A stretch of 62,119 nucleotides of DNA, filler included. It is 11 parts of 11 records of this genome, joined end to end, with 100 filler letters (N's around TTAATTAATTAA, not from the genome) between each part and the next. Parts side by side here need not be neighbours in the genome. Positions count along the whole stretch, not along the records: positions 20,937 to 30,423 come from SRR15195285_469; 10 more parts are not named here. One strand, given 5' to 3'. Positions within the stretch are counted from its first letter, which is position 1. Each line of letters opens with the position of its first letter. The position numbers and the translations under genes are program-made. Below the pieces are notes generated by a model. It did no database searches, had not been told where the DNA came from, and saw nothing but the letters and a program-made list of their open reading frames with translations. This document shows, in pieces, positions 1 through 62,119 of the stretch.

Positions 1-56
1 CACACACACACACACACACACACACCTTCTCTCTCTCTCTTCTTTCTCTCGCTCTC
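1..56. repeat. (CA)n then (CT)n microsatellite at contig start
   Basis: Direct reading: CACACA...CCTTCTCTCTCTCT. Confidence 0.9.
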
Positions 57-111
57 ACGGTCGAAAGCTCATAGTATTTGGCGCTCACCTTGTCTTTGGT
101 CTCCGGAGCAG

Positions 112-1490
112 GGAGGGACGGCGGAGACGCTGCGTGGAAGCAGAGGGTGGGGAGGGAGACCGGCCCGACGGCGTGGGAGGCCACCGCACGCGCAGTGGAT
201 GAGGAGGGGGACAATACGGCTGGGCTGCCGACAAGTCAAGCGAGCATCCGTGCGCTAGTGGATCGGCTCGCGCCCGGATGGCAGCCTGCACAAAACGTGG
301 CTGCGGCGCACGAGTTGGCGGAGCTGGCACGGGCACGACAAGCGCGTCGCAGGGTGGTCAAAGCTGGCGCGGTCCAACCGCTCGTGGCAATGCTAGCCCG
401 GCGCAACAACAGCTTGCTGGAACCCGCTTGTTCCTGCCTCAGCGTCCTAGCCCAGGACGACGAGGGGAGACGGCTCATGATTTCCGCTGGTGCAGCCAGG
501 CCTCTGGTGCTAGCTCTGCGCAGCACCCGCTCGGCAGTGCTGCGCGAGTCCAGCGGTGCGTTGTGGAATATGACGCACAAAAACGACGAAGGCGTGCGAG
601 CGATTTGTACTGCTAGAGCCATTCCTGCTCTTGTAGATCAGCTGCGCTCAGCAGATGAGCACGTGTTGATCAATGTCCTGAGCACACTTGCCAACATTGC
701 TACTACGCCTTCCGGGCGCACCAGCGTCGGTGTAGGCAACCTCGGCGCCGTACCTGCAGCGACCCGTGTGCTCCGCAGTGGGGGAGCGGGCTCTCGCAAG
801 GCTGCGGCGCGCTTGCTAGCAAATCTAACTCACGGGCCGAAATCGAGTACCAAGACTGCCGCCATGCAGATCAACCAGGCTGGCGGAGTACCGGCGCTGG
901 TACAAATGCTTGGGGGTGGCGACGAGAGTGGTCGGGATGAAGCTGTTCAGTGTTTGGGCAACCTTGCGAAAGACACGAAGCTCAAGAGCACAATTGTGCA
1001 TGCCTTTGGTACAGAGAGTGGGGGAAACGCTTTGGCAGCCGCAAGCCGTTCGCGCGATAGCGCTGTACAGAAGGTAGCGAACGGCCCTCGCTGCAGGACG
1101 AGCGTTGAGGCTGGGCCATCGTGGCGTCCGCGCACAGCAATCTCACGCCGGCAACGGCTAGGGCTGGACCCTCCGCCGAGACACGGTGAAGCTACGCCTA
1201 TACGCATGCGCAGCGCGCAAAAGGTCGGCCGAGGAGGCACCATGGCAAGCAGAGACCAGGGCAGCCGCGACTTTGGGCTGAGTGAAAATGTGCAGGCAGC
1301 GGGAGCGTGGAAGGAACAGATCACGAAGGAGGAAATGCCTGTGCCGGACCTTCTGTCCAGCGTAGCACGGTGCAGGGTAGGAAATCGGAGCGCAACTCGC
1401 CAGCCAAGGCCGTGGTCCCAATACATGCCGGATACGTCTGGAACCTGGGGACACGTCACCACTACGACGAACAAAGAGGACACAATGTGA
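112..1490 (+). CDS. Armadillo-repeat protein (probably 5'-partial)
   Basis: About six ARM repeats (AGAVQPLVAML, AGAARPLVLAL, AIPALVDQL, AGGVPALVQML; ALWNM, TLANI, CLGNL). The first ~100 codons of the ORF have no Met, and a candidate acceptor CCGGAGCAG ends at 111, so the first exon probably lies off the contig. Confidence 0.8.
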
Positions 1491-2092
1491 AGGCACCCGG
1501 AGTCACAGATCTCAGCAGAAGCTTCTACAAGTGAAAGTGAAGCTGTGCACTGCATGTGCCAGTAAATGTAAGCCACTAGTATTCGAATACATTATTCGGG
1601 CTGTGCTCAAGCTGTGTGGTCGAAGTCACGTGGCACTGAAGGGCACACAACAGTGGATACTATGCCGAGCGAACGCGGTCTTTTTGCATTCGCCAAATGG
1701 ATTTGGTATGGCGTCTGCTCGATCAGGGTAGCCCGAGTGTTACCAGTCCAACACTTGTACATGAGACTGGGACGATTGTCCGGGCCGTGTGTCCAAGAGT
1801 ATGTTCGAAGTCATCGTCCATCATCGTATACCGCCGTGCCATATTCTTGCCTCACAGATGAAGCGCCGTACAAGCGGCCCACGGGCGTGGCGTGGAAAAT
1901 GTTCGCTGTGTTCTTCGTTCTCGGCGGCGTCTGCAGCACTCTCATCCCTCTGACATATGGCAGCACTCGATTGGTACATTGCAGGCTGCGTGTCGTGCTG
2001 GAGGAAGAATCCCGACACGGGCATTGTAGCACAGACCGCAGGATCTTTCTTCACAAAAGCACCGTGGTAAAAGCGTTTGCTGTGGAGCTGGC

Positions 2093-5000
2093 TCAAACTT
2101 CTTCTCCCATAGGGTGGCAAGCCTGCCCTTTCCCGTTATCATTGCAGTACTTGCAGGCTTCACAGTGCCGGCACCAAGTGTCAACCATCGTGCCGCAATC
2201 ATTGCATTCCTCAGCTTCAGCATCTTTCTGCCATGCATGCCCAAAGTCATTGTCATCGGGAATCTCCAAGTCAGCCAAGTCAGCCAATTCACTGCAACGC
2301 CACGACAACACAGAGGATCAGCGCCCGCGTGGATTAGATCAGGCAGGCATCTCCTAGGGGCATGCGGTCATCGGCAGTTGTTCAAGCCGCGTCAGCTCAA
2401 AAATGCTCATCAAATGGCGCACTCACTCGAGGGCGGCGTCTGCAAGAGGATTCTCAGCTGTCTCATCCGCAGGTGGCTTCGGACTGTCAAACTCTGTCTC
2501 CATAACCTTACCCTTCCCTTTGTCTTTTCCTTTCTTTTTCTTTGCTTCCTTTTCAGCTTTCTTAGCCGCCTTCTCTGCGGCCTTCTTCTCCTTTTTCGTC
2601 ATCGGTTTTTGCTCACCAAGTGTAAGACTAGTGGACTCCATTTCAAAATCCTCGCCGCCCTTGGGCGGCGCATCAGCTTCACTTGTAGAAGCTTCTGCTG
2701 AGATAGCTGCTGCAGCTGCTGCAGCATCCATCTCCCCGCCAAGCAGCATTGGATTAGGTAATTCTTCGCCCATATCCAACTCATCTAGCGTCCCTAACTG
2801 TTCCAAGCTCTCGAGGTCAGGATCATCATCTGGAGGTGGCGGTGGGGCGTCATCGCCACCAGCTGGTGGCAGCGGAGCTGGAGGCGCGTCATCTTCACCA
2901 ACTGCTTTCTTGTTTTTCTTTTGTGCCTTCGCGTCCGCCTTTGCTACGGCTTTCGCAGCTTTCTTCTCCTGCTTGATTCGCGCACTCTCCGCCTTTGCTT
3001 CCGCTTGCGCAGCCTTTTTCGCTGCGGCATCAGCTTTCTTCTGCTCTTTCTTCGTGAGTTTAACCTCTGTGCGCTTCTCCACATCCACCCCAGCCTGCTG
3101 CAGTTCCTCTTCCTCCACCTTGTCGATGACTGCATCTACCTCATCTAAGACTTCTTGTGAGTCTTCATCCTGTACCCATCCAGTCCCGTCGCAGGTTGGA
3201 CAGGATGTTCTGTGTGCATCAGCCACCATCTGCTTGGCCTTTTCATTGTCATTTTCGATGCTCTCGGCCTTGCTGGACTCCAGCGCGTCGTCTGCAGACT
3301 TCTGGTCCTTCCCGCTTCCAACATGCCGACCTACATATTTGCTGCCCATGACCGCCGACAACAAAATCCCGATAATAACCAAGCCTATTACGCCGAGGAC
3401 TCGCCAGCTTTCGCGGATCAGCTCGACCATTTCGTCCTTGTTCATGCTGCGACCAAACTTCCCGTACAGCCGACCCGGCCCCTTGAACATGCAGCCCTCA
3501 GCATCCTCGCACAACAACTGCGCAGCATCAATCGACAATTTGCTCGACAATTCGCTGTATGGCTGGCCTTGAAATTCGTTCGGGCACTCAACCAGTGCTA
3601 CTGTCGGCGTGTTCCCATCAACGTTACTTTGGCCGCCGAGAGCATCCTGCATGACTCGGCGCTCTGTAGGTGCGACGTTGCACTGTGCAGGGTCAAAGTC
3701 GTCATCTTTAACCAGCACAAACTTACCGGTGCTTTCTGTCTGGAGAGCGATTGTTGCGCCTATGAATAGACAGAGAAAGTTGGCGAAGATAGTCAGGTAG
3801 AGCGTAAGAGCGTAGAACTTGACCAAGTACTTGCCTTTCGCCCCGATCTTCAGGCCGAGCAACCCAATCAGGCTCTGAAACATCATGAACAGCCCGATTG
3901 CCCCGAGCATCGTATAGGGATTGACAATGAACTTGCCTTTCCGCGCATCGTTGACCGTAGCCATGTACTCAGCACTATCAAAATGCCAACCAGCTGTGGC
4001 AATTAGGAAGCCATAGATGCACACTATGTAGGCCGTGAAAGAGGAGACCTTGATGGCAATGTAGAGCCACCCGCCAAGTGCCTTGCTTATTGTAAAGATA
4101 GCAAAGCCCAGTGAAAGCACTAGGTATGTCAATGAAATTGTGAGCATCGTCAGCAAGTCGCTCAGAGTGACAGTCTCAGCATCCAAAATTTGACGCTCCA
4201 GTGCGGTCATATTGGCAATCTCAGCATCCGTGAGGTTGCGACCATCACCATACATTTGCACGCCTGCGACGTCCTCGACGACCTCCTCTGCGCCGGGCAA
4301 TCCTTCAAGGTTGTTTTCCAGGCCCTCCAGATCGAGATAAGCTCGCACAAAGTCGGAGTGAATCGTCGTCGCGAAGATGATCATCAGAATGATCGCAAGC
4401 GGCACCACGAGAACGCACAGGTACAAGCCGCGCTCCAACAGAATCGACCTGCGCTTGCCATCGTCGGCTGGCACGCGAAACGCTCTGAAGCCGTACACGC
4501 CGGCCATGGAAGTCATGACTCCGCACACTGTGACGAGCACTGTCACCCAGAACAGGAAACCCGGCGGCATGCCAGAGACAACGAGGAGCTCGACCATCTC
4601 CATCGAGACAGTCAGGCCACTCATCAGGCAGACGAGGAACGACAACAGCTGCATCACCTGCATCACAAGCAGCATGTGCCTCTTCGCAAGCTCTGCCAAC
4701 TCCTCTGGCGTGTGATCCTCGCTGGCATCGAGCAACGTCTGATTAATCTCCATCAGAACCTTGAGCTTGTCGTTCATGAATGCTGAAATTTCATCGAGCT
4801 TACCCTTTGGTTCAAAGGTCCCGGCCTCCTGGGCCTTCTCAACGGCGAACGACTTCAGCTGTGCCCACGCCCCGACCGCCGCGAAGAGGACGAAGAAAAG
4901 CAGCGTGAAGTAGCATCCCTGGGATGTGCAGCCGAACTGCCCAGACATGATATTTCCGATTTCCAAGGACTGCGTGAACGAGAAGCCGAAGGAGCAGAAG

Positions 5001-5591
5001 ACCTGCAGCGAGCCCACTGCCCCCGATACCACCGTGCTCCCCATGTCGCGCGCATCAGCGAACCTCAGGAACAGCTTGACCACGATGCCGCCGCAGCAGA
5101 GGCGCAGAGCGAGCTGAATCCATGGCAGCAGGAACTCGACAGTCTCCGGCTCCATCCACTGGCGTATGTAGCCCATGGCGAACGCCTCGATAAAGATGCT
5201 GCCGGCCGACCCCACTGCCATGCCCTGGATCCCGACTCCTAGCTTGCGCTTCTTCAGCGCCGCAAACGCGCCCACGCTGCCCGCGTAGGCCGCTCCTGCA
5301 AACCCAACCAGCGTCGCCGGCCCAATCGGCAGCGACGGGTCCGCCTGATGGGGTGCGATGGTGGCCAACATCATCGGCGCGCAGGAGGCCCAGAACACGG
5401 TGAGTATTCTCACCACGTTCGCGATCTTCTTGCCTGCAAGACACCCACGGCGCTCGTCAGTGTTCTGGCGGTGGCGCAGGCAGATACTGTGCAGCGGGAG
5501 GGGTGCGTGCTGGCGCCGCACCAAACAGCGTCATGAAGACAGTCGCGGCCATTGGCACCACCCGCAGGAACACCCCCGAGATCACGCCCAT
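2093..5591 (-). CDS. Polytopic membrane protein: DUF4203/TMEM198-like domain, two tetraspanin-like 4TM modules, acidic/Lys-rich tail and Cys/His finger; join(5591..5522,5433..2427,2291..2093)
   Basis: A 1033-aa ORF with about 14 hydrophobic segments. Introns 5521..5434 (GTGCGG..CTTGCAG) and 2426..2292 (GTGAGT..TTGCAG) both keep the frame. They add the N-terminus MGVISGVFLRVVP and the C-terminus ...HAWQKDAEAEECNDC...CHPMGEEV*. Domain names are from motif resemblance only. Confidence 0.75.
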
Positions 5592-6453
5592 CGTGACCCT
5601 CCAGTCGATCCGCGCGGCCACTTCTCAGCCGCTCGGTGGCGTGGAGTCGCCGCAGCCAATCCCACAGCGCCACGCCAGAACCACGCTGGATGAGAGACTA
5701 CGGCGCGCCTCCCAGCACGGATGCCCTCGGGGGGCCCTCGCCCTCTGAGAGTCTCCCGCCCTCACGTCTCACGCAGAACAGCTGTGCCGCGAAGGCCCGG
5801 CCATCGCACGCCGACACGAACCGAGACAGTGGCCTACCGCGTGAGTACCGCAGCGCTCTGCAGGGTGCTGGCTGGTCCCACCGTGTACACGGTGCACGGT
5901 GCGGTACTCAAAGGCCGCCCAGCCCCGGCACGCGGCAGCCCACGTCCTTACAAGGGCTCGCCGCGTACACTATCAATAGCACGCGCCCTCCCTGCCTGGT
6001 CAGGACCATCCCATATCCCAACGTCCTGGTCCTCTCGACAACGTCCAACGTCCGCTCGTCCGGGTTAAACCCGGGGTTTGAAGATCCAAGATTTGCGGTT
6101 GTCTGCTTGCAAGCAAAAATACAGGGACAGCGGACAGGCGATCGCGAGGATGGGTCCACGCTCGACGCTGGGATTCGATCCCAGGACGCGTTGCTTCGCA
6201 GAGAACGAAAATTACCGGATCGACCAAGCGTCGGCGAGTGTGGGGTTGGCCGCGGTTCAAAAATGCATTCTTGAATGTCATTGCATTACAAAATACTAGT
6301 ACCGGAGTCATTTCACATTTGGTCAGGAGTCCAGCAAAATCAATCGAATCAAGAAGCGGCACGCGCGCGTTCCGCGAGTCGGGCAGGGCGCTTCGGGAAT
6401 GCGGCGCAGAAACGCACGAAAACCGGCCACATCTCCCGTGCTGATGGCGTGAG

Positions 6454-6553
6454 NNNNNNNNNNNNNNNNNNNNNNNNNNNNNNNNNNNNNNNNNNNNTTA
6501 ATTAATTAANNNNNNNNNNNNNNNNNNNNNNNNNNNNNNNNNNNNNNNNNNNN
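6454..6553. other. Artificial contig-join spacer
   Basis: N44-TTAATTAATTAA-N44, with stops in all six frames; identical at 10 sites. Confidence 0.99.
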
Positions 6554-6900
6554 CAGGTCGCGAAATCAGGCATCGCACAATACTCAGAGTACAGATGTAC
6601 AGCTGTACTAGATCTAGATCTACTAGTAGATCTAGTACACTGCACTGCATGGGCATGCTCTTCATGACCGGTTGCGCGCCGCCGGTGGGCATCGCACCTC
6701 TGGCTCTGCTCCGGCGGAAGAGCAGCAGCCTGAGGCTGAGCTGCTGAGCGCGGTGGCTCGGTTCAGGCTGCGATGTGACACTGGAGAGCTGGCGCATGAC
6801 TGTAGGTAGGTAGCCGAGGTGTCGCTTCGGCGCCTTACGGCATCAAGATGCGCGGGATGTGCGCACTGGCGCGGCAAACGGCGATTCGATCGTGCTGCTG

Positions 6901-9900
6901 ATGTGGTTCGACGAAACCCTGTACGACGAGCCGGAGCCTGAGCCGCTCTCGGATCTCCATTGGGCTGTCCATGAAAACAACGTGGGAAAAGTGCTCACGG
7001 CGCTGTCGGCAGCAAGGGAGGATGGCGGGGAGGAAGCTGTCCGCGAACTGCTGGAGCAGCGGACGCCTCCCAAGCCCGAGACTGCCTACACGTCCCCTGA
7101 TCCAGATCACACGGCATACACGTGGGCTTGCAACCAAGGTCACGCTGATTGCGTCGAGGAGCTGGTGCGCGCCGGATGTGACCGGACAGCACGGGCACCA
7201 AGTGGGGAGACGGGCGCGGAACTGGCCAGGCGGAGGTCAGAGAGGTTTGATGGCTGCTTTGAGGTTCTCAAGCGGCTGAGCAAGCTTGACGCAGAGCGCA
7301 GGGCAACTGAGGGCGCGACTGCAGGGCAGCCGGAGCGGAAGCTCTGGAAATCTCTCGGACGGGGGCTGAAGGCCGTGGGGTTTGTCAGAGAGGCCGAATT
7401 TCGCGCTGGCAATAGGCTTCGGAGCCTGGACAAGCAGGAGGAGGAGCGTGCCAAGCTGGCGGAGACAGCCCTCGTTGAGTCGCTCGGAGAATACTCTGCG
7501 AGACCGGAGCTCAGGACAACCATGCTGATCATTGCCGTAGAACTTGGTGATGTCGAAGCCGTGCGGGCACGTTTGGAGACTGGAGCTTCGGTAGAGGCTG
7601 CGCGCGAAGATAAAGTTACGCCGTTCTACTGTGCGTGCTATATGGCCGCGAAGCATCATGCTGATCGCCGTGAGTCGAGGCGCTACCTTAAAATTGTGAA
7701 GGAGCTCCTTGATGCTGGTGCAAACATCAACTGTGTTGGCCCAGGGGGTATGTCACCACTGGTCTGCGCAGCCAAGTATGGCGCACTGAGGCTCTGTAAA
7801 AGGCTGAAAGGCAGAGGCGCTGACCCGTTGGCCCCTACAAAACAAGGGCGGCTCACAGCGGTGGCTGCGGCAATGGTGATGGGTCACGAGGATGTCATGG
7901 ACTACTTTCTCGGCCCTCGGACGTATTTCGAAGTCCGAGAGAAGAGGCTGTCTCATGCGGCCATGGAAGCGAAGCTCGGCGGGTTGGTGTGGGTAGCAGA
8001 TATGCTGGAATCGATCTCTGAGAGAGAACGGATTGCGAAAGACGTTGCACTGGAGGCTGAGCAAAGGGCGTTGCAGGATGACATGGAGCTGGCAGAAGAT
8101 AGGGCTCAGACGCAAGCCGAGTTTGAAGCACAGCACGAAGAAGAGGTCATAGCTAAAGCAAAACGAAAAGTTTGGCGCGATCGTTTCAAGCGTGCCCTAG
8201 CACGCAAGCGTCAGCAGGAATGGGAAGAGGCACAGAACGCCGTCAAGCCAGCACAACACAAGCTACGCCAAGCATTTCTTGGATATGAAGCAGAGTACGA
8301 GGAGCGTGGCCGTGGGGGCGTGGGCGGTTTGCCTCTTGATAATTTGGTCGGGGTCAAGAGGATGACGCTTGAAGAGCTTTTGGATCGTGCCCGAGACCTT
8401 GCATTTCTGAAAGAGCACCCGGCATGGGATGCTGCTGTACGCGAGGTCCCGCCACCTACCGCCACCCGTAGGGAACGTCGCCGGCAGAACATCCGAGAGG
8501 AGCTGGCAGCATGGTGTCGGGATTGGCGTCTCGAATGCTGCGAGGATGAAAGACTGGGAGGAGCGAAATGTCAGGAGATAGACGTGTCATGCACGAAGTC
8601 CTTTGGTCGACAGACAAACGCTACTGGCGTGACGCGAAAAAGCCCGCGGACAAGGGCACGCTCTGCATGCAATGCGCCGATTCCACGCACTGCTGGGACC
8701 GGCGCAGATGCTGCACGCGCTGCGAAGGCACTTATGCTGACTGAACAAGAGAGGAAAAAGGACGAATCAGAATCCCTAGCCGTCTATGGAGCTTGGGTCG
8801 ACGGTGGGTGTAAGACTGGCATTGGAGTCCCCGTTCTTGTAGGAGAAGTTGGGCCATGGGCTGACACAAGTTCAAAGAAGAAGCTGACTGCTCCTATACG
8901 GAAGTTGCCTCGATCTGCCGGGATGCCAAGCTGCAGTGAGTGGCGACGGGCCCGTCGCATGCCCATTCGGCTGTTGGCGGCACAACTCAATGATCGGGGC
9001 CAACGATTGCAGATGTCCCTTGATGCGATCGTTGAACGGTGCTGGAATGCAGAACAAGAGAACAAGCTCAAAGCTGTCTTGGACGAGTTTGCGAAAGTTG
9101 GCGGCGTGACGACGTGCATTCGATTGCTCGACTGTATTCCTGCACTTGGAGAACAGCCGACAGTTCGCCTACGGCTGTTGACGCTGCTTGTGATGCTGAG
9201 CAAGGACGGTGGTCAACATCGCAAGGCAATGATGGAGCAGGGAGGCGTCGAAGTATGTTTGAGAGCGTTTCGTGATGCCGATAGTGGTGCTGAGTCGCAG
9301 TGTCTTGGACTGCTCGGGCTTTGCAATCTTGCACTGGAGAAGATAGGGCGAATGTGGGTGATGCAAAAGGAAGGGATTGTGAACGAGCTGGTATCTGCGG
9401 TACTACACGGTGTGGGAGGTAAGTTCTGCCTGCGCCCAGAGATGAGGGTTGATCTTGGCTTTGCCATCGCTAGCCACAATGGCAGCGAACCAGATACGGA
9501 CAAGATCGAGCCTAAGCACGCGAAGCTGCAGACCCAAGACCAAGCAGCGGCTCTGCTGCAAAGCACAGTCCAATCAGCGGCTCGGACGCTACTATCTCTT
9601 GTCGGCTTGCCAGATGGTTTGGTGCCTGAGCGTGGGGCAGGACCAGCTATTATCGAGGTCCTGAGCCAGAGACGTGCGCGGTGGGAGCGCGAACAGCGCG
9701 AAGACCCAACGGGAGCAAAGGCAGCCGCAAAGAAGCGCGCAGAGGCCGAAGCATTCCAGCGCTCATTCTTTCAGAAGGAAGAGATCGGATCACTCAAATT
9801 GACCGCTCACATGGTGCGACACGGAGTGTTGTCGATGTGGAAGACTGAGAGTAAGGAGCAGAAGATGGCCCGTGCTAAGGACGACGCGGAGGCAGACGAG

Positions 9901-10278
9901 GCAATCACAGCAGCAGTCGCGCAGCACGGTGACCGTAATGCTCCTTCGATATGCTATGCCAAACGTCAAGCTCCCGACCCAGAGCGGAGCCCCAGCGAGC
10001 GCCAAGAACTTCTGCAGTTCGTGCGTCACCACCCTTCCGCGTGGAGCACATGGCTAGTGTCAACACACCCGGACAGCACTGAGGTTGAGCCGCTGCGCTA
10101 TGCTCCGTCTGTGTGGCGTCATTTTTGGATGGACTACTACGCCAAAGTTGATCAGACAGACGAATGGAAGGAAAGCGTCGTGGCGCAACTGGAGCGCAAG
10201 AAGACGAAACTAGCGCAGCGCCACTGGAAAGCAGCTGGGCTAAAGCTTCAGCTTGGAGTGGGCCTCGCACGGAATTGA
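6901..10278 (+). CDS. Large ankyrin-repeat protein with central coiled coil and C-terminal ARM-like repeats
   Basis: Ankyrin motifs LHWAVHENN, TAYTWACNQGHADCVEELV, TPFYCAC, SPLVCAAKYG, AAAMVMGHEDV. E/K/R-rich middle region. ARM-like EQGGVEVCL...LCNLAL. First in-frame ATG at 6901. Confidence 0.8.
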   Translation: MWFDETLYDEPEPEPLSDLHWAVHENNVGKVLTALSAAREDGGEEAVRELLEQRTPPKPETAYTSPDPDHTAYTWACNQGHADCVEELVRAGCDRTARAPSGETGAELARRRSERFDGCFEVLKRLSKLDAERRATEGATAGQPERKLWKSLGRGLKAVGFVREAEFRAGNRLRSLDKQEEERAKLAETALVESLGEYSARPELRTTMLIIAVELGDVEAVRARLETGASVEAAREDKVTPFYCACYMAAKHHADRRESRRYLKIVKELLDAGANINCVGPGGMSPLVCAAKYGALRLCKRLKGRGADPLAPTKQGRLTAVAAAMVMGHEDVMDYFLGPRTYFEVREKRLSHAAMEAKLGGLVWVADMLESISERERIAKDVALEAEQRALQDDMELAEDRAQTQAEFEAQHEEEVIAKAKRKVWRDRFKRALARKRQQEWEEAQNAVKPAQHKLRQAFLGYEAEYEERGRGGVGGLPLDNLVGVKRMTLEELLDRARDLAFLKEHPAWDAAVREVPPPTATRRERRRQNIREELAAWCRDWRLECCEDERLGGAKCQEIDVSCTKSFGRQTNATGVTRKSPRTRARSACNAPIPRTAGTGADAARAAKALMLTEQERKKDESESLAVYGAWVDGGCKTGIGVPVLVGEVGPWADTSSKKKLTAPIRKLPRSAGMPSCSEWRRARRMPIRLLAAQLNDRGQRLQMSLDAIVERCWNAEQENKLKAVLDEFAKVGGVTTCIRLLDCIPALGEQPTVRLRLLTLLVMLSKDGGQHRKAMMEQGGVEVCLRAFRDADSGAESQCLGLLGLCNLALEKIGRMWVMQKEGIVNELVSAVLHGVGGKFCLRPEMRVDLGFAIASHNGSEPDTDKIEPKHAKLQTQDQAAALLQSTVQSAARTLLSLVGLPDGLVPERGAGPAIIEVLSQRRARWEREQREDPTGAKAAAKKRAEAEAFQRSFFQKEEIGSLKLTAHMVRHGVLSMWKTESKEQKMARAKDDAEADEAITAAVAQHGDRNAPSICYAKRQAPDPERSPSERQELLQFVRHHPSAWSTWLVSTHPDSTEVEPLRYAPSVWRHFWMDYYAKVDQTDEWKESVVAQLERKKTKLAQRHWKAAGLKLQLGVGLARN

Positions 10279-10349
10279 AGAATTTTTGCATTGATTGGTT
10301 GATTTGTGCATGCTGGCGTTGCTCGCTCCGAGATAGTACAGCCCTGCGT

Positions 10350-11510
10350 CTAGAAGTCCTTGTTGAAAAACATAAGCTGCGGGTGCAGCTGCAAATGGCC
10401 CCTGACGTATCGTTTCTCAATATCTGAAAGTTTGCCGTCGGCCATCCGCTTGTAGTCAAGCTTGCGGGTCTTGAACATAGCAGAGCGGCTCTGGTACCCA
10501 GCAAACGGCAGCTTCTGCATGCGATACGTGTCCAGCTCTTGGCCCTTGATCCGGTCGTTCCTCGAGCCGCCGGTAGCCACCATTTCCATGACCTGCTTTG
10601 TCTTCGGGTCCGTCTTGGCAGAGCCGTACTTCTTCGAGAATTCTAGGTAGTCGATCTCGCCGTCGCCGTCCTTGTCCATCGAATGGATCATATCCTCGAT
10701 CGCTTCGGCCGGCACACTAGGCGCAACCCCCCGGATTCCCGTGCGGAACTCATCCCACGACACAACCCCATCGCCATTCTCGTCAAACTGCTTGAACGCG
10801 CCGATGATTTTGTTGCGCTGCCCTACCACCAATGGCTGCAGGCTCTGCTCCATCTGCGTGGAGTTGGACGTGCTGCTGATCCGCGTCTGGATCTGCAGCT
10901 TATTGAACTTTTCGATGAAGTCCGGAGCGCGCACAGTTGTGTCCAGGTTCTTCGTGAAGTCTTTGATCAGCTCTTCAGTGTCCTTGCCATTCGCACGCGG
11001 CAACCGGCGGTACTCCGCAACAGTCTTCTCCACCATCTTCTTGCGCAGTTCTGTCCGCTCGTCGTTGTCGAGTACACCGTTCCCGTCGTCATCGAACTTA
11101 TTGGCGAGCATGTAGTCCGTACTGCTGACCACCCCGTCGCCGTCCACGTCGAACGTGGAGTGGGGCCGCATCTCTGCCGCGCGCGCCGCTTTGAGTTCTG
11201 TCACACTCCTATGCTTCGGATTGGTGTTCCAGTGCGCGCTTTCACTGTGTGTCGAAACCCACGGGGCGTAGCGCGTGCCATCCATGCTGTGGCCGCGACC
11301 GCCGGAGCGGAAACTTCCGAGGCTGCTGTTGCTCCGCGCCGAGTGCCGCGCCGACCGCGCCGTGCGACGCCCCTCTATCTCATCCCGGCTGCTCGCGCGG
11401 CTGTAGGCACGTCCAGAGCTCCGCCCGCTCCGCCGCCCGGAGCTGCGGCGCGACATGCCGCCGTCGCTTCCACCGAATCCCATCTCCGGCAGCGACTGCG
11501 ACGCGAGCAT
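10350..11510 (-). CDS. EF-hand calcium-binding protein (two EF-hand pairs, R/S-rich N-terminus)
   Basis: Loops DVDGDGVVSSTD, DDDGNGVLDNDE, DENGDGVVSWDE, DKDGDGEIDYLE. Likely ATG at 11510 (MLASQSLP); the upstream ORF extension looks non-coding. Confidence 0.85.
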   Translation of the reverse strand: MLASQSLPEMGFGGSDGGMSRRSSGRRSGRSSGRAYSRASSRDEIEGRRTARSARHSARSNSSLGSFRSGGRGHSMDGTRYAPWVSTHSESAHWNTNPKHRSVTELKAARAAEMRPHSTFDVDGDGVVSSTDYMLANKFDDDGNGVLDNDERTELRKKMVEKTVAEYRRLPRANGKDTEELIKDFTKNLDTTVRAPDFIEKFNKLQIQTRISSTSNSTQMEQSLQPLVVGQRNKIIGAFKQFDENGDGVVSWDEFRTGIRGVAPSVPAEAIEDMIHSMDKDGDGEIDYLEFSKKYGSAKTDPKTKQVMEMVATGGSRNDRIKGQELDTYRMQKLPFAGYQSRSAMFKTRKLDYKRMADGKLSDIEKRYVRGHLQLHPQLMFFNKDF

Positions 11511-12183
11511 CCCACGCAGCGCAGCCTCGCCCCACCTCTCTCTCCCACCCAGACTCCAACTCCAGCGCCAGCTCCCGCGCCCCCTGGTCTCGCTCAACCT
11601 CCGCCCCCTTCCGCCGGATCGAGAGCGAAAGCCTGGCTCTTGATCAGCCAGAGCAAGAGCCGCAGCGAGAGGAGCGCGTGCTCGGGGGCGTTGCCGTGGG
11701 CTGTGCTGCTCCGGCCGGTGGCGCACCTCAAACAGGCAATGGCAAATACACACACAACTGATAACACATTGGGGATACCGGGTGCTATTCATGGAGGAAT
11801 TCCTAGTGTACCCGGGTGCAGTCGGACATTCCCTATTCAGATTGGTCAAACTCAGGTGTGGCCGATTCACGGAGAGCTGCGCGATTTGACTGGGAATTGT
11901 GATCCAGATCGGGCCACTGATGACCAACCCGGCTCCAGCGCGGCCACGACATGGAATAATGCAACCGCTCGACGCGTCGACGGTCGAGAAGAGTTAACAC
12001 CGGTGGATTTTTCTGAAAAATATCGTAGAAACTCAAAAATAAGAACAAATATCGTTCCTCAAACACAAGTCTCGCCGCTACCAACCAGACGACTGGCGCG
12101 AACCTCTGCAGCCCGCTAACGCCTCGCGAGGCGTGAAGTACCGCCACAGAACGTTCTGGGGGGGGGGGGGGGGGGGGGGGGGG

Positions 12184-12283
12184 NNNNNNNNNNNNNNNNN
12201 NNNNNNNNNNNNNNNNNNNNNNNNNNNTTAATTAATTAANNNNNNNNNNNNNNNNNNNNNNNNNNNNNNNNNNNNNNNNNNNN
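12184..12283. other. Artificial contig-join spacer
   Basis: N44-TTAATTAATTAA-N44, preceded by a 26-G run (12158-12183). Confidence 0.99.
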
Positions 12284-12343
12284 GAACGGACGGGACAGGC
12301 GCGGCCCGCGGTGTAATTGTGGCGGCGTGACGACTCGGGCGGG

Positions 12344-13974
12344 ATGCGTCTGCAGACGCTCGCCCTACTAGTAAATGCGTTCGCCTGCAGCGGGTCGTTG
12401 ACTGCACACGTGGAAGGTGACTCACTCGGAGGCGGAAAGCTCGTGGAGCAGCCCTTGTTGCGCCAGTGGCAACTCCACCGCTCTCAGACATCCGTGGGTG
12501 ACGACTCGTGCGCAGCCCATCGATCCCAACTGGGATGCGATCTTCACCCGTTGGAATGCCACTGGGACCGACAGATGAGGCGCTGCGAGTCCAAGTCGAC
12601 TCCTCCTGATCCCGCTCCCGGTCTGCCCACTCCACCGGGGCCACCAGCCCCAACACCAGGACCGTCACCGTGGGCCACGTGGACATGGAACGCAAACACA
12701 ACCGTGTATCACGACCCGTCATTCGGTGGCGCTGGCATTGCGAGCGATCCTGCGGTTGTCTACGACAACGCTGCGGGGCTCTACCACATGTATTACACGT
12801 GCATCGATTCGAATCCTGCGCCAGTCAATTTTCACCTGCTGATCTGCAGCGCCACCAGCCCAGATGGTTCCAAGTGGACAGTAGCTCAGGGTAGGAAAGG
12901 GGGGCACTCCAAGCAGGTGGAGGGTGTCGCACTTGACTGGCAGGATGCCTGGTACACCGATCTGGAAACTGCCTATGTGTACCTGGACGAGTTGGAGCGT
13001 TTGGGCAAGGGGCTGCGCTGGGTCATGTACGCTGATGGGTATGTGCGGCCCCGGACTGGAGATGTACGCACCACGAGAGACGACTGGCAAATTGCCGCTG
13101 GTAGTGTTAACCTGCTAACGTGTCTGAATGGGTGAGTTGACTGTTGGTGCAGGTGATGGATTCCGATCTTGTGATGGCTGTCTCGAGCGACGGCTTGACT
13201 TTCCGTCCTTGGCCGCTACCACCTGAAAGACCCATGCGCGGCTCTGTCCTCCCTAGGACCCAAGGCGGGTGGGATAACAACCAGCAAGCATCACCGACCC
13301 TGCTCACCGATCCTCGTGACCCAACGAACGCCACGGTGCTGATGCTGTATGTAGGACACTGCACTGTCAATTGCACAAAGACTGGTGGTGCGAGCTATTG
13401 GTTCGGCATCCTTGGGGCAAGTAGTCAGGATCTCGTGCACTGGAAAAAAGAAACTGGGCCAGTTGTTCCCTGGGGTGGATCTGTGCCTGAGTGGGCAGTG
13501 TTCAATGGGGAGCCCGGATGGATCTATGGCCCCGACGGCTACTTCTATGTCTTTCCAAGTGGTGGCTTCAACGTCCAACCACCAGTGGAAAACTTCGGTG
13601 CGTTCTGTCAGCCTTGGGAGGAGAGACCATTCTTTGTTGTTACTTTCTTCACACGCTGTATTGGATCGTTGCGTCGTCCATTTGATGTATTCGTAGGTAT
13701 TGCGCGCAGCAAGCAGCCTTTCAGCGGGTACGCTCCCCTCAGCCAGTCGCCTATTGTGACCCATGGTCCACCAGGCTCAGCTTCGGCAAAGGCTGTTTTC
13801 GCGCCCACTGCGATGCTGGACCCTCGAGCAGGTGTGGCTGGTACCTCAGAACCGGGGCAGCTCACCGCACGAGTGTGGTTCTTCCAATCTACGGACTGCA
13901 CTGGCTGGTGTCCAGTCACAATCAACGAAGCAACCGCCCCATGGCCGCTGTTCAAGAGCGACGCCGCAGAATGA
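12344..13974 (+). CDS. Secreted five-bladed beta-propeller glycoside hydrolase-like protein (GH43/32/117/130 superfamily); join(12344..13063,13153..13597,13697..13974)
   Basis: Signal peptide MRLQTLALLVNAFAC and a Pro-rich linker. Blade motifs ASDPAVVYD..YHMYYT, ATSPDGSKW, AVSSDGLTF, SSQDLVHWKK, EPGWIYGPDGYFY, GIARSKQPFSGY. GT-AG introns 13064..13152 and 13598..13696 keep the frame. Confidence 0.8.
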
Positions 13975-14130
13975 ATCGACACTTGTCCTAATCCATAGCG
14001 GTTGCGGCGTTCGGTGAAACCGTGCAACATGATTGCATAATCAGTTTCATTTCGCAATGATTGTTGCAGGTGCAATCCAACGAGCGCGTGACATTGCCAC
14101 CACAGCATGTGCAGAAGCATGCAGATGACC

Positions 14131-16192
14131 TCAGTCAATCTCAGGGTCCTGGAAAGGTGTCTCGCCAGGTGGCACCTTGCGCCGTTTCATCTCACGCTCT
14201 TTACTCGTATCTCCTCCCTCTCCAGTGCCCCTTCCTGCTCCTCCGCCGAAGCCCCTACCGCCAACACCAGCCCGCATCATTTGCCCCATAAGCTCGTTGA
14301 GATCAAACTCTGGCGATGCCGCAGATCGCCGGTCTTCGCTGCCGTCCACTGCTCTGCCCATCAGTCGCTTTTCGAGCGTTGCTTTTTGGAGGGCGTCAGA
14401 GAAATTTCGTGCACATACCGCCTCCTTGCCCTCTCGCACCGCAAGCATCGCCTGCCGAACAAACATGCACGTCAGTAGACTCACATTACATCCACAGACG
14501 ACACGGGCGCTAGCATATGAACGTGCTAATGATTGATTATTATTTTGCATTGAGAATGGTTTGGGCCAGACGCCACAATCATACCGCCTCGTTCACCAAA
14601 TTTGCTAGATCTGCTCCGGAGAAGTCGACTGTCTTCGAGGCAATATCTCGCAGACGCAGCGGATCATCTGGTGAGGCAGGCCCGTCTTGCTGCCGACCAC
14701 TGGAGCTGTGCCGGCTAGTCGGCTGTAGGTCAGGTCCGAGATCGACGACTTCAGGATCCTCATCCACGTCGTCCCGTTTGTTCTCAGCTGCCTGCTCATC
14801 GTCACCGTCACCTACCTCAATCTCTACAGCCAGACGAGCAGCATGCAGCGCGAGGATAGCATGTCTGCCTTCTTGATCAGGCAGCGGCACGGAAACTTTC
14901 CGGTCGATGCGACCCTGCCACACCAGCGTGCAATTCAGAAATTTCCCAATCAACACACAGACCTCTTCGAGCGCACCGGACGTGTCAGCGCAGGGTCAAG
15001 CATCTGAGGCCGATTCGTCGCCGCTAGCAGAACTACACCTTCACCAGGCTCGAAGCCATCTAGCTCAGTCAGCAATGCGTTGAGAGTCTGTTCGCGCTCG
15101 TCATTTGCGCCACCCCCACCGCCCCCAGGCCGCCCGCCCGGAGCGCCAGAGCGTGCCCCGCCCAGTGCGTCGATCTCGTCGATGAAGACGATCGCAGGTT
15201 TGGCTTTTCGTGCGTCTGAAAACAGCTGTCGCACTCTGGAGGCACCCAGGCCAACGTATACCTCGACAAAATCGGAGGCTGAACAAGAGAAGAATGGCAA
15301 CCCGCACTCGCCTGCCACTGCGCGTGCAAGTAGGGTCTTGCCGGTGCTGGAGGGTGAGACACCAGCGGTGCAAAGAAGTGACACGATGGTCAGCCGAACT
15401 GATGCGCGTGACTAGCTAGACAGATACACATGGTCACGTGCGCTGATGCCAACGATTGGAGGTAGACCTACCCTGACGGTCCCACCAGGAGGGCACCCTT
15501 TGGCATTAGCGCCCCTAGCTTGTCGTAGCGCGTTGAGTCACGCAGGAATGACACGATGTCGAGCAGCTCGCACTTCGCGTGGTCCACTCCTGCTGCATCG
15601 CCAAAGGTTCTAGTCGACTTTGTGTCGAGTTGACGGTCCTGCCGCTTGCCAACCGGCTTTCCCTTGCTGCCGGGCTTGGAAGCGGAGTACATCATGTACC
15701 CAGCCATCAGCAGGTATACAAATGGTAGAGCCAGCACGAGGTACGGCCCAATCCGGCGTACGGCGGGCTTTTTGGCGAGACCAAACTTGACGCCGTTGGC
15801 ATGGAGCAGCGGAAGGAGCGTTTCATCCGAGAACCGATCGGTCATGTAGCTGATTCCCGCCTTGGTCAAGTACATGACCGAATCTGCCCCCAGCGACACG
15901 CGTTCGATCTGACCTGCCTCAACCAAGTTTAAAAAGTCGGAATACCTGCTCCGGCCAATCATTCTCTTCATCAACCGCAGCGAAACAACAGAATGCAAAA
16001 CGTAAACAGGCCTGCACGAGGAAAGCTGCATCACTCGTCACGGAACAGCTACAGGGCACTCTCAATCGCTGGACCAGCGCCAGCAGCCGCAACGCGACGG
16101 CGGCCGAAGAGGCGCCGACCCAGCAGCAGTGCAAGCAGCGCTGCGGGGAGAATGCGCAGCCGGCTGACTAGCCACGGTGGAAATCTCGACAT
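14131..16192 (-). CDS. ftsH: FtsH-family membrane AAA ATPase without the M41 protease domain; join(16192..16053,15945..15472,15346..14977,14914..14585,14451..14131)
   Basis: YSDFL extracellular motif, TM segment, TFGDAAGVD, Walker A GPSGTGKT (across a splice), Walker B IVFIDEID, pore loop [49 protein letters not shown]. Four frame-consistent GT-AG introns. Confidence 0.9.
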
Positions 16193-16440
16193 TTTGCAGA
16201 TTTTGTCCCTCGCTGCTCGGGCCAGACTGGGCGGACACGCAGCACTCAGGCTGCTGCCCCGAGGGGACACGCGACGGAGCGCAGCGGCGGGTCCTGAGGG
16301 CACCCCCGCGCCGACAGATAGAAGACCCCCGGCGCGGCCACCTGACGGGACGGACCTGCACCTGGCGCCCCAGCACCGGCGCGGGCCAGCAGCATCAATC
16401 AGGCCTACGAATGCATGTGCCCAGGTTGAAAAGAGTGATT

Positions 16441-16540
16441 NNNNNNNNNNNNNNNNNNNNNNNNNNNNNNNNNNNNNNNNNNNNTTAATTAATTAANNNN
16501 NNNNNNNNNNNNNNNNNNNNNNNNNNNNNNNNNNNNNNNN
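16441..16540. other. Artificial contig-join spacer
   Basis: N44-TTAATTAATTAA-N44. Confidence 0.99.
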
Positions 16541-17172
16541 GCTGTGGCCGGCTGCACTCGCTGGGTGTGGCAGCTCAGCGCCCATGGTTGGTCTGGAGAG
16601 CAATTAATCGTGGTGTTCGAGCCAGGTAAGACGCTCGGACGTACACTGTCGGCATCAGCACGGGAGCAGTGGCCGAGTTGCCGTCTTTGTGAGCGATCGA
16701 ACAGCAGCCACGTCCCAATCACCCGCCAAGAAGGGGTTTCTGCGTTTGTGTCGCTGCAGGTGATCTGCTGGCTTCCCAACCCGGCTGGAGGGGTCCAATT
16801 AACAGTGCTATCCGTATATCTCTATTGCCGTGCGTCAAGTATTTGACACGGCGTTGTGAGGATTCGATGGATCATCCTGTGGGCCATCAGGGGTGACTGA
16901 ACCAGACTTGATCCAGGTTGCGCACAGGTCAGACGAGGAAGGGCTGGTGATGCTAGTCGGTGCCCATCGCAGACTGCCAGGCAAATAGTGGGTAGGGTAC
17001 TATGCACCAGTGTTGCGTTACATTGCGTGCCGCATGAGCTCGTAACCTGCTTTGTAGGTCGTGAGCGATCCTCTTAGCGCCCCTCGGTACTAGTACGTCC
17101 TCTAGGGGGGGTGCTGGGCCTTGTCGTCCAGGCGTGTCGGCACACAAGTGATGCTAGTGGGTACTAGCGGCG

Positions 17173-19201
17173 TCATGTATTGCTAGTACCCACACCATCG
17201 CTGCTAGTGCCGTCGGTTCGAGGCCGCTTGCCAGCCCTTCCATGCACGATCACGTGTTCCTCCTCGGCATCCACGTCTTCGGACGCGTCTTCACGCTGCG
17301 GGGACTGCTCACGCTGCGCGGACTCTGGTCGCTGCGATTGCTGTGCGCCCTCGGGGGCCGACTTCTCTCGAATTGAATCCGGAGCTTCCCCATCGTCTGC
17401 GCTGCTGCCAGTAGTTGCAGCCGGCCCAGCCTCCGAATCAGAGTCGGACGCAGAGGTGCTGTCCGCCTCCTGATCGTCTCCACTACCGCCACCCTTTGGG
17501 TCGAAATCATCGTCGTCCTCCTGAGCGCACAGCAGTGTCCAGTACTTGGCGTGCGCGGACACTGTCTTGCGTATCGCCCACCGTGCGCCTTTCGTTGGTC
17601 CGAGCACCTTTCGTGACTCGTGACTCGGCACGGGAGTCGGCATCGGAAGCGTGATGGACGCGCGAGGCAGCTCCAGACCGGGTGCGACAGGGTCGCCTAG
17701 CAACGTCGCCACGCAGGCCGCGGAGGACTGCGAGATTGACCGCAGGTTGTAGCCACCCTCGAGAGCGATGACCAGCTTGCCGCCAGCGAGGCCCATCATG
17801 AGCGAGGTCATCATCGCATAGCCGCCCGGCGAGATTGCACACCCTCCGAGCGGGTCGCCATCTGCTGCGTCGAATCCCGCAGAGACGAGGACTAGGTCCG
17901 GCTGAAATTGCGTCGCACAGGGCAGCAGCACGCTATACCAGGCGGCGGCGTACTCTGCATCACCCATACCCCCGTGAGGCCAGCCGATATTGATGTTGAA
18001 GCCAGCTCCCTTCCCGATTCCCACCTGCTCCGGACCTCCCGCTGGGCCTCCGGGGTAGAACTTGCCCTCGTCGAAGCGGTGTGGGCTGAAGTACAGCACA
18101 CTCGGGTCGTCGATAAACGCCGTCTGCGTGCCGTTGCCGTGGTGGACGTCCCAGTCGACGATGAGTACCTTGTTGCAGCTCGCGACCTCGCGCTGCGCGG
18201 CGCGCGCCGCTACGGCGACATTGTTGAAGAGGCAGAAGCCCATGCTGCCGCAGCAGGTGTCTGCCCACGGCATTCGTCCCGCGGCAATCAGCTCCTCGGC
18301 ACCATGCGGCGGAGCGATCGCTGCGGCGGAGTGCAGCGCGTGTGGCGGCTCGGCGTGATGCCCTGGCGGCCGCACGACAGCGTACCCGTTCCGGTACCGC
18401 CCGTCAGCGACGGCGATCGCCATTTCCGCAACGCTGCCGCAGGAGAGCAGCGCCGCCTCCCAGCTGGCCTCGACGGCGTACGTATCCGAGCGGAAGTCCT
18501 TCGCCTGCTCGCAGTGCTCCTTCACCGTTCTACAGTGCGCTGGCGTGTGGACCAGCTCCAGCTCCGCCGCGGTGGCCTCGCGCGCGGCCATGACCTCGCA
18601 CCGCTGCCACAGCCCGCACGCTTCGAGGTGCTGGCGGATGGCGCGCAGTCGGTCTGGGCGCTCCGGGTGCACGGACTCGCGCTCCTCCTTCGCGTGCGCG
18701 AGCATGCGTGCATCATACACGACCGCTGTCCCCGGGAATGGAGCCCCGCTGCTGCCACCAGCGCCGGCGCCACACGGTTGGCAGGTGAACAGCTTCGCCA
18801 AATCCGGCTCTTCCTGGTCGCCGGACTGGCGCTTGAGCCGCGGCAGTCCGCAATCCTCGCACTGATCACGGAGATGGCCTTCTTCCACCGGCTCCCCAGG
18901 GCGCATGATCTCGACATACCTGCTCCGGTCAGCGATAGTGTCAACCAGCGAAAGACACAGCCAGAGAGACCGACGCACACAGCCAGCCGCAGCCAGCCAC
19001 AGCCAGCCACAGCCAGCCACAGCCACGAAATGTTGACCGGAGTTGGCACTCTGCGGTGGGCTGCCTGGCGCAGAGGCAGTTCGCGCAGGTCCAGAAGAGC
19101 TCCGGCCGCACGATGTGGTGCAGGAACGTCGGCAGCCTCCGAATCGTGTTGGGGTCCGTGAGGTCCAGCGTCCCCAGGAACGCCTCCAGCTCCGGGTCCA
19201 T
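17173..19201 (-). CDS. Class II histone deacetylase with N-terminal RanBP2-like zinc finger and acidic tail; join(19201..19038,18919..17173)
   Basis: HPERPDRL, RPPGHHA, GFCLFNN, DWDVHHGNGTQ, SAGFDAADGDPLG, LEGGY. Intron 19037..18920 (GTCAAC..GGAGCAG) joins MDPELEAF...QLR to YVEIM in frame. Confidence 0.92.
18956..19027. repeat. Intronic tandem repeat (ACAGCCAGCC)n
   Basis: About five imperfect 10-bp units inside HDAC intron 1. Confidence 0.8.
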
Positions 19202-19308
19202 CGGCTCCGCAGCGTGCCGTGGCTTCCCGGGTAGAAAACACGGCGACCACTCTCCCCCAGCGGCGCTGCTCTCAGGGCGCCATCTTCACCGGCATTTCTC
19301 GCAAAATT

Positions 19309-19853
19309 AAGCGCCGGGGTGTTTTGATCTGAAAGTTTGGTGCGGTCTGTACTGGGAAATGGTACCATTCTGTTGAGGTCGATTGAACCCGTATGGTCGA
19401 CTCGTACTAGTAGCCCTACAGTAATACGCTACAGTAATACTGCGTATGAATCGTATGGCCTTCTTCGGGCTGCCGATGGGACGGAGTGCGTGCGCACGAA
19501 TAAGGCGAATTTCAGTACTAATGCGTTCCGACGCCGCTGTTCATGCGTTGGTGCGGAAGCGGAAGGAGCAGAATCACCCGAATTCCCCCTGGCAGGTTGG
19601 CGGCGCTTCACGTCAATTTACAGCATAGTCTCGATGGAAATAGTACGAGTTTTGATGCAGTCTGAGAAACGCTCGATTTCGTCCTCCTGAGTGTGCTGCA
19701 CCAGCATCGTCCTCGTCAGGAACAAACCTAATTTCAATACTATAATCGACAATCCCCTCAGAAAGAGTGCGTACCAGTGAAACAGGATCTAGAATGGTAC
19801 TATTTTCCAGGATTGACTGCACGAAATTTGAACAGAAAAATACCCCGGCGCTT
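19309..19853. mobile_element. MITE-like element with ~63-bp imperfect terminal inverted repeats
   Basis: 19309-19371 aligns without gaps to the reverse complement of 19791-19853 at 49/63 identity; the outer 12 bp (AAGCGCCGGGGT) match perfectly. No convincing internal gene and no clear TSD. Confidence 0.6.
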
Positions 19854-20754
19854 GGGCACCATAACGATCAAAGAAATCATCCCGGCGCTTGAATGATTGC
19901 AACAGATCGAGTTTTCTATACTGTTTTTGCATCGTAACGAACCAGAGAGCTCATTCCGGTTTCAGACATCCCACGGTATAATCTGGGCTTAGGATTACTC
20001 ACTGAGGAATCGAGTAGGCCCCTCTGATCGCCTCGATCGCTGGGGTTTGGAAACGTAATGACCAACAAATTTGTGTACTTTTCGCCGAGGATCGCTCCGG
20101 TTGAGTCGATCAAAAAACAGAGCGGAACCCTAGCGACACTGATTTCAGGAGTGATTCGCGAGACAAAGCAGCGATATCGAGTCTGTCAGGCCGGTCCACT
20201 GCATTTATCAGCGAGTTCTCCATACCCCAGAGAGATTTCACTCACCGTGGATCTTCAAGATCCGACAGGGAGAGCGTATACAAAATTCCAGTGCTCTCGG
20301 ACACAGCACACGTCCATCCAATCCCGTCTTTAGCGAACACCACGGTGCTTTACTCTCTACCGAACTAGAGCTCCCGGCGTGGACGAAAGTACCGTATGTA
20401 CTTGGATACTCGAAATGGTACCATTTTCCAGTACTGCAGGATTCTGTGTATGTAGATATCATGATTGTCGGAAATGTGCGAGTCAACCTTCAGTGGACAG
20501 TACGTAACTCAATTATACTGTTCCAGTGAGCCGCGTCTACCAGTACTGCACAATTCTTGCAAACCAGAAAAACACACTGGTTCACAATCCGGTTCTGAGC
20601 GTGTTCCATCATCAATCACACCCTCTCATCAGTCAGACAGAGAGTCTAGTACACTGGTACTAGTAGCGTGTATTTGGTCGAAAGCGGGAAATACTCAGCG
20701 GGAATTCACTGTGAGTCTCAAGGCGGTAAATTCACACTGCCGGTTACGTACAGA

Positions 20755-20836
20755 CGACGGCGACGAAGGCGCCGGAGGTGGAGCTGGTGGAGGCGGTGGA
20801 GGCGAAGGCGGTGGTGGTGGTGGTGGTGGTGGAGGC
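20755..20836. repeat. (GGT/GGA/GGC)n triplet tract; poly-Pro on the minus strand, possibly the tail of an off-contig gene
   Basis: Minus strand reads PPPPPPPPPSPPPPPPAPPPAPSSPSS up to the contig edge. Confidence 0.5.
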
Positions 20837-20936
20837 NNNNNNNNNNNNNNNNNNNNNNNNNNNNNNNNNNNNNNNNNNNNTTAATTAATTAANNNNNNNN
20901 NNNNNNNNNNNNNNNNNNNNNNNNNNNNNNNNNNNN
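20837..20936. other. Artificial contig-join spacer
   Basis: N44-TTAATTAATTAA-N44. Confidence 0.99.
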
Positions 20937-21643
20937 CGGCCCCGCCCTAGCGCTAGCGATGCAGCGAGTAGTAGAGAAAAGGGGGTCCCAGCCCAACAGT
21001 GAGAATCTGAGTCACCATTCTCCTTGCGTCAGATTGCGTGCTAGTCTTGACGCAACAATGTCTGATGCTGGCCAACTCCTTGCAAGCTCAGCGCTCTGCA
21101 AGTAGATGTCACTAGCTCACCCAGCAAATGGCAGCTGATAACGCTCGGTGCGTGCCCCACTCTAATCACCCTCGACCTCTAGTAGTACCACACCCAGCGA
21201 TGAGCCGATGACGCGCGTCCCGCGGCGCGCGCGTGCGCCCTGCGCATGCATGATGGCGCGCGAGCGCCCGAGCGGGATTATATACCATTCATAGTATCCA
21301 TGATCAACATTATTGCCGGTACTTGAGTACAGTACCATATACTGTATGATCAATTCCTGATCCTGGCATGAATTTGCCCAACGGTCAGGGTCACCCGCGG
21401 GGTGTCGGATTGACCCGGCGCCGATTGCTGACACGCGCGCTAACACGCAACAGTCGCACGCGCAATTTGACGAGAGGACAGCGAGCCTACCGGGGCACTT
21501 GAACCGGCTGTACCGTGTACCCCGTTGCCGGCACGCCGATCAGAAAATACGAGCGTTCCCATGCAGGTGCGCCGCGCGTGAACGATTGGCGCACGGGCCC
21601 GCCCCCGTTCGCTCGCTCGCGCACTCCGTGAACGAAGTGCGGC

Positions 21644-24349
21644 ATGGCCTTGGCGGTGGTTCGCTCGATAGCTGCATTAGCAGCAGCAGCGGTGGCGGCG
21701 GCAAGCTCCTCACCGCCGGGTAATAGCTCAGCGTGGCCGCTGCCGAAGCTCGGCTGGTCTTCGGCGAATGGCACGCTGCCGAACGGATACGCACCGGCTT
21801 ACCTGGCCTCTGGTCTGTTTGGCGTGCGCGTGCCACGCTACGCGATCGGCGGCAGCGTGTGCAAGGACGGCGACCCGAAGCAGTGTCTGGGGGACCGCAC
21901 GGTGCAATGTCTCGTCGGCGGCTACGAGCACCAGCAGGTGCACGGTTGCACGGTTGGCTGCGACCACCCGGACCAGAACCTCGGCGGCGCTCCCGCGCCG
22001 TACCCGTTCCAGACCGAGGTCAACGTCTCGGCACCCGGCGGCCAGCAGTGGTTCAGCCTGCAGCAGGCAATCACAGGGCACTCGAATGCGACGGAGCTCA
22101 AAACCACGTCACAGTCGCTGGACTTTGCCACTGGTGAGATGAGCACCGTGCTCGAGTTCGAGGCCGTGGATGGCAGCTGGAGCCTCGAGCTGGAAGTGAT
22201 GCAGCTGATCTCCCAGGCGATCCCGTCGGTCGCACTGCAGACGCTGACACTCTCTCGGCGCACTCCTGCCGACCTTAACGTCAGCTTTTACCCGATGCTG
22301 ACCACGGAGAACCTTGCGGTGGAGACGACGAAGCCGACCCTGAACTGCCCGCGCGTTGGCATGCGCGACAAGGGCTGCCCAAACGGAGGAGGAGCTGGAG
22401 CTGCTATTCTCATGGAGATGACGAGCAACTCTGGCAGCAAGATGGCCGCCGCGGTCTACACGCAGTGCGTGAACTCGGCGAATCCGAAGCCAATAAAATG
22501 TCCAGGTGCTCTGCCCTGCGGCCCTGTCGCGCCGTGCCAGTCTGGCCCCGAGGCGGGTGCGATGGTTATGCAATCGCACGTGGCGGTTGTCGGTGACGCC
22601 TCGCACCCACGACCGTTCAAGGGCGCGGTCGGCATGATGTGGCGCTCAGGCTATTTAGGTTTCGACGTGCACCGGCAGCAGAACCGCGCCGTGTGGTCCG
22701 ATCGCTGGAAGAGCCGGGTGGTCGCCACCGGCCCCGCGGTCACCGCGACTGTGCAGGCCGGTCTCGACGCCAGTCTGTTCAACCTGCTCTCAACAGCGCA
22801 TAAGTCCTCTCGATCGAGCATGAGCATCGATGGCTACTCGTGCACTGAGTATGGCGGCCATATCTTCTGGGACGTTGACTTCTGGATGGTGCCACCTCTG
22901 GCGCTGCTGGATGCCCCGGTGCAGAAAACTCTTTTCTTTTTTGGAGCCAATTTTGTATTGTAAAGAGCGTACATTTGTCCACGACAGGCTCGGGACAAAT
23001 ATAGGGAAACTCAAAAATGACCCGTTTTCTTTTAACAGGCTGCCGCCGCGGTGCAGAGCTTCCGCGGCAGAACGCTCGAGGAGTCGCAGAAAGCTGCCTC
23101 GCTTTACGGCGTGGATGGCGCACAGTTCCCCTGGGAGACGTCTATGTCAGATGGCAGCGATGCCACCACAGGTGCATCCCTCTGGTCAGAGCAGCACATC
23201 ACTATCGACGTGGCCTTGGGCGTGTGGGCTACTGCAAAGTCGATCAACAGCACGGCTTTTACGCGGGACACAGCATTCCCTGTGCTCTCAAACGTGGTGA
23301 GAAGAAATGGTTGAATTTCCCTGCTCCAATTTCCTTATGTTCGTCCCGAACCTGCGTGGCCACAATCATCGATTTTCATATATGCATTTTCGAATATATG
23401 AAAGCTCAAAACAGCCTTTGCTCAGGCCGACTGGATTTGCTCACGTGGCACGTGGACCGAGCGTGGCTTCGAGGTGCTGTATATGGGAGGCCCTGACGAA
23501 GACACCCCCCAGGTCAACAACAGCGGCTACTTCAACGTCGGCAGCATGATCGTGCTTCGCTCCGCGGTGGCGCTAGGAAAGCAGCTTGGTCCATCCATGG
23601 GCGGCCACGTCGACGCGAAGAGTCTGCTCAAGTGGGAGAAGACGCTAGAAAACTTCTTTTTGGCCAAGACACCGGACGGTGTGATCAAAAGCTTCGACGC
23701 TTCTCCCGATGACATCAGCAAGGCAACTGTGGAGAACTGGTCGCTTGGGTCTCTGCAGTACTTCCTCGCCCAAGGCTTTGCGCTGCCGTTCGATGCCGAG
23801 ACGATCAACAAGACGCTCTATGCCGAGGAGATCATCCGTCACCGGGTGCCAGCGTCCAATGCAGTCGGCTGTGGCTACACGCTGCATCCTGACGCGCCGC
23901 ATGACGAATGGATGATCTGCCCCTCGTACGCCGTGGTTGGAGCGCTGATGGGCTCTTCCGTTCAGTTTCGCAACTTTTCGGACGGGCGTGCGGAGGCGGC
24001 CGCTAACATGGCAGTCTTTGGTGACAAGTACTTCCTACCACCCTTTATGATCACGACTGAGGCCGGGTCTCAGTTCCGTCATTGGGGCAATTACATGACC
24101 AATTTCGGCTCCACCCTCGGCGCCGTGATGTACGGTTTTACTGGCGTGCAGCCGGCAGACGACCTCACTGGCAAGATCAGCCCGACGAGCTACGGTGTGC
24201 GCGCAGCAGCGTTGCCAGCAGGCTGGGATGAGATTTCCTACGTCGCGTACTTTGGCGGGGCGCGCTACGCAGTGACGGCACGGCACGGGCAGCACGCGAA
24301 TATCACGCTGATGGGCGAGAACGAGTTCAGTTCACTAAACATCGTTTGA
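21644..24349 (+). CDS. Secreted glycoside hydrolase family 65-like protein; join(21644..22918,23039..23296,23426..24349)
   Basis: Signal peptide; GH65 motifs YGGHIFWDVDFWM, GAQFPWET, EQHITIDVA, ADWICSR, GPDE (catalytic acid region) and VNNSGYFN. Two phase-0 GT-AG introns. Confidence 0.88.
22919..23038 (+). mobile_element. Introner-like intron, forward orientation (GH65 intron 1)
   Basis: AT-rich 120-nt intron with internal inverted repeat AGAAAAC(22923)/GTTTTCT(23024) and core CCACGACAGGCTCGGGACAAATATAGGGAAA (22979-23009). The core recurs reverse-complemented in intron 2. Confidence 0.65.
23297..23425 (-). mobile_element. Introner-like intron, reverse orientation (GH65 intron 2)
   Basis: 129-nt intron. 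The reverse complement of 23330-23359 is CCACG-CAGGTTCGGGACGAACATAAGGAAA, 26/31 identical to the intron 1 core. The termini GTGAG...CTCAG are near-inverted. Confidence 0.6.
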
Positions 24350-24570
24350 AAATCAAAAACGCAAAGAAGCTGTGTGTTGCTGACACACACGCTCGCACGT
24401 TGTGCAAACGTTGGTTCGGAAGCTAGCTAGATTATGTACTGTACGGCAATGGCATTCAAATTCAAGCAGTTGACACCACCTTCTGCCCAGTGTCACTTTC
24501 GGTGTGCCTACGTTGTGAGCAAACAAGGACTGCTGCCTTGTCGTCGCTGAGCTCGCACCGGTAAAATGTA

Positions 24571-27228
24571 TTAGAAGTCCACCGGCTGAACGCCCTTTGC
24601 TTTGTGCGCAGCATCACATAATGCGCTCCCCAGAGCAGCTGAGCTGTACTTCGCGAGCTCAGGTGCCTGAAACCAGGGTGGCGCCGTCTGCCCAGCCTCC
24701 AAGAGGCGCTGCTTGAGCCGTGCCACGTCAGCCTTGTGCTTCGTATGGTTGATGAGATTCTTCGTTTCCGAGACATCAGCCGTCAGGTTGAAGAGGCAGC
24801 CGCTGAGGCAGTTGATGCCGTCTGGATCTGCCCATGAAGGTTGTGGTGCACGGGCAGCATTGCCATCTGGCTCCAACAAATGGCCAGCCTCGCAGCGCTC
24901 TGGCATGCCACAGTCACAGCACCGTCACACATACCAAGGATCAGTCACAAGCGCCGAGCTTGGTTTGCTTTTGCACCGCATGAAAGAATTCAGTCGACTG
25001 CTGTTTACACTGAAGCACAGAGAAAAATGCCGTTGAATCCTCTTTACCTGCAAATCCGGCCAGACCACACTTGCCTCCCGTCGCCCCGAAAGGTACCCGC
25101 TCCCCGCTCGTACTTTCATTCATCGGAAGCCGTCGTGGATCGCCAACATAACCGAGCATCAGCTTGAGGTCACCGGATGTTATGACTGCTGGACAATTTC
25201 GCCCGCCCCAGCAACCCTGGGTGCAGTTGCCGGGGTAATACTTCGGAGAGTGCAAATGATGAATAAGCTCTGTGCGTGGTGCTGAAGCACCCGTTGTCAT
25301 TGCTGTACACCCGCAGTGCATGCACCATGCGCAAATAGTCGATCGAAAGAAAACCAAAATACGAAGAAATGAAGACTGTCTCAACAATTCAAACATGGAG
25401 AGGCACAGCTAATCGGATTAACGCGACATATTTCACACCGGCCCAGTGATCTTTCGACTCGTCTTGGAATGGGGCCTGCTCGAGAGATGCTATGGTCGCA
25501 GCTGAAATGCCAGCAACTCCGGTGACATAGGTTGCCCTCCAGTCAGCAACGTGCGCAAGTCCGTCGTACTTGCTCCCGACTGCGGCTTTAGGTAGTTTCG
25601 ACCACCTGTCATCACCAAACACAAGACGGATGGTCTCATTCAGTGTAACCTCGTCAACCCAGTGGCAACTAAGATCGCCCGATCGGAGCGCTTCCATCGC
25701 GGGTGTTCGCAGATTTCAAGTTTGCTTACCAGATAAAGGCCTGGGTGCGGACTCCGCCCTCATAGAAGCCGTGTTTGCCTGCGAGACACTCCACCATGAA
25801 GAAATTAGCAAGGCGAAATCGCTTGATTAAATTAGATCGAACACGTAAGTTCTTGAGGGGAATACCTCCGCGGTGAGGGAAGTTGTTCGCGTGATCCAGC
25901 GGTCCGCCGTTGTCTCTACACACAAACACGATGCACGTAAGCACGTAAACGCGAACGGAGCATTCTAGTGCTAGAATCCGCCAGCGATAAGTTCTCGAAA
26001 CAAAAGCAACCGGAACACCTTATATAAAATCAACAGCAGCTCACGATGTGAAACTAATGATGCAGTTCTCGAGCATATCAGCACTCTGTAGAGCGTTGTA
26101 GATGCGGCCTATCTGTACGTCCATTGTCGAAATCTGGGCTGCCGTAACCTTGTAGGTGTCGCTTCTGATGATTGCCTCGAATTGATCAATGTCTGGCTTC
26201 GGTGCCTGATGCGGATCGCTGCCCAAGTGACGAAACGCACACGATGCATCTTGAAAAGAGGGACCACTTAGCCACACCCACACTGCATTGACCAGTTTCA
26301 AATAGCTTTGATGAAGATAGTGCGGACAATTGGGCTGCTACGACTTACTGTTCGTTGTGGAAGGCTATGTACATGAACAGAGGTGCTGGTGGCGTATGCG
26401 CGCCGATGGTGCGGACAGCGTGGTCTCCAAAAAGGACCGACTCATACGTGCCATTATCTGGGGACATTCCCAGTATGGTCCCGGTGTTGTTCGACATGTC
26501 ACTCCAAAGCCCACCGAGGCCTGGACCTGGGCAGTTCGAGCCAGTAGAATGGGTGTGCGCCCAGTAGTCTTCGGTCATTGCGTGATAGTAGCCCAGGAAG
26601 GACGAGTAGCCACGGTACGTTGGCGTGTAGGATCGGGTCGAGCAGCCCAAATGCCATTTTCTACCAGCAGGACACGGCGGCGCGATGGAAACGGGCCGCG
26701 ATCAGACGGGACAGAACAACAGTCCAAATGTGGCGCGGCGTGCGCCGCACCCGATCGCGTGCGATATGTAGCCCTTAGTCTCGAGCAGCTGCGGTATCAG
26801 CTTGAAACGCGGGTCTGCCCCGAGTTTGTTCGAATCTACAGTCTCCCACGGGGTTGCGGCTCCGCTGTTGTCGTAGTATCCCATTTGCCATGGGAGCCGG
26901 CCTGTGTGGAAGCCACTGCGCGACGGAGCGCACACCTTGAACGCGTGGTGGTTGGTAAGCCGAACCCCGCCCAGCGCAAGCTTGTCGATCCAAGGCGAGG
27001 AGATCAGCTCATTGTGATAGCCAACATCGTTCCACCTACACCGAAAAAGAGACTGAATCAGAAAGTGTTACTGTACAATTCACTGTTTGTGCGAAGGGAG
27101 GATCACCCAACGTCGTCGCCCATAATGTGGATGATGTGCGGCAGCGAGTCGCTCGACGCCAGGCAGCAGCCGGGCCGAATCAGGGCAAGCAAAGCCACCA
27201 GTGCAGTCGTCGCCACCGCTGCTACCAT
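24571..27228 (-). CDS. Secreted formylglycine-dependent sulfatase (S1, arylsulfatase B-like), about 9-10 exons
   Basis: Signal peptide; PHIIHIMGDDVGWNDVG, CAPSR (CxPxR) ...TGR, GKWHLG, HDPHQAP, SDNGG, RGGK..YEGGVR, HVADW, LFNLTADVSE. Frame-consistent introns include 27106..27036, 26750..26661, 26348..26219 and 26044..25916. Confidence 0.92.
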
Positions 27229-27272
27229 GCTGCTCGCTGTCGTGCTGTCGTGCTGTCGTGCTGTCGTGCTCG
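27229..27272. repeat. (TGCTGTCG)x4 tandem repeat just upstream of the sulfatase ATG
   Basis: Direct reading: GCTGTCGTGCTGTCGTGCTGTCGTGCTGTCGTGCT. Confidence 0.8.
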
Positions 27273-28040
27273 CCGGCCTCGCGCACAGATAGACCCGCCA
27301 ATTCAGTCGGGTGATGCGATAGAGAGCAGGCCGTCTCCGTCGTCGCGCTGCCGCGCGCGGCACGCGCGCGCGTGAGACGCGTCGCGCCGCACGCGCGCGC
27401 GCCGGCGCGCGGTCACAAACCCGTGTGTACACATGAGAAGTCATAATGGACAATCCGGCGCTTGGTCGCGATTCAGTGATTTCGAGTATTCTGTATTCTC
27501 AAGCGCCGGAGGACTCCGTGAAACGCGCGATGAGAAAAGCTGAAGAGTAATGATACATCATACAATGAATGTAAATTGTACCGGGCAGGAATCCCTGATC
27601 GGCGTTCGGCACCGGCGCGAACACGCCAACGCTCGACAAGCTGCTGACCTCACCGGAACGGAGGACGGGGAATCGGGGAAGCGTAGCCACAGAGAAACCC
27701 AAGTACATTCTCGTATTCATCATTCAAAGATTTCTAAGTTTGTGAATATCAATTCACAGAAATCGTTATGAGATTATAACACTGCGAAGGCCTGGAGCAT
27801 GAGGGTGAGACCCATCAAAAACAGGTCTTGACTCAGCGACAGAATTCTGGCTGCAATTCGCAAATCACTACTACTTTAGCCAAAACAACTGTGGTACATT
27901 ATCACATTACAGTCATATTATAACCCCACCGTTGTTTCGTCTAAATTGCACGTTTTTCGCTGACAGTCAGCCACATGAACACCCAGAATCAGGCTGGGTG
28001 ACCTCACCAGGTTGGTGGGGGTGGTGGTGGCGCTGGGGTT

Positions 28041-28235
28041 GCAGCAGCAGCTACTGCATTGCGGTGGTGAGGACATTGGCAGTGGTGAGGGCATTGGCAG
28101 CAGCTACTGTATTGCGCGGTGAGGACATTGGCGGCAGCTACTGCATTGCGGTGGTGAGGGCATTGGCAGGAGCTACTGTATTGCGGTGGTGAGGGCATTG
28201 GCGGCAGCTACCGTATTGAGGGTGGTGAGGGCAGT
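28041..28235. repeat. ~35-bp minisatellite, about 5.5 copies (GGCAGCAGCTACTGYATTGCGGTGGTGAGGGCATT)
   Basis: AGCTAC anchors at 28049, 28102, 28136, 28171 and 28206 (spacings 53, 34, 35, 35). Confidence 0.88.
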
Positions 28236-28282
28236 GGCTCCCCGGCGGGTGGGTGGGCGCTTGGTGGTGGGTGCGCGGGGTG

Positions 28283-29947
28283 ATGTTGGGTGTCGCCCCC
28301 GGGGTGGGGGTGGCTCGAGATGATGAGACTGGCAGCCAGTCGGCGGTCGAGGGCGGCTCGGAGGGGCTGGTGTCGCCGCTGGGCGCCGGGTCTGCGGTGA
28401 TCGGCAGGCTTCCGAATGACAGCCCCCAGCGTGCCATCACGCTGAGCCAGAACGGCATCGTCCACCGCTGGAGATGGGCCGACGATGGCTCCGAGCAGGA
28501 CATGCTGGTGCTCGGAGCGGGGGCGTCCGTGTCGTTCTCCGGCCCGCGGCTGGCGGCAGTCCTCGAGGAGGCCGCGAGAGCGCAGATGAATGCGGTCGAG
28601 CGACTTGCAGCCGGTGAACCGCACGCACCACTCTCGCTGCACACCTCAGCGGGCGGTACGCCTGAGATGGGGCCGTTTGTTGATGCACTACGGCCGCACT
28701 TGCCGTGGCCAGAGGCTCGCAGCGTCGCAGGGGACGACTGGTTCGTGAATCTGCAAACCGAGGGCACGAGCGCGGTGCTTGCGGCTGTCGACATATGCCT
28801 GCAGCAGGCGGCGCGAGACGACGGCTGCACTCCAAGCACGTCACCCCGCCGCAAGGTCGCGGTAGGCGCGTACAGTTACCACGGTCCAGGGTCGAGCAGC
28901 TTCGGGGCAGCATCGCCGCTTGGTGACAGCTTTGGCCCAAAGTCAGACCAGCTTCTGTACCCGGTTCCAGCGGCGCGCAACAGGCTTGCAAGCGAGACAG
29001 AGGCCGAGTTTCACCAGCGGATTTTGGCTGCATTCGAGGCATTTCTGGAGGCTCATTGTGACCAGATCGGTGTGATGCTTGTGGAGCCACAGTGGGGCTC
29101 GTCGCTGGCAGCGCAACCGTGGCCTGCAGACTTGCTGCGAACCTTCGTTGATTTGGCGCACGAACGCTCTATCTATGTTGTGTGCGACGAGATCATGTGT
29201 GGACTCGGTCGGCATGGAGCCGGGAAACTGTTCCTGTCAGAAGCTTGGGGCCTGGAGCCGGACGTGGTCACATTCGGGAAGTCGGTCGGTGGCAGCATTT
29301 TCCCGCTGGCAGGCGCCGTGGTGCGGCGAGGCAGACGAGCGTTCTTCAGTAGAGATGATCCAGCCACTGAGCAAGAGCGCGGCGCGGACAGTCCCCAGAT
29401 GGCAGTGCTGCAGAGCCACACGTACGCCGGAGCTTCTGGACTGGCCCTCATGGTAGCGAGGGCAACACTGGCGTCGGTCTCGGACTGGTTTGGCAATGTT
29501 GCAGACCGTGGCGAGCAGATTGCGACGACAATGCGATTTGCGATGCGCAGCGCATCAGCAGGCATGCTGCGCTGCCACGGCCAAGGCCTACTCTGGGGTG
29601 CGGAGTGGAAACTGGCAACTTCCGAGCAGGCCGAAGCAGCCAACGAAGCTCTGGCCGCAGCGTGCCGAGCTGCCGGTGTGTGGCCATATTTCATCAAGGG
29701 CGGATTCATGGTGACGCCAGTTCTGGACGTAGACGAAGCGTCCCTTACGGTCGCGTTAGACCGGCTGGTTGCAGCTGTGCGCGCGGTGGCTCGCAGCATG
29801 TGGCAGATCAAAGCACTGGGAGTGAGCAAGTCACGGCCGACGAGCTCTACCGCGACACGATCAGCGAGACCTGCTGGAAATTTAGTAACGGATGATATAA
29901 CTGGGCCTGGGATGAGCACGGGCTTACTAATGTCGAGCGCTTTGTAA
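28283..29947 (+). CDS. Class III PLP-dependent aminotransferase (divergent, intronless)
   Basis: SYHG, VMLVEPQWGS, VVCDEIMCGLGRHG, PDVVTFGKSVGG (PLP lysine), HTYAG, HGQGLLWG. Start codon uncertain; first ATG is at 28283. Confidence 0.88.
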   Translation: MLGVAPGVGVARDDETGSQSAVEGGSEGLVSPLGAGSAVIGRLPNDSPQRAITLSQNGIVHRWRWADDGSEQDMLVLGAGASVSFSGPRLAAVLEEAARAQMNAVERLAAGEPHAPLSLHTSAGGTPEMGPFVDALRPHLPWPEARSVAGDDWFVNLQTEGTSAVLAAVDICLQQAARDDGCTPSTSPRRKVAVGAYSYHGPGSSSFGAASPLGDSFGPKSDQLLYPVPAARNRLASETEAEFHQRILAAFEAFLEAHCDQIGVMLVEPQWGSSLAAQPWPADLLRTFVDLAHERSIYVVCDEIMCGLGRHGAGKLFLSEAWGLEPDVVTFGKSVGGSIFPLAGAVVRRGRRAFFSRDDPATEQERGADSPQMAVLQSHTYAGASGLALMVARATLASVSDWFGNVADRGEQIATTMRFAMRSASAGMLRCHGQGLLWGAEWKLATSEQAEAANEALAAACRAAGVWPYFIKGGFMVTPVLDVDEASLTVALDRLVAAVRAVARSMWQIKALGVSKSRPTSSTATRSARPAGNLVTDDITGPGMSTGLLMSSAL

Positions 29948-30048
29948 ATGGGGTGTTTGTCGGTCACTAAGATCTGCTCCATGGAAATCAATAAAAATCA
30001 TACTTCTGCAACAGAGCACCGCGGGAGCGACTTGCCATTCCGTCTCAG

Positions 30049-30330
30049 CTACCACTCCGTCAGTTTGTAGTCCTTGAAAAACGCGCCATAGTGCAGTACC
30101 CGAGTGGCTAGTGCTGCAGGCTTCGAATCTTCATCAGGACACGCTGCATCATCCTGTGCTCGACCAGGATCAGACATGGACGTGGAAGAGGACGAGTGAG
30201 GCTGACGTAGGCCGAGCATGACTGGGTCCAGAATTCTGGCTGCTGCATCGATTTCATCGATTGGTGTCTGAAAACCTTCCTTGGCGAGGCGACTAGCCTT
30301 TTCCAGCGGGTTCTCGTCGTTTATCCAGCC
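30049..30330 (-). CDS. Last exon of a short-chain dehydrogenase/reductase (5'-partial)
   Basis: Acceptor CTTGTCCAG, then GWINDENP...FQTPIDEIDAAARILDPV...GAFFKDYKLTEW*, resembling the conserved C-terminus of an extended SDR family. Confidence 0.7.
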   Translation of the reverse strand, partial: GWINDENPLEKASRLAKEGFQTPIDEIDAAARILDPVMLGLRQPHSSSSTSMSDPGRAQDDAACPDEDSKPAALATRVLHYGAFFKDYKLTEW

Positions 30331-30423
30331 CTGGACAAGAATTCGCCAGCAACAACAGACACACAAACAAGCATTTGTGTGAAGGAAGCCACAGGAAAGA
30401 GAGAGAGAGAGAGAGAGAGAGAG

Positions 30424-30523
30424 NNNNNNNNNNNNNNNNNNNNNNNNNNNNNNNNNNNNNNNNNNNNTTAATTAATTAANNNNNNNNNNNNNNNNNNNNN
30501 NNNNNNNNNNNNNNNNNNNNNNN
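30424..30523. other. Artificial contig-join spacer
   Basis: N44-TTAATTAATTAA-N44, preceded by (GA)n. Confidence 0.99.
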
Positions 30524-30608
30524 GATGAATTCAGGCTGGAGAGTTCGCGAACTACTAGTACTACTACTCTGACCGTATTCGAATACCAGCTGGTCAGGAC
30601 GAAGCTGC

Positions 30609-31563
30609 ATGAAGCGCGTGCTGGTGACTGGCGGCAACACCGGCATCGGCTTGGCGCTGTGTCGGCAGCTCTCTGTTGATCACGGCTGCCACGTCATCCT
30701 TGGCTCGCGAAGTGAGTGCATGGCCCACAGTGGCCTAGCCTGTGTTCCATCGTTTGTACATGTAGTCTTTTTCTCGGTATACACGGAACTAAGTCCGAGT
30801 TGAGGCGCACGCATTTTGATCGTGCACTGCGCCTGCAGACGTCGAAAAGGGCGAGGCTGCCGTCAAGTCCATCACGGACGCGCATCCAGGCGCGGCACTC
30901 GAGCTGCTGCAGGTGGACGTCAGCGACGATGAGTCAGTCACCGCAGCAGTGAGCAGTCTCACGGGTGGAGAGCCACTGTATGCCCTCGTCAACAACGCGG
31001 GGGTCGGTCTGCAGACCGACGGAGGTGGCAGCGACACCCTGCTACAGACGAACTTTTTCGGACCCCGACGAGTGAGCGAGGCATTCGTCAGCATGATCGC
31101 ACCTGGTGGCCGTATTGTCAATGTGTCCAGTGGCTCTGCCTCCATGTGGCTGCGTGAACAGAGCACCGAGACCAAAGCGCTCTTCAGCAACCCAGACGTG
31201 TCCTGGCCAGAGCTGGAGGCCGCAGTGCAGGAGGCGGCCCCTACTGCGTCGATGGGTGGTTACGGTCTGTCGAAAGCTGGCCTCACCACATATACGATGA
31301 TCCAGGCGAAGATGTACCCATCGCTGACGTGTACGAGCCTGAGCCCTGGCTTCATAGAGACCAACATGACGGCAGGCTGGGGCGCCCGGCTGACGCCTGA
31401 GCAGGGCACGGTCTCGCTCATCAAATGCCTTTTCGGTGAGGTCACCTCTGGCTGGTACTATGGATCTGATGGGCTCCGCTCTCCTCTGACCGTCACACGC
31501 GACCCCGGTACTCCAGAGTATGAAGGTGAGCCGAACCCGGACGCGAGAAAGTACAACGATTGA
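30609..31563 (+). CDS. Short-chain dehydrogenase/reductase, carbonyl-reductase-like; join(30609..30711,30839..31563)
   Basis: TGGNTGIG, LVNNAG, IVNVSS, YGLSK (YxxxK), SPGFIETNM. Intron 30712..30838 (GTGAGT..CTGCAG) keeps the frame. Confidence 0.92.
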
Positions 31564-31786
31564 TAAGAAAAGAGCAAGCCAACGTCGAGCAGTAGAAGAT
31601 CGCTCGCATTGCTGGTTATCGTTGTGGCAGTACTACAAGCGTGTGTGAATGGAGGCTCTGACACAAACACATTTCAAATTCTGTACCTTCAAACAAATTG
31701 ATCGCCATCTGCCCCAAGCACACTTGACAAGTGGGTAGATCAATATCCACACTGCCCTCGCTCGCCTCTGATTCCTTGTGGCGACT

Positions 31787-34224
31787 TCACACGCAGAATG
31801 GCTGGCCCCCCGCCATCTCGCCGTAATGCCCGTTGCTCGCGTTTGCAGTCTTCAAGATGAACAGTGGCACATTGGTAGTGTTAACAGGGGGCATGAGCCC
31901 TTGCTGTGCGTCTCCCCACAGACAATCTGGGATGGCAATGTAGCCATCTTCATCAAAGCGCGTGCCAGCAACATGTGAGTCGCCACTACCACCGTAGACC
32001 GGATCTTCCTGGCACAGCAGTTTGTAGCCCCGGGCCTCGGCCTCCTGCGCTGAGGTGGCGTTTCCACAGTACTCTAGCGACATTCCCATTGGGCAAGCCC
32101 AGACGCTCATCGACAAACAGGTGGGCGCATGGCAGTGCATGTTCAGACTGACCATCTCCTCGTTGTTGTACTTGGAGCCAGTGACGGTGTGAATCCACGT
32201 GCCATTGACGAGCGAGCATCCTGGCACATTATGAGCGCAGGACGGAACATCGTACTCCCAAGGGCTTCCTGTGCGGTCAGCGCCTCATTTCAGTCTCAGT
32301 CACAGCCTCCTAGCTCACGCGGAACAATACAAAGTGTGCATTTCGTTGAACAGCAACCACAGTCAGATCGAGAAACAAGACCACGGGGTGCGTACCAATA
32401 AGCAGCTGGGAGCCAGAGCCGTAGTGGACGCTTTTGTGATACCCGTCAGTGAAAGGCTGGACCCAGAAGCGGTACCTGTTCCAGCCAATTATTGGTCACA
32501 TCTCTCAGTATATGTACTGACATGCCCCTTGGCTGGTAGTGTTGCATGAACGAACTACGTACTTGTGGTGGAACACAAGTGGCTGATCTGGCCACGGAAT
32601 CTCCTGTTCTGCATCGAGCAACGACCACATATGGTGGCATGCCCATTGCCCACCAACGTAATGCCGAATGTCACATGTTGGGTTCTTGTCTGGGATCATC
32701 GTAGTTGATGGGTAAGGCGCGCACTTGCCCGCGCGAAAGCCAACTTGTCCCGCGCCAGTGTCGATCGACTGATTCGCGACTGCGTGGTATACCAGCGCCC
32801 CGGAAGCCTGCCCGAATGGCTTGGGCGATTGCGGGCAGACACACGCTCCTGCTGTGCCACTAGCCGGGAGCAGAGCGAGACTGGACAGCGCCTTGTTCTT
32901 GTGATAACCAAAGGTGGGCCCGCTGCCAACAGCTGCGATAATCTTGACGTCCGAGTCGCCCAAGCTGAAGCTGAAGTAGTCTGCCGTGGCCCCGGCCAGC
33001 GGGCGCGACACAGTCACGGACCGAACGCCATTTGTGGTCAACGACTGCAGAACTGTCACCGATTTCTTGAGCTGCTGACCAGCAAGATGATTCCCGAGCC
33101 TTCGCTCGGTCACTGCACCAGTGCCGTCCACGACAATTGCATATGCACCATCCATGTCAGAGGCACCGAATCCTGCCGCGAACCAAACTGCAGAGGGCCC
33201 AGAAAGCGTGATATTTGCGCTCTTAGAGGCAGCATCCAATGTTACAGCCACATGGATCAGTGTATTCGCGGCGCCACTTGCAGTCTGGGCTCCTTCACCG
33301 CAAGCAGTGGTCGCACTCCCCAGGCGGTTAAAGAAGACCTGTACAGTCAGGGGGTCGTCGGGGTCGCTAGTCGCCGTACAGCCGGCAGGCCGGGCAGGAT
33401 TGCTGCCAGTGCTATTCTTGAAAGTGCGACCCGTCGCTGGACCACCGAGAGTGGAGGCAGCCGCGTGAAAGCACTCTTGAAAAGTCTCCACCTTCTCGCC
33501 ACACGCGCCCTTCATCTGCACGGAGTAGGCGCCGTCGATAGCCTTCGCTATCCGGGTGGTCATGGGGCACTCCAAGAGGCCGCTGTACTCCGGGTCGACT
33601 TTGGGCGCGAGGCTCGCCGCAGGCAATGGCCCGGGAACAAACTTCACCTTTCCGTTCGTTGATATGTTCATCTCATCCCTGTTCCAGGTGTCGATCTGCA
33701 TTGGGGTCGTCTGCACGTGGGTCGGAGAATCGACCACGAGGGCATACCCTGGCGGGAATCCGTGGAAGCTCTTGCGGTATTCGCCACCATTCGACGACGT
33801 CGCAGCGACTTTGACTGGGTGACCCGACGCCGAAGGCGCGACCTGTTCAACCGCGTAGTGCGTCTGCTCCCACGGGATTGGTCCGCCGTGAACGCTCGCG
33901 AACTCCTCTGCGCGAGGGTCGTCAGGTCCGTCGAGCTGCACCTCCTTGAAGCGCGCGCTCGCTCCGATCATGGTGACTCCGTAGTGGTGGTTGTAGCTGG
34001 CGGAGATGGGCACGGACACGTCCTCTCCATCTGGCCCCGCGCCCTTGCGCACCTGGTCGATCTCCCAGCCGATGATCGCCATGCCCTTGCCCGCGTACTT
34101 CTGCACGATCTCATCCGGAAACGGCGCCGGCGCCAGCGGCGCCCACCATACCTGCGAGTAGCGAGTGGTCATCGGCGGCGAGTAGACCTCGAACGACTCC
34201 GCGCCGCCGGGGTACTCCGCATAC
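31787..34224 (-). CDS. Cys-rich protein with internal DOMON domain and copper-monooxygenase-like His/Met motifs (5'-partial); join(34224..32563,32475..32396,32268..31787)
   Basis: DOMON: ITLSGPSAVWFAAGFGASDM...RSVTVSRPL...IIAAVG..FGYH. Flanking motifs YNHHY, HCHAPTC, HYGEMA. Introns 32562..32476 and 32395..32269 keep the frame. Confidence 0.75.
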
Positions 34225-34349
34225 CTGCGCCGCGGCGCATCCCATATGGCTCAGCGGGAGACACAGAGGCAGACAGGCAGACTGCGGCACAAGTTTACTC
34301 TCGCACACGCGCGCACAGAGACACCCACACACACACACACACACACACA

Positions 34350-34449
34350 NNNNNNNNNNNNNNNNNNNNNNNNNNNNNNNNNNNNNNNNNNNNTTAATTA
34401 ATTAANNNNNNNNNNNNNNNNNNNNNNNNNNNNNNNNNNNNNNNNNNNN
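34350..34449. other. Artificial contig-join spacer
   Basis: N44-TTAATTAATTAA-N44, preceded by (CA)n. Confidence 0.99.
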
Positions 34450-34451
34450 GC

Positions 34452-36899
34452 GAGGGGACGGGCAACGGACGCCAGTGCGTTTACAGGTCTACACATTGTG
34501 CGTGGTTCATAGCTGGCAGCACAGAGTGTTTTCTCCCGTACGTGGCTGGAGAATCTCAACAACTATCGAGTTTTCAGCCTGCCGGACAAGCGTTTCGCAA
34601 ATTTGATGTGTCTGAATGGTGGGCTGTCGCCGGGTTGAGCAACGACGCCCCAGACAGAGGTGAGCGATGTGCATTCGGGTGTACAGACCCGCGCGCAACG
34701 CCCGCCAGTTATGTTGCAGACGCTCACGTGGATGACGGGACATGCGAATACCCGCCTTTGCCAGAAAGCTGGAGATCAGGCTGTATGAATGTAACTGCCA
34801 TGAACTATGACAGAAGTGCAACACTTCCTTGTGATGAATGCTGCGTTCTAGAAACGCTGGGGTGTATGACTACAACAAGCCCAAGCTTTGATCCTGAAGC
34901 AAACACTGTGTGCGCGAGTACCACCGGAGACCCGGAACAGATTTGCGAGTTGAACGCTTCAGGCTGTCCAGACGGGTGCCACCAAAGCGTGTGCGTTGCA
35001 CTGCGGCTGGGATGTCCACGTGTGAACCAATCATTCGAGTTTGCACTGGAGACGCTGAGTTTTGCGGACGTGGTTCTCGATCCGCCACCTGAGCTGGGAG
35101 AAGACGTAGACTGCGCAGACTCGGATGATTACCTCAGCATGTTCGCCTGCGCTCAAGCTGGCATAGACGATGCTTGGGAGGAATTTCCAGATTGGGATGA
35201 GACCATGACTGAGCCGAACGAGTGTGCACAGAGGTGCATCAATGCCCTTGTCGATGAAGCTCAACCCCAACACTGTGTCTCATTTAGTTTCGCCAAGCTC
35301 AACCAAGGGACCAACCAATCGCGCGGCCACTGCCTTATGCACACAATTGACGTCCTAGATGAACCTGCAGCACCGTGGTGGAATTTCACTGAGGTTTCAG
35401 GCAAACAGTCGCAAGCTGCGCGGGCGCTGAGTGGCAGCATGGTTCTGGATGCTACTCCTCGCATCTTCGATGGCGCAACATATGAGTATCAGCACTACGA
35501 CCGCGTCATCCACGAGGGCGATAGTTGCCGATACTATATCTACGACGGCGGCGGCTGTCCTGTTGGTAGTGTGCATGGCAGCACCGGGCACGACGCTGCT
35601 GGTGTGATGGCAGCTCCGTCTTCATGCATTGGTGCACCAGGATCGGCCACTGAGGCTCGACCGTATTCTGTCCTGGCTGAGGAGTTTCGATGTGGGGTCA
35701 ACGGAGCTTTGGAGCAGCGCAACTTGATGGTCGGAACAGAGCTTTGGAGTAGCGACCACTGGCCTGGGGTACAGACACCATCGCAGTGCGCTAGGATCTG
35801 CGTCGATACCAACGACTGCGTCAGCTTTGATCACTCAGTAGAGACTGGCCGTTGCTACCTGGGCGATGGCGTCGCTGGCGTGCACGCAGTGCTCTGGACG
35901 CCACCGGTTGGGAACTACCGCTACTACGAGCGCATTCCGCGAGGAAATCCCGAAATGAACCAGGATACTGGCATCGGTTGCCGTTACGGTTGCACTGACT
36001 GGCGCGCAGAAAATCACGACGCGCGTGCAGTGCAGAGCAGCATAGCAGTGGGCGATGCGAACTCCTGTAGGTACCGTGCCGAGCCTGCACTAGCTGCATT
36101 TCATGAGCGCGAGCAAGACCGTGCGCTCATCCCCGAAGATGGCCACTTCTTGGCGCAGTATCGCGCTGCGGAGTGCGAGGAACTGTGCGCTGCGCGCTGC
36201 CTCGCTGCCGGGCCGGCCTGCATGGCGATAAATTATGCAGCAGCACTTGGGCAGTGCTACCTACTTCCGCGCGTGGTGCTTTCTGCGGATGAACTAACCA
36301 CCGTGAGAAAGTACGTCTACCGTCCTCGTCGCATGTTAACGCTCCCGCGACCATGGGGCGTACCATTGCCCGGGCTGCGAACAGTAAACAGCCTTGCGGA
36401 GCACGTCTGGCCCACAACCAACCGGACAGCAGTACTGGGCTCGTTGCTTCGTTTCGACCTGCCAGATCGATCCGCCGCTGATACGGTGGGTGAGGTTGAC
36501 GAAGGCATCACAAGTGCAACGGACATCTGGCGCCGCATGTCAAATGCATCGCTAGAGGATGTCGGCTGCGAGCTTGATGAGTATAGCACAGCACAAGTAT
36601 TGGCGCCGGCAGCGTGGCACCTCGATGCGGATACGAGCGCAGCTACCGCCATGGTGCATTTTCCGTGGCGTGGAGCACCGCAGAAGGTGGAGCGTGCCGT
36701 GGCATGGGGTGGCAGTGCAGGTGTTGGCCCGCGTAGTGCTATAGTAGCACTGGATGCAGTGGGCATGGCACATTTCGTGCCGCGAAGCAAGTCGCTCTGT
36801 TACCTCGGCCTGCGTGTGACTATCAATGTGACTGGTGGTGACATGACAGCGACACCGCCGAATTGTGACGCGGCTGGGGGGGCAGAACAAGGCCGGTAA
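34452..36899 (+). CDS. Extracellular Cys-rich protein with PAN/apple domains and GCTD-type repeats (5'-partial)
   Basis: Frame is open from the contig edge. Three PAN-like units (ECAQRC..HCVSFSF, QCARIC..DCVSFDH..RCYL, LCAARC..CMAINY..QCYL). Repeats GCTDP...DDGTCEY, GCMNVTAMNY, GCMTTTSPSF, GCTDWRAENH. Confidence 0.78.
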   Translation, partial: EGTGNGRQCVYRSTHCAWFIAGSTECFLPYVAGESQQLSSFQPAGQAFRKFDVSEWWAVAGLSNDAPDRGERCAFGCTDPRATPASYVADAHVDDGTCEYPPLPESWRSGCMNVTAMNYDRSATLPCDECCVLETLGCMTTTSPSFDPEANTVCASTTGDPEQICELNASGCPDGCHQSVCVALRLGCPRVNQSFEFALETLSFADVVLDPPPELGEDVDCADSDDYLSMFACAQAGIDDAWEEFPDWDETMTEPNECAQRCINALVDEAQPQHCVSFSFAKLNQGTNQSRGHCLMHTIDVLDEPAAPWWNFTEVSGKQSQAARALSGSMVLDATPRIFDGATYEYQHYDRVIHEGDSCRYYIYDGGGCPVGSVHGSTGHDAAGVMAAPSSCIGAPGSATEARPYSVLAEEFRCGVNGALEQRNLMVGTELWSSDHWPGVQTPSQCARICVDTNDCVSFDHSVETGRCYLGDGVAGVHAVLWTPPVGNYRYYERIPRGNPEMNQDTGIGCRYGCTDWRAENHDARAVQSSIAVGDANSCRYRAEPALAAFHEREQDRALIPEDGHFLAQYRAAECEELCAARCLAAGPACMAINYAAALGQCYLLPRVVLSADELTTVRKYVYRPRRMLTLPRPWGVPLPGLRTVNSLAEHVWPTTNRTAVLGSLLRFDLPDRSAADTVGEVDEGITSATDIWRRMSNASLEDVGCELDEYSTAQVLAPAAWHLDADTSAATAMVHFPWRGAPQKVERAVAWGGSAGVGPRSAIVALDAVGMAHFVPRSKSLCYLGLRVTINVTGGDMTATPPNCDAAGGAEQGR

Positions 36900-37024
36900 T
36901 GGCAGAATTGAGTGTGCTACGGTTGCCACACCTGCGAGTGACGCGAATTACTAGTTATAAGCTTTTGGATTCATAACTATAGCTATGCCGTCACAATTGT
37001 GCAGCATGTAGGCTTGAATGGACT

Positions 37025-37792
37025 TCACCACAAGTCGGACTGCAGCCACGACGGTGCCTGCTCTCCTTGTGACAGTTGCGGCAACCGCATGTTGATCGGA
37101 AGGCTCAAAGTTTTATGCCCAGACGCCAACACCTCCTCACGGCGCGCATCCATTATAGCCTTGTATCGCGGGCTGACTTCTGGTAGCGGCATGTCTGTAC
37201 CAGAGCTCTGTAACCGAGCGCGGGAGGTGTTTGGTGTTTGTCGTTCGTGCCAATTGCCGTTCGCCCCAGTCTTTTTGTTGCGGTTGAACCACGCATCCTG
37301 GTACACAATCTGTGACACCAACGAACGTGGCGTCAGTACGGCCTTGAGCACACCACCGCCGTGTTGCCCTGCCACGGCCTCGAGCTCCGCCACCTGAGCG
37401 GCAGAGTCAGTCTCCAAGCTTGCTCCAGCTCGCCGATCGACTCGTGCACGCGCTGTCTGTGCTGCTAGCGCTGCTCTCGCTGCCTCTTCAGCGTCTCCTG
37501 TGGGCACTAGCGCACAGTCCAAGCCAACCACGATCTTCGTGTGGGTTCTGCCCGAGTCGATCGCAGCGTACGCCTCCGTGTTCCCAAAGTTTACGGTTGA
37601 TGTTAACGGGCGGCGGCCGGAAGCTGACCACAGCCTCGTTTTGCCAAATTTGGGTGGCTTGGGCTGGTGAGACGTTGGGCCGCCCCCTCTGTCATGGAAG
37701 TTGCTTGCACGTCCCTTGCCACGCTTTGCACCCTTTTTTTCAGGACGCGTCTTGCGCTTCCATTTCAACCCTTGCTTCGCCGCTTGCTTTGA
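37025..37792 (-). CDS. 3' part of an uncharacterised basic protein (5'-partial)
   Basis: Open frame of about 255 codons from the contig edge to TGA at 37025, convergent on the PAN gene; no recognised domain. Confidence 0.55.
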   Translation of the reverse strand, partial: SKQAAKQGLKWKRKTRPEKKGAKRGKGRASNFHDRGGGPTSHQPKPPKFGKTRLWSASGRRPLTSTVNFGNTEAYAAIDSGRTHTKIVVGLDCALVPTGDAEEAARAALAAQTARARVDRRAGASLETDSAAQVAELEAVAGQHGGGVLKAVLTPRSLVSQIVYQDAWFNRNKKTGANGNWHERQTPNTSRARLQSSGTDMPLPEVSPRYKAIMDARREEVLASGHKTLSLPINMRLPQLSQGEQAPSWLQSDLW

Positions 37793-37793
37793 T

Positions 37794-37893
37794 NNNNNNN
37801 NNNNNNNNNNNNNNNNNNNNNNNNNNNNNNNNNNNNNTTAATTAATTAANNNNNNNNNNNNNNNNNNNNNNNNNNNNNNNNNNNNNNNNNNNN
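37794..37893. other. Artificial contig-join spacer
   Basis: N44-TTAATTAATTAA-N44. Confidence 0.99.
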
Positions 37894-38324
37894 ACTCCCA
37901 ACGAATCCAACCCACCCTCTGATTGGAAATTGGGGACAGCGCACACTGCGCGAGGAGGGATCGCTGTTGTCCGACATGGTCATGGATGGCCCTCGTAGCA
38001 GCAGGCCTCTCTGATGCGTGATGGGCTCCCCTGTGATGGCCACAGACGGTCCTTCGCCTTGGGAGACTTCTGAGGTTTTACCACGCAGGAGAGTGCGATC
38101 CGAAGGGCGGGGGGTGGGGGGTGGGGGGATGTGAGCTAGGAGCCCTGACGGACAGGACGCAAGTGGGCGCGAGATGTAGTGGGCACTTGCGGTGCTCATG
38201 GAGGATCTTTGGCAGGTTCGTTAGGAGATTTGTGAGGGTACAGTGGGAGAGAGGACAGCAGGGGAGGGGGCGATGTGTCGTATTTTAAAGGGGAGGTTCT
38301 GAGCTAGGCAGTAGGCACGGTGGG

Positions 38325-41300
38325 ATGAGCGCGCCAAAGCGGGCCGGGCAGGGGCTCGAGGCTGTCGGCGCCAGTGAGGATCCAGGCATCGCGGCGACCG
38401 AGGGCCACCCTGCGCCTGGCACACGCGCCCGATCGCGGAGCTTCACAGGCCGCGAGCCGCAGGCCGTCCCGCCGAGGCCGGCGCGGGGTAGCGTTCAGCG
38501 CCAGTCCACGCCGCCAACCGTAGACCTATGCAGCTGGCTGAGCTCCATCGGCCTCCGGGAGCGCACGAGCGCACTCGCTGCCGCGTTAGGGGTCCCACCG
38601 GAAGGTGAGCCGATCACGAGCGAGCTCACTGAGCAGGCCGACAGCGCGCTCGAGGAGGCCGCTGTTCGGGCCGGCCTGCGATTGTTTGAGCGAAAGCGCT
38701 TCCTCAACGCCGTCGAGCAGTGCCGCAACGACCAGCCCGCTGGCGCTGCCTTCCCGCCTGCCATCGATGGCAAACAATCTGTGCGCCGAGCACTGAAGAA
38801 GGTGAGCCTCGAGCAATACCACGATGCACTCGCTGCGGAAGGGCTCGGGTGGGGGGATTTGTCCTGGACCACAGTGAGCGACCTCGAGGAGGCTGGCATG
38901 AAGGAGTTTCATGCAAAGCGGCTGGTGCGACACATCAAGGGCGTGAAATTCCGCGCCGTCGACGAAGAGGGCGTCCCGCCCGTACAAGCGCCCGAGCCCG
39001 AGCCAGAGCCTTCGACGTTGGACCTGCCGACGTTCATTAGCTCGATTGGAGGTGATCAGGAATCTTACTACCGCAATCTTCTCGCGGAGGATGTTCACAG
39101 GCACAAGCTGTTGCGGTCCAAACTGATGTTCGTCGGAAGCGGACGCTCGGGAAAGACGTCGCTAAAGCAGCGACTGACAGGCAAGAAGTTCAGCGAGCAA
39201 CAGGACAGCACATCGGGAATTGAAGTCGAAGTTGATACATGGACTGCAGGCAGACAGACATTGTCAGACTATCAGGAGGCCGTTGGGAGGCATTTTGCAG
39301 AGCTCAAGAACGATTGGGAAAGAACTCATAAGTCTGACTCTGGCTTATTGGACGACGATGGGCTATCGCGTAATCTTGCGAGGAGGCTCTGGACCGCGAC
39401 GGGTTTTGTCGAACCAGACGAGCTGAAGCCCGAGGATCTCGAGCTGACCGATCATGTACTCGGCGAAGGGCAGCACGGCAAGGTGTACGCTGGGGTGCTG
39501 CAGAGTGCTGGGAAGCGCGAGTCTGTGGCCGTGAAAATGATGGGCAAAGTCGATTCAGATGAAGTCGAAGCGTACGAGAAGGAAATTGCTACGCTGCGCA
39601 AAATATCCAAAACTTGCTCAAGAGTGTGTCGACTTTACGGTACTTGCGTGAAAGAGGGAAAGCACTGCATCGTGATGAAACGCTACCGATCGAGCTTGGC
39701 GGCTTTTCTCAAGGACCAGCCCGGCCACAAATTGTCGGCTGAGCAGACCATAGAGTATGCTGTCCAGATCAGTGCATCCCTGATCGAACTACACGAGGGC
39801 CAGTACCAGATGGTCGTGAATGATCTCAAGCCAGACAACGTGCTGATTGATGCACACCGCGAAGCTTACTTGGCAGGTTTCGGCATTTCCAAAATTGTCA
39901 ATAGCACAGCGAAATCGATAAAGCAAAATAGCTCTACAGGTGTGAAAGGAACTTTCCAGTATATGTCACCCGAGAGTTTCGATAAATTTAAAACCAAGGG
40001 CTTCGCAACGGATGTGTGGAGCCTGGGATGCACGCTGTTCGAGTTGCTCGCCGGCGAAGCGCCGTGGACAGGCCTTGACCATGGCCAGATCATGTTCAGC
40101 GTGGTTGTGCACAAGCAAACCCCACCGCTACCAGACGATTGGCACCCGGGTCTCCGAGATTTAATCCAGAAGTGCTTTTGCTACGAACCAGAGCATCGAC
40201 CGACCTCGCGACAATTTTATGACGAGGCAAGACAGCTGCAACGATCAGCAGCGCCTGGATCTCGGATCCCATTTTCGGCAAAAGAGAAGCGCCTACTGCA
40301 GTGGATAAAGCAAGACACGAATTTATGCGATGAGGACGTGGCTGATGTGCATGCCGTGGAGCAGGCTGCCAAACAACTCGAAGTGGACAGCAGCGTCTTA
40401 CAGCGGACGAACTCCGAGGTGCTGCACCACCTGGAACGCGCTATCATCAGAGCAACGCTACGTCTAGAGCAGGACACAGACAATCGATACCGCCGCGGGA
40501 TGTTTTTATCGCACTACCAGGTCACGGGCGGTCGCGACGTGATGCTGCTGCACGCGTTGATCGAGAAGGCCTGCCCAGATCTGAAGGATAAGCTTTGGTT
40601 AGATAAGAATCAGACACCGACGATAAAAGAAATGCGCCTGGGTGTCAAACAGTGCACGTTTTTCGTTCTGTACCTGTCCAGAGACGTGTTGAAGCGACCC
40701 TTTGTGCGCATGGAAATTCGTTGGGCGATCCATTACAGAAAGAAAATCCGGCTGGTATGGCCTCAGGATACCGAACACGCGGTCGTTCGATTCCAGGACT
40801 TCTTCGATGACTGTGCGGAAGCCGTCAACATTGCGGGATCAGATAAACCAGATACGGACGAGCTCGACATTAGCCAGATCTTCACCAACAATGTGGCGAT
40901 CCCTTACTACAATGAGAAGAAGAATGAGATGTTTCGCAATGCGTCTCTTGCTATTTTGCTTGAGCAATGTGGCTTCCGTGCTGAGGCAGCTAAGCTGCGA
41001 ACGCCTTTGGCTGTAACATTGCCGAAAGGACTCAAGGTTCAGCTGCAGTACAACACGTTTAATGGCAGTGCTCAAGCTGAGTACGTCAGCATAGGATTGC
41101 AGGATTCGCTGTCATGCAATTGCTGCGTGGATGTCAAACAGCAGCTTGACGAGAGGCATGGACATTTGCTTATCTACGTCACAAAAGACGTGTTTGCCCA
41201 ACCAGCGGTGATCACAGCTGTCCGACGGGCAATGGAGTTCTCACGGCCCATCACGTGTTTGATCGAGACTCAGCAAGAACACGGAGGCTTCACCTGTACA

Positions 41301-43383
41301 GAGTACGACAAGCTTCCTGCAGAGGCTATTCACGGTGCCCCGGCGGATATTACCGCGGCAGATGGCCCGCTGCTGGCATGCGAGGTAGTCCCATTCTTTA
41401 CGGAAGAGGCTTTCCACGATATCTCCCTCCAGATTGTCCTGCAGTCTATGGAGTCTCAGCAGCCTGAACTGCGGCTCCAAAGCAGATCAACTTCAAGCGA
41501 GGGCATCCATGGTGGCAACTCCAAGCTTCGACAAGAGAGAGGAGGTGGCTATGGCACCTGCCTTGACAGAGAGTTTGTTCAGCTCGAGGCTGGAAAAGCG
41601 TTGGACCAAGGTACAAACATCATACCTGTTTACGAGGACGATCGTCGCATGGCTGGATTTTTCGACTACGACCTCGCAAAGGCGAAGTATGAAGGCACGC
41701 GCTGGGTAAGTCTGCTGCATATAGACGCAGTTGTGTATCGCAGAGATACGTATGAGGCAAAGGCAATGATCAGCAAGATCATCGACAAAGGTGAAGGGCA
41801 CACGTGCACCAAAAAACGAAACCCGATGAACGAACCTGGTATCTGGGACTTTTTCCTTTGTCATGCGCAGGTCACTGCCAGCGACCAAGCCAAAAACGTC
41901 GCAGAAATGCTGAGGAAAGAGGGTAAGACGGTATGGTTGGATGTGGATATGCAGGACAGCAGCAAAGATGCGATGCTGGAAGGCGTGGCACACTGCAAAT
42001 CTCTTGTAATCTTTCTCACTGGGGACAAAGGCTTGTTTGAGCCAGTCACTTCGCCTAAACGCACGGCACTCCGCGGCAGCGATGCTCTGGCCGAATGGAA
42101 TGCACACTACGACAAGCAGGTAGAGCTTGGAGCAGACAGAGTGTCTACGGTCTACCGTGCACTAGACACGAGGCTCCAGCGCGCCGTGGCGATGAAAGAA
42201 TTTAGTCCACCCACCGGCCCTATGTTCGACGAGCCGCAGTCACGTGCTCTAGAACGCGCATCTGTAATCGGGAGCAGAGTAGTACACGTCAATATTGCGG
42301 CTTGCTACGACTATCTGATGAGTCCTGATTTCTCTAGGTTTTTCCAAACTCTGGAGCTGTGCGATGGTCCGACGCTGCAGCAGCTTCTTGACGACGACGG
42401 GCCAATGCGCGAGGCAACCGCAGTTGCTTACCTGTCCGCGGTTTGCGACGGTCTGACCGCATTGCACACCAGAGACGTGGTGCACCAGTACATTACGCTT
42501 TCGAATATTAGGCTATCGAGCGGTGTCCCTAAAATACTTAACTTTCAGCTAGCCAGAACCGCAGCCAGCACAGCTGATGAGGAACGCGGACTCGAACTTG
42601 GGACGCTAATGCTGACAGACAAAGCCACCGAAGTCGCTGGGTCACCAGACTATAAAAGCCCTGAGGCATGGCGTGCCGACGGAAATGTTGATAGCCGCAC
42701 AGACATTTGGTCTGTGGGTGTTTGTCTCTTTGCATTGCTGACTGGAGAGATGCCATTCATCGTTCCGGCAGGCATTGATAAGAGGCATCTGATTGGGGAG
42801 GTGTTGTACAAAATGGACCCGGCACCGGATGTACGGGATGCTATCACTGCGACGCACTCGCAGGAAATGGACAGCAGACGGCCGTGGCAAGTTTCGGATG
42901 CCACTGCAGCTGTGGTAGGTGCATGCCTGGAAAAACAGGTTGGCAGCCGACCGCGAAGTGCACGCGTCCTGAAAACACAGCTGGACGAGGCCATGGCAGA
43001 CAGTGGAGCCCCGGAGTACGATATCGTCATTTCTTACGCGCCGCTGGACGAAGCTGCTGCTGGGCAGATTTTTGCGCGGCTCCAGGATGTTCTTCGCCAC
43101 CCCGTAGGACCAAACAAAGAGCGGCTGGCTGTTCACTTGGTGGGCCCAGAAAACGAACATGACGACAGCGTAGGGCGAACAACATGCTTCGTACCAGTGG
43201 TTTCTACAGCTACTTTGAAATGCATGTCGACGCAGTGTGCGACTGACACAGGTGCTCGCAGCTTGTTGGCAAGGTGTCAGCTGGCTACTGCTTTGTCTAA
43301 GCTTGGTCTCCTAGAGATAGTGCCGGTGCTCTGTGGTGACGACATGAGGGCTGGAGCGTTCCAGATTCCAGGCTCTGATGCAT
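38325..43383 (+). CDS. Giant signalling protein: SAM-SAM-Roc(G1/G2)-kinase-TIR-TIR-TIR(permuted)-kinase-TIR (3'-partial)
   Basis: Uninterrupted ORF of more than 1680 aa. SAM-like WLSSIGL and VSLEQYHDALAAEG; Roc KLMFVGSGRSGKTSL...DSTSGIEV; kinase 1 LGEGQHG, VAVK, DLKPDN, GTFQYMSPE, DVWSLG; TIR-like MFLSHYQ..WLDK, FFLCHAQ..VWLDV, YDIVISY; kinase 2 VAMKE, GSPDYKSPE, DIWSVG. Confidence 0.88.
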
Positions 43384-43483
43384 NNNNNNNNNNNNNNNNN
43401 NNNNNNNNNNNNNNNNNNNNNNNNNNNTTAATTAATTAANNNNNNNNNNNNNNNNNNNNNNNNNNNNNNNNNNNNNNNNNNNN
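43384..43483. other. Artificial contig-join spacer
   Basis: N44-TTAATTAATTAA-N44. Confidence 0.99.
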
Positions 43484-44576
43484 GACCACATCGAAAAAGA
43501 TCGAGTCTGTTCCGCAGTGCCCAGAATGCATGCACACATCGATCCCCCCACGCGCGCGCGCGCGGACACATGTACACACATCGATCGTTCGGCGCGCCTC
43601 AGCTAGGTTGTGAGTGTGCTTTTCACACGTTACGGGGAGGAGGGTGGGTGGTGCGGCGCGCAGAACGCAGCCCACAGTACCGCCTAGGTCCCATGTGGAC
43701 TATGTACAATTCGTTCCGCGCGACCCTTGGGTTGGAGCAGCCAGCAGCGGCGTTGGCACCACTGTGCACGCCAGCGCGCGCCGGCCGGCCGGACACTGCC
43801 CGTTTGTTGTGCTGCAGGCCAGAGTCCGAGGCCGCAGACAGCTGCCATGCGTGCACAGCTGCATGAACCGGGCTGGCTCGCAGTGCCAGAAGGCTGGGGG
43901 GCATCAGTGCTCGCTCGATACGACCGCGATTGATGGTGGGGCGCTTGAATACGGCGCTCGAACGGAGGCCGCGCGGATCGATCGGATCGATGAGAGGCTG
44001 GCGCGCGCAATCGTGCGTAGCTGGCGAGTGGAGTGGGGCGCACAATTGCCACTGGAAGAACTGATGCAGCATGGAGTGTGCCGGCACGCGCAGTATCAGT
44101 TTAGCAAAGAGTTGTCGTTGGATGAGGAGGAGGAACCGATGGAAGATTCTGCAGTGCTGACTGTGCCAGCAGCAGGGCTGCCGACGGATACTGTTTGGTC
44201 ACTTCCTCGAGCGACTGCCGTGGTATCGAGACCACGACCGGGATCGAGTGCACTATGTGCCTAGGGGCATGGCCGCGCGCGCACGCCGTCGATCGCGTGG
44301 CGTGCGCAGCATGCATGTGCGATTGCGCGCAGGTGAAAGTGTGCGGTGGCACGGTTGCACGCAAGGTCCAGCCTACGAATCTTGAAGTGGGCCTTTTGGC
44401 AAAGGGTATTAATCAAACTGGCACGGCTAAAACGTCGTCTAATGCTGAAAATGACAGCTTGAGAACTAGGCTGGGCAACGCTCATGGCGAGGGTTTGCTC
44501 TCGTAGCTTCGCTTGCACCGAGCAGGCTTGCCGCTGAACCCTCTCAAGCCCCGCAAAGCCGTGTGCTCCAACGGAG

Positions 44577-46430
44577 TTAAAGAGCAAACGGGTCCACCTT
44601 CGCGCCCACATCCTTGATCAATGAAGCTCCCAGCGTGTCCCATGAGAGAAATCCCGGCGCCGCCAAGCCATGGCCATCGGCTGAGCTGAGGCACTCGTGC
44701 CAAGTTTTGTTGTTGCGCAAATCTTCTGCCAGAGCGTGTACCAAAGATTTCGCGAGGGGCATCGCCGCAGCATGGGTGGTGTCGTCGTAATTGGGAGCGA
44801 CCATACCTGCTCCATGCAACGCAAGACAATCAGCACCTACCTGGTATCAACTATGAACGGGACTGTTGAATGTGTACAAACGACCCGTCTGGCGTGCCAT
44901 CATGTACACAACGCGTCCGACCAAACCGGTGTTCGCAGGTACCGTAAATAATCATCGCATTCACATTCACCCAGACCGGTCCGCGCCAGTTGCTATACGG
45001 ATTGATGATGTTAGCATTCGAGTAGCGTGGGTCGGAGGAAGAAGTAGATCTGATGCCCCAATCAGAGCGCATGTCAGGCTGCAGGACGTTGTGCATAATT
45101 TGAGAGGTGTGGTTGGGTGGCGCAGCACCCCCCTTGATAGTTTGTGAGCGCCCACCGCCACACACAATTTGAAACACAACACGGCGCAGATACTCAGTTG
45201 TGCGTGGCCTGTGTGCGCTCGCAGTCATCATGACAAAACATATAGCAATGACCGTACCCAGAGAGGCATGGCCATCAAATAAGTTCGTGCGGTGATGGCC
45301 GCTCCGGAGGACATATTGCGCCCAACGTAGAATCCTTGCTCTTCGCTCCATAAGTATTCCTCCATCACCTCAAGGATGCCTGCCGCCTTGGTGGTGTGCT
45401 TTGCTGCCTCCACTAGCAAGGCATCGCTCTCCTTGTCTGCAACGCTCTGGATTCTGGCCCAGGCCGTACAGAATCGAGCATACGCTGTGTGTTCTCGATA
45501 CATGAAAATCTGGAGGTCGACTGAAGCAAGCGTCCACGCATCGTCTTCCTCATTCCAGCATTTGGAGGACTTGTCCGGGCAGTCGCTCATCACCAAGTCG
45601 TCTGCTCCAGTCTGCATCTGATCATGCCACACGTAGAGCCCCGTGGCTGGGTCTTTCTTAGGCGCGACATCCCAGTAATTCAAAAGCGCCTGCATCTGCG
45701 GCTTGAACTTCTTGAAAGCAGCAAGCGTGGCGTTGCCTGCGCTGGGGTCGTGGCTGGTAGCATGCTTCGTGGACAGCCACGCGCCCTGAAGCAACACAGG
45801 CTTGGCATGATAGATCACGCCAGAGTTGGAGGAAGTAGGAGTAAGCATGCCTTCAACTTCGCCGTTGGTGACGTTGGTGTGGTCCTGCGCAGCACGCAGA
45901 CACTCGGCAGGGTCAGCAGAGACCGACACACACTCTGACGAAAGCTCTGCCTATCAAGCAGAGCGCACCAGAAAATTCATGAATGTGCCCGTGAAATACG
46001 GTATCGCGCCGTAGTCCGACAATGCCACTCCCATGAACATCGAATCCCAGTCCCACATCTCCTCGTAAGGCCCAGCGGGCACTAAATAAGGGTACTACAG
46101 CACACCTTTCGGCGGCCGAAAAGTCTTGGCAGCTTCGGCCGTCACATGGTTCTGACGAGCGATGCAGCCAACCCGACGGTGAGTACAATAGACCGAAACA
46201 TAGCTTGACTGATCCTATCATGATGCAGATCTCACGTCCTGTACGTCACTGTACCAACCTATAGTATACCACTGGGACGGGGAAACCGATGGTCTTACCT
46301 GAACGATTTCCTGGTCACCAGCCGGGTCGTCGTCAGAATGAGCAGCAGCCGCTGGCAGTGCGGCGGCGGCTGTACTAATACTTGACACCGCCGCCGCTAC
46401 AGCGACGAGTTCCGCTCTACTAAGCAGCAT
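44577..46430 (-). CDS. Secreted GH63/trehalase-like (alpha/alpha)6 glycoside hydrolase, 5 exons, with an in-frame TAG or alternative acceptor at 46097-46095
   Basis: Signal peptide; YLVPAGPYEEMWDWDSMF, HAKPVLLQ, QTGADD, SVDLQ, WGIRS, SNWRGPVWVN, WHECLS, GFLSW. Introns 46298..46152 (or ..46095), 45968..45885, 45257..45133 and 44942..44807. Confidence 0.82.
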
Positions 46431-46940
46431 TTTTTGGTGGGTACGTAGCCTCGTAGTAGTAGCTCGTAGAGCTCGGAGTAGCTCGGAGTACTAGTAGCTC
46501 GGAGTAGCTCGCAGCGAGTAGCTCGCGCCGTACGACTCGGTACGGCGCGTACGTAGCCGCACCGCCGCGCCGGCCGGCGCTGGTCGCTGCGCGCGCACTT
46601 TTGTACTACATTCTAATATATATACATACCTACAGTAGGAATTCCTACACCCTACCGAGTAGACTGGCATTTTTGACGACGTGTGTACTAGTATCAAGTA
46701 TGTTCCCGGCGCGCGCGCGCCTGCGCGGTGATGCACACTCGCACAGGAGGAGCGAGGAGCTCGTGGATATAGGAGCTGGACAGGGGTCGGATACTAGTAA
46801 TCCCGGGATAGAGGGCGGATCGGAGCGGCTTGTGCTGGATTGGAGGAGTCGGAGATTGAGGGAAGGCACCCCCCCCCTCGTCTTGCGAAGCGAGGGAGGC
46901 GTGGGAGGAGGAGTGAAAGTGGCAGCTGGCGTGGCTGACG
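46431..46940. promoter_or_regulatory. Putative bidirectional promoter between the GH63-like gene and ATAD2
   Basis: 510 bp between divergent ATGs. Contains (GTAGCTCGGA)n repeats, three TACTAGTA palindromes, GCGCGC tracts and an AT-rich TATATATA patch. Confidence 0.55.
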
Positions 46941-49900
46941 ATGCGCAGCACACGGCGCTCCAGCGGGCGGTTCCAGGAGGAGGCGGCGAGCAGAGAGGAG
47001 GCGGAGGAGGAGGAAGAGGCGGCGCTGGGGCAGAGGGAGCGCCGGCGACAGGGCAGCCGGGGCCATGGAGAACAGCAGCAGGGGCAGGAGCAGGCGGAGC
47101 GTCGGAGCAGCCGGCGTGCGGTGGCGCTGAAGCGACCTGTGGCGGAGATGGGGCCGCCACTGCAGCAGCGCGCGCTGCGGCGTCGGCGGTCGATCGACCC
47201 AGACAGCGAGGCACCTCAGCGCGAGGCGGGGGATGCCGAGGAGCGCTCGTCAGGTCGGGCTACTCGTCGCAGTGCGCGTGTGAAGTCGGAGCCCGATGAA
47301 GACGACGGCATTCAGGAAGAGGAGGATGAAGTGGACGATGCTGAGGACGACCAACCGGCACGTCGGCCACGCAACCTGCGGCAGCGTCCCAAAGCCCGCG
47401 ATCTAGCAGCGGAGAATCTTGATCTTGAGGAGAGCAGCGAAGAGGGGAGCAGCGAGGAGGAGAGCAGCGAGGAGGAGAGCAGCGAAGAAGACTCGGATGA
47501 GGACGAGGAAGAAGAGGAAGGGAACCGACGACGCAGTGCTCGCGCCCGGACCGAGACCCAACGCTACGAACCACGTCTGGGTGGCGGTGAGGATGAAGAA
47601 GCCGCGCCCTGGCGTGGGCATGGCCGGCTCGAGCGGCGCAGCCCAACCAGCAGGGGCTCTGCAGGTGGCGCTCGCGGCGGCTCCTCGCGGCGAGTTCCAG
47701 CCCGGCGTGGTGGCAGTACCAATTATCGGTCGAAGCGTTCCCGGCGCTCTGCAGCAGGCCGGGCCGACTCTGATGAGGACGATCTCCCGCGGCCCCGACG
47801 TCGCAGCAACAGCAGTAGGCGAGATCGTCGGAGGCGTGGTGGTGGCGGCGGTGCTCGCAGCGACGACTCGTTGAACTCAGAGGAGGAAGTGGAGCAGCGT
47901 CGGATCCGCTCGCTCGCACGCCAGCGGGCGAACGTTCGTCCGATCAACGCATCTTACCTTCCATCGGGCCAGCCGGATGCCAATGGATTAAACGCATTCG
48001 GAACCGGCGATGCTGGGGCGGGAGGTTCTGCAGCGAAGCTTGGTCAGATTGATGTCGAGCCGATCGAGGTTGATTTGAAAGTGAACTTTGACGAAATCGG
48101 CGGTCTCGGGCCAGTGATCCACTCTCTAAAAGAGATGATCAGTTTGCCCCTACTCTATCCTGAGATATACGAGCGATTCTCAATCAGCCCGCCGCGTGGT
48201 GTGCTTTTCTATGGCCCTCCCGGGACCGGCAAGACACTCGTTGCCAAAGCTCTCGCGGCGTCGTGCTCACAAGGCGAACAACGGGTGGCGTTCTTTATGC
48301 GGAACGGTGCTGACTGCTTAAGCAAGTGGGTGGGCGAGGCCGAGCGACAGCTCCGTGTCACGTAAGGATGCATCTAACCACCAACCACAAGCCATCATCA
48401 CTCTGCCCGCAAGGAATCGAATGTGCACAAACACCCACAGCATGTAGTCTCACATGACTGCACGTGTGCCGTTGGTTGCTCGGTTTTTTCTTGCTGAGAC
48501 GCACATAGATTCGAGCAGGCATATCTTCATCAGCCCTCAATCATATTCTTCGATGAGATTGATGGTCTCGCTCCCGTCCGCTCCTCGAAGCAGGACCAGA
48601 TCCACTCTTCTGTTGTCTCAACGCTTCTCGGCCTGATGGATGGGCTACAAAGCCGGGGCAAGGTCTGACACCAGCTTGCTTGTCGCTGTTTCCTTCAATC
48701 AGCTGACTGCTTGCTGTGTTGCCGTGTGTTGTGTCCGGTGAATCGTGTTGTTCGAAGGTCGTCGTGATTGGTGCTACCAACCGCATCGACTCCATCGACC
48801 CAGCACTGCGACGGCCCGGTCGATTCGATAGAGAGTTCCTCTTTCCAATGCCAACGGAGAAGGCAAGGCGAGCCATTCTGCAGATTCACACTGACAAGTG
48901 GTCACCCAAGCCGGCGCCAGAGCTGCTGGACGATCTTGCCTCCAAGTGTACCGGATACTGCGGTGCGGACATCAAGGCTCTGTGCGCTGAGGCAGCACTT
49001 TCTGCTGTGAATCGCTCGTACGTTGCGCACATCTGAAGTTCGCCTGAAAACCCCCCAGCAGTTTTTGCTTTGCCGCTGCTACTCGTCACTAAGAGTAAGA
49101 TGTTTGTGGTATTCACTATTGTCACACCACTCGCCGCCCAGGTACCCCCAAATCTACCACTGTGAGCAGAAGCTTCTGATTGACGAGAAAACAGTGCAGG
49201 TTCGTTAGCTACCAGGAACAGTAAAGCCAGTCCAGCATCTTTGCAATCACATCTTGTATGATTGATTGCCTCGAATCAGGTTCAGCGGCGTGACTTCGAT
49301 CAAGCTCGACGCAAAGTCGTTCCAAGCCTTCACCGCTCGTCACAGAATTACGCGAAACCCTTGGGTAGCACACTAGAGCCCCTACTCGGCCCGGTGGCAA
49401 GCGCAGTGGTCAGGGAGCTGCGCTCAGGCTTCTTTCCCTTCTGTGAACCGGTGGCAGCGTTCCGTAGCGCAGGTGACACAGATTATTCGATTGCTAATCA
49501 GCTTACAATAGCCGATGGGAGCGGTACAGCCAGCTCTGTGCACACCCGCCCCCCTCCGTCGTGGTCTGCTGTGCACATACACGGCCCGGCGGAGTGTGGA
49601 CAGCACGAGGTTGCTGCAGCGGTCTTGCAGCTACTCGGCCAGTCTGGGCAATCTATACCGGTACACGGACTTGATCTGGTCAGCCTTTCAGCTTCGGTAT
49701 CAACACGCACACTGGAAGAGGCGGCGGTTGGTGTGGTGCATCAGGCAGCGGTGGTGACTCCGTCGATTCTCTTCTTGCCCCATCTGCAGGTGATCATGCG
49801 CACAGGCTATGAGCAGCTACGCACAATCATCATGGGGGCCATTGAGTACGTAGTTTCTGGGATCTACCCATGTGCAATCACTCAACTTCCTGCATCACAT

Positions 49901-52556
49901 TCATAGTGAGCTCGTACTGAAAGTGCGGTGGCATTTGTGTTGTGATTCTGGTAATGTACGTCAGGCGGCTTCCACTGTCAGTACTGCTGCTGGTTACATC
50001 GGATGTGCCTATATCACAGCTGCCACCAGGTGCACCGGAGTTTCTTCAGCATCACGGCGTTGGGCATGCACTGTGTGTCATTCTTTCCATGTTCAGCAGC
50101 CGTGGAGGTGGCTCCTTGCTATGACATAGTTCCAATACTCTTACTGTGTGTGTTTGTATGCGATGTGGTGTGTACAGCAACATCCCACTCACGCCGCCGA
50201 ATGCTGCAGCGCGTCGACTGGCGTACGAGCGAGCTCTGAAACACCTGAACGAAGTTGAGCCAGTGCCTCGGGCGCGCCAGGTGGAGACCGGATCCGACGA
50301 AGAGTTAGCCCTGGCGCCTTTGACGCGCAACCCTGCACAAGAAGCAGCAAAGGCTGCCCGTGAGGCGATGACCGGCGGAAACTACGTGCGCGCTGTAGGA
50401 TGCCTGCGCCGCGCAATGTCACTCAACCGCAACGATGGCGCTCTGAAGGATATGCTTAAAACTGCGGAGGCGCAAGTGCAGCACCGTGAGTTGCGCTCAG
50501 TACAGTCATACATCGTGCTTAGGATGATCACATTTCGCACAAACCACCAGCAGATTCGACGAGTATGTCTGAAAGTTTGATTTTGTCGTTTGTACATCAA
50601 TTAACTTTGCAGAGCGGGAAGAAGCTCGGAAGCTGTTGCTAAATTTGCGACTAGATCTCCGTGAGATCATCGACTCGGTTGAGAAAAACCGCAAGTTCAA
50701 AATGTTCATGCATCCGGTCTCGCCGGAGGACGCCCCCGACTACTACGAAAAAATTGAGATCCCGATGGATGTTGAAAATCTACGTGAGTCCAAATTCCAT
50801 ACGGAACAGTTGCGGCTCTTCGCGTCTAGATGCGGTGTCAAAACGTGCGATACTGTACTGTGCTTTTCATAGGCGCTAAGAACGACAGTCGTGAGTATGA
50901 AGATATCGATTCATTCATGAACGACGTGAACCTCATCCTGCAGAACGCCAAGGCCTACAACTCGGCGGCATCGGAGCAGGGTGCTGAAATTATCGCACGG
51001 GCACATGCATTCGTTGATTTTGTGGAACGCCGTGTGGATGATAGTGACGCTCGAGAGTTTTCCAAGCTCTACGCAGCGCTGCGCGAGCGTGGGGCTGGTG
51101 CAGCAGTGCGGGGCTACGGAGGCACCCAGTCTTCTGCCTCGACCGGTGCTAGCGGCACTGGAGGCAGTAGGCAGTACGGCTCTAGCCGTGGAGGTGGAGG
51201 TCAGGCCACTAGACGTAGTCGGAGCGATGTCGTCGACTGGTGAGTGATTTTTCTCCCTATTTAACTTGACCGCTTCAAAGCTATACAGTGTATGTTTGTC
51301 CATCGTTAGACATTGAGGTGGGCACGCGAAACGAAATGCGATACCACCATACCGCTGGATCTTAGGCCGATAATGCTTGCTTTGTGCTGGTTGATTGCAA
51401 ATGAGCAGGGACGTCTCTGGACCATCACAGCCAACAGAATACAAAGCTCCGAGTGGAGCGAGGGCATCGCGGCGGGTAGCAGGTGCTGCTCCCGAGGTTC
51501 AACTTCGCTTTGGGTGCGATTGCGTTCCTTCACTACTGATTGTACCTACAGTATGGCCGAAAACCACACAATCAGAATCCTCGCTGAGACACACATCGCA
51601 TATTGGATCGTGGATTCGCAGAGAGATGCAAAAGCCGGTTGAGTATGCAGCCGGACCCAGTCGCGGAAGCAAACAGCGAACGGCAGGCACGAGCACAGCG
51701 CCATCGCCTGAGAACACTGGTGGCGCAACTGCCGATAGTGAACAATCGCCAGAAAAGGAAGCAGTTGCGGGAGGGGTGGATAGTGCCGCTTGCACCAATG
51801 TTGACACAACTGGCGAGGCTGAGTACACCGAGGTTCAGAAGTCAGGTGACGTCGAAGAAGACGGGAACAAGAGGGAAAGTCAAGAGCAGGTGTCTGAATC
51901 CGAGAAGATGGAACCCGATCCTGCCGAGACGGAAAAAATGGACAGCGAGGAGGCGGACGGCAATGCTGATGAGAGCGTCACCAGAGCTGCCTCTGCTAGT
52001 AGCAATGCCAGTGCTGCTGCTTTGTTGGCACCAGCATTGGCGTCGGTGACGTCGGGAGAAGCCAAGAGCGAAGAGACGTTTGTGTCTGAAGCTGCGCTCA
52101 ACCAGCTGTTGGACAGGTGCTGCACTCTGCAACGTGTTCCTCTGCAACCATCTTTCTTAGCATTATGCACCCGTTCAGTCAGCCGGGTGCCTTGCGTCTT
52201 GCGCCTTGCTTGAAAAATGGCCTTGCTATCTTTTGACGTACAGGTTTGTTACGCATACCGACGGCTGCAATTGCAAGCAGCTTCAGCACGTGCATGCACG
52301 ACTCGCATGTGTTGCTTGGCTGCACCGCCACGCTGACGACAAACGGTCTGCCCTACGGGTACGGCGCTGGTCTTCTGACCATAGATTCATCGCTTTTGCC
52401 GCTATCTGTGTGCATCATCTCATCGTCATGGTGTTACCCTTGTCCCGATCTGCCTCAAAAGCTGCGTCATCTCACCCGTCTGCTATTCGTCATCAGGAGT
52501 TGGAGCTCGTTGCAGACGCACTTGGACGCTCCGCAGCGTCCAGTCGGGCCTACTGA
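46941..52556 (+). CDS. ATAD2: ATAD2/Yta7-family bromodomain AAA ATPase, multi-exon
   Basis: Acidic/RS-rich N-terminus; FDEIGGL, LKEMISLPLLYPE, GPPGTGKT, FFMRNGADCLSKWVGEAERQLR, IIFFDEIDGLAPVRS, ATNRIDSIDPALRRPGRFDRE, GYCGADIKALC; degenerate second AAA; bromodomain FMHPVSPEDAPDYY..PMD..NAKAYN. Many GT-AG introns, e.g. 48362..48508. Confidence 0.93.
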
Positions 52557-52760
52557 CGTAGATGTCGACATGGTGTGGTCTGTCGCCTCCTTGGCGCAGG
52601 ACACGCGCTCTGCAGAGTAATTGCAGTGGACGGCAGGGATGGAGTATCAAAGCAGTGCACGCATGCTATTTTTGTGATCAATCACTGTGCTGCTGTACAT
52701 CGCCAATCAATCGCCTTCGTCGTGAGGTGCTTGAAATGATGCACAGCTAGCTACAATCTG

Positions 52761-52934
52761 TCATCTCCTTCGGCGGCGTAGTGCGTCGGCTGGAACACTG
52801 ACCGCCCGTGCAGCGACCCTCGCCTCTACCATGTTGTGCGGAAGCTCGTACCAGCGATCGCTCTTCTCCTCGTAGAGTTCACACGGGACAAAAGGATGCT
52901 GGCCACCACTGCAACCGACGGCAACGAGGCCTCC
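52761..52934 (-). CDS. Last exon of a Kelch-repeat-like protein (5'-partial)
   Basis: Acceptor TATGTCCAG, then GGLVAVGCSGG...CELYEEKSDRWYELPHNMVEAR, a Kelch-blade pattern. Confidence 0.6.
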   Translation of the reverse strand, partial: GGLVAVGCSGGQHPFVPCELYEEKSDRWYELPHNMVEARVAARAVSVPADALRRRRR

Positions 52935-53045
52935 CTGGACATATAACCAGGCAGTCGCACGGGCCAAACGATGTACGCTGTCATATGCAACGGTCTGTCA
53001 CTTCTTGTGCACGCAGGCACGCACGCACGCACGCACGCACGCACG

Positions 53046-53145
53046 NNNNNNNNNNNNNNNNNNNNNNNNNNNNNNNNNNNNNNNNNNNNTTAATTAATTA
53101 ANNNNNNNNNNNNNNNNNNNNNNNNNNNNNNNNNNNNNNNNNNNN
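53046..53145. other. Artificial contig-join spacer
   Basis: N44-TTAATTAATTAA-N44, preceded by (GCAC)n. Confidence 0.99.
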
Positions 53146-56100
53146 CAATCTGTTTCTTCGTTGAAGTCGGTAATTCTCAGGTCACCCAAACTCGAGACTA
53201 CAAACCGTGAAAGGTTCTCAATCCACTTCCCAACGTAACGATTCTTCTTGCCCCAGGCCATGAACTCCTCTTTCGAAAGAGATTGATCGTTGTTGATATC
53301 GAGCAGCATCGCATCCGCAACGACCGCGTCTATGTGAGCATTCAAGGAACTGTTCGTCAGACCCATGACTGTTGCACGGAACTCCTCTTCGAACCCGCAC
53401 CTGCAAGCCGTGCATAACAGATGGTGGTCTCGCCGTGAGCTAGCGGTAGAGCAACAAAAGCATGGCCAAATGAAGGGCAAGAGACAAGCTAGGACAAACA
53501 ATCCAACAACCACGCACGTGTCGAAGAAAGTCTGCATAGCGTCGTCAATAGATTTCGTCGCTGGTCCTCGCAGTAGTTCAAAGAACTGTCGGACTTCATT
53601 TTTGCTGTCTGAAATTTCCAGGTCGCCAGAACGGTCAGAGTCGAAGATGGAGAACGAAAACGCGAGCTTCTGTGCAGCGGTAGCACCCGGGGCACACAGC
53701 AAGGAGACACCGCAAAGAATCGCGCGAATTGACACCATGTTCTTGCCGTCACTCTTGCCCTCCCCTGCATAAATTTGATGCACTTTCTTCGCAAACATAG
53801 CATTGTAACAGCCGATCGCCGCGAAGAGGTCAACGCAGCCTTGCTCATCAACCTCAAATTTCTGCTCGTTTACTTCGAACTTCTCTAGTGCAGCAAGCAG
53901 CGATCCCTCGCCCTCCAGCTTGATCCTTCCCATGTGTGCCTCGAGGTATTCCTTCACCTTCACTGCATTCAGCTTGCGCTCTGGGTCGCCCTTGCCACGG
54001 ATGTGCCGTGGGTCCATATTGTTATTGTTCGTCTCTTGCGACAGACCTGCCCAGTAACTCCCCAAGCTCTGCACCCATTGTAGCAGCTGGGAGTCTGCGT
54101 AAATCCATTGTCTGAACTCATCAAAGCCTATTCTGCCGTCGGGGTTCGAGTCCGCCATGATAATCGCCTTCTCCGTCATTCGCTCCACTTTGTCGCGTAT
54201 AAGGTCGTCAGCCTGATCAACCAAGTTCGACCGGTAATCGTGCGCGCCTGTTGTTCCAACTAACCCCTCGATTGCCCGCAGAATTATTGAAATCGCATCC
54301 ACCCCGAGGACAAAGAAGTTTTTCATAAACGTACGAATCTCTATCTCTGAAATTCCTCCAGAACCGTCCTTATCTAGCATTCTGAAGATGAACTCGAGCT
54401 TGCGATCTCGATCTTCCCCGGTCATCAGGGTTAGGCCCGTGATGAATTCCTCCGCCTGTAGCTCACCATCGCGGTTCAAGTCGAATGCGTTAAACAGCCG
54501 TTGCGCCACTTCCTGCGATTTCTCGAACCCAATGTTCGTCAGGAACGCCTTGAACTCAGCCACTCTCAGCTTGCCCTTACGCGCCACCTTCTTGTACTCA
54601 CGTTCCAATCGATCTTTCGAAACTGTGATCTCTTCCACGGGTCGATAATTCGAGCTCGCCTTGCCACTTCCGCGCGCTGCGGTCTTGATACCGGCTGACT
54701 TCAACGCGAGCTGCTGCTTGAGATATAAGATCTCTCGATCCTTTTGCTTAAGCGTGTCATCGTTCATCTTGTACTCGTGTTTCAGCTCAGCAAGCTTGAT
54801 TTCCAAGCTTGGTGCGTTCACTGGCTCTGGGGGTGCATCTGCACCAGCTCCACCAACTAAAGGCGGGGGGACCTGCCGCTTCGCCATCAACTTGTTCTTC
54901 TTAAAGTGCGACGAAGGGGCGATGATTCCATGGGTCCGCCACTGCATCATTGATCTATCAGCCCCCCCAGCAGAAATTACCCGCCGATCATCGGCGAGGA
55001 ATCGCACATTTTCAACGTGCGATGAGTGCCCTCGAAATGCTCGGTGAGGTGCTTCATCGATGACAACTGGGTGATTGAAAAGGTACACCAGGCCATCGTC
55101 ACCAGACATGACGCTGAAGTTGCCGTTGTGGCTCCGGTGCAGAGCGTTAATGTCCGTGCCGTCCATCCCGTCTTGCCAGATTCCCATCACTTCGAAGCCC
55201 AGCGTACAAGTCCAGGTGTCCCACTTCTTGTCTCGCACGTCGGACATCACCTGTTTGCAGTTCACATCCCAGTATAGCTGCTCGTAGTCACCGGAGTTGG
55301 ACATCAGCATGTCACCTTCTACTGACCAGTCAACATGCTTAACGAAGGACGAGTGGCCGACACACTTGCCGGTCTTTACCATTGCGCCACCTCGGCGCAC
55401 CTCAAACGAATGCTTCACATCATAGACGTAGATGATGTTGTCGTGTGAAGCTGCCGCGAGATAGCGCCCAGAGGGGGAGAATTTGATGTCGTCAATCTCC
55501 TCGTTTGAGTCTTTCATCTCCCAACGCCGGTATTTTTTCACGAATTTCACTTCGTCAAAGCCATCCTCCATTTCAGCATCATCTAAGAACATCTCGTGAG
55601 ATGTCTCAAAGACCTGGATCACGCCTCCTTTGTCAGGATGGTCAAACTCCTCTGCTTCTTCACTTGCATCTTGCGGCGGAGGCACGACACCAGAGGTAGA
55701 CAGGACAAACAGGTCGCCTTTGTTGCTGAACTGGACTGCCTTAACCTTGAGAAGGTCACCAACTTCGCAGCCGACCGGTTTTTGCTCGGATCCACGCTTG
55801 ATTTTGAACGACTTGAGGCACTGCCGTGTGTTGGCGTTCCAAATGTACACCGCGCCGTCTGCACAGCCAGACGCGTACGTGAAGCTGTACTCTGGGTCAG
55901 GGTTTGCTGCGATCCCAAAAACCAGTTCAGACTGCCCTTCGACAAGCTGCCGTGGGTCATCATCAACCTCCCAAATATCGTTCGCCTGTGACCCAGCGAT
56001 GAAAGTGCTCTCGTCGTTTGGATCAGCATCGACCGCGAGGAGGGCAGGCGCATCGCCGTCCTCCTCTTTGAGCGGAGGGCTTTGCTTGGGGGCCTTCTCC

Positions 56101-57698
56101 AGTACATTGTTTCCTTCGGCGTTGATCGTCCAAGTTATCACCTTGCCGTCGCCACCCGCGCTCAGGATTGAATTGCCGTCGTTGCGCATACAGAAGGCTC
56201 TGCACCACGAGGCGTGTGCATCAGTAATTTCTGCAACGGCGAGCTTGTCCTCATAAATTGTGATGTTGCCATTCGGCCCCCCAGCCACCACGCGAGGCAC
56301 TGTCGCGAGGTAGGCCACGTGCAAAACGTCCTGCTGGGTGGTCGAGCCGAAAGCGCCTCCTTGTTCCTCCAAGCCGGCCGCACCGTCATGAGTCCAGAAC
56401 GTGATGTGGTTCACCCCACCAGTTACAAAATCGGAGAAGTGACCTGTTGGTGTACCTGCATACGGGTTCCACTCCAGGCAGTAAACTTGCGGCGGTGTGC
56501 CCCGCTTGCCTATTGCCGTGGCCAGCGGCCTGTCGACACCGTCCTCCCTGCAGTCTCGCCATTTCCAGATGTTGATAGTGTGCTCATTGTCTGTCGAGAC
56601 AGTTGCCAAGTAATCGCCGGTGTCTCTCTGCGAGAATCCCATGCACTGGACTGCACGCTGGCCGTACGGCAGCCTGATGTCGATTGGTTCCTCTCTACCT
56701 TCGGGTCCGGGGTCCTTGTCGCGGTCTGTCACGCCCTCTGCTGACCAAATGTAGACCACTGGCTCCGCGCCAACCTGTCCGGTAGCGACCGTGTCCCGAT
56801 CCTTATGGATCGTGATGCACTGCACGTCGTCGTCGTGCCGCAGGAAAAACTTCTGCGTGTTGGTGTCCTTCTCGTATACAATGCCGACAGCGGCCGTGTA
56901 GTACACGACGGCACCTCGCTTGGTGTAGAACAGGTTCGGGGCGGTGTTCTTCAGGCCGGAGTACCCGTACACGTGTTCCAGCTTCAGGTAGGCGTCCGGC
57001 TTGCACGTGGATGCCTTGCATTTCTCCTGGCACTCGTCCTTCCAGTCGGACGGTGCGTACACGCCCCGCTTGTTGGGACGCGCCTTGATCATGCCCTGGT
57101 GACCCCAGTGCGCTGGCTGATCCTTGCGGAACGGCTGGCTACGGCTGCCCTCGAGGGCTGCAACGTGTGCGGCGTTCTCGAACAGCCGGCGCGCGAAGAG
57201 CTCGTATGGCATGCGCCCCTGTGCGTCGTGCCCGTACTTGCGGAAGATCGCCTTCGCCTCCGACGGTATCAGCGGGAACCGCAGCCCCCGCTGCAGGGCT
57301 TTGATGAACTTGTCCACTGAGATGCGGCCGGTCCTGCGCGAGCCGCCGTGGTCACCCTTCGCCAGCACGTTGACCAGGAAGACGCGCCCCAGCGCGTGAC
57401 GATCCTTCCTTCGCTGCACCACATCCCTCAGCATCCTCTCCAGCTCCAGCACGCGAGATTTCTTGACCTCCTGCTCTCTGCGAGCTCGCGTGTCCGCCGC
57501 AGGGTCAGCTCGCGGGGCGTCTGGGCGGCGGGGGAGCGTGTGCTCAGGCGGAGGCGCGGCGCGAGGGGATGCTTACCCGGGCTGGACAGCGAGCAGCCCT
57601 TTAGACTCCCACTCTCCGTGCGCACTGCCGTACATGGCATCAGACCTACGAGATCCCGCAAGCGCAGCGAACCTCAGCGGCAGAGCACCCCGCGACAT
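53146..57698 (-). CDS. EML/EMAP-like microtubule-associated WD40 protein with N- and C-terminal EF-hand lobes (3'-partial)
   Basis: HELP motif LKLEHVYGY...NLFY...VYYTAAVG; WD40 motifs HDDDVQC, GHSSFVKHVDWS, LGFEVMGIW, GHSSHVENVRF; EF loops DLNRDGELQAEE, DKDGSGGISEIE, DSNPDGRIGFDE, DSDRSGDLE, DINNDQSLSKEE. First intron 57576..57478; in-frame intron 53517..53401; ATG at 57698 or 57635. Confidence 0.9.
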
Positions 57699-58399
57699 GT
57701 GCGGACAGCATCACGGATCCAGTGCGAAGCATGACAACTCCGCTAGGGAACAAAAGAAAGCGACCTGCTGGCTGCACGGACTGCCGGGGCCGGACTAATC
57801 ACACGGTGTATGGCAAAGACTGCAGACACTATCTACAGCGTGTTTCCTCCCCCAGCAGCCCCCTAGCCTAGCCTAACAACGCCGTGAAAAGAGCGCCAAA
57901 ACGCGACCGCTGCTGACCAGATCCACACGTGTCTATAGACAAGCTGTCGACAGCAATCCGCGATAACACCCACATGGCTACCCGCTACTATCTCTAGAGA
58001 GCTGCTGTTTAGGCTTGCTACCCGCCGATCGAGTGGCTGTGACGGCGGAGTGAAGCCTGTGCTGGCAGCAGGCACGGGTGAGAACACCCACTGACTGCCA
58101 GCAAGCGGCAGCAATAGCTGCTCGTCTATCGCTCCTGCACAGCTCCTCCATCCTTCCTATCTCTCTCTCTCATCCCTAGCGATTCTAACCGCGCCTCTAC
58201 CGCTCCTACAACTGCTCCTGTGCGGTAAGTGCGCCTCAATAGCTCTCGTGCAGCAGCGTCGTATCTACCGTGTGCATACAATACAGGAGATTTCTACGTA
58301 CAGCACAGTAGAGAAGACAGAGACAGACACAGAGGCGGCGGCAGCCACACCACACCACAGTGCAGTACAGTGCAGTACAGAGCGGTGTGGCCACAGTAG

Positions 58400-58476
58400 A
58401 GAAGACAGACAGACAAACAGCCAGCCAGACAGACACACAGACGATAGGCAGGCAGACAGACAGACAGACAGACAGA
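58400..58476. repeat. (AGAC)n-type microsatellite at contig end
   Basis: Direct reading. Confidence 0.85.
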
Positions 58477-58576
58477 NNNNNNNNNNNNNNNNNNNNNNNN
58501 NNNNNNNNNNNNNNNNNNNNTTAATTAATTAANNNNNNNNNNNNNNNNNNNNNNNNNNNNNNNNNNNNNNNNNNNN
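58477..58576. other. Artificial contig-join spacer
   Basis: N44-TTAATTAATTAA-N44. Confidence 0.99.
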
Positions 58577-61500
58577 GACAGCAGCCCATGCCAGAACGGC
58601 GCCACGTGCACCGAGTCGAGTGTGGAGTCGAGTGTGTCATTCCATGCGTATCAGTGCACATGTGTGGCTGGCTTCGCGAACGGTGTATGCGAGTATGGGA
58701 ACATTGAGCAGTACGACGACGCATGCAACGTGGTCGAAAGCACTGCCAGCTTAAACCTGGGTGGCGACTGTGACGTAGATGTCGACGAGTGTGTCAGCAC
58801 ACCGTGCCAAAACGGCGCCGCGTGTGTTGAAGAGTCCGTCGATGGGTACCGGTGTGAGTGTGCCGAAGGTTTTACTGGACTGAACTGCGATAGTGATATC
58901 GATGAATGCGAAACACACACATGCGAAAACGGTGGCACCTGCTTCGAATCGGGCGACGGCTTGTTGGACGCTTTGAGCTGGCAAACAGGATTAACCATCA
59001 TCCGCGACTCGCCGGATCTTGCATACGATGGTGCATTCTGGAATGCAACTGCACCCATGTACGACAACGGAAACGCGGTGTCGCACGCTTTCTATAGCAC
59101 ACCCGTTGGCCGAATTCGCATCACTGTAGACGGGTTTAGCCGTACGTTTGACATTGGCGGGAACGACAGAACTCTGCGCGACCTTGTTAACGCAGTATCC
59201 ACTCAGTCTGAGGCGAGTGGAGATCGCGCAGATTGGTTCCAGCTTGCAGACGAGCTGGGCTGTGAGCCTTCGGATGGAATTGGTTTCAATGTCAACGCAC
59301 AAGGGGACTCTAGCTCGTCTCGAGTACGGATTGGATGGAGTGCCTCGTCCTACACATGTGATGGCTTCCATGACATCGCGTATGGAGCTGGACTGACGGC
59401 CTTCGGATCAGCTGGCTCAGCTGCTGGACGCATACAGTGGACACGCGCTGGCACAAGCGCAGTGTTCCAGCAAGTACTCGTGGAGGTGTATGGCCGTACG
59501 GCAACACCACCCGGATCTTTCACCTGCTTGTGCGCGGATGGATTTGCTGATGGAGTTTGCGACTACAACTACATTCTGCCTTACGCTGAGCAGTGCACAC
59601 GGCAGCAGGGCAGCTGCAGCATCGACGTCGACGAATGCGCCAGCGTCCCATGTGACAACGGAGGTGTGTGCACAGCAGATGTTCTGGTACACAGCAACTA
59701 CACCTGCGAATGTGCCGCCGGTTTCGAAGGCGACAACTGCGCCGAGGATACTGACGAATGCGGCACCGACCCGTGCTTGAATGGCGCCACTTGCGCCCAA
59801 GGCGTGGACTCGTACAGCTGCGACTGTCCAGCTGGGTGGGCAGGTGCGACCTGTGCTGATGATGTCGATGAATGCTTGAGTCATCCTTGTCATCGGGGGG
59901 CCGATTGCACAGAATCGAACCAGGACTCCTCTGTTCCCATCGACACATACACGTGTGCATGCGAACCTGGCTTCGAGAGCAGCCAAGGCACGTTCGGAGG
60001 AAACTGCGATGTTGACGCCAACGAGTGTGAAAGCAACCCATGCCAGAACGACGCTGTTTGCGTTGAGTCCTCCACGGAAGAGACCGTGTTGCCTGATGCT
60101 TACAGGTGCATCTGTGGATCGGGCTTCGCGAATGGTTTCTGCGAATATGAATTTTTGTCTGAGTACACAACTGAGTGCGGTGTGCAAGAGAGCACTGCAA
60201 GCATTGCACTGAGCGGCAATTGCGATATTGATGTCAACGAATGCGACAGCAGCCCCTGTGCGAACAGTGCTGTGTGCGTCGAGTCAACGGCAGATGGCTC
60301 TGTTGCATATGATGCATATCAATGTGCCTGCAACGAAGGCTATTCAAATGGCATGTGCAATTACGATTTCGTTAGTCAGTATGCCACGGATTGCACTGTC
60401 GCAGACAGCCGCCAGGTGGCAGAACTAAGTGGCAACTGCGATATCGACCTCAACGAATGTATCAGCACACCGTGTCAGAATGGTGCTCGGTGCATCGAAT
60501 CGACGCTCGACCCGACCGTGTCAGTGAATAGCTACCAGTGCTTGTGCACAGCTGGCTTCGCGAACGGCCTATGCGACTACGCGGTTATTTCGTCGTATGA
60601 AACTGAGTGTGCTGTCACAGAGAGCAGTATGAACGGTGCATACACTGGCAACTGCGACATCGACGTGAATGAATGCAACAGCAGCCCATGTGACAATGGG
60701 GCCGACTGCCAAGAGTCAATATCAGATAGATCTGTTTCGTACGATGCCTATCGATGCCTGTGCAGTCCTGGTTTTGCGAATGGTATGTGTAGCTATGAAT
60801 TCGTGGCACAAGTGGATACCGAGTGCAACGTCATGGAGAGCACCGTGGATGCTGCACTTGATGGCAACTGCGATGTCGACGTTGACGAATGTGCCAGCCG
60901 CCCGTGTACCAACGGTGCAATATGCAGGGAATCCAACGTGGATTCTGTCATCTCGTACGACGCATATCAGTGCGAGTGCAGAGCTGGTTTTGCAAACGGT
61001 CTCTGCAGCTATGGGTTCGTTGCCAACTACACTGAGCAATGCAGTGTTGCAGAAAGCAGTGCAAGTGCTGCTTACAGCGGCAACTGTGACCTGGATGTCG
61101 ACGAATGCGCCAGCCACCCATGTCAGAACGGCGCAAACTGTGTCTCTTCCGCTGACTCAGCCAACGTCGACTACCACGAGTACATTTGCTTGTGCACACC
61201 AGGATACACAAACGGCCTGTGTGACTACCCGCTGCTTCGGATGTACGCCGACGAGTGCTCTTCGACTGGTGGAAACTGCGATGCCACCGTGGACGAATGC
61301 CTGAGCCTCCCCTGCATGAACGGTGCCGAGTGTGTTAATGGCGACGATGATTATCAGTGTAGCTGCACCAGTGGTTTCACCTCAGAGGAGTCTGGGAACT
61401 GTGAAGTCGATGTAGACGAATGTGAGAGCTCCCCGTGTCGGCATGGAGCTGTTTGTACCGAATCGTCCGTCGACCCGTCAGTCTCGTTTGATTCCTATCG

Positions 61501-62119
61501 ATGCACGTGTGCTGCTGGCTTCGCGGACGGTGTGTGTTCCTCAAGTGCGTCAGCCGGAGGATATGTTGCTCTGTGTCAAGTCATGGACAGCTCATTTGCG
61601 GACGGCGAGTTGTTGACTGGAAACTGTAATGTAGACGTGGACGAATGTGCGAGCCAACCGTGTCAGAACAATGCCACGTGCACATCTGCAATCGACGTGT
61701 ACTCATGCTACTGTCGTGATGGCTACGCGAACGGGAGATGCGACTACGACTACATGCTTGAATACGCCCTGCAGTGCAACGTCTTTTCGTCGGTAGCGAG
61801 CTCCACATATTCCGGCAACTGTGATGTTCACGTCAACGAATGTGCCAGTTCTCCATGCCTGAATGGTGGTACTTGTTTCGAGGGGGTCTCGCACTGGGTA
61901 TGTGGGTGTCCCGCCGGGTACAGCGGTGATTTCTGCGAGCAGACGGCACAGATGTGTGTCCCTGAAGAGTCCACATGCGATCCTGAAAACGGCATTTGCG
62001 TGCATCTAGGTCCCGGGCAACACAGTTGTTCTTGTCAGATTGGTTGGACTGGCGATGGTGTTGCTTGCGATGACGTTGATGAGTGCAGCAGCAACCCTTG
62101 CCAAAACGGGGGCGTATGT
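58577..62119 (+). CDS. Internal fragment of a very large Ca-binding EGF-repeat (Notch/fibropellin-like) protein; absent from the ORF track because no stop is reached in the window
   Basis: Frame from 58577 reads DSSPCQNGATC...DVDECVSTPCQNG... About 18 D(V/I)(D/N)EC-x3-PC-x-NG repeats over 1181 codons; no stop seen. Confidence 0.92.

Follow-up and report, generated by a model that had tools for sequence, protein, structure and literature searches.

Both introns of a GH65 gene are oppositely oriented copies of one short element family abundant in marine metagenomes

Both introns of a GH65 gene belong to a single family of short elements that is present at high copy number in marine metagenomes, and the two copies lie in opposite orientations within the gene. 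The reading that we favour, with a probability of roughly 0.8, is that they are old copies of one short, non-coding mobile introner that spread through coding sequences in an uncultured lineage of marine protists. The gene lies on one contig (20937-30423) of the window, i.e., the whole stretch of 62,119 nt that was analysed, to which all positions refer. The window is made of 11 contigs joined by linkers of 44 N, TTAATTAATTAA and another 44 N, and is not a single chromosome stretch.

The GH65 gene and its two introns

21644-22918, plus strand: GH65 exon 1, from the putative start (first in-frame ATG) to the donor site, in an open frame spanning 21632-22963
22919-23038, plus strand: intron 1, 120 nt, GT..AG, phase 0, with an in-frame stop; full-length copy in the core-forward (majority) orientation
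22923-23030, no strand: remnants of the two inverted arms in intron 1, with AGAAAAC at 22923-22929 and GTTTTCT at 23024-23030
22985-23009, plus strand: conserved 25-nt core in intron 1, by pattern match
23039-23296, plus strand: GH65 exon 2, 258 nt, 86 codons, Glyco_hydro_65m positions 55-146, with inverted copies on both sides
23297-23425, plus strand: intron 2, 129 nt, GT..AG, phase 0, with an in-frame stop; more decayed copy with its core on the minus strand
23330-23354, minus strand: conserved 25-nt core in intron 2, by pattern match
23426-24349, plus strand: GH65 exon 3, ending with the stop codon, in a frame open to 24349; Glyco_hydro_65m from position 156

Protein homology and codon usage support 22919-23038 and 23297-23425 as phase-0 GT-AG introns of this gene. 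Exon 1 contains Pfam Glyco_hydro_65N and the start of Glyco_hydro_65m up to profile position 47, and the GH65 profile is continuous over both introns (from 47 to 55-146 and on to 156). The spliced product has 820 aa without stops, as against five stops in the unspliced version, and a single HSP (E 1.1e-59, residues 101-811) aligns it with homologue P0001, gap-free at both junctions. The longer-homologue search with GH65 returned one homologue only; exon 3 finds P0001 at E 1.1e-11. A G is the last and the first exon base at the borders of both introns, whose GC content (0.383 in intron 1, 0.411 in intron 2) compares with 0.59-0.64 in the three exons. Coordinates, letters, lengths, phase, flanking G and AT-richness are all as given in the original prediction. 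In annotating the genome, both AT-rich blocks should be treated as introns, and GH65 as intact.

A core of intron 1 had also been reported to recur inverted in intron 2, and nowhere else in the window. Positions 22979-23009 do match the reverse complement of 23330-23359, with 26 matches, four mismatches and one gap over 31 columns; the best local alignment of the two introns has 34 columns at 82%. The score of this alignment, 20, was reached by none of 5000 dinucleotide-preserving shuffles of intron 2 (top shuffle 18), and the degenerate 25-mer core occurs twice in the window, against 0.00 expected. No further core copy was found in the window by blastn, by pattern search or by nhmmer with the family profile at E up to 10. 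This profile has exactly two matches, introns 1 and 2 of GH65, and none in the ten other contigs (ca. 52 kb). The short inverted ends, also part of the original prediction, are present in both introns, but their match is weakly significant in intron 1 (local score 8, equalled in 51 of 3000 shuffles) and at shuffle level for GTGAG/CTCAG of intron 2 (2193 of 3000 shuffles reach it), where the arms have been lost.

A high-copy family in marine metagenomes

A scan of metagenomes with the pattern CAGGNTCGGGACNAANATANGGAAA located the core in at least 120 contigs, with at least 140 copies, those contigs that were retrieved being 1-8 kb long. This excludes a core confined to the two GH65 sites, one of the outcomes that would have refuted the original prediction. 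A family profile, built from 35 clean copies, had 373 matches in the 241,739 nt of contigs found by the core, among the matches listed; the density in these host contigs was, again among the matches listed, ca. 1 copy per kb, with a median separation of 139 nt between neighbours. DNA run X1 gives a similar picture. Summed depth at 23006, within the core, was 143,935, versus about 3-20 in the flanks, and the contigs at the core run into many unlike flanks, with loose ends from 22979/22983 and from 23015-23017.

Contig ends cut 28 of the 140 copies, leaving 112 complete ones among the matches listed. Boundaries were called with a tolerance of at most 6 nt between the GT and AG ends and the ends of the alignment; the 85 copies with no boundary shift (104-126 nt) were used for the flank, codon, arm-type, tree and arm-complementarity tests. 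The element is about 107-126 nt long, with a median of 112. Column conservation is 80-99% within the element versus 20-30% outside, and in the alignment of 35 bounded copies similarity likewise ends at the exon borders. We considered whether the copies could be gene duplicates and rejected this, since with the element masked only two pairs of loci had protein-level similarity (tblastx E<=1e-20). The metagenome set contains at least four similar introns in genes of different paralogy groups, which is how introners are recognized in the criteria that we took from Gozashti et al. (PMC12130899, section 12).

Each of the GH65 introns matches the family on its own. The nhmmer match of intron 1 (22920-23029, model 2-106 of 111, E 2e-17, 58.8 bits) fills the intron nearly from border to border, with 82.4% identity to the family consensus over 108 columns, and its arms outside the core are both similar to those of the family (reached by 5 and 2 of 5000 shuffles). 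The match of intron 2, on the minus strand, covers its middle only (23377-23329, model 36-84, envelope 23403-23308, E 5.7e-6, 21.8 bits); the intron is 74.8% identical to the consensus across 107 columns, and one arm is similar to the family (23 of 5000 shuffles) while the other is not (4720 of 5000). Against 167 copies chosen without the pattern, among the matches listed, intron 1 scores near the median of 54.2 bits and intron 2 is in the low tail, where six of the 167 score the same or less. Family membership of both introns is established by these sequence comparisons.

Outside the marine contigs, the exact 24-mer of intron 1 had no match in prokaryote genomes or in viral contigs, the degenerate core pattern had none in viral contigs, and the Rfam 15 covariance models had none at E<=1 on either strand of 22700-23700. 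The 20-nt core string did not occur in the main texts of the literature searched. Regarding the hosts, the EML/EF-hand protein of the window has metagenome relatives at 78-95% identity and named ones (animals, oomycetes and others) at ca. 30%. Beside one metagenome copy there is an ABC-transporter exon whose nearest named protein is a EukProt “COSAG02” entry at 58%; this label stands for Picozoa co-assemblies, and 58% is too distant to name the host.

Orientation, splicing and mode of spread

Among the matches listed, 91 of the 112 complete copies have GT..AG in the core-forward orientation, 13 in the reverse and 8 in neither. A codon-usage score, for which only forward copies served as the training set and the tested contig was left out, assigned the gene to the GT-AG strand for 79 of 85 copies (70 of 76 forward, 9 of 9 reverse). 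Neighbouring copies lie on opposite strands in 68 of 245 adjacent pairs (metagenome contigs, among the matches listed), and the GH65 gene by itself carries both orientations, the common forward one in intron 1 and the rare reverse one in intron 2. At the level of sequence, copies of the family form sense-strand GT-AG units in both orientations in unrelated genes, in support of the original proposal that a GT-AG intron results whichever way the element inserts. Introners that work in either orientation have already been described for Aureococcus and Polarella, and this family is a further case of a known kind.

We infer that introns 1 and 2 are spliced in vivo from the GT..AG ends, the in-frame stops and the gap-free alignment with the homologue. 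On the other side, no splice joint at either intron was present in the covered parts of contigs from RNA libraries X11, X15 and X16, and one X11 contig (23005-23673) still contains intron 2 together with the 3' part of intron 1, for which DNA carry-over is a possible source. No intron-less allele appeared in the DNA run X1 contigs 22411-22989 and 23226-23898, an assembly level at which rare variants are dropped.

The two arms of a metagenome copy are inverted repeats of each other, with perfect complementarity over up to 21-22 nt. Complementarity is higher within copies (mean 11.15) than across copies (9.13), a difference reached by none of 2000 permutations. The arms were tested copy by copy, as RNAalifold missed their stem in a set of 54 copies whose ragged ends MAFFT had aligned badly. 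For target duplications of 3-8 nt, the flanks of the same copy showed no excess over cross-copy flanks in the 85 copies. The exon base at -1 is G in 77 of 85 and that at +1 in 62 of 85, with A or C at -2; AG precedes 14 of 21 GTAAG-type copies, and G|G..G|G is found in 28 of 34 GTGCG-type and 14 of 18 GTGAG-type copies. A 2-nt duplication of GG or AG is indistinguishable from splice-site selection in these copies. The copy tree, on which no branch is strongly supported, requires at least six orientation changes for the nine reverse copies. These are somewhat clustered, in that 300 label shuffles never needed fewer than 7 changes and needed 8.8 on average, compared with the 6 observed, and they adjoin forward copies of several arm types.

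The element consists of an asymmetric conserved 25-nt core held between two mutually inverted arms, such as the pairs GTGAGTAAAAACGG ... CCGTTTTTCCTCAG and GTGCGAAAAACGCC ... GGCGTTTTTCGCAG of stored contigs. Given a G on each flank, either strand reads as a 5' GT(G/A)NG donor and a 3' T-rich tract with a (C/T)AG acceptor, because the arms mirror each other; with donor and acceptor on both strands, the spliceosome could remove the element in either orientation. In our favoured reading it would have spread as DNA, probably by a transposase supplied in trans, and presumably inserted at G|G sites. DNA transposition is the likely mode of spread, judging from the copies themselves. The original prediction had preferred it to reverse splicing, and this preference has some support: the co-varying arms and the repeated switches of orientation speak for it, while the far from random orientation (91:13, ca. 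7:1 forward) and the lack of a duplication of 3 bp or more speak against it.

These last two observations are also what an RNA route would lead one to expect, either reverse splicing or intron transposition with subsequent reverse transcription and recombination. Orientation would then be kept, and the reverse copies, intron 2 included, would go back to a rare flipped founder, or to a few of them, still spliceable thanks to the symmetric arms. The clustering of reverse copies on the tree fits such a history, as do the insertion context, which resembles a proto-splice site, and intron 2 itself, which scores higher against reverse copies (mean 69.0) than against forward ones (57.4; Mann-Whitney p 0.0002). 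However, an RNA route needs no long co-varying inverted arms, which are a hallmark of DNA elements; it must still accommodate the six or more orientation changes and the reverse copies placed beside forward ones of several arm types, and 8 of the 112 complete copies lack GT..AG on either strand. We consider it unlikely, if the most serious of the alternatives.

Much less probable still is that a small transposon landed secondarily in two older GH65 introns, which would then not have been made by the element. The two introns are indeed 8-17 nt longer than the median copy, and the profile alignment of intron 2 spans only part of the model. Yet in intron 1 the match begins at the second intron base and stops 9 nt short of the intron end, where the terminal bases still correspond to the T-rich arm of the family plus AG, and metagenome copies lose their similarity at the exon borders. 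Old introns, moreover, look rare in the window, because no other breaks occur in its long open frames, with five ORFs of more than 1000 aa. A last alternative takes the match for an inverted duplication local to GH65, or for a product of chance or of shared AT-rich composition; the presence of just two copies, 320 nt apart, in the 62-kb window would have suited it. No shuffle reaches the core score, though, and the core with its arms in at least 120 unrelated metagenome contigs, together with the independent profile match of each intron, refutes it, so that we give it next to no weight.

Comparison with known elements and significance

The MITEs of TIR DNA transposons measure ca. 100 nt, are non-coding, end in inverted repeats, reach very high copy numbers and fall into subfamilies, and the family of the GH65 introns resembles them in all of these points. 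MITEs have a target duplication specific to their superfamily (e.g., TA or TWA), and are normally neither confined to coding sequence nor bounded by splice sites; in our family such a duplication is not seen and the copies are bounded by splice sites. Introners are the only known route by which genomes gain introns in bursts.

The introners of Aureococcus anophagefferens (Huff, Zilberman and Roy 2016), as summarized in papers citing that work (10.1101/2020.10.14.339549, 10.1101/2022.06.06.494994, PMC9481584), are short non-autonomous elements that created introns on a genome scale, and the citing papers describe introns from either insertion orientation. The family presented here is alike in being made of short, non-autonomous, intron-making elements of a (putative) marine protist that act in either orientation. 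It differs in length (ca. 210 bp in Aureococcus according to PMC9481584, versus our median) and in lacking, at 3 nt or more, a counterpart of the 8-nt target duplication that supplies one splice site in Aureococcus, the two being set apart by description and not by sequence. For the dinoflagellate Polarella glacialis, the account of Roy et al. (10.1101/2020.10.14.339549) has several classes of introner-like elements making introns on either strand, always with one orientation favoured. The likeness extends to splice sites that come in part with the element and in part from the flanking sequence; however, the Polarella classes are described with target duplications of 3-8 nt, whereas ours has G as the neighbouring base on both sides or, for one arm type, a preceding AG. 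Also comparable is family 4 of Acanthoeca sp. (Gozashti et al. 2022), reported with clear terminal inverted repeats and no target duplication, for which the printed example, from a marine metagenome-assembled genome, has 109 nt (positions 451-559). By description, our family resembles it in its inverted repeats, in its length and in the lack of a duplication of 3 nt or more; Acanthoeca is a choanoflagellate, whereas the nearest named relative of one of our metagenome host genes is from a Picozoa co-assembly. According to the figure given in PMC12130899, 72% of introner families are mechanistically unclassified.

A more speculative proposal, which we regard as possible but doubtful, is that the family may represent an uncatalogued and exceptionally prolific “symmetric intron cassette”, defined by four features taken together. 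These are the density in host contigs of around one copy per kb, with neighbours so closely spaced; the matched arms that bear donor, pyrimidine tract and acceptor on both strands; the putative insertion at G|G without a classical target duplication, which may point to a transposition mechanism outside the assigned superfamilies; and the putative sharing of the family by at least two protist genomes, be it as an old family or by transfer.

As the GH65 gene has been hit twice in opposite orientations, its pre-mRNA is predicted to pair intron 1 with intron 2, in a duplex that would loop out the in-frame 258-nt exon 2. In animals, paired inverted introns around an exon promote exon skipping or the formation of circular RNA.

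GH65, which is otherwise poor in introns, is a clean example of a gene with two introns from one short element, the first in one orientation and the second in the other. These introns tie the window to a family of very high abundance in seawater metagenomes. The symmetric arms would give a simple account of how one element can be spliced both ways, and the absent target duplication and the sevenfold orientation bias are tangible starting points for telling movement as DNA from movement as RNA in such elements.

The introns of the GH65 gene

The sugar-hydrolase gene of glycoside hydrolase family 65 (GH65) has three exons, separated by two gaps with GT...AG ends, both in phase 0 and with in-frame stops, and it lies on one of eleven contigs chained by ten spacers.

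The GH65 gene and the spacers of the window
20937-30423, contig with the GH65 gene
ending at 22918, + strand, GH65 exon 1
22919-23038, + strand, intron 1, 120 nt
23039-23296, + strand, GH65 exon 2
23297-23425, + strand, intron 2, 129 nt
starting at 23426, stop at 24349, + strand, GH65 exon 3
6454-6553, 12184-12283, 16441-16540, 20837-20936, 30424-30523, spacers 1-5
34350-34449, 37794-37893, 43384-43483, 53046-53145, 58477-58576, spacers 6-10

Each spacer is 44 N + TTAATTAATTAA + 44 N, with TTAATTAATTAA acting as a six-frame stop linker. The window is therefore a sample of a genome bin rather than a single locus, and genes on either side of a spacer are not implied to be adjacent in the genome.

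Judged by homology, both gaps are introns, because the Pfam profile of the GH65 catalytic domain runs unbroken over them (to position 47 in exon 1, 55-146 in exon 2 and from 156 in exon 3), their removal gives a product of 820 aa with no stops (five if they are retained), and one HSP (E 1.1e-59) aligns the spliced product to a GH65 protein homologue (P0001), gap-free at both junctions. They are AT-rich, with a GC content of 0.383 and 0.411 versus 0.59-0.64 in the exons. No splice joint was found at either intron in the contigs of three RNA libraries. Intron 2 is still present in one contig (23005-23673) of the public RNA library X11, for which carry-over of DNA could be the explanation.

A 31-nt core of intron 1 had been claimed to agree at 26/31 positions with intron 2 read as its reverse complement, and we obtained the same figure; the best local alignment between the two covers 34 columns at 82%, and its score was attained by none of 5000 dinucleotide-preserving shuffles. 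The accompanying claim that no other intron of the window carries this core also held, a third copy being absent by blastn, pattern search and family profile. In the predicted RNA fold of 22919-23425, the two inverted cores (22975-23009 and 23330-23362) base-pair in the minimum-energy and centroid structures, and this pairing would loop out the in-frame, 258-nt exon 2 (MFE -173.1 kcal/mol, z -2.99, with none of 100 shuffles equally stable). In animals, inverted pairing around an exon favours exon skipping or circular RNA.

An abundant family in both orientations

Summed depth at position 23006, inside the conserved 25-nt core, was 143,935 in a public DNA run (X1) and 634 in X11, with flanks at ca. 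3-20. X1 contributed 447 contigs aligning to the GH65 stretch, and those over the core run out into dissimilar flanks; their loose ends fall at 22979/22983 and 23015-23017. A metagenome scan for the core, with N at the four positions differing between the two introns, matched at least 120 contigs, so that the candidate family of the original prediction does extend beyond the window. Among the matches listed, 109 contigs came from one data set and the others from four further sets, and together they hold 140 core copies. When the listed contigs, 241,739 nt in all, were searched with a family profile made from 35 cleanly bounded copies, 373 hits (E<=1e-3) resulted, with about one additional copy per kb beyond each contig's retrieving copy and a median spacing of 139 nt between adjacent copies. 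By these counts, the GH65 introns share their core with a very abundant family. Some of the metagenome contigs (L008 from 69 onward, L039 from 16 onward) have two copies head to head, core and then reverse core, within ca. 60-100 nt; such copies are probably the source of one odd DNA joint in X1, 23003>23330 (intron 1 to intron 2), whose short side is only 24 nt.

Similarity among copies ends at the element borders and, with the element masked, protein-level similarity was common to only two contig pairs; the copies appear to be introns in genes with no relation to one another, and they occur in both orientations (forward being the core sense of intron 1, reverse that of intron 2). Among the matches listed, 28 of the 140 copies were truncated by contig ends. 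The 112 complete ones had GT..AG in the core sense in 91 cases, on the opposite strand in 13 and on neither in eight (no GT..AG within 6 nt of the aligned copy ends). One of these eight (L027:511-627) starts with GCAAG in place of GTAAG, has a normal 3' end (..TTGCAG) and may be a GC-AG intron. As an independent check of the coding strand, codon usage was scored with a training set restricted to the long frames that surround forward copies, leaving out the tested contig; the GT..AG strand scored as coding for 70/76 forward and 9/9 reverse copies (59/61 and 6/6 at a margin of at least 5). These figures support the proposal that the element forms a GT-AG intron whichever way it inserts. The best single case is GH65 itself, a homology-confirmed gene with one forward and one reverse copy. 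Nor is this arrangement rare: among the matches listed, the contigs hold 245 pairs of neighbouring copies, and in 68 of these the two copies are on opposite strands. The 45 copies with clear frames were in phase 0 (20), 1 (18) or 2 (7).

With filters off, a profile search of the window gave exactly two hits.

Profile hits in the window
22920-23029, + strand, intron 1, model 2-106 of 111, E 2e-17
23377-23329, - strand, intron 2, model 36-84, E 5.7e-6

Intron 1 is an ordinary family member, since it scores 58.8 bits against a median of 54.2 in 167 copies not selected by pattern, and intron 2 (21.8 bits) is among the most decayed copies. Their identities to the consensus are 82.4% and 74.8%, versus a mean of 87.9% (range 79.2-94.5) for the metagenome copies. 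Resemblance to the consensus persists beyond the core in both arms of intron 1 (5 and 2 of 5000 shuffles) and in one arm of intron 2 (23/5000); the second arm of intron 2 showed no resemblance in the shuffle test (5000 shuffles). Both introns represent the same introner (a mobile element generating spliceosomal introns), one copy in each orientation, and the original prediction was correct in substance.

Element anatomy and mode of spread

Copies are 107-126 nt long (median 112), with an asymmetric conserved core between two inverted-repeat arms that in some copies are perfectly complementary over up to 21-22 nt. Arm sequence varies by subfamily (e.g., GGTC/GACC, GCCAC/GTGGC, GGCAT/ATGCC) while the arms match within a copy: complementarity was 11.15 within versus 9.13 between copies, reached by none of 2000 permutations. 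Because the arms mirror each other, both strands would begin T(G/A)NG-A-rich and finish T-rich-CN(C/T)A and, with G on each flank, the transcribed strand would read GT(G/A)NG ... (C/T)AG either way. The flanking G occupies exon position -1 in 77/85 copies and +1 in 62/85. No target duplication of 3-8 nt was found in the flanks of bounded copies, and AG precedes GTAAG-type copies in 14/21. The 2-nt GG, or the AG before GTAAG-type copies, would fit a very short duplication and selection for splice-site context equally well.

DNA transposition had been preferred to reverse splicing, and we would give spread by DNA transposition a probability of ca. 0.6-0.65, because the inverted arms co-vary and orientation switches repeatedly on the copy tree, where 85 copies require at least six changes and reverse copies are interspersed with forward ones of several arm types. 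Four features weigh against regarding this mode as settled. Orientation is skewed 7:1 toward forward, reverse copies are more clustered than shuffled labels (300 shuffles, minimum seven changes), intron 2 resembles the reverse copies more closely than the forward ones (p 0.0002), and the tree from which the changes are drawn has no strongly supported branch. The first three would suit an RNA route with rare flips of orientation, which we nevertheless consider unlikely given the co-varying arms and the recurrent switching.

Host genome and known introners

Five uninterrupted frames exceed 1000 aa in the window.

Long frames in the window
2423-5530, - strand
6814-10278, + strand
38289-43439, + strand
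58529-62119, + strand
53094-57572, - strand, EML/EF-hand protein (53094-57569), 1491 aa

Ankyrin, Roc-kinase-TIR and EML/EF-hand proteins are among their products, as is an array of calcium-binding-EGF-like repeats, so named on its repeat sequence alone. Such frames suggest an intron-poor genome, in which GH65 with its two introner-derived introns therefore stands out. The EML/EF-hand protein has metagenome relatives at 95, 88, 84 and 78% identity, and several species from this uncultured lineage are therefore represented in public assemblies. A second repeat of ca. 150-240 nt, unrelated to the introner and often at contig ends, is common to ca. 13 metagenome contigs at 75-97% identity and probably represents a further mobile element from this host.

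Second repeat, with ca. 8 more loci
L013:3636-3872
L025:1090-1328
L058:1-148
L097:908-1095
L119:570-761

Introners are well documented, with 1,093 families in 201 species in one survey (PMC12130899). As described in the parts of the literature cited here, those of Aureococcus anophagefferens and several Polarella glacialis classes occur in either orientation, always skewed to one (10.1101/2020.10.14.339549), and the GH65-intron family likewise works in both, with a bias. It differs from them in showing none of the target duplications of 3-8 nt that the same account gives for Aureococcus and Polarella, and in its median length of 112 nt, versus ca. 210 bp in Aureococcus (PMC9481584). For an Acanthoeca sp. 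metagenome-assembled genome, an inverted-repeat family without duplication is described, with a 109-nt example (10.1101/2022.06.06.494994); compared by description only, the two families have in common inverted repeats and a similar length, and they may be the same family. A 20-nt core string was absent from the papers in a full-text literature search. Introners that work either way have already been described, and the GH65-intron family is not another kind but an addition to them.
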